Source: Rhizophagus irregularis (lineage: Eukaryota). From it: a DNA stretch of 64,000 nucleotides. The position numbers and the translations under genes are program-made. The notes beneath the pieces were generated by a model, which saw only the letters and a list, made by a program, of their open reading frames with translations, was not told where the DNA came from and made no database searches. Below are positions 1-64,000 of this stretch, piece by piece. Where the stretch lies: positions 5,828,001 to 5,892,000 of the forward strand of contig NC_089432.1 of the NCBI RefSeq assembly GCF_026210795.1. Direction: 5' to 3'. Position 1 is the first letter of the stretch; every line of letters starts with the position of its first letter.

Positions 1-544
1 CAATGTGTGACAGTTATGTCGATCATTACTATAATAGGATGGGTGATGTTTTACGACCCATAAGAAAATGATGGCCGGATTTGTTGCCAGGTTACACATG
101 GCCTAAGATAAGGTCGTTAAGGTCTGGTCTTTGCCGAAATAATCAAGTGGCAACAAATCCGGCTACCGCTTTTTTCTATGGTAAGTCATTTTTACCATAT
201 TTGTCACCGTTATTTGTCACTTTCACGTGAGCTACCTTGTCAGGTGTGCGATTTCGTAATTCTTGATGTGCAAAATTTTATTAAGTTATGAAAGTTATGA
301 AAATCATCACTAGCAAATTTTGTATAGTACTGCATAAAAATTTTAATTTACATGCTACATGATCTAAATGCACCGTTATTTTAAACCTGAATTTAATTTA
401 GATTTATTTATATTAGTAGTGTAAAATACAAGATAAATTAGAATAGGTATTTGCTCTATTTCCATTTTGTTTTAATTAAATTATAAATCAAACCAATCAA
501 ACAAGTCGGAAGATAACTGAAAATGATTATGACCAACAAAATAA

Positions 545-2943
<2,399 letters not shown>

Positions 2944-3250
2944 TTTTTTTATTTATTTATCTTTTACGATATAATTAATGCTATCTCAACTCAACTCCTC
3001 AACTCAAACTCTGCACTATATATACTTTTTTTTGATTGGAGTATTACACGTGCTTCGCTCAGATCTTTCAATTAAAAATTAACGTCCGCTGGGAGTTTAG
3101 AGCTACTTGTATCACGCCCTTGTTTTCCACTATTACTGGCAGTAAAGGAAATGCTATTTGTCACCAAATATGTCACGTTGTTAACGTTATCGGCTAATTA
3201 CGTTTAAAAAAAAAAAAATTTTATATCTTTTAAATCCTTTTAATTTCAAA

Positions 3251-4315
3251 ATGGCTCGCAGATACGATGCTAGAACTACCATTTTCTCACCAGAGGGTAA
3301 ATAATAAAGAATATTAAGGGATTATTTTAAATTTATAGAATAATTTTGATATTTGTTAACTAATTAGGTAGACTATACCAAGTTGAATACGCTATGGAAG
3401 CCATATCCCATGCTGGTACGGCTTTGGGTATTCTCGCGTCTGATGGTATTGTTATTGCTGCTGAGAAGAAAGTAACATCAAAATTATTGGAACAGACAAC
3501 AACCAGCGAAAAAATTTATCTTTTAAACGAGTAATTTAAATTTACTGATTTAATTCTTTTGATTTTAATAGTTCAAATTTAATTTAATTATTAATTCCAT
3601 TCATTGAATTGGAATTTAAAATTTTTATTGATACAAAAGCAATGTCATTTGTGGCGTAGCAGGAATCACTGCCGATGCTAATATTTTGATAAATTATGCT
3701 CGTCAAGCTGCTCAGCAGTATCTTTTTACTTATGATGAGGATATCCCCGTTGAACAATTAGTACAAAGACTATGTGATTTAAAACAAGGATATACTCAAT
3801 ATGGAGGCAAGGTTTTTATTTAATTTGACCTTTTTATTCTGGATGCAAATTAAAAAAAAATATTTTAAATTACTAGGACTGCGTCCTTTTGGTGTATCAT
3901 TTATTTATGCTGGCCATGATAGTCATTATGGTTTTCAACTATATCATTCTGATCCATCCGGTAATTACGGTGGATGGAAAGCAACATGTATTGGAGCTAA
4001 CAACGCGTCCGCACAGTCTTTATTGAAGCAAGATTATAAAGATGATATTACTCTTAAAGAGGCTAAAGAATTGGCTGCTAAAGTTTTAAGTAAAACAATG
4101 GATTCTACTACTCTAAGTAGCGAAAAATGTATGTAATGTAATGTAATGTCTCATTCATTTTAATTATTTCTATTAATTTTTTTTTTTGTTTAGTGGAATT
4201 CGCTACTATTAGTCTTAATGATGAAAATAAGGTTGTTTACCATCTTTATAAACCTGATGAAATTGACCTCTTATTAAAAGAACACAATTTAGGAGGTCAA
4301 GAAACTGAACAATAA
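3251..4315 (+). CDS. PRE9: 20S proteasome subunit alpha-3 (PSMA4/Pre9), multi-exon
   Basis: [32 protein letters not shown] ... [18 protein letters not shown]...[16 protein letters not shown]; stop TAA at 4313-4315. Confidence 0.95.
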
Positions 4316-4560
4316 ATAATAAAAAATTTATTTTTCTAAAAATACAGTTTACATTGTAATAAATTTTTTAAAGTGCAATGTTTCAGATAATATTTTATTT
4401 TGAAAAGGTTATAAAAAGTAGTTGAATTTATGATTACAAAATCTAATAATATTCACGTTATCGTGTTATCTCTCAAGATCCTGATATTCTAAGTTACATA
4501 ATAGTGACGGATTATATCCCTAAAAGTAATCCAAGACAACATTTGCAAAAAATTTTGCTT

Positions 4561-5753
4561 TTAACCGAAAAGATCTAATCCCATATCTTCATCGGTTTCT
4601 TCATCAGGTTCTTCTTCCTTAACTGGTGCAGACTCTTTAGTTTCATCAGCAGCAGCAGCAGCAGCAGGAGCGGCAGCCGCAAAAGCACTTGGATCTGCAA
4701 GATAAGCTTTAATCTATTAAACAAAAATAATAAGGTTAAGCAAATATTGAAAAATCAAGGAGAATAACATAATTAAAATTCACATAAAACCATCAGTAAA
4801 AAATTAGAGTATAGTAATTTTTGTACAGTCATTTTAAATCCTTCAAATTAAACGAACATCACATGGTTCTATTAAAAAAGTAGAGTTATTACCTTTTCGG
4901 AAGCAGGGAAAGTATATTCAGTAGCAACAGATATGGCTAAAAGATTCTTAAATCCATTGATAAGTGAATGAGGAATAGAAGCTAGTGTAGGGTAATGGAG
5001 TTGTAAAGAAAGAGCAGCAATTCTTCTAATTCCAGTCAATAAATGACTAATTAGGGTATCTTCTTCAATATCAAGAACAGAAGGATGAAATGTAGTGCCA
5101 TTATCAAAAATTTGAGTAACAGTCATCCCATAAGTAAATGGAGAGATGTTTAACATATTAAGTAAAGTAGCTTCAGATGCACCAACTTTTGTTTCTTTTT
5201 TTACCAAATGTACTTGATTAATGATTTCAATTGTACCACGAGCAATTTTGGTTGGAACACCAAGAGCCTGAAAAAAAGAGGTCTTTCCCGGTTCCATGCC
5301 AGTATTACCCGCTGGCACAAATACGTCGATAGGAGCAATAGCTCCAGCCTTAGCAGGAGCTTTAACCTACACCAACAAATATTAATCTAAGACATTTCAA
5401 ATATAATTGCAAGATTTTGATATATTACATCTTACCCTGTTGGACAAAATAACATCCCGAGTTTCTTTCAAATCACCATTAGTGAAAACAAACCCAACGT
5501 TACCTTTTACATGTGGTAAAAGTTTCTCATATTGGGCGTTTTCAGGGATAAGACCTTTAAGGGCTCTTCTAACCATTGTATTCTTTCCCATTAATACAAC
5601 AGCTTTGCGGCGAAGAGTGTGACGAATTTGATGCATTTGATTGGACCCGACATTATCAACATTCACAATAAATATGGAAGGGTACTCTTCTAACAAGGTC
5701 TTAAGCTTATTGAAATATTCAAATTTTTTTGTGCGAACGTCTCCCTTTGACAT
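4561..5753 (-). CDS. RPP0: 60S acidic ribosomal protein P0 (uL10), 3 coding exons
   Basis: [14 protein letters not shown]...[29 protein letters not shown], Ala-rich hinge and acidic tail [18 protein letters not shown]. Confidence 0.95.
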
Positions 5754-6152
5754 CTTTGAATTTTTCACGTGTTCAAGGGGATCCTGTCAGGAAGCTTAAA
5801 GAACGTTCTGATAAAATAGAGGGAGAAAAAAAATTTTAATTTTTTTCAAACGATAATTAAACTAGAGCTAGTATGAAATAACCTAAATGTATTTCATCCA
5901 TTCTATAATTTACATTTTTTAATCATAACATGATATAAATATAAATTGTACGAATGAAAAAGCACAACAACAAGAACTATCAAGTTGATTTCTACCTACC
6001 GCAAATGTGGTATTCACGAGTTAAGAAGAAAAATTTTTTTTAAAAAAATTCTTTATCTAAAATTCAAATCAAGATCAGCCAATCAAATTCGATCTGCATG
6101 CAAGTATTTAAACTTTCATATAAACGTTTTATAGCTTTCTTAGATTTAAAAC

Positions 6153-7197
6153 ATGGGAATAGTTCTTGCCAAACTATGGCGTAAACTTACCAGTAAAGAA
6201 GAGGTGAAAATCGTGCTCGTCGGTTTAGATAACGCGGGAAAAACGACAGTTTTGTATAAATTGTAAATATCTGTTGAAGCTTTAATATTTTAAGATATTT
6301 CCAACGAAACGATACTTTACAAAAATAAGGCCCGAAACTTTTATTTCTTATAAAATAGATTATTAGATGAAGTGGTTGTAACAACACCAACTATAGGTAG
6401 TAATGTCGAGGTAACTGTAATGATTTTGCGTTTATGGCTATTAAAAAATTTGATCTGAATTTCTTTTTGTTTTGTTAAGAAACTTACTTATTTTATTTAG
6501 GAGATCATTTATAAAAATATACATTTCTTAATGTGGGTAAGTTCCTTTAACATCTTTTTCATAAATAGATCAGTTTATTCCCGAATTCAAGCTTTCTTTT
6601 CCAATTCTCAGGATCTTGGAGGGCAAGATTCTTTACGTGCAACATGGAAAACTTATTATATAAAAACAAAAGCTGTGATTATGGTCATTGATAGTACTGA
6701 TAAAGATCGAATACATATATCGAGGACTGAATTGCATACAATGATGGAGGATGAGGTAATTATACAATTAAAATCAGTAATCCCAAAATTCCAAGCGCAA
6801 TTCTTTTTTTTTTTTATTTTTATTTATCTATTTAACCAAATAATAGAACCTCAAAAGTGCTGTACTATTAGTTTTTGCAAATAAACAAGATATGAAAGGA
6901 GCATTAACTGCTGCACAGATATCTGAGGCCTTGAATCTGACAAGTTTAAGAGATCGCCAATGGCATATACAGGTAAAATTTTTAAATTTTTTAAATTAAA
7001 TTGATAATTTCTTAAACCTTTTCTAAATTAAACTTACATTAAATATAGGCATGTTGTGCACTAACTGGAGACGGGTAATAATATTTTTCTACATTTATCC
7101 TTACAGATATAGAATAATTTTATTGATTAAACAATTTTTTATTTATAGTTTGTTTGAAGGACTAGATTGGATTGTAAGTCAAATTGGTAATACTTAG
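6153..7197 (+). CDS. ARL5: Arf-like small GTPase, ARL5-like, multi-exon
   Basis: MGIVLAKLW (Gly2 myristoylation site), [53 protein letters not shown]. The SNVEE and ACCALTG motifs are ARL5-type. Confidence 0.85.
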
Positions 7198-7540
7198 TTA
7201 GATTACCTGTAGGATTCTCCTTAAATTAATAACAAAGTGAAATTAGAGAATCAATAATTGATTATTTTTAGAATTTACTTTTGAAAAATATTTTAAATAA
7301 ATAATTTATATGTATTATATATTTATTTATTTTATATTAAGTATAGATAATTATATTATATAATTATAATGTTTTTTTAAAAGTAAAAGATAATAAATTT
7401 ATGGATTTAAAATTTGTTATGCATTTGAATATAAATTTTTTTATTAAAGAAAAAAAAATATTTTTTTATACAATAAATTTATAATTCAATATGATAATGT
7501 ATTGCATTTAAGCCAATATTTATAAAATAAATAAAAAAAA

Positions 7541-7975
7541 GGGTATTGCTAAATATCACCAGTGGTGATCGTCACCACATGTAAAATATTTTTTGAATTT
7601 TCAAAAATTTTTGACTGTGACATTATTCTAATTATAATATAATAAATATCATTACTATATGTAAATTTATGGGTAGAACAAGTTTGCCTTAGATTATAAA
7701 GGCTGTTGCTTAGATAGTTTTTGAGAAAAATAGGAAAGTTTGATTTTATAAGCAAAATACAATTTTTTGTTTTAAAAAAGATTTTTTTTAGTCAAATTTT
7801 CAAAATTTTAGTGTGATTAGTATCTACTCAGGTTTGTTTTACACATTTATTATTTAAATTGAAATTTTTGAAAAAAAAATTATGATGTGTTTTTTAACTC
7901 TGGCCAAAATTATAATTTTCGGCCAGAATTAAGTGGTGTGATGACGATCACCACTGGTGATATTTAGCAATACTC
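7541..7975. mobile_element. Mutator-like MITE
   Basis: TIR of about 38 bp, G(G/A)GTATTGCTAAATATCACCAGTGGTGATCGTCA, at both ends. 9-bp flanking duplication TAAAAAAAA (low complexity). No coding capacity. Confidence 0.75.
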
Positions 7976-8549
7976 TAAAAAAAAATTTAAATTTAAATAT
8001 AAAAAAACTTTAAAAAAAAACTTCTAAATAATATCTATAAAATAAAAGAAAAAAAATATAATTTAAGAAAATTTCTAATTTTAACTAGAGGGAACTTCCT
8101 TCTATAATAAATAATAGATAACAAATAGGATTTTTAATAACAATACCAAGTTCCCAGATTAATTAACAAAATAAAGACTGTGAAGGTATAATACATTGTA
8201 ATAAATAAAATAAATCTAATTTCTAATCTAATTCTAGCTAGTAATATCTAGTTAAATCCTTTTTGCCAAAAATTTCAATTTTATTACCAACTAGTTTTGG
8301 ACCTTTAGTTTTATTATTGACTAAACAACAGGGCAGACATCCTTATATCATCTTACCGATCATTTTCTGATCATATAGTAATTTATTTGGTGATATCGAC
8401 TTTAAGGCTTCAGGTAAAGTCACAGAAGTTTAGGCGAAACTTGAAACTTTTATAGGTTCCAGATTAACAGCTTTAAAATTTATAGCCAAAATAACACAGT
8501 GAAATTTTTGGTAACACAAAAATTATAGTCAAAATTATATTTGCAATTA

Positions 8550-9511
8550 CAGTCAACTCCCTCTATAGTCACTCCCGTTATAGTCACATTCTACTATATA
8601 GTCACACCAGTTGAATGTTCAAAACACTTTATTATTAAAATTTATCCTATATAGTCACAATCTATCTATAGTCACTATCACACCTATTCTCAAAAATCTT
8701 ATATTAAAAAGAACCGTTTATAATCACAGTTATATAAAGAATATATTAAATAACTTGGCATCTAATAATCGTACAAAGATGTATCATAGCTTGTTAGAAT
8801 CGTCTCACTGAGACGAATCGAATGGTGGTAGTTTTATCCTTTTCCGACCACTGGCTGACGAGTTATTCAACAAAATGTTAAACATTGGCATTATAATATT
8901 TCTTGATTTACGTTTACTGCGCCATTTAACATTTTGCTAGATTTCTCAGTACCTAGTGATTGTAAAAAGACGTTTTATAGCTCGTTGGAATCGCCTCATC
9001 GAGACGAATCGAATGGTGGTAAGCTCATATCTCTCTGTGATCAATATTGACGGAGTTATTACTTAAAAACCATTTAATATTTTTTAATTTCGGAAATTGA
9101 TCTAGTGATTGGATTTCGATATATCTTATACCATTAGATTCGTCTCATCAAGACGAATCGAATGGTAGTAAGATCGTCTTTCTAGGATCAATATTGGCAG
9201 AGTTATTACACAAAAACCATTAATATTTTTTTAATTTCGGAAATTAATCTAGTGATTGGATTTCGACGTATTTTATACCATTAGAACCGTCTCATCAAGA
9301 CGAATCGAATGGCTGTAAGATCATCTCTCTACGATTAATATTGGCGAAGTTACGATACAATAAAGTTTTAAGTATAATTCTGGCTAAAATTATGTTAATT
9401 TTTGGCCGGAATTATGACATACAAATATAAGAAATTTTTATATAGTCACATCTCTTCATAATCACCAAATATGGACTGTCCCAAATGTGTGACTATAAAG
9501 AGAGTTGACTG
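8550..9511. mobile_element. Tc1/mariner/pogo-type non-autonomous element, copy 1
   Basis: TIR CAGTCAACTC(C/T)CT(C/T)TATAGTCAC, TA on both sides, internal repeated GAGACGAATCGAATGG motifs. Near-identical to 11449-12409. Confidence 0.85.
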
Positions 9512-10219
9512 TATATAATTGTTATAATTTATATAATAAATAAAGGTTTTTAAAATATTATTTCTCAATCAATTTTGTATAAATATTTCAGTTATGAACT
9601 TACTATCAAAATGTTCGTCTTGATGAAATGAATTTAACAAGCTATAAAACATTAAATTCTGATCACTGGTTGATGCAATATTATCAAATTACTTTAAATT
9701 TTTCTAACTATTAAAAATTCAGCTTATTTTTGGCCAAGTTTTAGTTAATTTTTGTATTTGAAAATATTGATTTTTAGGCTTTTATATAAATTTTGATAAT
9801 GTATCAGTGTTCAGAAATGACCTGGTCATTTAACCATTTTTCGGATTAGAAGTCATTTGGTTAAATAACAACCAATCATTTGGCATTTGGCATTTGAGTT
9901 ATTTGCGAAATGACAAATGCCAAATAATTGGGTATCATTTAACTGTCATTTGCATCCTTTGTCATTTAGTCATTTGTCATTAGAATACTTAAAGATTATT
10001 GGAAAATTTATAATCACGTGATATACAAAAAAAGGAAGGATGTAATCAAAATAATCATAAACAGAATCATTTCACTAAACTATTTATATTTGCTGTAATC
10101 TGAAAATAATAAATAACACAGCCATAATTATTAAAGTAATAATAATATCTGATATGTTATTTATTATATAAAATTCTATTATATAATTATATACATAAAT
10201 AAATGTTATGATCATGATT

Positions 10220-13200
10220 AAATAATGACAATAATTCTTTTCTTAATTTATCTGATATTAAACTGACTGATGCTCCTGAATCTATTATTATTGATACTAA
10301 TTTTCCTTTTATTATAACTTTACTTCTCATTGCTCTAGTTTCACTTTTATTATCTGCACTTTTTATTTGTTGGTCCGAGTGTAGTCATGCATTATCATCT
10401 TCATCATAATTTCTAGCTATTCTTCTAAATTTTGGATTTTCATTATAAATTTGTCCATATGTTATATTCGCTTTTTCATTAAACATATCCATTACATATT
10501 TTTCTGGTGGTACATTAACTCATACTCTAATATTTTTATTTCCTCTTTTCATTCCTGGATTTGGACATTCTTTTATAAAATGACCTCTTAATCCACATCT
10601 TTCACATTGGTTATGTCTTCTTCTTGATTGGTATGCTTTATCTCTATCTTCTTTATTAAAAAATCCTCCTTTTCTTTTACCATCAATATCCATTTTCATA
10701 TCATATTTTCTTTTTGGTGGTATTGGAACATCTTCAATTTCCATTTCATTATAGTCATTATCTAAATCTCTTCCATATTTTCTACCACTTCTTAAAGTTG
10801 GAAATACTTCTTTTTCATAATTATATATTTCGTACTTATTATAATAATTACTATTATCATAATTTCTATTATTATCGTAATATTTTTCATGATCCATTAA
10901 ATTTATATTTCTATTATCATTATTATTTCTTCTTTCATTATTATTCCTATTAAAATTATTTTGCGTTCTATAATTATTTCTCTGTCTTAATTGTGGACAT
11001 TCTGGTCTTATATGACCTACTTTATTGCATTCATAGCATCTCATAATTCTTGCATTTCTTGTATTTGTATTTCTATTTATATTTCTTCTTTGTTGATTTT
11101 TTATTTCATTCCATATTTCTCCCATAGCTATTTTTTCTGCTCTAAATTGTTCTAACGCTTTACTTAATTCATCGGCAATATCTTTTTCATTAACTGGCTT
11201 TTGCATTTTTTTATATATTTCATTTTCTTTTTTTTTATTCGTTTCTTCTTTTAAAATTTCTTCTATATTCTTTTCTTGTCTTATTTGTTCTATATTTATA
11301 CCCATTGTTTTCATTATCAATTCATTTTTAGCTTCTTCTTCTCTTCTTGCTATATTAATTGCGTCATTTAAATTCGTTGGACTACTTCTTCTAACTTGGT
11401 ACCCCAATGTAGGTTCTAACCCTTGAATATAATAATTTACTTGATATACAGTCAACTCCCTCTATAGTCACTTCCGTTATAGTCACATTCTACTATATAG
11501 TTACACCAGTTGAATGTTCAAAACACTTTATTATTAAAATCTATCCTATATAGTCACAATCTATCTATAGTCACTATCACACCTATCCTCAAAAATCTTA
11601 TATTAAAAAGAACTGTTTATAATCACAATTATATAAAGAATATATTAAATAACTTGGCATCTAATAATCATACAAAGATATATCATAGCTTGTTAGAATC
11701 GTCTCACTGAGACGAATCGAATGGTGGTAGTTTTATCCTTTTCCGACCACTGGCTGACGAGTTATTCAACAAAATGTTAAACATTAGCATTATAATATTT
11801 CTTGATTTACGTTTACTGCGCCATTTAACATTTTGCTAGATTTCTCGGTACCTAGTGATTGTAAAAAGACGTTTTATAGCTCGTTGGAATCGCCTCATCG
11901 AGACGAATCGAATGGTGGTAAGCTCATCTCTCTGTGATCAATATTGACAGAGTTATTACTTAAAAACCATTTAATATTTTTTAATTTCGGAAATTGATCT
12001 AGTGATTGGATTTCGATGTATCTTATACCATTAGATTCGTCTCATCAAGACGAATCGAATGGTAGTAAGATCGTCTTTCTAGGATCAATATTGGCAGAGT
12101 TATTACACAAAAACCATTAATATTTTTTTAATTTCGGAAATTAATCTAGTGATTGGATTTCGACGTATTTTATACCATTAGAACCGTCTCATCAAGACGA
12201 ATCGAATGGCGGTAAGATCATCACTCTACGATTAATATTGGCGAAGTTACAATACAATAAAGTTTTAAGTATAATTCTGGCTAAAATTATGTTAATTTTT
12301 GGCCGGAATTATGATATACAAATATAAGAAATTTTTTATATAGTCACATCTCTTTATAATCACCAAATATGGACTGTCCCAAATGTGTGACTATAAAGAG
12401 AGTTGACTGTATATCTTGTAATGCTTGACCTCTAATTGCAATTCTTAATATTGACCTAAATCTTCTAGTATATTCTTCAACACTTTCATTTTTTTCTTGT
12501 TTAATCCTTGTCAATTCTATCATTTTTCTTCTTTTAACATCTTCTCTAGTAAATCTATTAATTAATTTATTTTTTAAATTTCTATCATCATTGTGATTAC
12601 ACCAGTTTACTAGATTGGCTGCTACTCTTTCTTTTTCTTCATTATACCATTGTAATGCGATTCCTCTTAAACAGGTTATTGCTATATTCGCTTTATTTTG
12701 ACTGTATACACCTCCTCCTATATTTCCTTCTGTTCTTCCACTTACTGTAAATGCTACTTCAAACTGTCTAATCCAATCGTTAATATCTTCATCTTCTTTT
12801 CTACTAAAAGTTAGCATACCTACTATTCCTCCATTTCCTGCAGTTGCAATTCTATTTACTATAGTTTGTCCTGCTTCTAATGCATTATCTAATGCATTAG
12901 CTGTTAATCCTAAAGCATTTTCAAGCATTCTTCTCATTTGTATTTCAGTTGCCATGTTTAATAATATATTTTCTTGAAATAAATCTTGTAAGTTGTAATC
13001 GGATAGTTCAATTTCTGTATCAGAATTTTCAATATCAGAATTCTTAATATTCAACGAATTATTCGAATCTGAATTTTGACTTAAGCCAAAACCTTCTGTA
13101 TTTATAATATTTTCATCATTATTTTCGACTTCATTTTCATCGAAGTCTTCAGAATTTCCTTCCCAAATCTCATATTCTTCTGGATCTAATATTTCTCCAA

Positions 13201-14659
13201 TCTTTTCTGAATTATTATTTGTATCCTCTTCTTCTTCATTGTTTCCCTCTGTCTCTATTTGTTCTTCTAAATATTTATCTAATATTTCTTTTATGACTCC
13301 TTCCAATTCATTCTTATTTTCTTGGAATAACTTTATAAACTTCCAATTTAAGATTTCACCATCTGTATGACCCATATTTATCATTTGTAATATTTCTCCT
13401 TCCGTTACTTCAACTTCTGCTTCTTCACATATTTTCTGTATTCTTTTTACTCTTAGTTCTGTTTCACTAACATCATTCTCCTCTCTCTCAGAACAACTTT
13501 TACATATTTCTCCTGTAAATTCTTTATTGTATTTTACTGCTTCTTTCTTCAGTATCATTTTGTTACATAACGGACATTCTGTAGCATTCATAGTATACCA
13601 TCTTCTAAGTTCTCCAATTATTTTTTCATCATCTAATTCCTTAATTTTCATATAGCTCTCCATAAAATCCTTAGTTTTCATTATTTCATGTTCCACTCTG
13701 AAATTAATTATTTGTCTTATTTCTTCAATATCAATTTCATAACCGTTTTCTAACCAATAATTTCTGTATATTCTTTCTATATATTCATCTCCTTCATTTG
13801 AACTTGATTCTCCTAAATCATCTGAACTTTCTAGTTCTCCTACGTCATTTTGTTCTTCAACAAAACCTTTTGTTTCTACAATTTTCTCTATTATCTTATC
13901 TGTTAACTCATCGTTCATCCATGGTTTTGGATATTTATTTCCATCCCACCATTGATATGTTATACTTTTCTGAAACTTCTTGATTTTCTTTCTATTTTCT
14001 TCTTCTGCAATATTTTCTTCTAAATGTAATATTTCTTTAAAATTTCTCATAGTACCGTATCCTTTATTCTTAATAGTTACTGATTCTATTTCTTCTAACC
14101 ATTCTTCAAATTTTGCAAATCTTATATCTAATCCATCATCTTCTATAATATATCTATACATCAACAATTCTTTATTCCCTAACAAATTCTCTTCTGTTTG
14201 ATCATCTAATATGAACTCATTATCTTCACTAAGTATATAATGTTCACATATCACTTTTATTACCAATATAATTTCTATTTTTCTATAGTCTGATTTATTT
14301 CTATACCTAATTGACCTTACAATTATATCTAACAGTTTTTCTCCTTCTTTTCTCATTTTCTCAAATTCTTTATTTCTTTTCTTTCTACTAGATGGATAAC
14401 TTTCTTCCCCATCCTTTCTTGTTAGTATTATATACTCCATTAATTTTACATATGTATTTCTGTTATAACTCATTGCTTCTAATACTACTTTTTGAAAAAT
14501 CTTCCAAAATCTTTTAAACCAATCTCCTATCTCTATTTCATCAGTACTATAACATTTTAAACATGAAGGATCTACTTGATACTCTTCTCTTGATTCATTA
14601 TGTTTTTCTATTTCATGTTTTCTTTTAATCTCTTCTAATTCATCGTATATATCAGACAT
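10220..14659 (-). pseudogene. Ty3/gypsy-like gag (long acidic N-extension, capsid-like domain, two CCHC knuckles) plus aspartic protease; pol truncated
   Basis: ORFs 12344-14659 and 10520-11455 join in frame (ALQDIYQVNYY) once the MITE and one TA are removed. Knuckles are CYECNKVGHIRPEC and CERCGLRGHFIKEC. The protease motif IIIDSGASVS lies in the same frame near 10280. No RT, integrase or LTR is seen. Confidence 0.8.
11449..12409. mobile_element. Tc1/mariner/pogo-type non-autonomous element, copy 2, inserted in gag
   Basis: Same TIRs as copy 1 with a TA TSD; removing it restores the gag reading frame. Confidence 0.9.
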
Positions 14660-15370
14660 TTTATTTATTTAAACATTTCATAATTTCACTTTTATTTATA
14701 TTTTATAAAATTTTATCATTTACTTAACATCATTTAAATTACTATTTTATCTTTTACTTCTTTAAAATACAATTTAAATTCTAATATTTTCAAAGTTCCA
14801 GCTTTGATTCTAAATTTCTCTATACATTCTATAATATAATCTATAATCACGATTTTATTTATAAACTTTCTATATCTTGCGCAAATAAATTGTGATCAAG
14901 GCTAGGGATTATTTATAATTGGGGCCGCCCAGGGTTAGGGTAAGGAAAGTTGATTTAGGCGGAAATACATATCCTTGAAGATAACGTAGATGTTGGGGTT
15001 TCTTAGGGTTAGGTAAGAAAGGTTGATTTAGGCTGAAACTTTTACCTTTGGAAGTTAGTTAGGGTTTAGTAGCATTAGCTGCGTAGTGCAATTTCAATAG
15101 CCACACTTTAGCCACAGTCAAATCACATGAATCACGTGCCCGAGCTTTTTTTGATGGTTACGCTGGGGGAGTTTATTATTTTGTTTCTAATCTCGTGGGT
15201 GGCTTATGCAAAAGAAACTGGAATCGGATGCGCAGTTGATATCTTGCCAAGATTTTTCTGAGTACGTCATTGAAATTAAAGTTTATCATATGACCAGTAG
15301 ATCTCACTTCTATTGGTTGGAAGTGTGAAGAGTCTTCACGATTATCATATGACATAGCATGTATCGTGAA

Positions 15371-17171
15371 TAAGGATGGGTCCGCAAATGATTTTCAAAT
15401 TCCGCAATATTGCGGAATTTAGTGTTGAATTGCGGTTAGTAATCCGTAATTCCGCAATTCTGATTGGCTGCCCGGAACTGTGTTTTTTTGCAATCTTATA
15501 TAATATATAAAAACGCCGGAACTATTAGTTTCAGTGGTTTTATTTTTATTTTTTATATAAGATATGCCGGAACTATTAGTTCCGGCGTTTTTTTTTAATT
15601 TTTATATAAAATATGCCGGAACTATTAGTTCCGGCGTTTTTTTTTTGATTTTTTATATAAAGTATGCCGGAACTATTAGTTCCGGCGTTTTTTTTTAATT
15701 TTTTATATAAAATATGCCGGAACTATTAGTTCCGGCGTTTTTTTTTTAATTTTTTATATAAAATATGCCGGAACTATTAGTTCCGGCGTTTTTTTTTAAT
15801 TTTTTATATAAAATATGCCGGAACTATTAGTTCCGGCGTTTTTTTTTTGATTTTTTATATAAAGTATGCCGGAACTATTAGTTCCGGCGTTTTTTTTTGA
15901 TTTTTTATATAAAATATGCCGGAACTATTAGTTCCGGCGTTTTTTTTTTTGATTTTTTATATAAAATATGCCGGAACTATTAGTTCCGGCGTTTTTTTTT
16001 TAATTTTTTATATAAAATATGCCGGAACTATTAGTTCCGGCGTTTTTTTTTGATTTTTTATATAAAATATGCCGGAACTATTAGTTCCGGCGTTTTTTTT
16101 TTGATTTTTTATATAAAATATGCCGGAACCATTAGTTCCGGCGTTTTTTTTTGATTTTTTATATAAAATATGCCGGAACCATTAGTTCCGGCGTTTTTTT
16201 TTTGATTTTTTATATAAAATATGCCGGAACTATTAGTTCCGGCGTTTTTTTTTTGATTTTTTTTATATAAAATATGCCGGAACTATTAGTTCCGGCGTTT
16301 TTTTTTAAATTTTTTTTTATAAAATGTGCCGGAACTATTAGTTCCGACATTTTTTTTTAAATTTTTTTAATAAAATGTGCCGGAACTATTAGTTCTGGCA
16401 TTTTTTTTTAATTTTTTTAATTTTTTTATATAAAATATGCCGGAACTATTAGTTCCGGCATTTTTTTTTAATTTTTTTTTAATTTTTTTATATAAAATAT
16501 GCCGGAACTATTAGTTCCGGCATTTTTTTTAATTTTTTATATATAATATGCCGGAACTATTAGTTCTGGCATTTTCTTTTTATTTTTTTTATATAAAATA
16601 TGCCGGAACTAATAGTTCCGGCGTTTTCTTTTTATTTTTCCTATATAAATATGCCAGAACTAATTGTTCCGGCGTTTTCTTTTTGTTTTTTCTATATAAA
16701 TATGCCGGAACTAATAGTTCCAGCGTTTTCTTTTTGTTTTTATAAATTTAATAACCATATCGGCCGGTTAATTTAACGGTGTTGATAAACCGTAATATAA
16801 TCCGGCCGATCCAATTTTTTTTAAAAAAAATAAATCATTTTTTTTTAATATTATATTAACGAAAAAATGATTTTTTTTTAAATATTTTTATTAATAACGA
16901 ACTTATTTTTTAGACTAGTAAGTTTAAAAAAATAGTTAGTTATAAAAAAAAATATTTTTTTCCGCAATTTTTTCCGCAATTCCGCAATTTTCCGCAATTC
17001 CGCAATTAATTACGGAATTGCGGATTATTTGCGGAATTGCGGAAAAATTGCGGAATTGCGGATAATTACTGATTGCGGAATTGCGGATATGTAGACTTCA
17101 AAATCCGCAATGTTCCGCAATGTCGCAAATCGCAATTATTCCGCAATTGCCTATTTGCGGCACCATCTTTA
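15371..17171. mobile_element. hAT-type non-autonomous element with internal palindromic minisatellite
   Basis: Ends TAAGGATGG...CCATCTTTA with exact 8-bp TSD ATCGTGAA (15363-15370, 17172-17179). Subterminal CCGCAA/TTGCGG repeats. Confidence 0.9.
15515..16740. repeat. Tandem array of about 24 units of about 50 bp, each with the palindrome GCCGGAACTA-T-TAGTTCCGGC
   Basis: Directly visible. Linkers are near-identical poly-T/TATATAAAATAT tracts. Confidence 0.95.
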
Positions 17172-17950
17172 ATCGTGAATACGTCTCCTTTGCCTCAAGC
17201 TAGAATAGAGAAATATCGTTCGAAAAAATAAATCGTGTATAATAGTCTATAATCATAGAATGGCATCATATACCTAGGGCTAGTCCCGCTCCATGTAATT
17301 TATTTTAGCTCAATGTATTGCAAATAAAAAACGTTTAGGGTACTGAGTTGACCCGCAAAATGTAGTCAATTATTTTTCTCGTGGCGATTGGTAACAATCT
17401 TTTAGACCGTACATACTAATTTTTTATTGCTCAAGCGTATATGCATGTTAATACAGGGTAATTTAGGAAATCTGGATCGGCAAATTATTGGGCAATAAGA
17501 TTGCCAGCAAAGATCCAGGGACTTATATTCTCAATCTTTCTCGCATATTCTCAAAATTATTACGTATATTATTATTAAAAGACCCCTTGATGATCTTTAC
17601 ATATGGATAGCGTTAAATTCTTTTATTGTTATATTAAGGAGAGTCCGTTGATCAGATTCTCGCGATGCGATCATATTAACGTAATTTCCCCCAAAAGCGT
17701 ATAACAAAATCGATCCTGTGAATTATATAAAAAGGTGATGACCTGGTTAGTGAATCCTTTTATCTGCCTTGTCCAAATAACAAACAAAAAATAAGCGAAA
17801 CATTCAAACTTACCATAATTTACACCATCAATATTATCTCCAATCAAACAAACGAGTATATTCCGTAAAGTATTATAAAGTAAGTTAGTTTATTGCTCGG
17901 CTAGCTTCTTGAAACATGTCATCACGATCTTAATCGATTTTCCGCTATAG

Positions 17951-18190
17951 ATGTTCCATAATAAAACGGACATATTGCTCTTCTTGTTATATATCGGCAT
18001 TTTGATCTTCGCCGAGAAAATCACTGACCATCATCACGCGTACAATAGACACAGTCACAAAATTACTCACATGAATCTCGTCACATGCAACTGCACAGCA
18101 AAAGTCTGGCGCAGTATATCAAATAAATTTTTCGGTATAAGCATCTTCACGTGCCGAATTCTTGAAACTTTGCGCAGTATCGTTCCGTAA
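17951..18190 (+). CDS. Possible small secreted protein
   Basis: 79-aa ORF with a hydrophobic N-terminus (ILLFLLYIGILIFA), preceded by a GT-AG intron-like segment ending just before the ATG. No recognisable homology. Confidence 0.25.
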   Translation: MFHNKTDILLFLLYIGILIFAEKITDHHHAYNRHSHKITHMNLVTCNCTAKVWRSISNKFFGISIFTCRILETLRSIVP

Positions 18191-18805
18191 TGCAGAAAAA
18201 ATTATTCCTTGTATATGAGGCGGAATGGAATATTTTGAAAATGAAGTATATCGGTAAGTGTGAATTGGTAAATATTATTTTTTTTTACCTCAGTTACTAA
18301 TCTCCCAAATTTATGCTGTAGATTCGAAATTACTTAATCTCGATAAAGTTCTCTTACGTGAAATAATCTTTTACATAGTCTGTGCGGGTGTTAGTGATAT
18401 AGATATAGATAGGTGTAGAAATGAGTGGGATAATTTATTTAGGAAATCTAGTGTAATAAAAGAGTGTGGGGATAGAAATATATTAGTTATAAAAATTTCA
18501 AAGAAATAACTTGATGCTGGGACTCGCATTTAATGGCCTAGGATCCGCGTACTCTCCCTCTTTGATAGCATCATTTTATTTCACTTGATACTCTATAAGA
18601 TGATGTGGAGAAAGTTATTCTGACGTGTAATCACGTGAATGAAGGTAATGAATCACTTTTGTGTTATCTTGATTGATTGATTAATTTTATAAGCTCGTTG
18701 AAAAAATTGAAAAAATCATTTTCTCTAAAAATCTTTTTCTTAAAAAAATCAAAAAAATTTAATAAAATTAATTTTTCATAACAAAAAGCAAAAATTATTA
18801 TTAAA

Positions 18806-19387
18806 ATGGTAAATATAGATTCTTTTTATACAGTAGTAAGACTAAACCAATTTAATTTTCCGTTTTACATAAAAAAAAATAATCTTGCTTTAAAATTTAA
18901 CTTACACATGACTTCATTATAATAATATTCATAATATTAAAATAAAATCTTTCTTTTCTAGGATCAAAGAGCTCTTGACGCTTTTGAGAGCCTCACCAAA
19001 AGCCTTAATGACCTCGGCAATAATGTTAACAAACGCCTTGATGACCTCGCCAATGACCTCGGCAATGGCCTCGGTGATGTTAACAAACGCCTTAATGACC
19101 TCAGCAATGATGTTAACAAACGCCTTGATGGCCTCGCCAATGACCTCGGCAATGGCCTCGGTGATGTTAACAAACGCCTTAATGACCTCAGCAATGATGT
19201 TAACAAACGCCTTGATGGCCTCGCCAATGACCTCGGCAATGGCCTCGGCGATGTTTACAAACGCCTTGATGAGCTCGGCAATGATCTTAATGACCTCGGC
19301 GATATTGTTGACGGGCACCGATTCAATACTATCGAACTTGGAAAACGTGTAGAAAAGATGGAGGCCGTCGTATTATCAAAATTATAA
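18806..19387 (+). CDS. Small coiled-coil repeat protein (ATG-only first exon, intron 18809-18961)
   Basis: ATG|gtaaat...ttctag|GAT gives MDQRALDAFESLTKSLNDLGNN(VNKRLDDLANDLGNGLGD VNKRLNDLSND)n...KMEAVVLSKL*. The tandem unit is 87 bp (29 aa). This frame is absent from the ORF track. Confidence 0.65.
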
Positions 19388-20201
19388 TTTTTTTTTTAAC
19401 CTTTTTTATCAATCTAAAGCTTATTAAACAAATGATATTCTCTTATTATCATCCTATTTGATGATATCCTCAGATATTAAATATTAGTTAGTTTTCATAT
19501 AGTTAGAGCAAATTAATGAAATCTATGTAATAATTTAAATAAAACAATTTGCAAATTTGCTATGAATATGTTTGTTATGTTGTCGCGATCTTAATTTTTG
19601 CTTCGCTTGAATATATTTTAGCATGTCTATATCGCAACCAAGGCAATGACTCGGTGGCAGATTACTATTCGAAGCTAATGAGCCGACAAATACAGTGAAG
19701 ATCAACTCAGGTATGATTAACGCAAATATAGATTAAATGGTGGTATTCATTTGAAGAGAATGAAGCGTAAAGGATTATTTAAAGTAAACCTGATAAATTA
19801 AATTTCGCTGGGCCACAGATTGTTTGACAAAATAAATGATCACACATTATTTTTCGCACATAATCTATACATGCTAACCGGTACCTCTATTTTTCCCCAA
19901 ACAAATGAGAAAAATGTGAAAGGAAGTATACACGCAACACAGGACCTACTCTAAAAGTAAATAGTGCTGACAAAAGCATATGTTATGAAAGGCTGAGGGA
20001 CTCGCAATTTCGAGATCGTCAGGCGTAAAGCCAACTAGGTGTATGTGGAAGTTCAGCCAACTTTCCGCAAAAAACTTTCCCAGAGAAAATAACGCAAAAT
20101 AAGGTATGTATATGCCAGAAGGGGTCCCTCCAGGACCAGTTATGTATGTATGAGAGCGAAAATTTCTCACAATGGTTTCTTGTATTTAGGAAAGCGAAAA
20201 A

Positions 20202-20490
20202 ATGGCCAATATCACTCTCAACTGTCTTATTGTCCCAAAAGGGGATCTCATGAATATTTCATTTATTAAAGTAATGCAAGCGATTACAATTAGCTCAAGC
20301 AATCATGTTAGCGATCTAGAAACTGTAATTCAAGACAGACTGGGGGCACCATTCAACAATATACCTCTCAAAATTTGTAAAATTCACCCCGGAAGTGTTA
20401 CTGAAATGCAAAATGCGCTTAATTTCCGCCTGAAGAACCTCTAGCAGACCGCTTTAACGTCCTAGTTTACTCCCTATCTCAATTGTAATT
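20202..20490 (+). pseudogene. Crinkler-type N-terminal ubiquitin-like domain, frameshifted or stand-alone
   Basis: MANITLNCLIVP...ISSSNHVSDLETVIQ...PLKICKI resembles CRN headers (ITLxCL...VSxLKxxI...LxLWKV). No C-terminal effector domain in frame. Confidence 0.55.
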
Positions 20491-20732
20491 TTCTGTATTA
20501 TGTAATAGCGATATAGTCGCAATTTTTATGTATTTGTAGGCCGGCTTCCGGCAACGATTTATTTCATAAATAAAGTATTATTATTTTATCGGTACATGAG
20601 AAATGAGTCACGTGAAATGATGCAATGCCTGTGCGACATAAAAGCCTATATTAACGCCCAGTATTTTCTTTATCTCACTCCGGAACGTAACACTATTTTT
20701 TATCCGAGCCAAACTACCTATAAAAAAGCGTT

Positions 20733-21870
20733 ATGTCTACCTCTGAAATTAATACTTCCACCGCTACTAGCGTCACGGCAACGGAAGAAAAAAATGCTCC
20801 CACGTTAGCTGAGGTGGTTCGAAAATATAAAACGAAGGAGATTATAGATTTCTTGCGTAAGGAGGAGGACTTGGAGCTTGTTCAAGAAGATTATGATATA
20901 ATCGAAAAGGAGAGAATTAATGGCCGTGCCTTTCTTAAGATAGCCGAAGAAAAACTTCGAAGTTATGGAATGCCAGGTCAAATCTTGCTGACTTCGCTAA
21001 GGAACTTGGCAAGCGTAAATTAAAAGCGTTCTCGTCGTACAAGAGTTTGAGGGAAGTGTTAATAAGATATGGTCTCGAAAGTGAGGGCACCGACAAAATA
21101 CCATTATTTTCTCTACAAACCTACGAAATCAAAGACTCCGACAAGCACTTCGAGCATTGCATGGCGGAAATTTTAGTCAGGCTAAAAAATTACGGAACTT
21201 TGGTCGTTGATAGCTTGGAAGCCATGCGTAATGAATATGTTGTGGCAATTCTTCATACCGCAATCAATATTACAAGAGATTCTACAGGGGAAGAACTCAG
21301 CATGAGGCCTGAATACGAAGTAATAGGTGATGAAAGTACGGGACGGGTTGACTTCGCAATCAAGGTATTAGGATATTTTTTTCTGGAACCGGCGGTCTCG
21401 CAAATTTCTTAGCATTGTTTTTTAGGCCGGAGGAAGGATATACTAATATCATATTTTTTTGTTCCAGAAAGCTGAGAACCTTATTTGTGTTACAGAGGAT
21501 AAACCACAACGAAATGTAGTCGAGCGGTTCGCTCAGAATATCGTCCAGCTTGAAAGTTCGTTTCAAACGAACAAGAGAAAACGAAAGCGGGATTATGAGG
21601 ATGATTTCGATTATTTATATGGTATTGTCACTACGGCTCGGGACTGGCACTTCTTGCTCTACACTCCGGGGAAATTTCACAAGGTAGTAAATTATCATTT
21701 AGCATCGAATTTTCCGAAGATGCTTTGGATAAAGAATCCGTAGAATATCAAGCATTACGTAATGGCGTGAAAAAGGTTTTGGGTATAGTAGTAGGTTTAT
21801 TAAAGGATAGGGCATGTGCGGAAGACGATCCTCCCTCAAAGAAAAAGGCTAGAATATCGTTCGAAAAAAT
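20733..21870 (+). pseudogene. SAM-like header plus PD-(D/E)xK REase-fold protein (Crinkler-related family), frameshifted
   Basis: KYKTKEIIDFLR...IIEKERINGRAFLKIAEEKLRSYGM (SAM-like), then GRVDFAIK|...ICVTEDK...AQNIVQLESS...YGIVTTARDWHFLLY spread over several frames with one intron. Confidence 0.7.
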
Positions 21871-22057
21871 AGGATGTATATTACACAGACGTCATGTATC
21901 ACGGGCAGAGTCCCGAATCTTTGTATTTATTTTTGCATGTATTAATAAAAAAATTTCTTGGCAAATTTCAGCGACGGCCCGTCGCCCAAAAAATATGTGA
22001 TATATTTTTTTATTTTGAATAGTTATGTACAGTGTATTAGTTATATATATATAGATC

Positions 22058-22472
22058 ATGTCATCCGAGCTTGAATTATTGAAACAGCGCATCACTGAAC
22101 TTGAGGCTGAGAATGTTGAGATTACAGAGCTCAAGAAGGAGAATGCAGAGCTAGAAAGGAGAATACTGATTTTAGAATGAGGCGAATCCCACTAAAGTGA
22201 ACACTGTCACTTCAGACGATGATGTGTATTTTGGTGAGGCGAACGAAGTTAATAAGCACGATGGCGACCCCAATTCAATCAATGATGACTCCGATTCCGA
22301 TAGTAATTCTGAAGATGAGATTCCAGACGATTCGGATGATGATGGATACGGTGGATACGGTGGATATAATGAATATGGTGAACGTGATAGAGGTTATTAC
22401 TATCGCGACGGAGGATACGAAAGAAAAACCTCCCCAATGATGAGTCCTATTATCTCTCCGGTAACCGCCTAA
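22058..22472 (+). pseudogene. Internally deleted coiled-coil / acidic-tail hypothetical gene
   Basis: MSSELELLKQRITELEAEN... N-terminus abuts, out of frame, a D-rich C-terminus (DDDGYGGYGGYNEYGERDRGYYYRDG). Confidence 0.45.
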
Positions 22473-23707
22473 GAGAATTATTGGATGAATTGCATATTCA
22501 CATAGACTGAATTATATTTCTTTTTTTCGAATCACGTGGGTGGCTTAGATATCGTGCACAGTAAAACGTCATTTATTCTTCTCCGCAGTAATACACAGAA
22601 AAATGCTATGCGCAGTAGAGTAACTTCGTCATGTGGACCGATCACCTGAAATGCGCAGAAGATATTCGGTAAAATTCTTGCCGAATTAATAAATATATCA
22701 TGCGCAGTAAGTACGTCATCTCTATACTTCTCCTGTGATCTAACTACACTATTTCCGCAGAAGCGCCTTAACGGCTATTTTTAGATGTCCTATTTTCGTA
22801 ATAATGGCTAGGAGGATCAACAGAGTGCTATTTTTGTAACAATGAAGCCAGGGGGCAAAGGTCTTATGAAATACCATGCAAATCTTTGGGGTCAGATCGT
22901 GGTGTCAGATCAATAATTAATCTGGTAGTGATATTCACTTTTTTTCCGGAATGTTCTGGCATAATCTCCATTTGTGGATTGATTTGAATCAGCCATTTGC
23001 AGATCTACATTATTTAATTAGCTTATTGGGATTAGCACAATGATGGGACCACCTTTCTTCATTAGTATAATTTTTGACAACACCTGAAGCCGTAATTCAT
23101 AAGATTTCGATTTAACATAATTATTAATCTGCCATTAAGGCGCTTTGCTAGGCGCTTTGCAGATCTCCGAACAAACGGTACATTTTTATTTAACATATTG
23201 GGATTAGTACAATGACGAAATAAGGGGTCCAGGTACGTAATTACTTGTGAATAGATATTATTGGTTTGAAGTCTGGTTGAACTCTGGTTGAAGTCGGGTT
23301 GAGACTGCGCCCTTTTTTTCTCACTATAGTTTGAAAAAAGAAGATAGTATATCTCCTAAAGGTCTTGACCGAAGGAGGGGCAAACAAGTTTGATATGTTA
23401 TCTTCCGCAGATTGATAGGTAAAGGAAGCTATAAATAGTGGAACAAAAACGAAAAATGTGAAGTCTGGTTGAACTCTGGTTGAACTCTGGTTGAACTATG
23501 GTTGATGTGCAGTTGATGTGCAGTTGATCTCCAGTTGTATCAAAAGATAAAACCCCTTTTATGTAACAATGCCTCTAGACTATATAAACACCAAAGAAAT
23601 CTATCAAAATATTTTTTTTAATCTTTTGCCTGAGCGCCTTCGGCTATAGGATCATTGCCTTCCATTAATCCTTCTACTTACACTCCAGCACCCCTGTCAT
23701 TGAAAAA

Positions 23708-24493
23708 ATGGCTGAATGGACTCATGCAGAAATTCGTACTCTTATTGATGAACGTAGAACCAGAAACGATGAGTTCCATAACCTTGGGAGAAATCGGGAA
23801 AGATTCTGGGGTACTATTGCGAGTAAGATCAATCAAGAGAATGGGATATCATTCAGCGGTCACCAATGTAAAGAAAAATTCTCGAATCTCGTCTGGGATT
23901 ATAATGTAAGTTATCACTATATTTGAGAACTTTGTTGTTAGCTCTACTAACTATCCTTCATGTCCGGTTAGACTATGTGTGATTTTATGTCTGGTAAAAG
24001 TAAAGCCAGAAGTCGAACAGGTGCACGATATTTTGATGAATTTCGTACTCACTTTTGGGAGAGATCTGAGGATGAATTCGATAAAGTTCGCAGAATTAAT
24101 ACTTTTAACCAAAAATGAAGTAGAGGAAGTGGATATATTACGCCCATACCATCAACTAGGGATGTCGAACGTGAATTGAGATCATCTGAAAGACGGTTAA
24201 GCCGAAGTTCGTCTATTAGTCGAAGTCAGTCACCACCTACTAGCCGAAGACAATCGCCATCTGTTAGTCGAAGACAGTCCCTTCCCGTTAGAGAAAGACG
24301 TTTGGAACTCCCGCCTGTTAGCTCATTAACCACTAACGATGAAATGGATATTTCTGATACAGAGCAGTTGGTTGGCCAGAGAAGAACTTCTACGCATGAA
24401 GAACTGTCCTTATCACTTTATCCACCACCATCTTATGATATTGCCACTGCCCAAGAATCGTCAAATGTGAGGGGTAATATACAATTACATTAG
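23708..24493 (+). pseudogene. Myb/SANT-like (trihelix) DNA-binding protein with Ser/Arg-rich tail
   Basis: WTHAEIRTLIDER...FWGTIASKI...FSGHQCKEKFSNL. Intron 23906-23971 and an in-frame TGA at 24116-24118. Confidence 0.7.
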
Positions 24494-25137
24494 CCATTAA
24501 GGTACTTTGCTAGGCTCTTCCGCACACCACTGTTATTGTTCCATTAATTAATGTATTTTTTCTATACTGTGCTATTATACCATAAATGTACTTTGAAAAT
24601 ATAATAAAGAGCTTTACTTTGATTTTTTAAGAGTGTTATGTGTTTCTTGAGTGTTTCATGCCCCCTTGATTTTTGAGAAAACATAAAGTTATAAATACTC
24701 TCGAACAAAGATATCCATTTAAAGCGCGTTTAATGGTGGCTTAGATACTGTGCAAAATCTGATTGGCCAACCAACCATCTCGTGATTTATCAAAACTCTA
24801 GAACTATCGGCAGGGAACTAGGGAGATCTCATGTAATACGATATACAATACATCATGCCACAAACTGATTTAGCCGAAGACACATGTAAATATAAGATTA
24901 GCTTAGCCCGAAAGATGATCCCAATCGAATTTGGGTTTACTAGTGTGTAATCTCACTAAATTGGCTACAGATCAATAAAACTGCTATAATCCATTAAAAC
25001 TGTTTAACCAGCAAATCCATATAAATTTGAATCTGATATTTATTAGAGTATACTATTGCTAAATTGGCTAAAATCGCTAAAAACAGTATAAATCAATAAA
25101 ATCGTTATATTCTGTTATAATCTACCAAAACACTAAT

Positions 25138-26001
25138 ATGGATTTAGATAGTAAAGCCTATTCCAAGTTAATTCATGCACACAATAGTATTGGAGGCTCT
25201 GAAGAATATATAAGAATTATTGTTGCAATATTGCCTTTAGCAGAAAGACATGATTATGAAACACCAGAAATGTGGTGCTCTCGTATTCGTGATCCATTTA
25301 GGAAAATACTAAAAGAGAACTATTCCAAGGGAATCTTTTCTAAAAATGGATATATTACAATGTATGGAAAGCTATATATAGATGATAAAATTCATAATCG
25401 TCTAACCAATTATATATATTGCAGTGTATGTAACTCCTTAGTTTTCATACCTGCAAATAGTCTTTTTGAGGATCGCTATGGAGATAACCACTTGAAAAGA
25501 TGTATTTCTGGAAATACTATTTCGAATGAACATGCAAGAAGAAATGAAATTCTCCAAACTATTGATAGAAGGGAATTTCAGATCTGGCAATATAAACAAT
25601 ACATATTACAAAAAGAAGCTAAAATTAATCGTCTTCAGCTAGAGCTTTCATCCCAATCTACTCCACATTCAGAAAAGGATAAATTGGCATCGGTATCATA
25701 TGATATTGATGGAAATTTTACGGCTAGCTATGAAAATTATGCACAATCTAAAGCAAAAGATACTATGCCAAATGCTCCAAATTTCGAGCCAGCTTATATT
25801 TCACCTACTAGACAAGAAACGATTTTACCAACTTCTTATCAATCATCAAGTCCTAGCCAAAGGCGCTCAGAGCAAGGGATTACAAGTGAAATATTTATCT
25901 CATCTCAGTATGCTAAACAAAATAACTTATTACCATCTATAGACCATCTTAATCAGCCCGCATTAAGATTGAGAGATGGTACAAAAATCACATTCGTTTA
26001 A
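25138..26001 (+). CDS. Hypothetical protein with possible BED-like zinc finger (CSVC...HLKRC) and coiled coil
   Basis: Intronless 287-aa ORF; domain call rests on motif spacing only. Confidence 0.55.
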   Translation: MDLDSKAYSKLIHAHNSIGGSEEYIRIIVAILPLAERHDYETPEMWCSRIRDPFRKILKENYSKGIFSKNGYITMYGKLYIDDKIHNRLTNYIYCSVCNSLVFIPANSLFEDRYGDNHLKRCISGNTISNEHARRNEILQTIDRREFQIWQYKQYILQKEAKINRLQLELSSQSTPHSEKDKLASVSYDIDGNFTASYENYAQSKAKDTMPNAPNFEPAYISPTRQETILPTSYQSSSPSQRRSEQGITSEIFISSQYAKQNNLLPSIDHLNQPALRLRDGTKITFV

Positions 26002-26278
26002 CGACTGAGAAATATATTAATTATAGACTATTGAAGATTAATATCATTTAGCTAAAAGCGCAATGTATAACTTATACTTTATTTTTTATGCTAAATAATC
26101 TGCATACATGATCGCCTAGTAAAATTGGTTGAAGGCGCTATACATTTCATGTATCACCTGCCAAATTTTTCAGATTAGTCCTTAACCCAGATCCTGGTTA
26201 AGATCATGCGCTTTCTGAAGATTGATATAAATTGATCCAAGGGGTTCTCCCATTCTCTTTTATAATCACAAAAAAAGA

Positions 26279-28207
26279 ATGTCATTTCACAGATCTCACC
26301 TAAGGCAGAGAAGAACATGTGAAGAATATAAAGCTGAGCTGGAAGAAGAAAACTATCATCTTCATAGTGAATTGCAGATAGAAGTTGATACTAATCGCCA
26401 GAATGAGAGACGAATTAATCAACTGGAACGGGATTATACCCGATGTGAGCAAGAAATTCAAAATCTCAATAAGGAGATAGAGCGTCTTGAAAATGCTTCG
26501 AAAGAAGAGATAGTAGAGTTAAAATCTGAAATCTCTACCCTAAAAAGTCAGCTATATCAAGCTAGGAATGATGTGCGAGATAAGGGAAAATATATTTCTA
26601 GTTTAGAAGAGCAGTTAGTAGAATCTGAGGAACAAGTTAAAAAATTGCGATGCCGGATCAGAAGCATCTCATCACGAAAAAATTCGCCTGAACGAGAGAA
26701 TTCTCCAGACTTGTATAATTCTGATGATAATATGGCCACAATCACAGAGCTAGCAAATGCTATAGATGGTTATGTGGATAATAGAACAACAACTAGGGAT
26801 ATTCTTATAGACCAAATAAAAAGAGCTACAAGGCAGATACGCCAAAAAGAAAATAATTTGCATCAGGATTTAGTCCGTGAGCAACGAAGGCGTTATGATG
26901 CAGAAGCTAAACGTGATAATGAAATTATACGAAGGCAACTTGCTGAAGGTAGGATAACTAATGTTATTGGTGATCTCCATCAATATCAAACTAATACTCA
27001 AAACCAGGTAAATAGAATGATAGGTAATATGGCAAGAAAACAAGCCCGTATAGGTGTGCTGGTACAAGAAAAATTTGCCTTACAATTATTGTATCAGCGA
27101 AATGCCCACCACTTACAGCGAAGTAGAGGGATATAGGTCCTTTACAGAAACTTACCATTTTTAATCAATATAGAATCGATATCGTTAAGTTTATCTTAAC
27201 GGTATCATTTTGATATCATTTCGATATCATTTAATATCGATTTAATATCGATATGATATCGAAATAAAGTATTATCACTTTGATACCATTTCGATATTAA
27301 ATCGATATTGAAATGATATCGAAATGATAATTAAAATGATATCGAAATGATATCTTTAAATTAAACTTAAAGATGTTATTTTGATATCATTTCTATTATC
27401 ATTTTGATATCATTTCAATATCGATTTAATATCGAAATGATATCGAAGTGATAATACTTTATTTTGATATCGTATTGATATTAAATTGATATTGAAATGA
27501 TATCAAAATGGTATCGAAATGATATCACTTGAAAACTTAAAGTTTCTGTAAAGTCTGTTAGAATTTAATCGAGACAGGCTCTATGAACGATACGAGAAAT
27601 GGAAAAATAAGACCCAAGCAGAGCGCCAGAATAATTTAAATTTACAGGGACAAATTTTGGCGCTTCAGAATAATCCACCTAATCAAGTAAACATGGCAGG
27701 AATACCTCATCCATATTTCGACTGGGATGATAGTATCCCAGACTTTCTTGCACAACTTAGACTAGACTTGCAGAATCGGGAAATAGATCCAAATGATAAT
27801 GTAGCAGGTTCTCCAATAGGAAGAGATAATGCAATAGGACATTTAAGAGCCTGTATGAGAGGAAGGACTTTAGAATAGTTCGATGATGAGATTACTACAA
27901 AGCAGAATTGGGAGCTAACTAATTTACTCGATAATACAGGGCAGGCTAACTTAGTTGCAGTAAATGGGCGAACTGCAGTACAGATAGGAGCTAATGCATT
28001 AAATGAGGCTGTTGGCCAACCAGGAAATGCAATAGTCAAGTTAAGAGCTGTAGAAGATGCTTAAAATGAAGACTGGCGTATAGCAGGTGGCCGTTCTACT
28101 AATGATCCTGTAAATGCACCAAATGCTAATGCTGGAAATACAGTAGTTGTAGCTGGTATTCGATTTGGTCAAACCGTATGGTGGCTAAAAACTCATTTCC
28201 CTACAGT
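26279..28207 (+). pseudogene. Long coiled-coil plus Gag-capsid-like protein, interrupted by a MITE and truncated by a hAT element
   Basis: Removing the MITE gives IGLLEFNRDRLYERYEKWK, with a 1-nt shift from ORF 26279. The downstream SIPDFLAQL...CMRGRTLE*FDDE...WLKTHFP parallels DINDWIRQF...CLRGIALQWYNEE...LINRF of the gag at about 12.6 kb. In-frame stops are present. Confidence 0.6.
27140..27553. mobile_element. MITE with 14-bp TIR and 2-bp TSD (CMC/EnSpm-like)
   Basis: CTTTACAGAAACTT...AAGTTTCTGTAAAG, TC duplicated. The interior is built from GATATC/ATCGAT repeats. Confidence 0.8.
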
Positions 28208-29984
28208 TAAAGATGGTGCCGCAAATAGGCAATTGCGGAATAATTGTGATTTGTGACATTGCGGAACATTGCGGATTTTGAAGTCTACATATCTGCAATT
28301 CCGCAATCAGTAATTATCCGCAATTCCGCAATTTTTCCGCAATTCCGCAAATAATCCGCAATTCCGTAATTAATTGCGGAATTGCGGAAAAATTGCGGAA
28401 TTGCGAAAAAATTGCGGAAAAAAATATTTTTTTATAACTAACTATTTTTTTAAACTTACTAGTCTAAAAAATAAGTTCGTTATTAATAAAAATATTTAAA
28501 AAAAAATCATTTTTTCGTTAATATAATATTAAAAAAAATGATTTATTTTTTTTAAAAAAATTGGATCGGCCGGATTATATTACGGTTTATCAACACCGTT
28601 AAATTAACCGGCCGATATGGTTATTAAATTTATAAAAACAAAAAGAAAACGCTGGAACTATTAGTTCCGGCATATTTATATAGAAAAAACAAAAAGAAAA
28701 CGCCGGAACAATTAGATCTGGCATATTTATATAGGAAAAATAAAAGAAAACGCCGGAACTATTAGTTCCGGCATATTTTATATAAAAAAATAAAAAGAAA
28801 ATGCCAGAACTAATAGTTCCGGCATATTATATATAAAAAATTAAAAAAAATGCCAGAACTAATAGTTCCGGCATATTTTATATAAAAAAATTAAAAAAAA
28901 TTAAAAAAAAATGCTGGAACTAATAGTTCCGGCATATTTTATATAAAAAAATTAAAAAAATTAAAAAAAAATGCCAGAACTAATAGTTCCGGCACATTTT
29001 ATTAAAAAAATTTAAAAAAAAATGTCGGAACTAATAGTTCCGGCACATTTTATAAAAAAAAAATTTAAAAAAAACGCCAGAACTAATAGTTCCGGCATAT
29101 TTTATATAAAAAAAATCAAAAAAAAACGCCGGAACTAATAGTTCCGGCATATTTTATATAAAAAATCAAAAAAAAAACGCCGGAACTAATGGTTCCGGCA
29201 TATTTTATATAAAAAATCAAAAAAAAACGCCGGAACTAATGGTTCCGGCATATTTTATATAAAAAATCAAAAAAAAACGCCGGAACTAATGGTTCCGGCA
29301 TATTTTATATAAAAAATCAAAAAAAAAATGCCGGAACTAATAGTTCCGGCATATTTTATATAAAAAATCAAAAAAAACGCCAGAACTAATAGTTCCGGCA
29401 TATTTTATATAAAAAATTAAAAAAAAAACGCCAGAACTATTAGTTCCGGCATATTTTATATAAAAAATCAAAAAAAAAATGCCGGAACTAATAGTTCCGG
29501 CATATTTTATATAAAAAATCAAAAAAAAATGCCGGAACTAATAGTTCCGGCATACTTTATATAAAAAATCAAAAAAAAAACGCCGGAACTAATAGTTCCG
29601 GCATATTTTATATAAAAAATTAAAAAAAAAACGCCGGAACTAATAGTTCTGGCATATTTTATATAAAAAATTAAAAAAAAACGCCGGAACTAATAGTTCC
29701 GGCATACTTTATATAAAAAATCAAAAAAAAAATGCCGGAACTAATAGTTCCGGCATATTTTATATAAAAATTAAAAAAAACGCCGGAACTAATAGTTCTG
29801 GCATATCTTATATAAAAAATAAAAATAAAACCACTGAAACTAATAGTTCCGGCGTTTTTATATATTATATAAGATTGCAAAAAAACACAGTTCCGGGCAG
29901 CCAATCAGAATTGCGGAATTACGGATTACTAACCGCAATTCAACACTAAATTCCGCAATATTGCGGAATTTGAAAATCATTTGC
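28208..29984. mobile_element. Second, inverted copy of the 15371-17171 hAT element, missing about 13 bp of one end
   Basis: Begins TAAAGATGGTGCCGCAAATAGG and carries the same minisatellite. Stops at ...TGAAAATCATTTGC, lacking GGACCCATCCTTA. No TSD. Confidence 0.9.
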
Positions 29985-29991
29985 TCACGAC

Positions 29992-30552
29992 TTATGGAGA
30001 ATAGATCAGATGCATGACAGCTTCTTTAGTAATATTTACTAATTTATTAAGATCAAATTCCCATCTAGATGTATCATCTTTAAAAGAATTGGCTACTTTA
30101 TCTGCAGAAGAAGATTCGTCTTTTGGCTTTATACTAGCCTTTTTTTTCTGACTAACTTTATCTTTTTGCCCATTAGTTACTGTATTCAGACCATTAGAAT
30201 TTGCATCATTCTCATTATCCATAGGATATTCCGTATAGCCGATCCCGTCTTCTTGTATAATAGTGGAGGAGTAAGTATCATGTAAAGATTCCTGATTATT
30301 TTCTGAAATCTGGTCAGAAATGCTAACAGATTCTATGATTCTACGCCATTCCTCGGTAGGTTCAGGAGGCCACTTATTATTAATTATTTTTTGATATGTT
30401 GTTGGTCCTATACGATGCTTTTTACACATAATACGCTGAGCATCTGGAATATTATTCTGAGCATTTCTAATTTCTTCAATAGCTTCAGATAACAAGCGTC
30501 GGGCATCTAATCTAAGAAATTTACGAGTATAGGTTGTTTGTTTTTTGCTCAT
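29992..30552 (-). CDS. Hypothetical protein (basic N-terminus, possible HTH)
   Basis: Intronless 186-aa ORF divergent from 30919; its C-terminus lies at the deletion junction. Confidence 0.45.
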   Translation of the reverse strand: MSKKQTTYTRKFLRLDARRLLSEAIEEIRNAQNNIPDAQRIMCKKHRIGPTTYQKIINNKWPPEPTEEWRRIIESVSISDQISENNQESLHDTYSSTIIQEDGIGYTEYPMDNENDANSNGLNTVTNGQKDKVSQKKKASIKPKDESSSADKVANSFKDDTSRWEFDLNKLVNITKEAVMHLIYSP

Positions 30553-30918
30553 AGTTTGCTAGTAATAAATCTGTATGATACTAATAAAAAACTTGTAGAA
30601 AATTTATTTGATATTGGTCTGGCATTAGTCTGGCATTAGTCTGGCATTGGTTTGTTACATATATGTAGTTCGCTTTTTTTACAGTGTAGCGTGCTATAAT
30701 CATGATTCAAATAAAAAATAGGTTTAGGATATATATACTTCAAATATCATATTTGTTTTAAACTAGTTTGTTATTGGTCTTTTATTAGTTTGATATTGGT
30801 TTGATTCTGAACTCCTTTTTTCCATATTCGAAGAAAAAATATACATATGAATGATAATTTCGCTGATAGCCGTCAGGAAAAAAAAATCATAAAAAACTTT
30901 GCCTTCAAATAAATTCAT

Positions 30919-31806
30919 ATGGCAAACATATATACGCTAAATGAAATAAATAATGGGACACCCTTGGTATCTGGCAATAAACTTGGAGATTCACCATTTA
31001 ATCGTTATCCATCTAGCCGAACTGAGCCGAGAAGAACCGAACGTTTAAAACATGATCTAGATATCGCTTTAAGCTCAGGTATTCAGCTTGGCACTAGAAA
31101 CAGTCTCTTGATAAAAAATAATGAGAGTTTTTCAGAGCGTGTATGTCAGCTTGAAGATGAGGCGAGAGAATTCAAAAATGAGATTAATCAAAAAGAGATT
31201 TCTCTTGCAAGTACTAAGAGCGAGATCGCTACAAAATTAGAAGAGATACAAGCTCTCCAATCAAGAATAGAGGAATTAGAGCAGGATGTTTCTTTGGTAC
31301 AAAAGAGATTATCAGAGATGGATTTTCTTAAGCGTAAATCTGAACTGGAATACATAAAACTATCTGATGAAAATATTAGTTTAGAATTGGCAAATACGGA
31401 GTTAGAAGATACACTGGCCAAAAAAAAGGATGAATTAATGCGGGTGAGAGATGATTTACTTTCAGCACAAAAGGCAGTGATAGAGAAAGATTCCCTTCTT
31501 CAAGAAACTAATTTTCTTTTATTAGAGCATATTTCAAAAACATCCAGCGAATCTAAGCAAAATGAAGCGATTGGAGGTGATAAAAGACTGGAGAAAGGTA
31601 ACGAAATCACTAGCCCCAAAATAACCTCAAAATCGCCTTATTCCTTATTTTTTCAGCATGCAATCATCTTCATAATAGTATTACTAATCATATACATCTT
31701 AAGGTGCGTATTCTCTCGTCTATATTTATCTTACAATGAAGAAAAAAATATTCCGAACTATAAAATACCCTTAAATAGAAATCAAGGTTATGCATTTCCA
31801 ATCTGA
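30919..31806 (+). CDS. Coiled-coil protein with C-terminal transmembrane segment
   Basis: Heptad-rich body followed by HAIIFIIVLLIIYILRCVF. Intronless and immediately upstream of the ATPase. Confidence 0.6.
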   Translation: MANIYTLNEINNGTPLVSGNKLGDSPFNRYPSSRTEPRRTERLKHDLDIALSSGIQLGTRNSLLIKNNESFSERVCQLEDEAREFKNEINQKEISLASTKSEIATKLEEIQALQSRIEELEQDVSLVQKRLSEMDFLKRKSELEYIKLSDENISLELANTELEDTLAKKKDELMRVRDDLLSAQKAVIEKDSLLQETNFLLLEHISKTSSESKQNEAIGGDKRLEKGNEITSPKITSKSPYSLFFQHAIIFIIVLLIIYILRCVFSRLYLSYNEEKNIPNYKIPLNRNQGYAFPI

Positions 31807-31840
31807 TACGCAGAAGAACCAAAAGACAGGACTACCTCTT

Positions 31841-32638
31841 ATGAAACTTCGTCTTTTAGATATGGATGAAGTCACAAAGCATGAATCATCCCGAAATATT
31901 GGCCATCCGGCGATGACATAGACTTTCAGCAAATTGGTCACTGGAAAAAGTGGTTCAGGTAAGACTAATTTACTTGGAAACCTTGTTCTTGGTGATAAGG
32001 ATGAATATGTGCAAAGAGGGGAGGAAGGTGGGTCTCGCTACATTAAATGTGATGATCTAATTGTTTGTAGGTATCATCCTGATGAGCCAAAATGGGGATA
32101 TGTGAGGTATATATATAATATGATTTCAAAGGATCCAAAAGCGCCTTTCTATGAGGATATTAGTTTCAAATACATTCCACCCGAAAGAATTCCTAGTACA
32201 AGAGCATTCTCACCTGAAAGAAGCACACTAATTATTTTTGAGGATCTGTGCTTAGCCCCTGAACATATACAGAATCGAATTAGCCAATTTTTTGGGAATG
32301 GACGTCATCGAAATATTTCAAGTATATATGTAACCCAAAAATACCATAAAGTCCCTACATTCATTCGTGAGAATATCTCCCACCTAGTAATGTATAACGG
32401 TGGTGGTAGCCAACAAGATGTGTCCAAGATAGTTGGTCGTTATACTGATGATGTGAAAAATGCATCCATTGTTATTAATAGCTACCTTTAAAGAGGTGAA
32501 TTTATTGTATTTGATCTCACTAGGCCAGAAGATGATCCCCTTGCAATCCGCCTAAGGTTTGACACTCCACTAAATCTGCAGAAGGAGATAGAAGCTAGGC
32601 AAAAGCGTAAGGAAAAAAGCTCCTTAGCTAATAAATAG
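31841..32638 (+). pseudogene. A32-like (FtsK/HerA) DNA-packaging ATPase of Polinton/Maverick type
   Basis: Walker A GKSGSGKT, Walker B LIIFEDL, and GRHRNISSIYVTQKY...VPTFIRENISHL, the A32 signature. Internal TAA at 32489-32491; the frame continues to TAG at 32636-32638. Confidence 0.85.
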
Positions 32639-32687
32639 AATCTGACTTTATAGATGCTAGCTTTTTTTCGTAATTATAAAAATTGGA

Positions 32688-33896
32688 ATGGGAGAGCGTC
32701 AAGCTGAAAGACCGATTATTTATATCGATCCCCAAAAAGCGCGAGAGTTAGACCAAATTATAGCAAAACAAACACCTACGATTAATATCGATCCCCAAAA
32801 AGCTCATAATTTAGACCGGCATCTTGCTTTGCAAAAACTATATTATCGTTCTGAAGGTCTGTATCAAAATGTTAAGGGATTGTGGGATGCTTATAAAAAA
32901 GCCAGCTACAGCTTTCCATTTATTGATGTAAAAAAATGGCTTGAGAACCAAGCAATGTATCAAATTTTTCGTCCTTCACCAAAGCATATACCTTATGCCA
33001 GTTACTCTAAAATTACGAAGCCAAATACTGTGCACCAATGTGATTTAATCGAAATACCATATGATGAAGATGTGGATACAAATTTACTAGATGATGGCCC
33101 AATATATTACTATGTACTATTGGTTATAGACTGCGCGACTAGATATAAAGATTTTGTTTTTTTAACATCAAAGAGCAGTGAGGAAGTTGCGGAAGCATTT
33201 AAGAGTATATATGATAATCCCGATAAGCCTCTCAACTGGCCTCAAAAATTGCAATGTGATAAGAGCACTGAGTTTATGGGATACGTAACTTTATTAATGA
33301 ATGAACATGGCGTTGAGATCCGAAGAATTACAGCACGTTTCAGGCATACAAGCTTAGCTATGGTCGACCGTTATGCTGGATTATTCAAATTAAGAGTTTT
33401 TAAAAATCAGTATTCAATAGAGTTTCTCCTACCTACTGGTAAGCGCTGTAGAGAATGTGAACGATTTGCAAGGAGAATTGTTGATAATATGAATGATACT
33501 CCAACCCGGCTAATTGGAATGAGTCCTAATGATGCCACAAAGCTTGAGCGGATATATTCCAAACCATCTGTAAAATATAATCGCCCAATAGGTATTGATG
33601 AACCACAACTACCAAAGAGTACTACTGTCCGATTCTTGCTTGCTCCTGGAGAATGGGAAAATGATCCTTTCGAAAGACGCAGAATAACAGATCCGATATG
33701 GTCTCCTAGCCTACATAAGATCCAGAGAATTGTTGTTGGAAAGAATCCTCCCATGCCTGTTTTATATTACTTAGATGAATCAGAACCTCAATGCCCTTTT
33801 GTGAGAGAACAATTGATGCATATTAAGGAAGAGCCCATGTTACCTCCTAGGTGGGTATTGGGAGATAACCAAATGCATACAAGGCGCCCCTTATAA
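32688..33896 (+). CDS. Retroviral-like (rve) integrase of Polinton/Maverick type
   Basis: LQKLYY...VKKWL...HQCDL...YVLLVIDCATRY...VAEAFKSIY...PQKLQCDKSTEF...AMVDR...NDTPTRLIGMSP. Intact 402-aa ORF. Confidence 0.85.
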   Translation: MGERQAERPIIYIDPQKARELDQIIAKQTPTINIDPQKAHNLDRHLALQKLYYRSEGLYQNVKGLWDAYKKASYSFPFIDVKKWLENQAMYQIFRPSPKHIPYASYSKITKPNTVHQCDLIEIPYDEDVDTNLLDDGPIYYYVLLVIDCATRYKDFVFLTSKSSEEVAEAFKSIYDNPDKPLNWPQKLQCDKSTEFMGYVTLLMNEHGVEIRRITARFRHTSLAMVDRYAGLFKLRVFKNQYSIEFLLPTGKRCRECERFARRIVDNMNDTPTRLIGMSPNDATKLERIYSKPSVKYNRPIGIDEPQLPKSTTVRFLLAPGEWENDPFERRRITDPIWSPSLHKIQRIVVGKNPPMPVLYYLDESEPQCPFVREQLMHIKEEPMLPPRWVLGDNQMHTRRPL

Positions 33897-34005
33897 AAGT
33901 TTCTAAATCTACTACACAGTAAGGGATTGTAATAAGGATTACTCCTTCCCGATAACATAACGCTCTCTTTTCCCAATCACGCTAGATTTATGCGTCTAGA
34001 TTCAT

Positions 34006-34362
34006 CTAACCTTGTGAGTGAAAAAAAGGGACGATTTGGTAATGTTGATTGCCACTATATTCAAAGGCCAAGCCTAACTCTTCATTGTATCCATCTAGAT
34101 GTAATCCCTCCAAGAATTTAGGCTTTCGGGGTGGAAATTTTTTATGTAATAAATCCTCAAATATATACTGGCATGTTCTTTCTGGTATATTAGGACAAAT
34201 ATTGCACCATCTATAATTCTGTTTCATATTTTTATATGGCGCCTCCCATTGATGGCCTTTTTTACATGCCCATAAATATGTATTAGGACTAACTTTAGCT
34301 AAGCATCTTCCTTCACGCTTTTGGGCATATGCCAAAGCTTTAGTGTTAATATCATCTTGCAT
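34006..34362 (-). CDS. Zinc-ribbon plus Vsr/PD-(D/E)xK-like endonuclease of the kind found in large DNA viruses, probably truncated
   Basis: GRCL...WACKKGHQWEA...WCNIC followed by ERTCQYIFEDLL...LHLDGYNEELGLAFEYSGNQHY. Confidence 0.7.
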   Translation of the reverse strand: MQDDINTKALAYAQKREGRCLAKVSPNTYLWACKKGHQWEAPYKNMKQNYRWCNICPNIPERTCQYIFEDLLHKKFPPRKPKFLEGLHLDGYNEELGLAFEYSGNQHYQIVPFFHSQG

Positions 34363-35637
34363 TTTATAGGTACAATAGAATATCACATACAGAAATTTGC
34401 GGTGTATATGCAAGAAAGCAGTATAAAATAACAGAGAAATTAGCAAAGTTCAAAATAAAAATTCTATATAATTTTGAGCGAATATGCTTGCTAGTAAAAT
34501 ACTGGGTTAGTGTAGTACCCAGCGCCAAGCCAAAAGAAAGTAAACGATGTGGTAGTACCCCAAAGTGATCGATGTGGTAATACTCCAAAGTGGTCGATGT
34601 GGTAGTATCCTAAAGTATCCCAGAGTAGTAACTATACGGAAAAGGGTTCTAGAAAGGCAGGAGCGAAAAATAAGATATAAAATTGGTAGTACCCCAAGTT
34701 AGAATAATATATAAGGAAAGAAAATAAGAAATTACAACTTGTGGTACTACCGCTGATAGGCAGGAAAGAAATTGGGAGGGCAGAAAGATTCAGGAGAATA
34801 CACGAAAAAGGTATGAAAGCTGTAAATTCTGAACTAATTCGGCACTTCGTGCCTCATTCTCGGCAATCAAAATGGTCATAGACGGGATTGCAAGAATGGC
34901 ACAACATCGGCACTTCGTGCCTGACCGGCAATCAAAAAGTGAGTGAATGGATTGTGAAATGTCTTCGGCAAATAGATGGATTGCAAATTCAGCACTTTGT
35001 GCCTCATCCGGCAATCAAGAAATGGCAAAGCAACTATGTGAGGGTGTTCCGGCACCAGAACAGTATCACTTGACTGGCACAGTAAGGCGCAGTATAGATT
35101 CGCTTAATTTTGCTTAGCACTATAATCCATATTTTTTTCCAAAACTTTGAGACGCAATAACTTGGCATCCAGGCATCCAATTCATGCGATCTTAGCATCA
35201 TTGGAAAGCTCTCAACGTCCTCTTTCAAACAACCACAAAACCGCACAAAGCTAATCACAGGAAGCCAAGATATTCTGCCCTAAAGATCGGCCAGAAATTA
35301 TACCATAGTGCCGGCTAAAATCTGATCCGCAAATTAACTGCGCCACCTGACGATTTTTTTATACCATTTTAGCAACTTAAAAGGCCAGCAAATGGGCCAC
35401 ACCCTCGACCTCAAATATGGCAACCAAAAGGGTCATAAAGTGGAAAACCCAACTTTACTCCTATACAATTGTCAAAAGATTCCAGAATGGAAAAACAAAC
35501 CTCTGCTCTGTTTAATGACCAAACAGTCACAGACCAGTGAAAACAGATGGATAGCAATAAAGCATCAGAAGGGGTATAGACACGTAAAAATAAGTAAGTA
35601 TGCATCAATATCTATAAGTAGGCATCACTATGGTGTA

Positions 35638-35697
35638 AGTAGATAGATTAAGTAGACATCACTATAATTATAGTGATGTCTACTTAATCTATCTACT
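35638..35697. repeat. Perfect 60-bp palindrome
   Basis: AGTAGATAGATTAAGTAGACATCACTATAA|TTATAGTGATGTCTACTTAATCTATCTACT. Confidence 0.95.
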
Positions 35698-36091
35698 CCT
35701 ATTATTTGATATTGTTTATATTAGACAAAAAATTAACTGCAAAACACCTGTAGAAGCAGTATACTATTCATGTAAACGTTTAAATACAGAAACTATATAT
35801 TACTATTGTGGCGAAAAAGATGGATTGTTGGAGTCAAATGAAAATTTGATAAAAAATTATCAAACAATATATCCTTTTTGTGAAGTTTGTAAGGAAAAAG
35901 GTTATAATTGGCCAACAAGAAGAAAAATTAATGCAGGACAAAAGAGAAAAAGAAATGAATAAATAATAAAAATTAATCTTTTCTATACATAAATATATGT
36001 TTATTTAATATGTTTGTTTAAATCATACCTCCCCTCCCTCAATTTTTTCTGACAAAAAAGACGTTAAACTAATTTTTAATTTGGAACGGCC
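35698..36091 (+). mobile_element. 3' fragment of a DNA transposon (Zator-like end) with a Cys-rich transposase C-terminus
   Basis: Fragment reads INCKTPVEAVYYS...YCG...IYPFCEVCKEKG...*. Ends TTTGGAACGGCC followed by TAA (GG terminus, TWA target). Superfamily call is tentative. Confidence 0.4.
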
Positions 36092-36423
36092 TAATTTAGC
36101 AATTTTTCTAATCTAAGATTTTTTTTCTTTTATTTGCTTATAATTAATTTGAAATTAAATAATTGATTTTTAAATTGATATTACTAAAGATATAGTATAT
36201 AATTAATAATCATTACTTTATATTATAATAGTAAAAGTTGCAATTTATTATTACTTTAAACTCAAAGTATTGTAATATTATAACATTTATGATTTTTCAA
36301 AAATTTCCTTTTTTGAAAAATAAAAATTACAAAAATAAGTTTATAAATAGATATCATTATAAAAAGAAATGATTGATATATTTGTATAATTGGCAATAAT
36401 TATAATACTATATAATAATTATA

Positions 36424-37508
36424 AGGAATTTGACTTTTATGTGGGATGCATAAATTGCATCCCATGCATAGTAATTCTGATATATATGGGTATTTAAATT
36501 ATTTAATAAATACATCATAATTGTCTCATACGCAGCTTTTTTTGATACGCGTCTAAATTTAGACTTTTTTATTTCACATGATCACGTGTTTAAATTATAT
36601 TATACTTTTTTTTCTCAACGATTATCATCTTTCCTCTTCCCCTTTCTTCCTCTCTTCCTATCTCCCCTCTTCTTCTCTAGTCTCTCCTCTCAACCTCTTT
36701 CTCCCACTTATAAATTTTATTACAACTAAAATGAGTGACTCTGAATTTATGTCAAGCAATGATGAAATTTTCGATGAGGCTTTTGATAATGATTTTATTG
36801 AAAATATTTCTAATGACAGTGACTCTGATGGTGAAGATAATGGTGGTTCCTCCAATAAAACTCTGAAATTGGAAGTTGGGATGGCTTTTCTCACCTGGAA
36901 GATTGCACCTAATGACAGTGACTCTGATGGTAAAGATAATGGTGGTTCCTCCAATGAAACTCTGAAATTGGACGTTGAGATGGCTTTTTTCACCTGGAAG
37001 ATTGCATTTAACCATATTAAGCAATAAGCTCATCAACAGGGCTTTGGCATATGCAAAGGAAGATCAGAAAAAAATAGAATCTAAATTAAGAAAACAAACA
37101 ATTGTATGTTTTTGTGAAGGAGTTTATAATAATCAATCAAAAAGGAAAGAAAAGGAAAATATCATTGTAATTTAATGGCTCAAATCACTACTGTAATTCA
37201 AGCCGCAGCGGCTTGAATTACAGTAGTGATTTGAGCCCGGCTCCCTTCGGTCGCCTATTTGCATTTTAATAGTATTTTAATAGTATGAGCTTATCTTTGA
37301 TACTTTTTTGGCATATAATTTAATTAATAGAAAAAATAATTTTTTTATGTAATAGAAGGGATGCGTATAGAAATACATATGCATTGTTTTATTTTTAGAA
37401 AATTTATTTAAATTTTTTTACCAGTGCGTAAAATATTCAAAAATTGAAAATTTTATATATAATATATGCATCCTACAATTTATGCAGGTGCGTAGAAAAT
37501 AAAAACCT
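36424..37508 (+). mobile_element. Deleted Mutator/FAR1-type element
   Basis: Degenerate TIRs sharing TGCATAAATTG and a 9-bp TSD ATAATTATA. Relic FAR1-like domain LEVGMAF.TW..AFNHIKQ*AHQQGFGI.KGRS...QTIVC.CEG. 99-bp internal tandem duplication near 36810-37008. Confidence 0.65.
37177..37237. repeat. Perfect 61-bp palindrome (30-bp arms) followed by a small hairpin GGCTCCCTTCGGTCGCC
   Basis: GGCTCAAATCACTACTGTAATTCAAGCCGC-A-GCGGCTTGAATTACAGTAGTGATTTGAGCC. Confidence 0.95.
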
Positions 37509-37840
37509 ATAATTATAATACTATACTATAATTATAATAAAAGTTATAACCTTATAACCTTTTAAAAATAATTACATATCATATTTTTAAATATTACTGC
37601 TAAGACTTTAATTTTTAAATGTTAATTTCTAATTGAATTAATTGTTACAAATTATTTTTTTCTATTTGAATAAATATTTTACTAATATGCTAATTATTTT
37701 TCTCTTAACTCATTTTAAGAACTTTAATAATAAATTTCAGTAATTTTTTCTAACTTAAGATTTTTTTCTTCTATTTATTTATAATCAATTTAAAATTAAA
37801 TTAATAGATTTTTAAATTGATTTTGTTGAGATTTTAATTC

Positions 37841-39052
37841 TTAAATATTAGCTTTTAATTGAACTAATTGAATTTGCAAATTATTTTTTTCCATTTGATG
37901 TTCATTTTGAAAATTTTGATTATTAATTTCAGCAATTTTTTCTAATTTAAAGAGCTCTTGTTTTAATTTAAGAAATAGAATTTCATTTAAATCTTTACTA
38001 GTAAAATTATGTAAATGACTTGTATAGTATATTTGTGAATAAGAATTTACAATATGATTAATATAATTATTACTTGATGCATTTATAAATTCCATAATAT
38101 TGCTTTTTAATTCTTCATTAATATCTTCAATTTTCTTTTCTAAAGGAAAAGAAATCCAATTTTTAATAATATTTAAAATTTTTGATGCAGATGGCCTTTT
38201 TAATGGATCTTCATTCCAACATTTTTCCATTAAATCTACATAACATTGTGGAGTATTTTTAATAATTTCAGGACATTCACCTTTACAAATATCTAAAGCA
38301 AGTTGAAGATTATCATGTGCTTTATCATTAAATGGTGAAATTCCAGATGTAAATTCCCACATAATCATAGAAAAACTATATATATTACTAGCTTGAGTAT
38401 AAGATTGACCTTTTAAAATTTCAGGTGCCATAAATGGTATAATACCATAAATATTATTTAAGGATTTTGTAAGTTGGTGCAATCCTAAATAATCACTAAT
38501 ATAAATTCCATACATATTTTCTTCATATTCATGACATAAAATATTGTCATCATAAAAGTTATAATGAATAAGATCTTCTTTATGAATATCATTAAGACCA
38601 TCAATAATTTTATATAAATTAAATAATTTTTGTTTCCAGGTTTTTGTTATTTCTGTTAAGCATTTTCTTAAATTACCTTTATTTGTATATTCCATTATTA
38701 ATATATAATTCAAAGTATCTGGATTTTTTGTAAATCCATATATTCTAATAATTTTATCTGAATCAATAATTTTCCACTATAAAAAATAATTTAGTTTATT
38801 AGTATAAATAAATTATAATTAATATAAAAAAAAATACTTAATCATACTTCATTTAAACTTTCATTTGAATTATTAAGATAATCAAAATCTTTAAGAATTA
38901 CTTTGATTTCTTTATATTTAGCTTCATATATAGTACTAAATCCTTTTTTATCAGAATATTTATTAATATTTTCAAATTTATCATAAGGAATCCATTTTAA
39001 TTTATTTTTAGAAATAAATTGATCCATAATTTTGCTTCCACTATAATCATAT
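37841..39052 (-). CDS. Tyrosine-kinase-like (TKL) kinase domain of the expanded glomeromycete family; catalytically degenerate (pseudokinase or pseudogene)
   Basis: SGSKIMDQFI...LKWIPYDKFENI...GFSTIYEA...VILK|...IYGFTKNP...YILIMEY...GIIPFMAPEIL...SNIYSFSMIMWE...TPQCYVDLMEKCWNEDPLKRPSA. The HRD loop reads HYNFYDDN and DFG reads DYLG. Confidence 0.8.
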
Positions 39053-39654
39053 CTTTAAATATAAAAATAAAATTATATTAAAATTTAAAATGTAATTTAC
39101 AATTAAAAATTTAATATTAAATAATATAAATTACTTACTTTAAATAAAATTATAAAATTTTAATATAATAATAAATAATTAATTTAATTTTTATATAAGT
39201 TTTATTATATATAATAACTTATAACTTACCAACTAAATAAAGTTTAAAAGATTTAATAAGTAAATATTATATAACTATAAAAAATTAATTATATTAAATT
39301 AAAAAAATGTAATATATACTTACAAGCTAAAATATTTTAAAATAAAGAATTTAGTTAGTTTTAATTATATGAAAAATATTATATAAATATAATAGAAATT
39401 TACCATCTGAAATATTTAAATAATTTTTTACATAAAGAATTTGGTTAGTTTAAATTATATATAAATATTATATAAATATAATAGAAATTTACCTTCTGAA
39501 ATATTTAATAAATAAAAAATTTAATTAGTTTAAATTATATGTAAATATTATATAAATATAATAAAAATTAAATAAATAATTTATAACTTACCAACTAAAA
39601 GAAATTACAAATAATTGTTAAATAAAAAATTTAGTTAGTTTAAATTATATGTAA

Positions 39655-39903
39655 GACTATTTCAAACTAATTATTAGTTTAACATTCTTTTTGGTTGAAA
39701 AATTGAGAGGAAAGAAGAAAATAATAAATAAACATGATATTTAAATATATTAAAATTTTGAAAGTTTTTGGTAAAATCAGAAATATTTAGTACATCCAAT
39801 GGATATTTTAAATTTATGTAAATATATGTATTTAAATTATTTTAAAATTTTTAAAAATAGAGAAAAGAGAAAATGTTAAACTAAAAATTAATTTGAAATA
39901 GAC
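39655..39903. mobile_element. MITE with TAA TSD (PIF/Harbinger- or Zator-like), in an array intron
   Basis: TIR G(A/T)CTATTTCAAA(C/T)TAATT(A/T)TTAGTTTAACATT with TAA on both sides; removal restores TATATGTAAATATT. Confidence 0.75.
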
Positions 39904-40999
39904 TAAATATTATATAAATATAATAGAATTAAATAAATAACTTACAATCTATATTATTAAATAAATGATTTTTTAAATAAAGAATTTAATTAGTTTAAAT
40001 TATATTTAAATTTAAATATTATATATTACCATCTAAAATATTTAAATAATTTTTTAAATAAAGAATTTAGTTAGTTTAAATTATATGTAAATATTATATA
40101 AATATAATAGAATTAAATAAATAACTTACGAACTATATTATTAAATAAATAATTTTATAAATAAAGAATTAGTTAGTAGTTTAAAATACATGTAAATATT
40201 ATATAAATATAATAGAATTAAATAAATAACTTACAATCTATATTATTAAATAAATAATTTTTTAAATAAAGAATTTAATTAGTTTAAATTATATGTAAAT
40301 ATTATATAAATATAATAGAAATTTACTTTCTAAAATATTTGAATAATTTTTTAAATAAAGAATTTAGTTAGTTTAAATTATATGTAAATATTATATAAAT
40401 ACAATATAATAAAAATTTACCATCTAAAATATTTGAATAAGTTTTTTAATAAAAAATTTAGTTAGCTTAAATTATGCATAAATTTTATATAAATATAATA
40501 TATAAAATTAAATAAAATTAAATAACTTACGAACTATATTATTAAATAATTAAATAGTTAGCTTAAATTATATATAAATATTATAAAAATTAAATAAAAC
40601 TTACTTTCTATATTATTAAATAAATAATTTTTTAAATAAAGAATTTTAGTTAGTTTAAATTATATATAGATATTATATAAATATAATAGAAATTTACCAT
40701 CTAAAATATTTGAATAATTTTTTAAATAAAGAATTTGATTAATTTAAATTATATGTAAATATTATATAAATATAATAGAATTAAATAAATAACTTACAAT
40801 CTATATTGTTAAATAAATAATTTTTTTAAATAAAGAATTTAGTTAGTTTAAATTGTATATAAATATTATATAAATAAAATAAAAATTTACCATCTAAAAT
40901 ATTTGAATAATTTTTTAAATAAAAATTTAGTTAATTTAAATTATATATAAATATTATATAAATATATATATATATATTAAATAAAATTAAATAAATAAC

Positions 41000-43900
41000 G
41001 ACGCGTACACAGCAGACAGAGAATAACTACACGCAACAAAATGCAAATGTATATAACAACAACACATACAATTTAACATTCATGGGACACAACATTAACG
41101 GCCTGGGCCCCGATCATTCCAAACTTAATTTACTAATAGAATACTGTTCAAACAAAGGAGCTGATATAATAGGTATATGCGAAACAAACAGAGATAGAAA
41201 ACACGGAAAATTTTGGAACAAACAAACACTAGAATATACCTCTTTCTGGACTAACAAAGACAACAAGATAAAAGGGTCAGGAGTTTGCATAATGATTAAC
41301 AAGAAATGGGAAAAACACATTGGAAAAGTCAATAGAATAGGTGCATACTACATAGAAGCTTGGTTACTCTTCAAGAATTGCACGCTCATAGTAGGTGTAA
41401 TATACATACCACCATCAGACACGAAAATACAAAGTGAACTAACAAGCTATATTAAAAAAGAATTCACTAATCACAGTAAAAAAAATAGGTATTACATTCT
41501 GATAGGAGATCTCAACTCATATTTGGACAGAACACTAGATTATAGCGGCCCATCCAAACTCGGAAAAAAACCTTCAAATATAATTACGTGGTTAGACAAC
41601 GCCTTTTTTACGACACGTACAGAAAACTAAATCCCAAAAAGAGATGCTTCACATGGAAAAACAAAAATACATCAACTAGAATTGACTACATATGGGCGGA
41701 CCCTAAACTTGAAGCTAACATAAGAAAGAGTCACATATACCAGTCAATTGACATTACAGATAGTGATCACAACATCACACTCGCAGAAATCTCTTTCACT
41801 AATATAATAGTCACTAACAACAAAGGAGGTAGAAGAGCAGAAAAGAACTCAACACGTATTGTATATGACTATGAGAACACCACAAATGAACAGTGGAACA
41901 GATATGAAAAATACCTTAATGGCCTGCTGAAGAAACATAAAGCCTTCAGATACATAGAGAAGCCAATGGACAAAATGAGGATACACTAAATAAATTATGG
42001 GACATCATATGTAACTGCATACAACAGGCCGCGCTTAAACACATTCCACACAAGAAAATAGGCGGCGTCAAAACCAACTTTAATAGGAATTATAAAGAAA
42101 TCGAAAACTCCTCTAAAGAACGTAAGGACCTATTATATATTAGAAGTATAATGAGGAAATTATATAAAAACGAATTGAAGGGGGTAGAGTTACGCAACGC
42201 ATCAAAAGGAATTAAATCGTTCAACCAATGTTACGGAACCAACATAGCAGAGATAACGGAAGACACGGACTGGCACACATGGAAATGCGAAACGAGAAAC
42301 TGGCTGAAAATAGTCAGAAGAATAATTAAAATAAAGGACAAGGCAATCAAAGAAGCATCAATAAAGAAAAGGATAGAAGAAAGAAATAGTATGATTACCA
42401 AGGATCAACGGAAAATGATTAATAGCATCCTAGACAAAACATACTCAAAAATCAATCTGGACAGAATACGTATACTCACTGATACCCAAGAAGAAATATT
42501 GCCGAACTCTAAAGAAGAAGTCCATACAGAAGCGATTAACGCGTATTCATCCCTATTCCGCTCACGAAATCATAAATTCGAGAATCTCCCAGAACAGTGG
42601 AAAGAAATATATGAACCGCGAAAGACATAAACCCGGAAATTTACGAACACCTAAATGATATACCGACCGAACAAGAGTGGTATGAGATGCTCGAAACTAT
42701 GAACGATAAATCAGCACCAGGCATCTCTAACATCAGCTATAAATTAATCAAGAAAGCTGGTGCAAAAGCCAATGACTTGTTCAGGCAATACACAGGACTA
42801 CTGTTATTTGTTACAAAACATACCTATGAAATGGAAAATCTCTCAATTGTATCCGATCCCCAAGACTTATGATTGGGATTTCAACCTAGCAAGGACGAGA
42901 CCAATTTTACTTATTGAGTGCCTGCGTAAATGTGCAGTCAAAATTACCACAAAATGCCTAGGAAATATTCTCAGTAAACACGAAATTTTAAAAGGACCAA
43001 ATTACGCGGGATTACCAGGCGAATCTACATCAGCACCACTTTCAATAATTAATGGTATTCTAGAAGACGCTCGTGAAGAGAATAAGACAGTATGGATAGT
43101 GGCTCAAGACATGGCGAAAGCCTTCGACAGCGTCGGAATGGTTCCCTTGCAAAAAGCTCTGGAGAGAATTAGATTACCACCATCCACCATTAATTTCATC
43201 ATAAATATCTACAAAAACCGTAAGATCAAGATCATCACGGTGTACGGTGTAACCGATACTTTCACAGCATGCGATGGTATAGACCAAGGGGAGGTTATAT
43301 CCCCATTGATCTGGAGAATTTTTTACGATCCCCTCCTCCATAGAATACAGGAAGATGAAGCTTTAGGTTACTGCATGGAGCTAAATTGGCCGGACAACGT
43401 TTTTAATAATAATAAACGGAAAATAACAGTACGAACCGCCGTGTCGGCATACGCAGATGACACACAATGGATCGCCAAAAGTAAAAATGAAGCAGAAGAA
43501 ATTTTACTAATTGCGGACGAATTTTTTGATATCAATGACATAAAAATTAACGGGGAAAAAACTGAAATTATCGTTGTAAATCCGGAAGAAAGCAACGAAA
43601 ACGAAAGGTTCTTGGAGATAGGGAAAAATAACGACAAAGTGTTTGTCAACAAGGGATCAGTTCCAATACGCATTCTGGGAGTATGGTTCAAAGCAGACAA
43701 AGGAGACAAACACATAGAAGCTATAGTAAAGAAAGAGATATCGACAATAGTAGGGGCGATTAGACACAAACACATAACACATGCGCAAGCGATCTACATT
43801 ATTAACACTGTTTTACTCCCGCGACTAGAATATAGGCTTAAAACAACCGTGTGGGAAGACAAAAAATATGAGGAAATTTTTAAGCCGGTTATGCAAACAA

Positions 43901-46827
43901 TTAAACATAAGACGCGACTGCTCAGCAACTGTCATGACAACATTCTTCTCCACTCAGCACAAGGCAAATTAAAGAACCTGTGGAGAAATCAAATAGCAGC
44001 GCAAATATCAGAATTCCTAGTCACCATTAACTCGCAATCGAAACAGGCGGACGTAGTTAAAATGAGATTAAAAAAGGCGCAACTAATATTAAATATAACG
44101 TCTTGCATTTTATTGATGGAGCCGGACGTCACAGTTCTCAACAAAATGCCTAACAATCACGCCTACAACGTAATGAGAAAAGCACACGACTACTTATTTA
44201 AATTTCAACCATTAACAGATAACGAAGAATGGGACATACCACTAATAGGACCGAACGTAAGAAACTTTGTATATCAACAAGCGTCAAAGATGCACAGGAA
44301 AGACAAAGAATTCATTATAAGAAAAGCTGCATCTATGTCGATCTACGGTGCATTACAATTAGTTAATCAGGACGCTTCGGACACAGTCACATGGCAACAA
44401 ATCTGTGACATCAATAAAAGACCAGCAAGAGGCAGGACTCCGCAATGGTTTAATTCACTAACAGATATCATACAAAAGGCACCCAACCTAAAAAACTATT
44501 ATATGACGGATAAGGCGCCCTTTGACTCAGAAAATAGATTAGAAAATGATGGAATGTATTTAAAAAACGCACAGGCGTTCAGGATGCCAAAGAAGTTACC
44601 ATCTACAGATAATAGAAAAAAAGAATTCGTCCATATGCAACAAGATTATACGTTAACATTTGGACAAATTAACAAAAAACTTCAAACAGGTAAACATACG
44701 ATACAACATTGGACCACAGCTGACAGTGAGCAGAGAATGGACAACGAAGTGCCATATAAATTAATTAAGCGATGTGGAGGTTGCTCACTAAACGACAGAA
44801 GGGTCAACAAAGAAAACCGTGGTTGCTTCTTCAATAAAGACCGCACGTCGTTAACATGTATAAATAGAGTATCCAAATACCGAACTGATCCAGATACTAG
44901 AATAATCAAGGACATTATAGAAACCAGAGGCTACCCACAATTACAACAAAATGTGAGACATAGCCCCAGTTACATACAAATGGTAGACTATCGACACGGC
45001 TCTAATACAAAACACGTTAGTGAACAATGAAGCCTATGACACAGCATATAGCGTTGCTACAACAAATAAGATCAACCTTTAACCCATCTGACATGATTAA
45101 TATTTACACAGATGGCTCATTAACAAACCGCTTTAACAATAGTTCTAACACTTTTACAAAATACATGGGTACAGGCTGGGTGATACTGAATAGTAAAGAC
45201 GAAGTAATACTGGAGTGTAGTAGTTCAATCACAGACTGGCCCTCATCCACACGTGCAGAATTAGGAGCCATCTTGTCAGCTATATTGGTTTTACAAACAG
45301 GTCAGAAAGCAAATATCCTTACTGACTCACAAGCTGCTATAGATAGTATCAACTACATAAGAACAAATTTAACAAATGGAAAAAACAAAACAAGAATTTG
45401 GTGCAAATGCAACAACTACAGCATAGTAAGTTGTATAATTAACCTTATTGACAGCAAACGGTTAGAAATAAAGTTAGTAAAAGTCAAAGGTCATTCTGGA
45501 GTCAAAGGCAATGAAGAAGCAGATAGGGTAGCGAAAAATGATACTAATAGTTTAACTTGCATCAAAATTAAAGATTCACAACAAAAAGATTTAATATATG
45601 ACATTTATTGGGATGGTATAAGAGTTGACAGGCACATCAGAAAATTCATAGATAATTTGTGTGAATCCACATTAGACGCAGCATGGTCCCTCAATCGTAC
45701 ACATAGATCAGTATTTTCAGACACAACTGACACAATAGAAGAAGAAGTCACCTGGACATTATTTAAAAAAAACACAGGATCTAACTGCACAACATCAATG
45801 ATAAATGACAGATTTATCAAACACTTGAAACTTTTAAATTATTTGCTTCCAACTTTAGAAATCATGAAAGAAAGAAGATATGACTTATATGGAGATGTAA
45901 AGTGCAGGTTTTGTCTTGAAGAAAATGAAGATGATGATCATATGATATACTGCAAACAGCTCAGTGATAAATGGATAACTATAGCTAACAATACTGTATG
46001 TAAATGTAATCAAACAATCAAGAACTTCTTATTACAAGAAAAAAATATTCAATTAAGTCAGGAAGATATACAACAATTACTCATATGGAACAGAAACTTC
46101 TTTGCCCATACTATTGATGCTAATCTTGATTTACCCATTCCGCATATTCATTTAATGATAAGAAGTTTCTTTCCAAAAGAAAAATACAGGGAGCTCAAAA
46201 TTATTGTCAAGACAAAAAGAATAGCATTAACTATTGCAGCCCTCTTTCTAGAAGTATTTGTTAATGAATTTTACAATATTATTTGGCAACCACGTTGCAA
46301 GGTAACAGCAGAATGGGAGCATACCAAGGGTATAAAAAAACAAGACTTAAGAAAAAAACCATTAGCACATCAACGTATTGTATATAAAAGGATTCTAACT
46401 TTACAGACAGAGGATGGCATATATGATTTGGAAAAGAGGAAAATATTAAAACATAATGAACAATGGTCAATAGCATTAGAAAAAGCAAGACAATATATAA
46501 ATCAATTTATTAAAGAGGGAAATAGGGTATTTTGGAAAGTATATAACAACAAAAAAATATATAAATATAACATAACCCTTTTTTTTTCTTTGTTTAGAGG
46601 GTAGTGGAAGCTATACTGAAATCTTATAATATGGTGATCCTATATAATTCAATAGTAACTATAGAAGGATATAGGTGAATTTTATAAGGTGATGGTAGGG
46701 CACAGGAGCAATCTTATGGATGGGGAACTGGTTTGGAGTTTTAATAAATTAGTTATATAACAGATGCTTTTGTATTCTTATATATAATTAATAAACTCAC
46801 AAATTGCACTACCTTGCAAAAAAAAAA
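41000..46827 (+). mobile_element. Non-LTR retrotransposon (APE endonuclease-RT-RNase H-Zn finger), 5' truncated, frameshifted
   Basis: APE motifs HNING, DIIGICET, GDLN, RIDYIW, SDH. RT motifs QDMAKAFD, GIDQGEVISP, YADD. RNase H motifs IYTDGS, RAEL, TDSQ, VKGHSG..GNEEAD. Poly(A) tail and TSD AAAATTAAATAAATAAC. Confidence 0.95.
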
Positions 46828-47026
46828 AAAATTAAATAAATAACTTACAATCTATATTATTAAATAAATAAATTTTAAATAAAAATTTAATTAGTTTAAA
46901 TTATATATAAATATTATATAAATATAATAGAATTAAATAAATAACTTACTCCCTATATTATTAAATAAATAATTTTTAAAAAACATTTAGTTAGTTTAAA
47001 TTATATATAAATATTATATAAATATA

Positions 47027-47270
47027 GGATTTTGTTTTTTATCGCATCTGTAATACATTACATCCTGAATATTTCAGATAAAATTATATAATTCTTGGCA
47101 AAATAAAAAATATGTTAAAAAAACTAGGATGTAAAAATAGATTTTTTACAATTGAAAAAATTTTAAATTCTCATAATACATATAAAAAATATATAAAAAG
47201 AAAAAAAAATGTGATATAAATGATAAAAAAGGAATGCAATATATCACAGATACGATAAATTATAAAATTC
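47027..47270. mobile_element. Mutator-like MITE in an array intron
   Basis: Imperfect TIR of about 38 bp (TTTATCG.ATCTGT.ATA.ATT.CAT) and 9-bp TSD ATAAATATA. Confidence 0.75.
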
Positions 47271-48413
47271 ATAAATATAATAGAATTAAATAAATGACTT
47301 ACAATCTAAATTATTAAATAAATAATTTTTTAAATGAAAAATTTAGTTAGTTTAAATTATATATAAATATTTTATAAATATAAATAGTATTAAATAAATA
47401 ACTTACTAACTATATTATTAAATAAATAATTTTTTAAATAAAAATTTAATTAGTTTAAATATATAAATATTATATAAATATAATAAATATAATAAAATTA
47501 AATAACTTACGAACTATATTATTGAATAAATAATTTTTTAAACAAAAAATTTAGTTAGTTTAAATTATATGTAAATATTATATAAATATAATAAAAACTT
47601 ACTTTCTAAAATATTTAAATAATTATTAAATAAAAAATTTAGTTAGTTTAAATTATATAAATATTATATATAAACTTACCATCTAAAATATTTGAATAAT
47701 TTTTTAAATAAAGAATTTGATTAGTTTAAATTATATGAAAAAATATTATATAAATATAATAGAATTAAATAAATAACTTACGAACTATATTATAAATAAA
47801 TAATTTTTAAAGAATTTAATTAGTTTAAATTAAATATAAATATTATATGAATATAATAGAAAATTACCATCTAATATATTTGAATAATTTTATAAATAAA
47901 GAATTTAGTTAATTTAAATTATATGTAAATATTATATAAATATAATAGAATTAAATAAATAACTTACAAACACTGGTCAAATGATGAAGAATCGGTGTAT
48001 TAAGAGCCAGTTAAGAATCGGGACCAATCAGGTTTCGGTTCTTAACCGGCTCTTATTTTTTTTATCATTAAATAATCAGTATCCCGATAGGCCTATTGAT
48101 TCTATTATATAAGAAGCCGATAGATTCTAAACGTATATCAAATTTGATCAGCTGATAATAAGTAACAAATTGATTACCCCTTCGGATTTCCCGATGACTA
48201 ATAAATAAACACCCGATCTGTCATGATCTGTCATTAATTTATAAATAAGCATCGGTAAAACATCACATGTCCGATAATAATACTGATAGAACATTGATAT
48301 TAGACGGTGAGAAATTTAAAGGTTTAATAATAATTATTATATATTTATTTATTTGTATATTTATAATATTCATAATATAAAACATGATTGATATTACAGT
48401 ATTATTATAAATT

Positions 48414-51400
48414 TTAAATATGAAACTTTCTATTGATCGGTATTACTGACACATATTTCCGGGTTTCTTTTCGTCCTATTGAAAAAGAACCTTCAACAAA
48501 CCGACCCAGTATACTATGTACAGGGGATAATACAATCCCTGCTAAGATCATAAAATTCTTTTTTCCATAGTTCTATATTGCACAAATTTTCATCGCCATT
48601 AATTGTGCAATGAAATCTAGTCTTGTGATTTTCTGCCGGAAGGTACCACTTTACAAATGCTAGGGAATGATTTACAGAACCTTCCGGAAAATGTATAATA
48701 TGTTCAAAATAAAATTGAACAATACCGGGATAAGTATCTTTAGTATTATCATGGAGAAATTGGGATAATATTTTGGCCGATGTGACGTGCCTTTTAGAAT
48801 ACATTGACCCAAAAACTTCGGATCCAATTTTTAGTCGTCCATAAGTGTTCACTTTTGGTAATACCGGTATAGCAGAAGGAGCAGCATGGATATCTGATAG
48901 TGCTGCGAAATCTTTTCCATAGGCATTGCGGTAATATTCAACCAACAAATCTAATACTTCTTTTGAAAGGTTGGTGTCTATCCTTTTAGGATTAAGAAAA
49001 GTACCTGGAAAAGGTTCCGAACCTGTTCCGGCCATTTCTTCCACGTTTCTAGACATTGATAAAAATTCCCGGTAATCTATTCCATTAATTTCATCATGAA
49101 TTACAAGACTGCCGGTAGTTTCTTTCGGTGTAATTAGTGTGATACAAGTCGATAAATGTTGATGGTCTTGGGCGCATGAAGAAAACTGATCGAAGAGAGT
49201 TGAATTGAATGGTTTTTAATAATTCTGGTTCGATTCTTCTATTACTGCTATGATACGATCCTATAAATATAGACTATTTAATAAATTGATTTAATTATAT
49301 TGATAAGTTCGGAAATCTGGAATTACCTAATAGACCGTTCATGCGTTCGTAACTGAAACACCAGAACGCGTATAATGGTCCATAGTCTAACGCACAATGG
49401 CAAATATGTAAGCATAAATGTAAATTCGGCGTAATTTTTTCTGCGCCGTAATTTTCTTCAATGAGCTTTGCCACTTCTAGAAGATTTTTATGAGCTTCTT
49501 CTAACCCATTCGTTGTTATAGATCTGCATACAAGAATATTGCATGCACGGACAAAATTGGCGAGTATCAATTTATCCGATTCTTGAAGCAGATCCCACGT
49601 TATGGAAGTGGCATAAATTAAGATAAAAGTCTTCCATTGATCAGCGGTGAACCTTGAAAAGCCTTCACCTGTAGCAATTTTGTAGGGAATTCTACCGATA
49701 TCTGCTGGAACTTTTATTGCATTTGCCCTTTTTTGCATTGTTTCTAAATCTTTTTGTGTCAATCGGCCCTCCTCGATCCACAGTCTGGTCACGATCCACT
49801 TAGCAATACCCAAGAACAAACAATGCATTGGATCCACTGTGAGAAATCGCACTGAATCAAAGTACGGAAGTCGATACATTTCTGACCACCGTACTAAAGT
49901 ATTATGGACGTGACTATTTCTAGCATCTTTAGTATTGCAATTCAACCATTCTCGCGCATCCCTTCGAACCTGGTTGATATCTCTTTCGACAAACCATTCA
50001 TCAATATCATCAAATCCGCCAAAATTCGGTTGATTTCGATCATCATATTGAGCCTTTTTTAAGCATCTATGACAAGCCACTCGCGCAGAGATATGACCGC
50101 AGAGTTTTCTCGCGGCTGGAATATCACATGAGCAGCATATTACTGCGGCTCGAATAGATTTTCCGGTAGAGCTTTCGTATGTTTTCGATAGTTCAATCCC
50201 ATTCCATAACTCGATTAATTGATCGATGATGGGAGCTATATAATGGTTTAGTTGATGTAAATCTAGGCTCATTTGGCCCCGGAATTAAAGCCATTGTCAA
50301 AATATTTGATGGCTTGAATCTTTCATTTCGAGGCAGGTTACATATTACACCATATAGAGCTCCTATACTATAAGTTGAATTATCGAATGGTTGGAACCAG
50401 TCGATATTTAACATGATGCCTAAGTGGCGGTCTGAGACATCTTTCCGGAAAAATGGTATATTTTGACGATGATCCTGAAAGGTTTTCCAGATCTTTCCGT
50501 CATAAATATCATTCAAAAATTGAGAATCGTTACGGTCCGCCCATTTTCTACATAATTTCTCAAATCCTTTTCGATTATACATTAATTGTAATTGGTGTTT
50601 TAAACTAACAGTAGGGAACGTTAAAGAAGGTCGATAGATTGTTCCGTTAGTAACCGGAACTTTCTTAGCAAGTGTAGCATTGCACTTTTTTCTTTGATTT
50701 GCCATCGGATGATCCGGAAAATCTACATAGGTACAATGAATTGTGGCTGGAACTTGGTAAGGGTCGTTAGTTGATACTTCTGTTACATTATACAATTTGC
50801 AACACTTTTCACACGATGCGAATTTGACAATATGAGCGCAGACGCCAAGTTTTTTACGTGCCATATACAAAGATGTAGGAAAAGAATTGTACGTGTTTGC
50901 ATCCAAAAGAACCAAAAGATATCTAAAAAATTTGACTAAAGAATCGGTAGTGACATCGGATAACTTATATCTCTCTTGATATAATAAGATCCATAAAACA
51001 ATCCAATGAAAGTCTTCAGTAAAATCAATGAAGGAGGCTTCTGGATCATCACCGTATGTATTTTCCGGTGCGTCAAACCAGCCGGATGAAGATTCATTTG
51101 GTATTTCTTCGATAGGATCAAAGTCATTATCAACTTGATCGTTTTCTTCATCATCAGCATCACTAGTATCATCATCTGAAATACTTTGTTCAATAACAAC
51201 AATAGGGTATGATACATTCTTGGAATTTCCACTACCGATATGTTTTCGTTTATCTTTCGATTTGGCTTTTGATGATTTCGATTTTTTGGGAAGAAACGAA
51301 TAATTTTCCTCATCAACAATAGGTTCATGATGACCATCATCTGAATTATGTGATTCTATTTCCATTGGATCATTCAAGAGGTCTACCGATGTATCTTGGT

Positions 51401-51620
51401 TTAGGTCATCAGATGAAACTTGATTTAAATCTATAATTTCTTCAATAACTCCTCTTGGTCTAATATCCCTTTTTAAACTATGACTATTTTTTGTACGTGG
51501 ATCAACTATGTTACCTTTACATTTATTGCAATGACACGGAACTTTATTTGATGTTTTCTGTTTAAAATTATAGGATTTCTTTACAAAGACAGCTTTTGTT
51601 CTTCGGTATTTTCTCGTCAT
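48414..51620 (-). pseudogene. En/Spm-type transposase, frameshifted
   Basis: DIYDGKIW, LNIDWFQPF, ICNLPRNERF, IPGPNEP, CDIPAARKLCGH, VDPMHCLFLG, ITPNLHLCLH, YAFWCFSYERMNG, YPGIVQFYFEH across three ORFs. Confidence 0.9.
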
Positions 51621-52277
51621 TGTAAATAATAATATAAAAAAATTTTATTAAAAATGAATTTCCGGTTCTTCGATGAACGGATATATTAGTATGATTGATA
51701 ATTGACATTGTTGACCATATTAGGTTACTATCAATTTATTGTATTTATTGTATTTAAATCAATATAAGTTCCTTTATTTGAATCAAAAAAAGCTTATACT
51801 TCAATAGACTATTTCGTTATTTTCAATAGACTTATCGGCATGAAAAAAAAGGAAAAAAAAATTCAATCAAAAAAAGCTTATTTAATAGACTATTTCGTTA
51901 CTTTCGACAGACCTATCGGTCCTCATATGACAAAAAAAAAAATATATATAAAGACCCCTTTCTTCCCACGAACTGATTTTTTTTTCTCTGCCATATCATT
52001 ATACTTTGATCTAAATCATTAAAAAAAAATCGTAATCATTACATTTAATCTAATTATAGGAAAAAAAAAATATTATTAATAATCATAATATTTTAATTGT
52101 GGAAATAAATAAAGGTATAAAAGAACGTCTTTTACCTTATTGTATTGTTTTTTTTTTATCCTTTAACAAATTTTGGTAAAAATGCGTGGAAGAAGACCTT
52201 TCAAAATTAAGAAAATAAGCTTAAGACGCTTATCTACAACAAATTTAACCTCTTACAACCATCATCAAACAAACTCA

Positions 52278-53792
52278 ATGTCACCACATCGTCGTCACCG
52301 TTATCGTTCAAGAAGGAACAAGTCTAGACGTTCTTCTTATTCTAATTATTCAGATAGTCGTTCACCAAGTCAACAAAGAGGACGTTCGACTACAAGACAT
52401 AATAGGACTAATTATTCAGATAGTCGTTCACCAAGTCAACAAGGAGGGTGTTCAACTACAAGATATAATAGGAATGATGGTATGGTTATAATATAATAAT
52501 TATGTTTTTTATTTTACATATTTTGAATATAATGTCATGATTTCAATTTACAGATATCGAAGCCCTAAGCAGAGCTATCACTGCACTTACGGAAGAAGTT
52601 CGGACCCCTCAAGAAATCTCAAACAAGGAACGACCTACAAGCTGAATGGCCATCAACCCCTCAGACAACACCAGTTCCAAGGAGTAGACAAAATACATCA
52701 CTCACGCCAGAACCAGAAACTGGATATCGTCGACGTGCTCGGGTTTTGCTTGAAGATATGGACGAAGATCAATATAAGTTGTTCCATGTGAGTATCAAGT
52801 AACTATTGGTTATTCAGCAAAATTTTTTAATCGATATTTTTTTATAAAATTAAGGATGAGGTCGTGCAGATACTTAGCGGTCTCGATGATTCATTGCAAT
52901 TGGATCATACCAAAAAATGGGTAGAAATTGCACCACACGTTTCAAAACACATCATGAAGGAGATCGCTAGAGTCTTGACCGGAAGGTTTCAATACAAAGA
53001 TATAGAATTGAAATGGGTCTTACAGAATCTACACCGCCATCGTAGAGAAAGCTGGATGGTTAGCCTTGATCCGGATAAGACTAGATTTGAAAAGAAGAGA
53101 AAAGGAACGAATTCTCGAAGAAAAGATGTAAGTACTGAAGACATCCGAAATATGAAATTAAAATCCTTGATCTTGTTCCTTTCTATCCTAATCACTAATA
53201 TCTGATTGCAATAGAAAAAAGAGCGACGTCAGAAAGGCATCGAGCATATGTTCAATATTAATGATGCCTCGCTTAAAGAATTTCAACCGTCATCATTATC
53301 TTGGGAAGAATTCAAGGAAGACTGTGAAACCATATTTAATGAAGGAGGATTCCACAGTGATGAAGTTTCTGAAACTGATGAAGAGCTCACCAAAAAAGAA
53401 ATCGAAGATCATGTTCGTCCTAAGAATAAAATTGAAACGGATAAACATGTTCTTCATGTTTATGACAAGCCCTGGAGGTCACGTCGTGTAAGTATCAAAT
53501 AAAACAATTGTATAGTTATTGTATACATTTGCTTATTATCTCTTTTTCATTTTTATAGGGACGTAAATTACTTCGCTTGGCTGACCGAGTTGGTGAGAAA
53601 ATAAGTCATGTAAAACTTTCACGACATCGTTGGTATGATGATAAAACGTGGATCGACGAGTCAAAACCGCCTGAAGGTGCCCCTGATTGGTCGATATCAC
53701 AGTCGTACGGATCCGACGTACAACCACAAGATGAGATCGATAATATCGATAATATTAATGATGAACCTAACGAACTTGATGAACAGGTTTAA
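52278..53792 (+). CDS. Second, intron-containing gene of the EnSpm element (SR-rich N-terminus)
   Basis: Exon chain 52278-52478, 52554-52787, 52855-53127, 53215-53487, 53560-53792, bounded by GT/AG (boundaries approximate). HSDEVSETD...PWRS motif. Confidence 0.6.
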
Positions 53793-54719
53793 TTAATGCA
53801 TTAATGCAATGTTAGATTTAAAAGAGCACGTATATTAATAATAATTTGTAGTTTATATTTTTATTACGCAAGAATGATTTGTAGTTTATTTCTATATAAC
53901 AACGATTAAATATAGCAAGCAAATGTATTACTGTAAAATTGATTAGTATATTGCTATATAATATATTGCAACGAATAGTAATAAATTGATTAAAACAATT
54001 TGAAATATCGTGATTTCAATTACTGCCCGGCGTGTATTGTATCGTTTAACGATACTTTATGATAACCCAAATAAATACTTAAATATTATATAAATATAAG
54101 TAAAATATCAGAAATCCGATATTAACATAATATTTATCCGATTTGCACCTTATAGTTTATTAAAACTTCAAAAGATTCAGTTATTAATTTGGTAAATATT
54201 GGGCGTTTATTTGTAAAATAACAGAAACCCGATTCTTCACCAATAGAAATCCAATACTTATGAAGTATTTATGCCCGGTTGTATCCAGAAATGCAACAAG
54301 AACCTGAGCCCAATCGGGAATAAGTATCGGGATTGTATAATATATATATCTGTGAAGAATTAGTGAAGAATCGGGTACCTGAATTTTCTCTGATATGTTG
54401 TCATTCGACCAGTGAAACTATATTATTGAATAAATGATGTTTTAAATAAAGAATTTAATTAGTTTGAATTATATGTAAATATTATATAAATATAATAAAA
54501 ATATACCTTCTAAAATATTTAAATAAAAAATTTAGTTAGTTTAAATTATATGTAAATATTATATAAATATAATAAAAATTTACCATCTAAAAATATTTAA
54601 ATAATTTTTTAAATAAAGAATTTAGTTAATTTAAATTATATATAAATATATAACAAAATTAAATAAATAACTTACTTCCTATATTATTAAAATAAATAAT
54701 TTTTAAATAAAGAATTTAA

Positions 54720-55174
54720 GGCATGATCCGCCTAAGAATGGCAGCAAACTACTATATAAATTCGGGGGAAAAAATTAAAACCAAAAAAAGGCATTATCTC
54801 ATGATCCAGTGATTGGATTTTGATGATCCCTTTTCGAGTTTATAGCTTTCGATGCACTCTTCAAAACAAAATCGAAATTGGACTGGTATATCACAATATA
54901 ATCACAAAAAATGATTTTTTCCAGGTAAATCTTCCGATGCCCCCGATAAATCTTCCGTTGCCCAGAAAAAATTATATTTGCAATTATCTTGTGATATATT
55001 GGTCCAATTTTAAATATCTTTTTTTTATTTTAAAGAGTACATCAAAAGCTATAACCTCAAAAAGGGATCATTAAAATCCAATCACTGGATCACGAGATAA
55101 TGCCTTTTTTTGGTTTTAATTTTTTCCCCCGAATTTATATAGTAGTTTGCTGCCGTTCTTAGGCGGATCATGCC
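54720..55174. mobile_element. Foldback MITE with very long TIRs at a TTAA site (Kolobok-like if the termini are GG)
   Basis: GGCATGATCCGCCTAAGAA...TTCTTAGGCGGATCATGCC, with arms complementary for roughly 200 bp. The TSD reads as TTAA, or as TA with AGG termini. Confidence 0.85.
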
Positions 55175-56039
55175 TTAATTAGTTTAAATTATATGTAAAT
55201 ATTATATAAATATAATAAAATTAAATAAATAACTTACTCCCTATATTATTAAATAAATAATTTTTTAAATAAATAATTTAATTAGTTTAAATTATATATA
55301 AATTATATAAATATAATAAAATTAAATAAATGACTTACCAACTATATTATTAAATAAATAATTTTTTAAATAAAGAATTTAGTTAGTTTAAATTATATAT
55401 AAATATTATATAAATATAATAGAAATTTACCATCTAAAATATTTGAATAATTTTTAAATAAAAATTTAATTAGTTTGAAATTATATATAAATATTATATA
55501 AATATAATAGAAATTTACCATCTAAAATATTTAAATAATTTTTTAAATAAAGAATTTAATTAGTTCAAATTATATATAAATATTATATAAAAATAATAGA
55601 AATTTACCATCTAAAATATTTAAGTAATTTTTAAATTTAGTTTAAATTATATATAAATATTATATAAATATAATAGAAATTTACCATCTAAAATATTTGA
55701 ATAATTTTTTAAATAAAGAATTTGATTAGTTTAAATTATATACAAATATTATATAAATATAATAGAATTAAAATAAATAACTTACGAACTATATTATTAA
55801 ATAAATAATTTTTTAAATAATGAATTTAGTTAGTTCAAATTATATGTAAATATTATATAAATATAATAGAAATTTGCCTTCTAAAGTATTTGAATAATTT
55901 TTTAAATAAACAATTTAATTAGTTTAAATTATATATAAATATTATATAAATATAATAGAATTAAATAAATAACTTACTCCCTATATTATTAAATAAAGAA
56001 TTTTTAAATAAAGAATTTAATTAATTTAAATTATATATA

Positions 56040-56204
56040 GAAATAATGTATTTACCGCACCCTGCGTTACAAATTTATATATATTTGTATGTTTATCATT
56101 TGCCATTTTAAGGGGGTACAGTGTATAAACTAAAGATTGACATAAACAATTTACAAAAAAAGAAGGATGCGTTGTAATGCAGGGTGCAGTAAATAAATTC
56201 ACTC
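56040..56204. mobile_element. Mutator-like MITE
   Basis: TIR core TATTTAC(C/T)GCACCCTGC(G/A)TTACAA and 9-bp TSD TTATATATA. Confidence 0.75.
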
Positions 56205-57514
56205 TTATATATAAATGTTATATAAATATAATAAAAATTAAATAAATAACTTACGAACTATATTATTAAATAAAAATTTAGTTAGTTTAAATTATATATA
56301 AATATTATATAAATATAATAGAAACTTACCATCTAAAATATTTGAATAATTTTTAAATAAAGAATTTAATTAGTTTATAAATATTGTATGAATATAATAG
56401 AATTAAATAAATAACTTACAATCTATATTATTAAATAAATAATTTTTTAAATAAAAAATTTAATTAATTTAAATTATATATGAATATTGTAAAAATATAA
56501 TAAAATTAAATAAATAACTTACTCCCTATTAATAATTTTTTAAATAAAAAATTTAGTTAGTTTAAATTATATGTAAATATTATATATATATAATAGAAAT
56601 TTACCATCTAAAATATTTGAATAATTTTATAAATAAAGAATTTAGTTAGTTTAAATTATATATAAATATTATATAAATATAATAGAATTAAATAAATAAC
56701 TTACAAACTATATTATTAAATAAATATTTTTTTAAATAAAGAATTTAGTTAGTTTAAATTATATATAAATATTATATAAATATATACTAATAGAAATTTA
56801 CCCTCTAAAATATTGAAATAAAGAATTTAGTTAGTTAGTTAGTTTAAATTATATATAAATATTATATAAATATAATAGAAATTTACCATCTAAAATTTTT
56901 GAATAATTTTTTTAAATAAAAAAATTTAGTTAGTTTAAATTATATATAAATATTATATAAATATAATAGAAATTACCCTCTAAAATATTTGAATAATTTT
57001 TTAAATAAAGAATTTAGTTAGTTTAAATTATATATAAATGTTATATAAATATAATAGAAATTTACTCTCTAAAATATTTAAATAATTTTAAATATAAAAT
57101 TTAGTTAGTTAAATTATATGTAAATGTTATATAAATATAATTGAATTAAATAAATAACTTACGAACTATATTATTAAATAAGTTTTTAAATAAAAGATTT
57201 AGTTAGTTTAAATTGTATATAAATATTATATAAATATAATAAAATTAAATAAATAACTTACATACTATATTATTAAATAAATAATTTGAAATAAAAAATT
57301 TAGTTAGCTTAAATTATATATAAATACTATGCAAATATAATAGAAATTTACTTTCTAAAATATTTGAATAATTTTTTAAATAAAGAATTTAGTTAGTTTA
57401 AATTATATGTAAATATTATATAAATATAATAATATAATAGAAATTTACCATCTAAAATATTATTTAAATAATTTTTAAATAAAGAATTTAGTTAGTTTAA
57501 ATTATATGTAAATA

Positions 57515-58126
57515 GAAAAAAATTATTTCTTATCTGGGTGATTTCTCACCCCTTCTGAATTTAATATATAAAAATGACATCATACTAATTATTTACCGAT
57601 TATTTTCAAAAGAAAAATAATGTAATTTTTGACAAAAAAAATCTTTTAAAAATAAAACTTAATTCGTGATCTGGATGTCGATCAGTGAAAATTCGTAAAT
57701 AATAAGAATTTGCTGTTGCCACAAAGACAAGTCATTTTTTAATTTTCATCGGAAGGGAAATTAATAATGCATTCAAAAGCTGTGGTTTTTCTGCTATAAA
57801 ATACTGTGTAATATTTTCATTTTGTTGAACTGGATGCAGTGATAGATATCTTACCCACAAAAATGCCAATTAAATGAATTTCATTAATGATCTACAAAAT
57901 TTCACCCCATTTTTTGATAGTAATTTTCACTGATTTATAACCAGATCTCAAATTAATATAATTTTTGTATACTTTAAAATTACAATTTATGGGTAATTTT
58001 AACTGCTCTACAAATTTACTTAATACCTTAAGAAAGGTTATAAATACCATTTTTGACATTTTCAATAATTTATGATTTGGGGATGAGAAATATTAAATCT
58101 TACCCAAGGTGAGAAATAAATTCATC
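57515..58126. mobile_element. Mutator-like MITE, degenerate
   Basis: 10-bp TSD TATGTAAATA and imperfect TIR (TTATTTCT.A.CT.GG). Confidence 0.65.
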
Positions 58127-59860
58127 TATGTAAATATTATTATATAAATATAATAGAATTAAATAAATAACTTACAAACTATAAATAAAGAATTAGTTAG
58201 TTTAAATTATATGTAAATATTATATAAATATAATAGAAATTTACCTTCTAAAATATTTGAATAATTTTTTAAATAAAGAATTTAGTTAGTTTAAATTATA
58301 TATAAGTATTATATAAATATAATAGAAATTTACCTTCTAAAATATTAGTTTAAATATTTTTTTAAATAGTTAGCTTAAATTATTATATGTAAATATTATA
58401 TAGATATAAGAAATAACTTACTTCCTATATTATTAAATAAATAATTTTTTAAATAAAGAATTTAGTTAGTTTAAATTATATGTAAATATTATATAAATAT
58501 AATAGAATTAAATAAATAACTTACGAACTATATTATTAAATAAATAAATTTTTAAATAAAAATTTAGTTAGTTAAATTATATATAAATATTGTATAAATT
58601 AATAGAATTAAATAAATAACTTACGAACTATATAATTAAATAAATAATTTTTTAAATAAAGAATTTGGTTAGTTTAAATTATATATAAATATTATATAAA
58701 TATAATAGAAATTTACCCTCTAAAATTTTGATAAATAAAAAATTTAATTAGTTTAAATTATATGTAAATATTATATAAATATAATAGAATTAAATAAATA
58801 ACTTACGAACTATATTATTAAATAAATAAATTTTTAAATAAAAATTTAGTTAGTTTAAATTATATATAAATATTATATAAATATAATAGAAATTTACCCT
58901 CTGAAATATTTGAATAATTTTTTAAATAAAGAATTTAGTTAGTTTAAATTAGTATATATAAATATTATATAAATATAATAGAAATTTACTATCTATGATA
59001 TTTGAATAATTTTTTAAATAAAGAATTTAGTTATTTAAATTATATGTAAATATTATATAAATATAATAGAATTAAATAAATAACTTACTCCCTATAATAT
59101 TAAATAAATAATTTTTTAAATAAAGAATTTTAGTTAGTATGTAAATATTATAAATATAATAAATATAATAGAATTAAATAAATAACTTACGAACTATAAT
59201 TATTAAATAAATAATTTTTTAAATAAAAAATTTAGTTAGTTTAAATTATATGTAAATATTATATAAATATAATAGAATTAAATAAATAACTTACAAACTA
59301 TAAACAATTTTTTAAATAAAGAATTTAGTTTGTTTAAATTATATGTAAATATTACATAAATATAATAGAATTTAAAATAAATAACTTACACCCTGTAATA
59401 TTATTAATTAATAATAATTTTGTAGTAAAGTAATTATAATCAATTATATAATTCTATATAAAAATTAAAATATATACAGTAACTTACAATCTAATTATTT
59501 AAATAAATAATATTATTAGTTTGAATTATATAAATATTTTTAAATTAATATAAAATTAAATACTTACTTGCTATAATATCAGTGATTATTAAACAATTAT
59601 AATAATGAAAAATTTAGTTATTTGAATATCATGTAAAATATAATAAAAATAAATAACTATTAACTTACTAACTATAATAACGTTAATAATAAAATAAATT
59701 ATTTGGTTATATAAAATATAATAGAAGTAAGTAATTTAATTATCATTCCAACAAGATATCCTATTACTTACGAGCTAATATATTAAAATAATTTTTAATG
59801 ATTAGTTTAAAAATTTAAATCATGTGTTTATTATTTACAAGCTGATAATTATTTTCTTAC

Positions 59861-59983
59861 CTTTATCTTCCTCAATTCTTGAAACTAGTTTTATTATATT
59901 GCAAATTTGTTTATAAAAATTTTAGATAATTTGTATTAGATTTATTTATATTCATGCTATATGTTTTTACCTTTATGAGCCAT
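59861..59983 (-). CDS. Putative first two exons of the micro-exon/kinase gene (59971-59983, 59861-59884)
   Basis: ATGGCTCATAAAG|gtaaaa...aactag|TTTCAAGAATTGAGGAAGATAAAG|gtaaga encodes MAHKVSRIEEDK, with both introns phase 1. A CCAAT box lies upstream (GATTGG near 60112). Confidence 0.6.
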
Positions 59984-60289
59984 TACTGAATAATTTTATT
60001 GGAAATCTTCCTAAAAAATAGGATAAATACAATTAAACGCCTTTGTTCGAGTATATATAGTTATTTGTGTAATATTAGCATAAGGGTACATTGGTTGATC
60101 AGCAAGGATCTGATTGGCTGAAATCAATTTTTATAACAGATTGATTTTTTCGTAATGCCGATTTTGAAGGTCTCACAAAAAATTCCAAGGAAAAGATCAT
60201 CTATTACTTCTTATTCTTGCTCACGTGAGTCTAGGAACCATTTTTATTAAAAAAAGACCAAGTTTTATTAAGTTTTATTGTCTTTAAAG

Positions 60290-60560
60290 TAAGGATGGTG
60301 CCGCAAATAGGCAATTGCGATTTGCGGTATTGCGGTATTGCGGATTATTTGCAATGTTGCAATATTCGCTAATAATAAATGTCTTCGCAATGTTTTTTAT
60401 CAAAGCAATAAAAACGTTGCGAAAACGTTTTTTTAAAATTAAATTACTTATTATTAACGTTAAAAAACGTTGAAAAAACGTTTCGCAACGTTTTTCGTTG
60501 AATTAATTATAAAAACGTTGCGAAAACGTTTTTTCAATTAAAATTACTTTGAAACCCACA
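60290..60560. mobile_element. Terminus of a hAT element related to 15371-17171
   Basis: TAAGGATGGTGCCGCAAATAGGCAATTGCG nearly matches the 17171/28208 end; TTGCG and AACGTT subterminal repeats follow. Confidence 0.65.
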
Positions 60561-61992
60561 TTAATTTCTTTCTACGATGAAGGGATTGAAAAGTTTCAAA
60601 ATTGTACTAGGTTGATATGCGCACAGCATTAGATAATCAATATGATTGGGAGCAACAGCACCTGTCTTGGAATCTACGGATTCTCCAACGCAACGAACAA
60701 AGTCACATGGTAATATTGTCAACAAGACTCAACGAACTTCAGGAAATCAACAGATTTCTAAGAATTCCAAGAAGACAAAATCCGAGAAGCCTAAGAAGCA
60801 AGATTGAAGATCTTAGTGGAAATATTAGACGCTTTACGTAAATTAATTTAGTATGGGACTAAATTTCTTTAGGTTTTAAAATAAATTAGTTTGTAGTACA
60901 GGGTATATAACGAATAAATATAGAAGAGTATAATAGTAATATATGATTCGTTTTATGTAATGTTTCTTCGAAACTTTGATGTATTCTATTTTATTTTCTA
61001 ATAATGAATCATAACTTGCATGTTCGATGTTTTCATGTTCGTCTGTTAAGAATTTAATGCTATGCATTGGCGTTTACATATTTTCGAATCATAATATGGT
61101 CAAAGGATTGTCTCTTACTCTATTAAAGGTTAAAAAAATTCTTATTCGTTGATGAAGTCACGTGAAACTTTATATTCTTGGGATCGCTACCAGTCATGTG
61201 ATCAAAATTCGTGACCTTTGGGTCACAGGCTCACAATAAAGCAGAACTGCGGATTGGCGATATGTCGAAGTGCCGTTTTTGATTATCATTCCATTTTACC
61301 TAAAATGTATCATTTGTAAAATAAGCATGACAACCGATTAAGACTAGTACCATAGGACATCCTTAGGTTGCGAATTAAGTTTTTCGACAATGATTAGAAA
61401 CATTAGTCCGCATTAAAAACCAAACTGTGAAAAAAGCTATATTTTCTTGTAGCTCTCATCATTACTACTTTGCAATCGCAAATAATTTATAGGTCTTGTA
61501 GAATTACTGAATGGAGATCATTGTAATCCGATCATGAAGACAGGCAAATTATCCCTACTGTGTTGTGTTTCGCCACCAGCACAGCATAGCGGACATCCCT
61601 ATTTTATCACAATTTTGCCGATCATTTGCCGATCATTTGTTGATCACTATTTTATCATATCACATTTAATATTAGATTTTTTTTAAAGTTAATCTCAGTT
61701 ATCTCAGCATCCAGTGATCAGAATTTTATGATTTTTAGCTTGTTAGAAAGCTTAGGGACTTGATGAATCCGATCATCTTTATTTTACAAAATTTGGAGTT
61801 ATATATCTTGAGATATTTGCATTCGGAATCTTCTAATTATTTTATTATATAATTTATCTTATTAGTTGGAGTAATTATACAATTATAATTCATTAATTTT
61901 CATTAATCAAAATAAAATATTAATTTTTATTATTAAAAAATTTCAATAAAGTGACTTTTGCAATTTAATAAAAATTATTATATTAATACTAA

Positions 61993-64000
61993 TTATATAT
62001 CATTATAATTTAACCATTGTTGATACATTATATCATATTGATTTTCTACATCACATTCTGTTCTTTCTAATATGTTTTCAATATTCTCTTCTTCATCATT
62101 TTCATCATCATTATTATTTTCCTTTTCAAATAAAGGGATTTCATTTTCTTTTAATGATGTCGACAATCTTTGATCCAAACTCTTAATATTTTTCTCAATT
62201 CCAGATGATAAATAATCAAAACAAAAATTACATTTATCATCATATAAAGTACTTAAACATTCTTTTAAAAACTGGGTCCACAAAGTAAAACAATTCCATT
62301 AGATAAATCTATACTATTTGATAATAAACAATTATTTGCATCACAAAATTTATCATCTGCTGGTATTTTTTGTGTATTCCAGCCTAAAGGAAGTACCTTT
62401 ACATCCACTTCAATATCAAAACTTGGAAGATAAAATTTTGGATATCTATCATTATTAATTTGTTTTGTATTTCCTATATTCTGATGAATCTTATCAAATA
62501 TTGAGAATAAAAATAATGAAACCTTTTTTCTAAAGATTTTAATTCTTTAATTTGAGACTTAGCTGGATTTCTCAAATTAACAAAAGAATTTTTAAAAGGA
62601 TTATTATTTCTTTCAGCATCAATAATTTTTGCTTTTTGTATAATTTGTAACTCTGAATTTGATTCTGCTGTTTGATGCCTTAAAGAGCTATGAAAATTTT
62701 CAACAAAATAATCATTAAAAATTGGTAAATTATTTTTTAAAATATTAATTATTGGATGATTTTTTGAAGTCCAATAAAATACATCACTTAAAAACATAAG
62801 TGGTACTTTATTATAATTATGTCTTCTCAATCTTTGAAATAATATCCAAATTTTTACAGTACTTTCTAAATATCCTTCAAAAAATCCACTTCTAAAAAGT
62901 ATTGCATATATATCAAAATAAGTGGAATAGAATTATCTAATAAATCTATCATCATTTGATATTCTGCATCTTTTAAATTTCCAAATCTTTTTGTAACAAT
63001 ATCACGAATATTTTTCCATCCATGATAAGTTAAATGTAAAATAAGATTGATTACTGTTTGTTTTGGTTTTTGAGATAATATTTTTTCTCCAAATAAGTTA
63101 TGATATAGCATCTCAAAAAAGAAATGATATGTTTGAAATAGTATTTCTCTGCTGTTTAAAGAGACATGAAGTGGACCTATCATAGGAATTAAATTTAACA
63201 CTTGCTCTGGAACTCCAGAATTAATGCCTTTCTTAATTCTAAGTGTTATAGCTCTTCTTATATTTACTTGTCCTGGCCAATCAGCAATTACAGGAATGAT
63301 AAAATTATTTAAATAATTTTCTTCAATATTTTCTAATCTTTCAAATGCTTTAAATACATAATCTAAACATTCAATATAATCCTTAAGTACTATGTAAAGG
63401 ATGCAAAATAAAGTCTACTAATTTGCTATTAGACATTGATCTTAATTCATGGTAATTTTGAATTCTACCATCATAATTATGAATATTAAGTAGTTCAACT
63501 CTATTTTCATAAGAATCTTCAATTAAAAAATTTTTCCATAATTCTTTTTGCATATAATAACTTTTACCTAATTGATTCATAAAATTATTTTTAATGTTAT
63601 TAATAATTAATCCAGAATCAATTCCTTTAGGATTATGTATTGAAAAATTATTTAATGAATAAAATGGTATTTTTGGAATTTTAGTATTTGTATTCAATAA
63701 TATTGTTACAAAATGATAAATATTGTGAGTTTGTAACAATGTTGGTTGATTACGCCTATGAATATTATGGTAATCATCTATATTAAGAATAAACATATTT
63801 TCTATATTTTGTAAACAATAATTATCTACAGTTTGTTGGTGTTCATTTGAAATAAAATTTTTTTTACGATTTACTGTTTTTCTTGTTACTGAAACTCCTA
63901 TATTTGCCAATGTATCAATAGAAGAAGAAGAAGCTCCAGAAGTTTCCAAGTATGATCCAATATCAACTTTAATTCCATTAATATATTTATTATTAATGCT
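61993..64000 (-). pseudogene. Frameshifted transposase-like gene (possibly DUF6589/Zisupton-related); 5' end outside the window
   Basis: NIDDYHNIH...PVIADWPGQ...IGPLHVSLN...RRHNYNK...FVENFHS, with a Cys-rich C-terminus, over at least four frame segments. Confidence 0.55.

Follow-up and report, generated by a model that had tools for sequence, protein, structure and literature searches.

Micro-exon genes (MEGs) of Schistosoma contain short frame-preserving exons, mostly of 6-36 nt, which can vary the protein, and their products are secreted. In fungi, alternative splicing that involves tens of exons of codon size was reported for the NACHT-ankyrin (nank) genes of Tuber melanosporum by Iotti et al. 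2012 (PMID 22289772), according to the papers citing it (PMC4986451, PMC3689799, PMC10197012, and PMC13449251). Furthermore, fungal NLRs are described as shuffling repeats of high internal conservation, and NB-ARC-TPR genes of brown algae as shuffling exons (PMC10197012 and PMC13449251). Isolated 1-nt exons are spliced in Arabidopsis and in Fusarium CYP621A, as described in PMC4674806 and PMC12940212, respectively.

We analysed a 64,000-nt stretch of the Rhizophagus irregularis genome, referred to as the window. To our knowledge, neither the role of R. irregularis kinases nor the basis of non-self recognition in such fungi is known. About 2,500 genes of the species encode kinases (2,533 according to PMC10234402), and the array in the window lies before one of them. 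As far as the citing papers describe the nank genes, this locus works like them but is not a member of them. In both, one fungal gene of an expanded family holds tens of 3-nt exons, which here lie in tandem and have canonical splice sites, and the Tuber family was proposed for non-self sensing. However, the nank host is an NLR of the NACHT-ankyrin type, whereas the host here is a TKL kinase; the array occurs in Glomeromycota, encodes an N-terminus, reaches ~70 exons, and some of the kinases have SPRY-TPR upstream. The exons here are in phase 1 with codons spanning two exons, and one subfamily has a terminal 1-nt exon. Extensive alternative splicing was reported for Tuber and may also occur here, where the sequence evidence points to in-order splicing with shuffling at the DNA level.

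Runs of short frame-preserving exons are also shared with the Schistosoma MEGs. However, each exon here has the length of a single codon, homologous repeats make up the introns, and the product is an intracellular kinase; most of the coding sequence of a MEG lies in symmetric micro-exons, whereas those of the window supply ~70 of ~460 codons. As in the fungal NLRs and brown-algal genes, to the extent that the two papers describe them, near-identical units would recombine and diversify a candidate sensor under diversifying selection, but here it is the intron that is conserved as a unit, and a single codon is what varies. The 1-nt exons of Arabidopsis and Fusarium are relevant to a phase-converting exon in a related locus (L132), although the published ones are single and do not form arrays.

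In the largely open-access literature searched, which included a keyword search of the long-read genome paper PMC10234402, no description of such arrays in Glomeromycota or in kinases was found. An earlier note on this DNA, made from the sequence alone, knew of no long array of 3-nt exons in fungi; the nank genes, as described in the citing papers, are such a precedent. With respect to the literature searched, the codon-sized exon architecture was therefore already known in fungi, and its occurrence in Glomeromycota TKL kinases is new. The explanation that we favour, with moderate confidence, is that intron-plus-3-base cassettes belong to a Glomeromycota TKL kinase gene and are likely spliced in order, that the N-terminal segment is likely diversified mainly at the DNA level and is predicted to form a recognition surface, and that the copy in the window is likely non-functional.

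Structure of the array in the window

The minus strand at positions 39040-59990 was scanned for NAG-N(k)-donor. A spacing (k) of 3 gave 78 matches, compared with 2-12 at each of the other spacings (0-15). Outside this interval, k=3 showed no excess, with 17 matches versus 11-31 for the other spacings. Seven of 77 spacing-3 matches lay in GC-richer transposon sequence and were dropped, and 70 units were kept. The array is thus made of 69 clean YAG units, an ambiguous AAG/TAA last unit at 39137, and a TTT exon split by a transposon. These 71 agree with the ~71 single-codon exons of fixed AG-to-GT spacing that the earlier note had counted. The same 19 distinct triplets were recovered from the 70 units, and a CTAAY branch-like site was present at most 60 nt upstream in 55 of them, consistent with the branch point claimed for most units. 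The donors had been given as GTAAGT or GTAAAT with one GC, which is right for most units and for the single GC donor (GCAAAT), but GTAATT (twice), GTATAT (once), and GTAATA (once) also occur.

All exons are on the minus strand. Exon 1 (59971..59983), read from the sequence, carries the ATG, is 13 nt long, and ends in phase 1; exon 2 (59861..59884), read likewise, has 24 nt and is in phase 1 on both sides. The spacing scan placed micro-exons 1-18, of 3 nt each, at 58176..59774, micro-exons 19-32 at 56255..57451, micro-exons 33-41 at 55238..55980 (including the GC donor at 55877), and micro-exons 42-44 at 54507..54678, followed by groups of 7 (47303..47870), 2 (46849..46952), 11 (39946..40893), and 5 (39230..39594). 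A damaged last unit lies at 39132..39140. The CTT at 59841 was rejected as a further micro-exon, since a 19-nt intron would be required.

The array is discontinuous, and ~14 kb of its 20.8-kb span is transposon DNA. Seven insertions break it, namely a CACTA-like element, a LINE, and five smaller ones. The CACTA/En-Spm-like transposon of 6.4 kb (47971..54414, minus strand) has 14-bp inverted ends starting CACT and a Transposase_21 domain; it sits in the TTT micro-exon, which forms its 3-bp target duplication (54415-54417 and 47968-47970). The LINE retrotransposon (41000..46829, plus strand), with endonuclease, RT, and RNase H, a poly-A end, and a 15-bp target duplication, is oriented antisense within one array intron. 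A non-autonomous element with terminal inverted repeats and a TTAA target duplication (54720..55174, no strand assigned) also lies within an intron. Among the 69 unit-to-unit intervals, 62 were 66-107 nt and 7 were 274-6636 nt, the latter because of insertions; apart from these, no interval pointed to a decayed unit.

Related arrays in other loci

A pattern scan of metagenome contigs gave at least 118 loci. Among 115 new ones, 32 with a GC content of at least 28% and 5 with short periods or identical units were set aside. The 78 loci kept were AT-rich with a period near 95 nt, and yielded 624 matches at spacing 3 versus 0-4 at each other k (0-12). After removal of 8 of 90 chains that were contained in longer ones, 82 non-redundant chains with 527 units from 64 loci were obtained. 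The 39 double-length gaps, against 483 normal intervals, were mostly intact units lost to the filter; the same check also gave ~5 lost splice sites in a set of over 500 units, together with single exons of 2 nt and of 6 nt and a few gaps that could not be assigned.

Twenty-two of the 78 loci had at least 350 nt of downstream DNA. In 17 of them the array was followed, on its own strand, by a kinase of the same family as in the window and in one by another kinase; one led to an SH3-like exon and three to insertions. The examination of flanking genes that had been suggested earlier thus ended in a kinase at 18 of 22 loci, and the placement of the window array between ATG-bearing exons and a TKL kinase is matched by homologous arrays that also precede kinases. 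The kinase matches of these loci were Glomeromycota proteins. By our own reading of the 17 same-family loci, the kinase exon starts in phase 1 in 14 and in phase 2 in 3. Upstream of the arrays lie ATG exons ending in phase 1, and in three loci a TPR exon, which in L154 is preceded by a SPRY-like exon. An entire in-frame gene, with an ATG exon, 18 micro-exons, and the kinase, was found in L089. In the wider kinase family, a CxxC..CxxC module precedes 125 of 227 equivalent positions. Most array genes are without this module, although L147 and L152 retain it, and the variable segment occupies the place where many family members have this zinc module.

In viral contigs, the pattern scan gave one match, a coding repeat of identical units, and a second scan gave none. 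Two pattern scans of prokaryote genomes gave 43 and then 48 loci, with the same three binned-eukaryote contigs in both. Apart from these three, the first 43 were short chains, mostly of identical units; from the 48, three further loci were parsed besides the recurrent eukaryote contigs. Two further eukaryotes also had micro-exon arrays, these being in phases 0 and 2. An rRNA search for the second of them yielded a single small-subunit gene of 1.5 kb, which most likely belongs to a bacterium in the same bin.

Evidence for coding in phase 1

Every unit has 3 nt between an acceptor and a donor, and the ordinary flanking exons of the relatives are in phase 1. The first base of each codon would therefore come from one exon, and the other two from the exon that follows. 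When the 82 chains were joined in order in this phase, one stop was met in 445 codons, whereas shuffling within arrays gave 17.1 on average; not one of the 3000 shuffles reached so low a count, although shared ancestry among the arrays makes this and the other shuffle and Fisher P values overstate independence. Each of the stops was depleted (TAA, 1 vs 10.4; TAG, 0 vs 8.1; TGA, 0 vs 4.8), whereas CAA, AAA, and GAA, the sense codons sharing their last two bases, were not. The phase-2 reading of the same chains had 93 stops in 445. The phase-0 reading was nearly stop-free (1 in 527), and the assignment to phase 1 hence rests on the flanking exons and on the neighbour-dependent depletion. In the window, the in-order phase-1 joins had no stop in 68, compared with a shuffle mean of 3.0 (P=0.02), and the phase-2 reading had 14.

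Codons for Trp, with T from one exon and GG from the next, were enriched (46 vs 26). The second junction codon was Trp in 11 of the 13 arrays with a parsed upstream exon. It closes a motif, A-L-x-[D/E/A/N]-W, whose A-L-x part lies in an ordinary exon in the relatives and in three micro-exons in the window; the introns of the window micro-exons 1-5 are diverged, and exons 4-5 give the conserved Trp codon of the family. This exon layout provides a suggestive independent check on coding. The encoded segments comprised 14% Asn, 12% Asp, 10% Trp, and 10% Tyr, and were also rich in Arg.

It could be argued that the array is a non-coding satellite, generated by tandem duplication of an intron end with a cryptic donor and removed as one intron. 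In L095 and L165, the kinase exon itself starts with AG-NNN-GT, so such units could arise by chance, and the inclusion of the triplets is read from DNA sequence. Nevertheless, a satellite does not account for stop avoidance that is specific to neighbours, a conserved Trp codon across two exons, a spacing fixed at 3 nt, or splice sites better conserved than introns; divergence was not uniform and constraint was evident, unlike in non-coding satellite DNA. We regard this alternative as highly improbable. The sequence evidence supports the reading that the units behave as phase-1 coding micro-exons before a TKL kinase, and the conserved splice sites, the hypervariable triplets, and the position of the arrays inside genes uphold the earlier proposal to that effect.

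Protein searches with the kinase C-lobe, exon 1, the TPR exon, and the first kinase exon gave, among the matches listed, no transcript-derived N-terminus with a join. The exon-1 profile had one match, a read-through of genomic DNA; the best 120 of 134 matches of the TPR-exon profile were listed and 8 were examined in full; and the best 150 of 3024 matches of the first-kinase-exon profile were all examined upstream of the first motif. Contigs from four runs guessed to be RNA, searched at 80% likeness with the kinase exons and the last array units only, were mostly paralogues, and one run held unspliced sequence; none of the matches listed for these contigs showed a junction or a free end at the acceptor of the kinase exon.

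In-order joining and exon skipping

The earlier note had proposed that free skipping of any subset of the exons diversifies the kinase. With one exon skipped (lag 2), the joins gave 14 stops in 363, compared with 13.9 in the shuffles; lag-3 joins gave 14 in 281 versus 10.8, and joins with three exons skipped gave 6 in 211 versus 8.0. Since stops are avoided only between true neighbours while skip joins stay at background, selection acts on the full ordered product. We infer that the full in-order product is the form seen by selection, and free subset skipping as the selected mode finds no support here; in the window, 4 of 67 single skips would make a stop.

It may still be supposed that combinatorial skipping is the main diversifier, with many isoforms carrying new junction codons produced per gene. 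Any subset of exons preserves the frame, the nank genes provide a precedent in the papers citing Iotti et al. 2012, and the simulated cost was tolerable, with 83% stop-free products at a skipping rate of 5% per exon and 42% at 50%. However, stops were depleted 17-fold in the in-order joins and not at all in the skip joins, and the conserved Trp demands two specific neighbours. As the main mode, skipping is in our view rather unlikely, and it can coexist with DNA-level shuffling. Along with in-order joining, which we prefer, skipping may add variety, each skip product being weakly selected and most staying open. The comparison of stops in neighbour and skip joins offers a test, from sequence only, that separates in-order from combinatorial splicing.

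Variation of the triplets

Non-overlapping pairs of arrays at 87-99.5% identity were compared; six were used, and one more had too few exons. In the six collinear pairs, 19 of 108 exon sites (17.6%) differed, compared with 76 of 2715 intron sites (2.8%) and none of 144 AG/GT sites, the invariance of AG and GT in metagenome units being partly built in, since the units were chosen by them. Exon bases diverged ~6 times faster than intron bases (odds ratio, 7.4). A similar order was seen in the window, in which deviation from the class consensus was 64/189 (34%) for exons, 135/1386 (9.7%) for introns, and 1/252 (0.4%) for splice dinucleotides. The synonymous-like exon position varied least in the metagenome units (0.16-0.27 vs 0.32-0.57), but not in the window (0.49-0.67). 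Since this position also exceeds the intron rates, the variation is not fully explained by point mutation and selection.

The window units fall into two flank classes, which were concordant across the exon in 65 of 69 cases and independent across the intron (18/16/14/13). No repeated block of four triplets was found in the window array. The simplest reading of these patterns is crossover in the shared intron core that would move single-codon cassettes, with diversifying selection acting on the triplets.

Alternatively, the triplets may be altered by a targeted process, such as exon-limited templated conversion or a reverse-transcriptase-linked route, rather than by ordinary mutation and selection. 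Units with identical outer flanks differed by 0.11-0.67 per exon site, whereas held-out intron sites differed by 0.05-0.09, and the intron rates were exceeded even at the synonymous-like position. Nevertheless, neither a dedicated enzyme nor a template was seen close to the arrays, the LINE of the window is an ordinary later insertion, and crossover flanking old, diverse triplets, together with selection, can yield the same pattern. A targeted process is improbable in our judgement, and cassette exchange by crossover under selection is preferred.

The kinase gene and the state of the window copy

The first kinase exon (38846..39052, minus strand), read from the sequence, requires phase 2, and the second (37841..38776, minus strand), identified from the sequence and by protein comparison, encodes the C-lobe of the TKL kinase and a tail. 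The domain (PF07714/PF00069) has the WTSGN..D.FI..WIPY leader of the expanded Glomeromycota TKL kinases, and the gene downstream of the array matches an annotated R. irregularis kinase-like protein at 100% identity. The public model (P0003) begins at the first Met within the first kinase exon and misses the micro-exons, as the earlier note had expected of annotation. The C-lobe search gave 806 relatives at E<=1e-20, and 24 of the best 120 of these take the same internal Met as their start. At the site of the catalytic loop which we take to be the HRD motif, the window kinase has HYN, with Asn for Asp, while most relatives have HCD; it is a predicted pseudokinase.

Exons 1 and 2 end in phase 1, but the kinase exon at 39052 requires phase 2. 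This need, and the likely out-of-frame state that goes with it, had been overlooked in the earlier note. In L132, the closest relative, a phase-2 kinase exon is preceded by a 1-nt exon whose AG is normal; the damaged last unit of the window aligns with this phase-converting exon, and its acceptor reads AA, not AG. A TAA exon as the ancestral state of the last unit was rejected, since the kinase would be out of frame. Because the frame-fixing 1-nt exon is without AG and seven insertions lie in the array, the window copy is probably dead; we hold it quite likely that the copy is non-functional and cannot reach the kinase in frame. Other readings of the AA site are an assembly error or a non-canonical acceptor, with which the copy may be alive; the latter is possible because an AG is likewise missing before the last donor of L147 and L152.

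A possible route to diversity and its implications

In the mechanism that we propose, the in-order join would be translated, as suggested by the stop avoidance and by the Trp codon across two exons. Unequal crossover or conversion in the shared intron core would add, remove, or swap single cassettes with the frame unchanged, and diversifying selection would fix new triplets. The resulting segment, rich in Asn, Asp, Trp, Tyr, and Arg, may bind a variable partner and gate the kinase, which is the weakest step. The variable segment is a candidate binding or recognition surface, and, by analogy with the Tuber receptors, the likeliest context would be recognition of non-self or of parasites. The window copy appears to have been disabled recently by the lost acceptor of the 1-nt exon, the split exon, and the two 6-kb insertions.

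With these arrays, a device known from one truffle report that has had little follow-up would be extended to a different phylum and a different class of protein. They imply that the public models of the array-bearing kinase genes are truncated, and raise the question of how the spliceosome joins up to 70 consecutive 3-nt exons. A broader and more tentative possibility, to which we give less than an even chance, is that AM fungi possess a family of kinase receptors, hidden from all current annotations, with a variable segment resembling that of antibodies; crossover in identical introns would shuffle its cassettes among alleles, nuclei, and paralogues, skipping would recombine them further, and the family would serve vegetative non-self or parasite recognition. 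If so, phase-1 skipping would make residues found in no genomic order, and the one-codon arrays of unrelated eukaryotes, whether in phase 0, 1, or 2, would represent a recurrent, convergent device of diversification. For the Glomeromycota, a kinase subfamily with fast-changing, Trp/Tyr-rich N-termini hidden in what looks like satellite DNA would be a concrete and testable candidate for recognition.

Start of the kinase exon

At two array loci in metagenome contigs, the first exon of the TKL kinase itself begins with AG-NNN-GT (L095, position 1706; L165, position 3363). It is possible that this exon start was the seed from which tandem duplication gave the cassette. The final GTAAGT donor, in turn, lacks an AG immediately upstream at three loci, namely the metagenome loci L147 (~560) and L152 (~740) and the window (39137), and the kinase exon is in phase 2 in each of them. 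Either a decay common to the three loci or a non-canonical acceptor may account for this AG-less last donor.

Other elements in the window

Two arrays of a 51-bp unit, each of 24 copies, were found at 15504-16741 and 28634-29865. They are mutually inverted and flank approximately 12 kb, and probably represent the two termini of a large DNA transposon. Retrotransposon remnants (gag, zinc knuckle, 147-bp repeats, and an integrase fragment) were located at 8988-14668 and 32661-33896. On the minus strand, an ORF at 62477-62932, approximately 2.5 kb upstream of exon 1 of the kinase gene, matched RiboL-PSP-HEPN weakly, with an E of 7.5e-5 that falls short of the curated cut-off.

Arrays in other sources and host genes

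Arrays of 3-nt exons were also present in three contigs binned in a 'Mycoplasma' genome: L020 (12-1211), L026 (592-1838), and L042 (first 1.1 kb, minus strand). These contigs have a GC content of 18-20%, and their arrays comprise 30-38 exons of 3 nt with introns of approximately 30 nt, read in phase 0. The predicted products of L026 and L042 run from C-x-C through a variable aromatic/charged stretch to C-P-H-K-G, and a RING-like exon lies downstream of the L020 array. Since the kinases of this bin contain in-frame TGA and one TGA triplet occurs amid Trp codons, the source of the three contigs is likely a eukaryote in which UGA is read as Trp.

L127 is from another, small-intron eukaryote. Here, approximately 27 three-base exons (1319-2251) lie downstream of a trypsin-like domain, the introns are diverged and 23-27 nt long, and phase 2, the sole open reading, has C-x-x-C at its end.

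Contigs of sequencing run X1 aligned at window 39317-39397 carried array units with the triplets ATC and AAT, both missing from the window, and one of these units had a GTGAGT donor. The non-window triplets and this donor suggest additional arrays in the organism behind the run. Furthermore, since the array end in metagenome contig L136 (582-1700) runs into two exons, one SH3-like and the other ankyrin-like, host architectures beyond the kinase may exist.

Follow-up and report, generated by a model that had tools for sequence, protein, structure and literature searches.

Codon-sized microexons were reportedly described by Iotti et al. in 2012 in the nank family of Tuber melanosporum, whose members are NACHT-ankyrin NLRs. 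In the micro-exon genes (MEGs) of Schistosoma, exons of 6-36 nt encode secreted proteins that are varied by exon skipping. According to three articles (PMC4986451, PMC10197012, PMC13449251), members of the Tuber melanosporum nank family each carry tens of codon-sized exons, and alternative splicing of these exons diversifies the family. For Rhizophagus irregularis, the available text reports 2,533 kinases (PMC10234402) and an expansion of TKL kinases (PMC4219462). The exon and kinase text of PMC10234402 does not mention micro-exons, although its supplements may bear on this, and the available part of PMC11121469 gives general background only. In the partly accessible micro-exon literature on Rhizophagus, arbuscular mycorrhizal fungi and Glomeromycota, including their kinases, we found no report of arrays of this kind.

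Here we describe such an array in a 64,000-nt stretch of AT-rich eukaryotic DNA (the window, meaning the whole stretch analysed), where it occupies the minus strand of a TKL-type kinase gene, downstream of exon 2 and ahead of the kinase exons. Judged by its sequence, it is a codon-sized microexon array as in Tuber, but the host gene belongs to another family and the fungus to another lineage. Both are fungal, belong to expanded families, contain tens of 3-bp exons in series and are read as diversifying a signalling protein. Tens of consecutive 3-nt exons, as expected of a nank-type gene, were present here (70 units in the window and chains of up to 21 in contig fragments), but the NACHT and ankyrin domains of such a gene were absent from the host gene. 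In Glomeromycota-type fungi the host genes instead encode TKL kinases or pseudokinases, and the resemblance to the NACHT-ankyrin NLRs implies no homology. Unlike in nank, the array is N-terminal and its exons straddle codons (phase 1), and whereas alternative splicing has been reported for nank, stop avoidance here points to joined neighbours. Schistosoma MEGs also use runs of small frame-preserving exons to vary a protein, whereas the window exons are 3 nt long and stand ahead of a cytoplasmic kinase domain rather than in a secreted protein. Our main reading, to which we assign a probability of about 0.7, is that some 71 splice-signalled units, spliced in series in phase 1, would build a variable N-terminal segment, and that the copy in the window is probably a decayed allele.

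A kinase gene with an array of three-nucleotide units

The gene is predicted to begin with exon 1 (59971..60010, minus strand), which has its ATG at 59983, contributes 13 coding nt and starts in a way that resembles the Met-Ala-His/Leu/Gln start of annotated paralogs. Its predicted end phase is 1, and the 24-nt exon 2 (59861..59884, minus strand) carries phase 1 into phase 1, so that exon 2 leaves phase 1, as an initial annotation of this DNA had proposed. The array that follows (39230..59774, minus strand) comprises 70 three-nt exons, 69 intact and 1 split, separated by AT-rich introns that span 66-107 nt where uninterrupted; insertions have lengthened 7 of them. Viewed simply as AG-NNN-GT units, 70 look intact from 59774 to 39135 (minus strand) and a 71st (TTT) is split by an insertion. 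These units came from 84 AG-NNN-G(T/C)A sites in 38800-60100, among which 69 passed a filter for AT-rich flanks; the unit at 59774 was added by hand.

A two-exon pattern matched 29 times in the window and 0 times in 100 shuffles, and 55 of 69 units carried a branch-point-like CTAAY at most 65 nt upstream of the acceptor; the units are therefore not a product of chance. The end units of the window array have diverged and the inner units are near-identical, as would be expected of unit duplication and unequal exchange. TRF calls the array a tandem repeat of ~90-100 bp, and its lag profile was flat, giving no sign of a regular higher-order period.

Downstream of the array, the first kinase exon (38848..39040, minus strand) has plausible acceptors at 39052 and 39040 and contains the annotated start Met, and the second (37841..38776, minus strand) runs up to the stop codon and encodes a TKL-type domain. 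The minus-strand open reading frame at 37841-38776 was 100% identical to the kinase-like protein P0001 of Rhizophagus irregularis DAOM 197198. In a protein search with the kinase, the best 120 of 815 matches were Rhizophagus or metagenome kinases, and P0001 contained only kinase domains in Pfam (PF07714 and PF00069), with no NACHT and no ankyrin. Because the closest solved structures were TAK1, RIPK4, CTR1, Roco4 and MLK1, the kinase is of TKL type, and together with the Pfam matches this places it in the TKL group of Glomeromycota kinases. Its catalytic loop reads HYN (Asp to Asn) and the DFG position DYL, in place of the HxD and DFG of active kinases, which is why we class it as a predicted pseudokinase. 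HYNF was common to 7 stored proteins and HCDF was found in 105. Set against the R. irregularis TKL repertoire, the kinase exons of the window show 100% identity to a DAOM 197198 protein and belong to a subfamily without the catalytic Asp.

Annotated models of the window gene begin inside the kinase exon, and published kinase models either start within the kinase exon or bypass the array. An in-frame array peptide ahead of the kinase was found in none of the stored proteins inspected (N-termini: 120; 51; 17 of 87). The paralog models P0004, P0038, P0071, P0092, P0128, P0130, P0136 and P0149 have Ile/Gly/Leu/Met-rich starts, which is the phase-0 composition of arrays, and we infer that these starts may come from similar Rhizophagus arrays read in the wrong phase.

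Reading frame and stop avoidance

Joining the 71 triplets of the window in phase 1 reproduced, letter for letter, the 71-residue peptide given in the initial annotation, with zero stops. Of the 71 exons, 14 have T as their last base and 16 begin with AA, AG or GA, and in 0 of 14 cases does a T-ending exon precede such a start; phase 2 is rich in stops (14) and phase 0 is open up to the last triplet, all as that annotation had described. Its proposal of selection on the fully included product fared less well under permutation of the window. With 20,000 shuffles for each block size, stop-free phase 1 was infrequent when exons were shuffled singly (p=0.018), and this significance was lost with pairs (~0.17-0.18), triples (0.37) and blocks of 4 (0.49). 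The accompanying caveat that duplicated units are not independent was thus justified, and the absence of stops in the window alone is weak evidence.

Metagenome contigs were scanned with a tightened version of the pattern; the 50 of 64 parts covered gave at least 119 stretches, corresponding to 116 loci. Background for this tightening came from viral contigs, in which the two-exon pattern matched 17 times, each time singly and apparently by chance or at simple repeats. We kept 72 loci by contig-name prefix (WN.., Ga01373.. and Ga0190269), these being sets with kinase-bearing contigs, and excluded before counting 44 loci that were mostly simple repeats or GC-richer contigs. Removal of 8 overlapping loci left 64 loci, in which 569 exons form 80 chains with 489 junctions. 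All are contig fragments without a demonstrated full ATG-to-stop frame, the longest chain having 21 exons, and parse errors occur: the last parsed exon of L089 is really the start of the kinase exon, and further errors are possible. In tblastn searches with kinase proteins, 21 loci matched, all of them among the 72, with 45-53% identity in the longest matches to P0001. Eleven open reading frames from related loci, scanned with Pfam, contained kinase, SPRY or TPR domains and no NACHT or ankyrin.

Across the 489 adjacent junctions of these loci there was a single phase-1 stop (in L093), compared with a permutation mean of 18.4 and a minimum of 8 in 5000 permutations, so that the repeat at related arrays envisaged in the initial annotation bore out its expectation. 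The deficit persisted under block permutation (pairs, p=0.0006; triples, p=0.015), and phase-2 stops occurred at 98 of the 489 junctions. After T-ending exons, 1 of 144 exons started with AA, AG or GA, compared with 82 of 345 after other exons (38/167 after A, 14/43 after C and 30/135 after G). Counting each junction type once gave 1/74 after T versus 59/211 otherwise (p=4e-8), and by subset phase-1 stops numbered 1/158 in kinase-bearing loci (p=0.005), 0/331 in other loci and 1/265 with the first three exons dropped. A preference for Trp was rejected as the sole cause of the missing stops, given that non-TGG T-ending junctions produced stops in 1/84 cases, compared with AA, AG or GA at 82/306 non-GG starts after other exons.

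Junctions that would arise by exon skipping showed stops at the chance level (17/409 at lag 2, 19/336 at lag 3 and 2.6-5.7% across lags 2-5), so selection acts on neighbours; single skips were stop-free in 392/409 cases in related arrays. These counts indicate that the array is family-wide and under selection as phase-1 coding sequence, presumably by way of splicing. Selection on the included product, as originally proposed, therefore stands for the phase-1 product of neighbouring exons and does not extend to the inclusion of every exon, as stop avoidance between neighbours implies that neighbours are joined and not that each exon is always included.

The exons that flank the arrays were also informative about phase. 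Among 21 chains chosen for an opening Trp split as T|GG, an upstream donor was found in 20, and in all 20 the upstream exon was open in phase 1 over at least its last 7 codons. In phase 0, a stop fell in the penultimate codon, just before the array, in 18/20 chains, which led us to reject phase 0 as the coding frame. Phase 0 is open within the arrays because exons starting with TA (2/569) or TG (11/569) are nearly absent from related loci, probably since they would create competing splice sites. Leu occurred two residues before the junction in 19/20 chains, as Ala-Leu in 10. In these relatives, the motif Ala-Leu-x-Asp/Asn-Trp is made up of the end of an ordinary exon and two micro-exons, with the splitting of Trp over two exons conserved; in the window, an Ala-Leu-x-Asn-Trp run is encoded wholly by micro-exons. 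At the 3' side of 16 non-duplicate loci, the kinase exon follows a TAG acceptor that calls for phase 1 in 10; in one of these ten, L034, the kinase exon is interrupted further on by a stop. L089 calls for phase 1 by inspection as well. Four of the 16 (L052, L069, L074 and L101) gave no clear assignment. In L055, a 1-nt exon at the end of the array shifts phase 1 to phase 2, a bridge known from this locus alone. Of 403 short exons with strong flanks, 398 were exactly 3 nt long.

Divergence of the units and state of the window copy

Divergence was estimated conservatively: units whose flanks were near-identical were linked in spanning trees, the edges of which are not fully independent. Between units, exon bases differed by 0.18-0.32 per site; the corresponding figures were 0.03-0.05 in the flanks and 0.00-0.15 in control triplets taken from introns. 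The third codon position, occupied by the middle base of each exon, had the fewest changes in related loci (6-10, versus 9-18 and 18-31). This pattern of exon versus intron divergence fits diversification, and homogenisation of introns with exons retained could give a similar one. Four-exon strings recurred between loci in 2/334 cases, nearly every locus having its own exon string. Asn, Trp, Asp, Tyr, Ile and Arg abound in the array peptides; Trp occurs 60 times, compared with 29.6 expected by permutation.

The window copy itself is heavily interrupted. A CACTA-type DNA transposon of 6444 bp (47971..54414), with CACTG...CAGTG ends and Transposase_21 matches, sits at unit 45, and its 3-bp target duplication is the exon TTT itself (54415-54417 and 47968-47970); unit 45, previously taken to be a 3-nt exon, cannot be spliced as one in this allele. 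The intron after unit 54 holds a LINE retrotransposon of ~5.8 kb (41000..46828, plus strand and thus antisense), complete with endonuclease, RT, RNase H, poly-A and a ~16-bp target duplication. A small element with terminal inverted repeats and TTAA flanks (54720..55174) is intronic, as are four further small insertions near 57510-58130, 56040-56205, 47030-47260 and 39650-39900.

The 3' end of the array is also altered. The last unit (39135..39148, minus strand) is degenerate and aligns with the 1-nt exon of L055. Among the related loci, L055 lies nearest to the subfamily of the window, and its last introns align with those of the window at 80% mean column identity. At the position of the 1-nt exon the window has just AAAG-TAA-GT, with the matching acceptor and exon missing. 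The TAA triplet at 39137, initially counted as the last of 71 exons, is therefore probably the wreck of a 1-nt exon. The acceptors at 39052 and 39040 both need phase 2, the array delivers phase 1 and other frames close early, such that no open frame runs from the ATG through the array into the kinase of this allele with canonical sites. A non-canonical site may rescue the frame, and minor transcripts could regain it through a weak alternative donor that lies 4 nt beyond one of the last exons.

Given this mismatch between the phase delivered and the phase needed, the selection seen is probably ancestral. For the window, support for the proposed selection on the included product is limited: the product of this allele misses the kinase frame via canonical sites, and the window fails block permutation. 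The split exon, the LINE and the lost 1-nt bridge together suggest that the copy has probably decayed, or else that its sole product is the annotated protein begun at the downstream Met. With the frame link to the kinase lost, any kinase protein from this allele would start at that Met, as annotated.

Competing explanations and biological meaning

We favour serial splicing of the units in phase 1 into a variable N-terminal segment, in which each junction between neighbouring triplets would yield one codon. The array would grow and be reshuffled as entire units, each an intron with its exon, duplicate or cross over unequally, each event adding, removing or swapping about one residue with the frame kept, and every paralog would thereby come to have its own Asn/Trp/Asp/Tyr/Ile/Arg-rich segment. 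By analogy with the Tuber nank NLRs, the most likely use of this segment would be as a diversified binding or recognition surface ahead of the kinase or pseudokinase.

The same micro-exons might be spliced and translated into a neutral, tolerated linker, the units spreading by tandem duplication and selection purging only stops and frameshifts. The near-identity of the tandem copies, the accumulation of transposons and dead units in arrays and the fact that peptides share almost nothing across loci beyond the opening Trp motif are all compatible with such a linker; Trp at twice its permutation frequency speaks against it, as do exon bases that change several-fold faster than their flanks and, in related loci, more at amino-acid-changing positions; we consider this explanation unlikely. 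It is very improbable that the array is an unspliced intronic satellite whose AG-NNN-GT appearance was inherited from one duplicated unit. Its absence from current gene models and the TRF call would suit a satellite, which nonetheless cannot explain why the last base of a unit avoids certain first bases ~90 nt away only where the phase of the flanking exons would give a stop.

A further possibility, which is compatible with our favoured reading, is that the array serves mainly as a combinatorial splicing device producing many skip isoforms per nucleus, as described in Tuber nank. Beyond the Tuber precedent, every exon preserves the frame, most single skips are stop-free, and a simulated 90% inclusion leaves ~70% of window transcripts stop-free. 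The lack of stop avoidance at skip junctions (lags 2 and 3), however, argues against skip products as what selection mainly acts on, and we regard skipping as the main role of the array as possible but doubtful.

Serial splicing of the units may have a wider bearing. We tentatively suggest a family-wide, unannotated system of arbuscular mycorrhizal fungi, independent of the Tuber NLRs, in which single-codon exon cassettes in many kinase genes and some SPRY-TPR genes would be reshuffled by recombination and splicing into Trp/Tyr/Asn/Asp-rich recognition or self-assembly segments on kinases and pseudokinases, perhaps acting as immune-like or nucleus-identity sensors. A run of 70 three-base exons would also be an extreme case of splicing, requiring ordered joining across exons too short for spliceosome contacts. 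PMC10234402 gives R. irregularis ~2,500 kinases of unknown role, and if a subfamily of them has a hypervariable N-terminus concealed in 3-nt exons, its current models are wrong at the 5' end. What these kinases sense would then become testable, as genome sequence would give the variable segment itself, for comparison across strains and nuclei and for swap experiments.

Repeats and transposon insertion within the window

Two arrays, each of 24 units of 51 bp, lie in mutually opposite orientation at positions 15504-16741 and 28634-29864 of the window, enclosing about 14 kb and accompanied by inner repeats near 17000 and 28300 that match each other. As judged from this arrangement of the sequence, the paired arrays are probably the two ends of a single large mobile element. 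Nearby are an ATPase-like (31922-32491) and an integrase-like (32661-33896) open reading frame, both named by eye. At 47968-54417, the 3-bp target duplication of a transposon is exactly one micro-exon, such that the acceptor and triplet lie on one side of the element and the triplet and donor on the other.

Departures from intact, phase-1-open arrays

Several otherwise intact arrays in metagenome contigs (L032, L034, L089, L116, L120 and L121) contain units inactivated by mutation of the donor or the acceptor; the frame would be preserved if these units were skipped. Under a loose parse, the chains of four other loci (L048, L123, L108 and L111) were stop-free in phase 2, not phase 1. These loci, of which L048 and L123 are apparently related to each other, are on very AT-rich contigs from other assemblies and were excluded from junction counts; their chains are possibly arrays of another organism or possibly artefacts of the parse. 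Eight annotated Rhizophagus kinases (P0004, P0038, P0071, P0092, P0128, P0130, P0136 and P0149) have N-termini rich in Ile, Gly, Leu and Met, which, from their composition, look like micro-exon arrays read in the wrong phase.

Arrays in other gene layouts

An array of six 3-nt exons (L023:1-1390) was found upstream of a kinase of a different subtype. At L077, L088 and L092, TPR-coding sequence, joined at L077 by SPRY-coding sequence, is followed by a micro-exon array of the same kind, including the split Trp codon (T|GG) shared between two exons. The cassette thus extends beyond genes that open with a short acidic exon.
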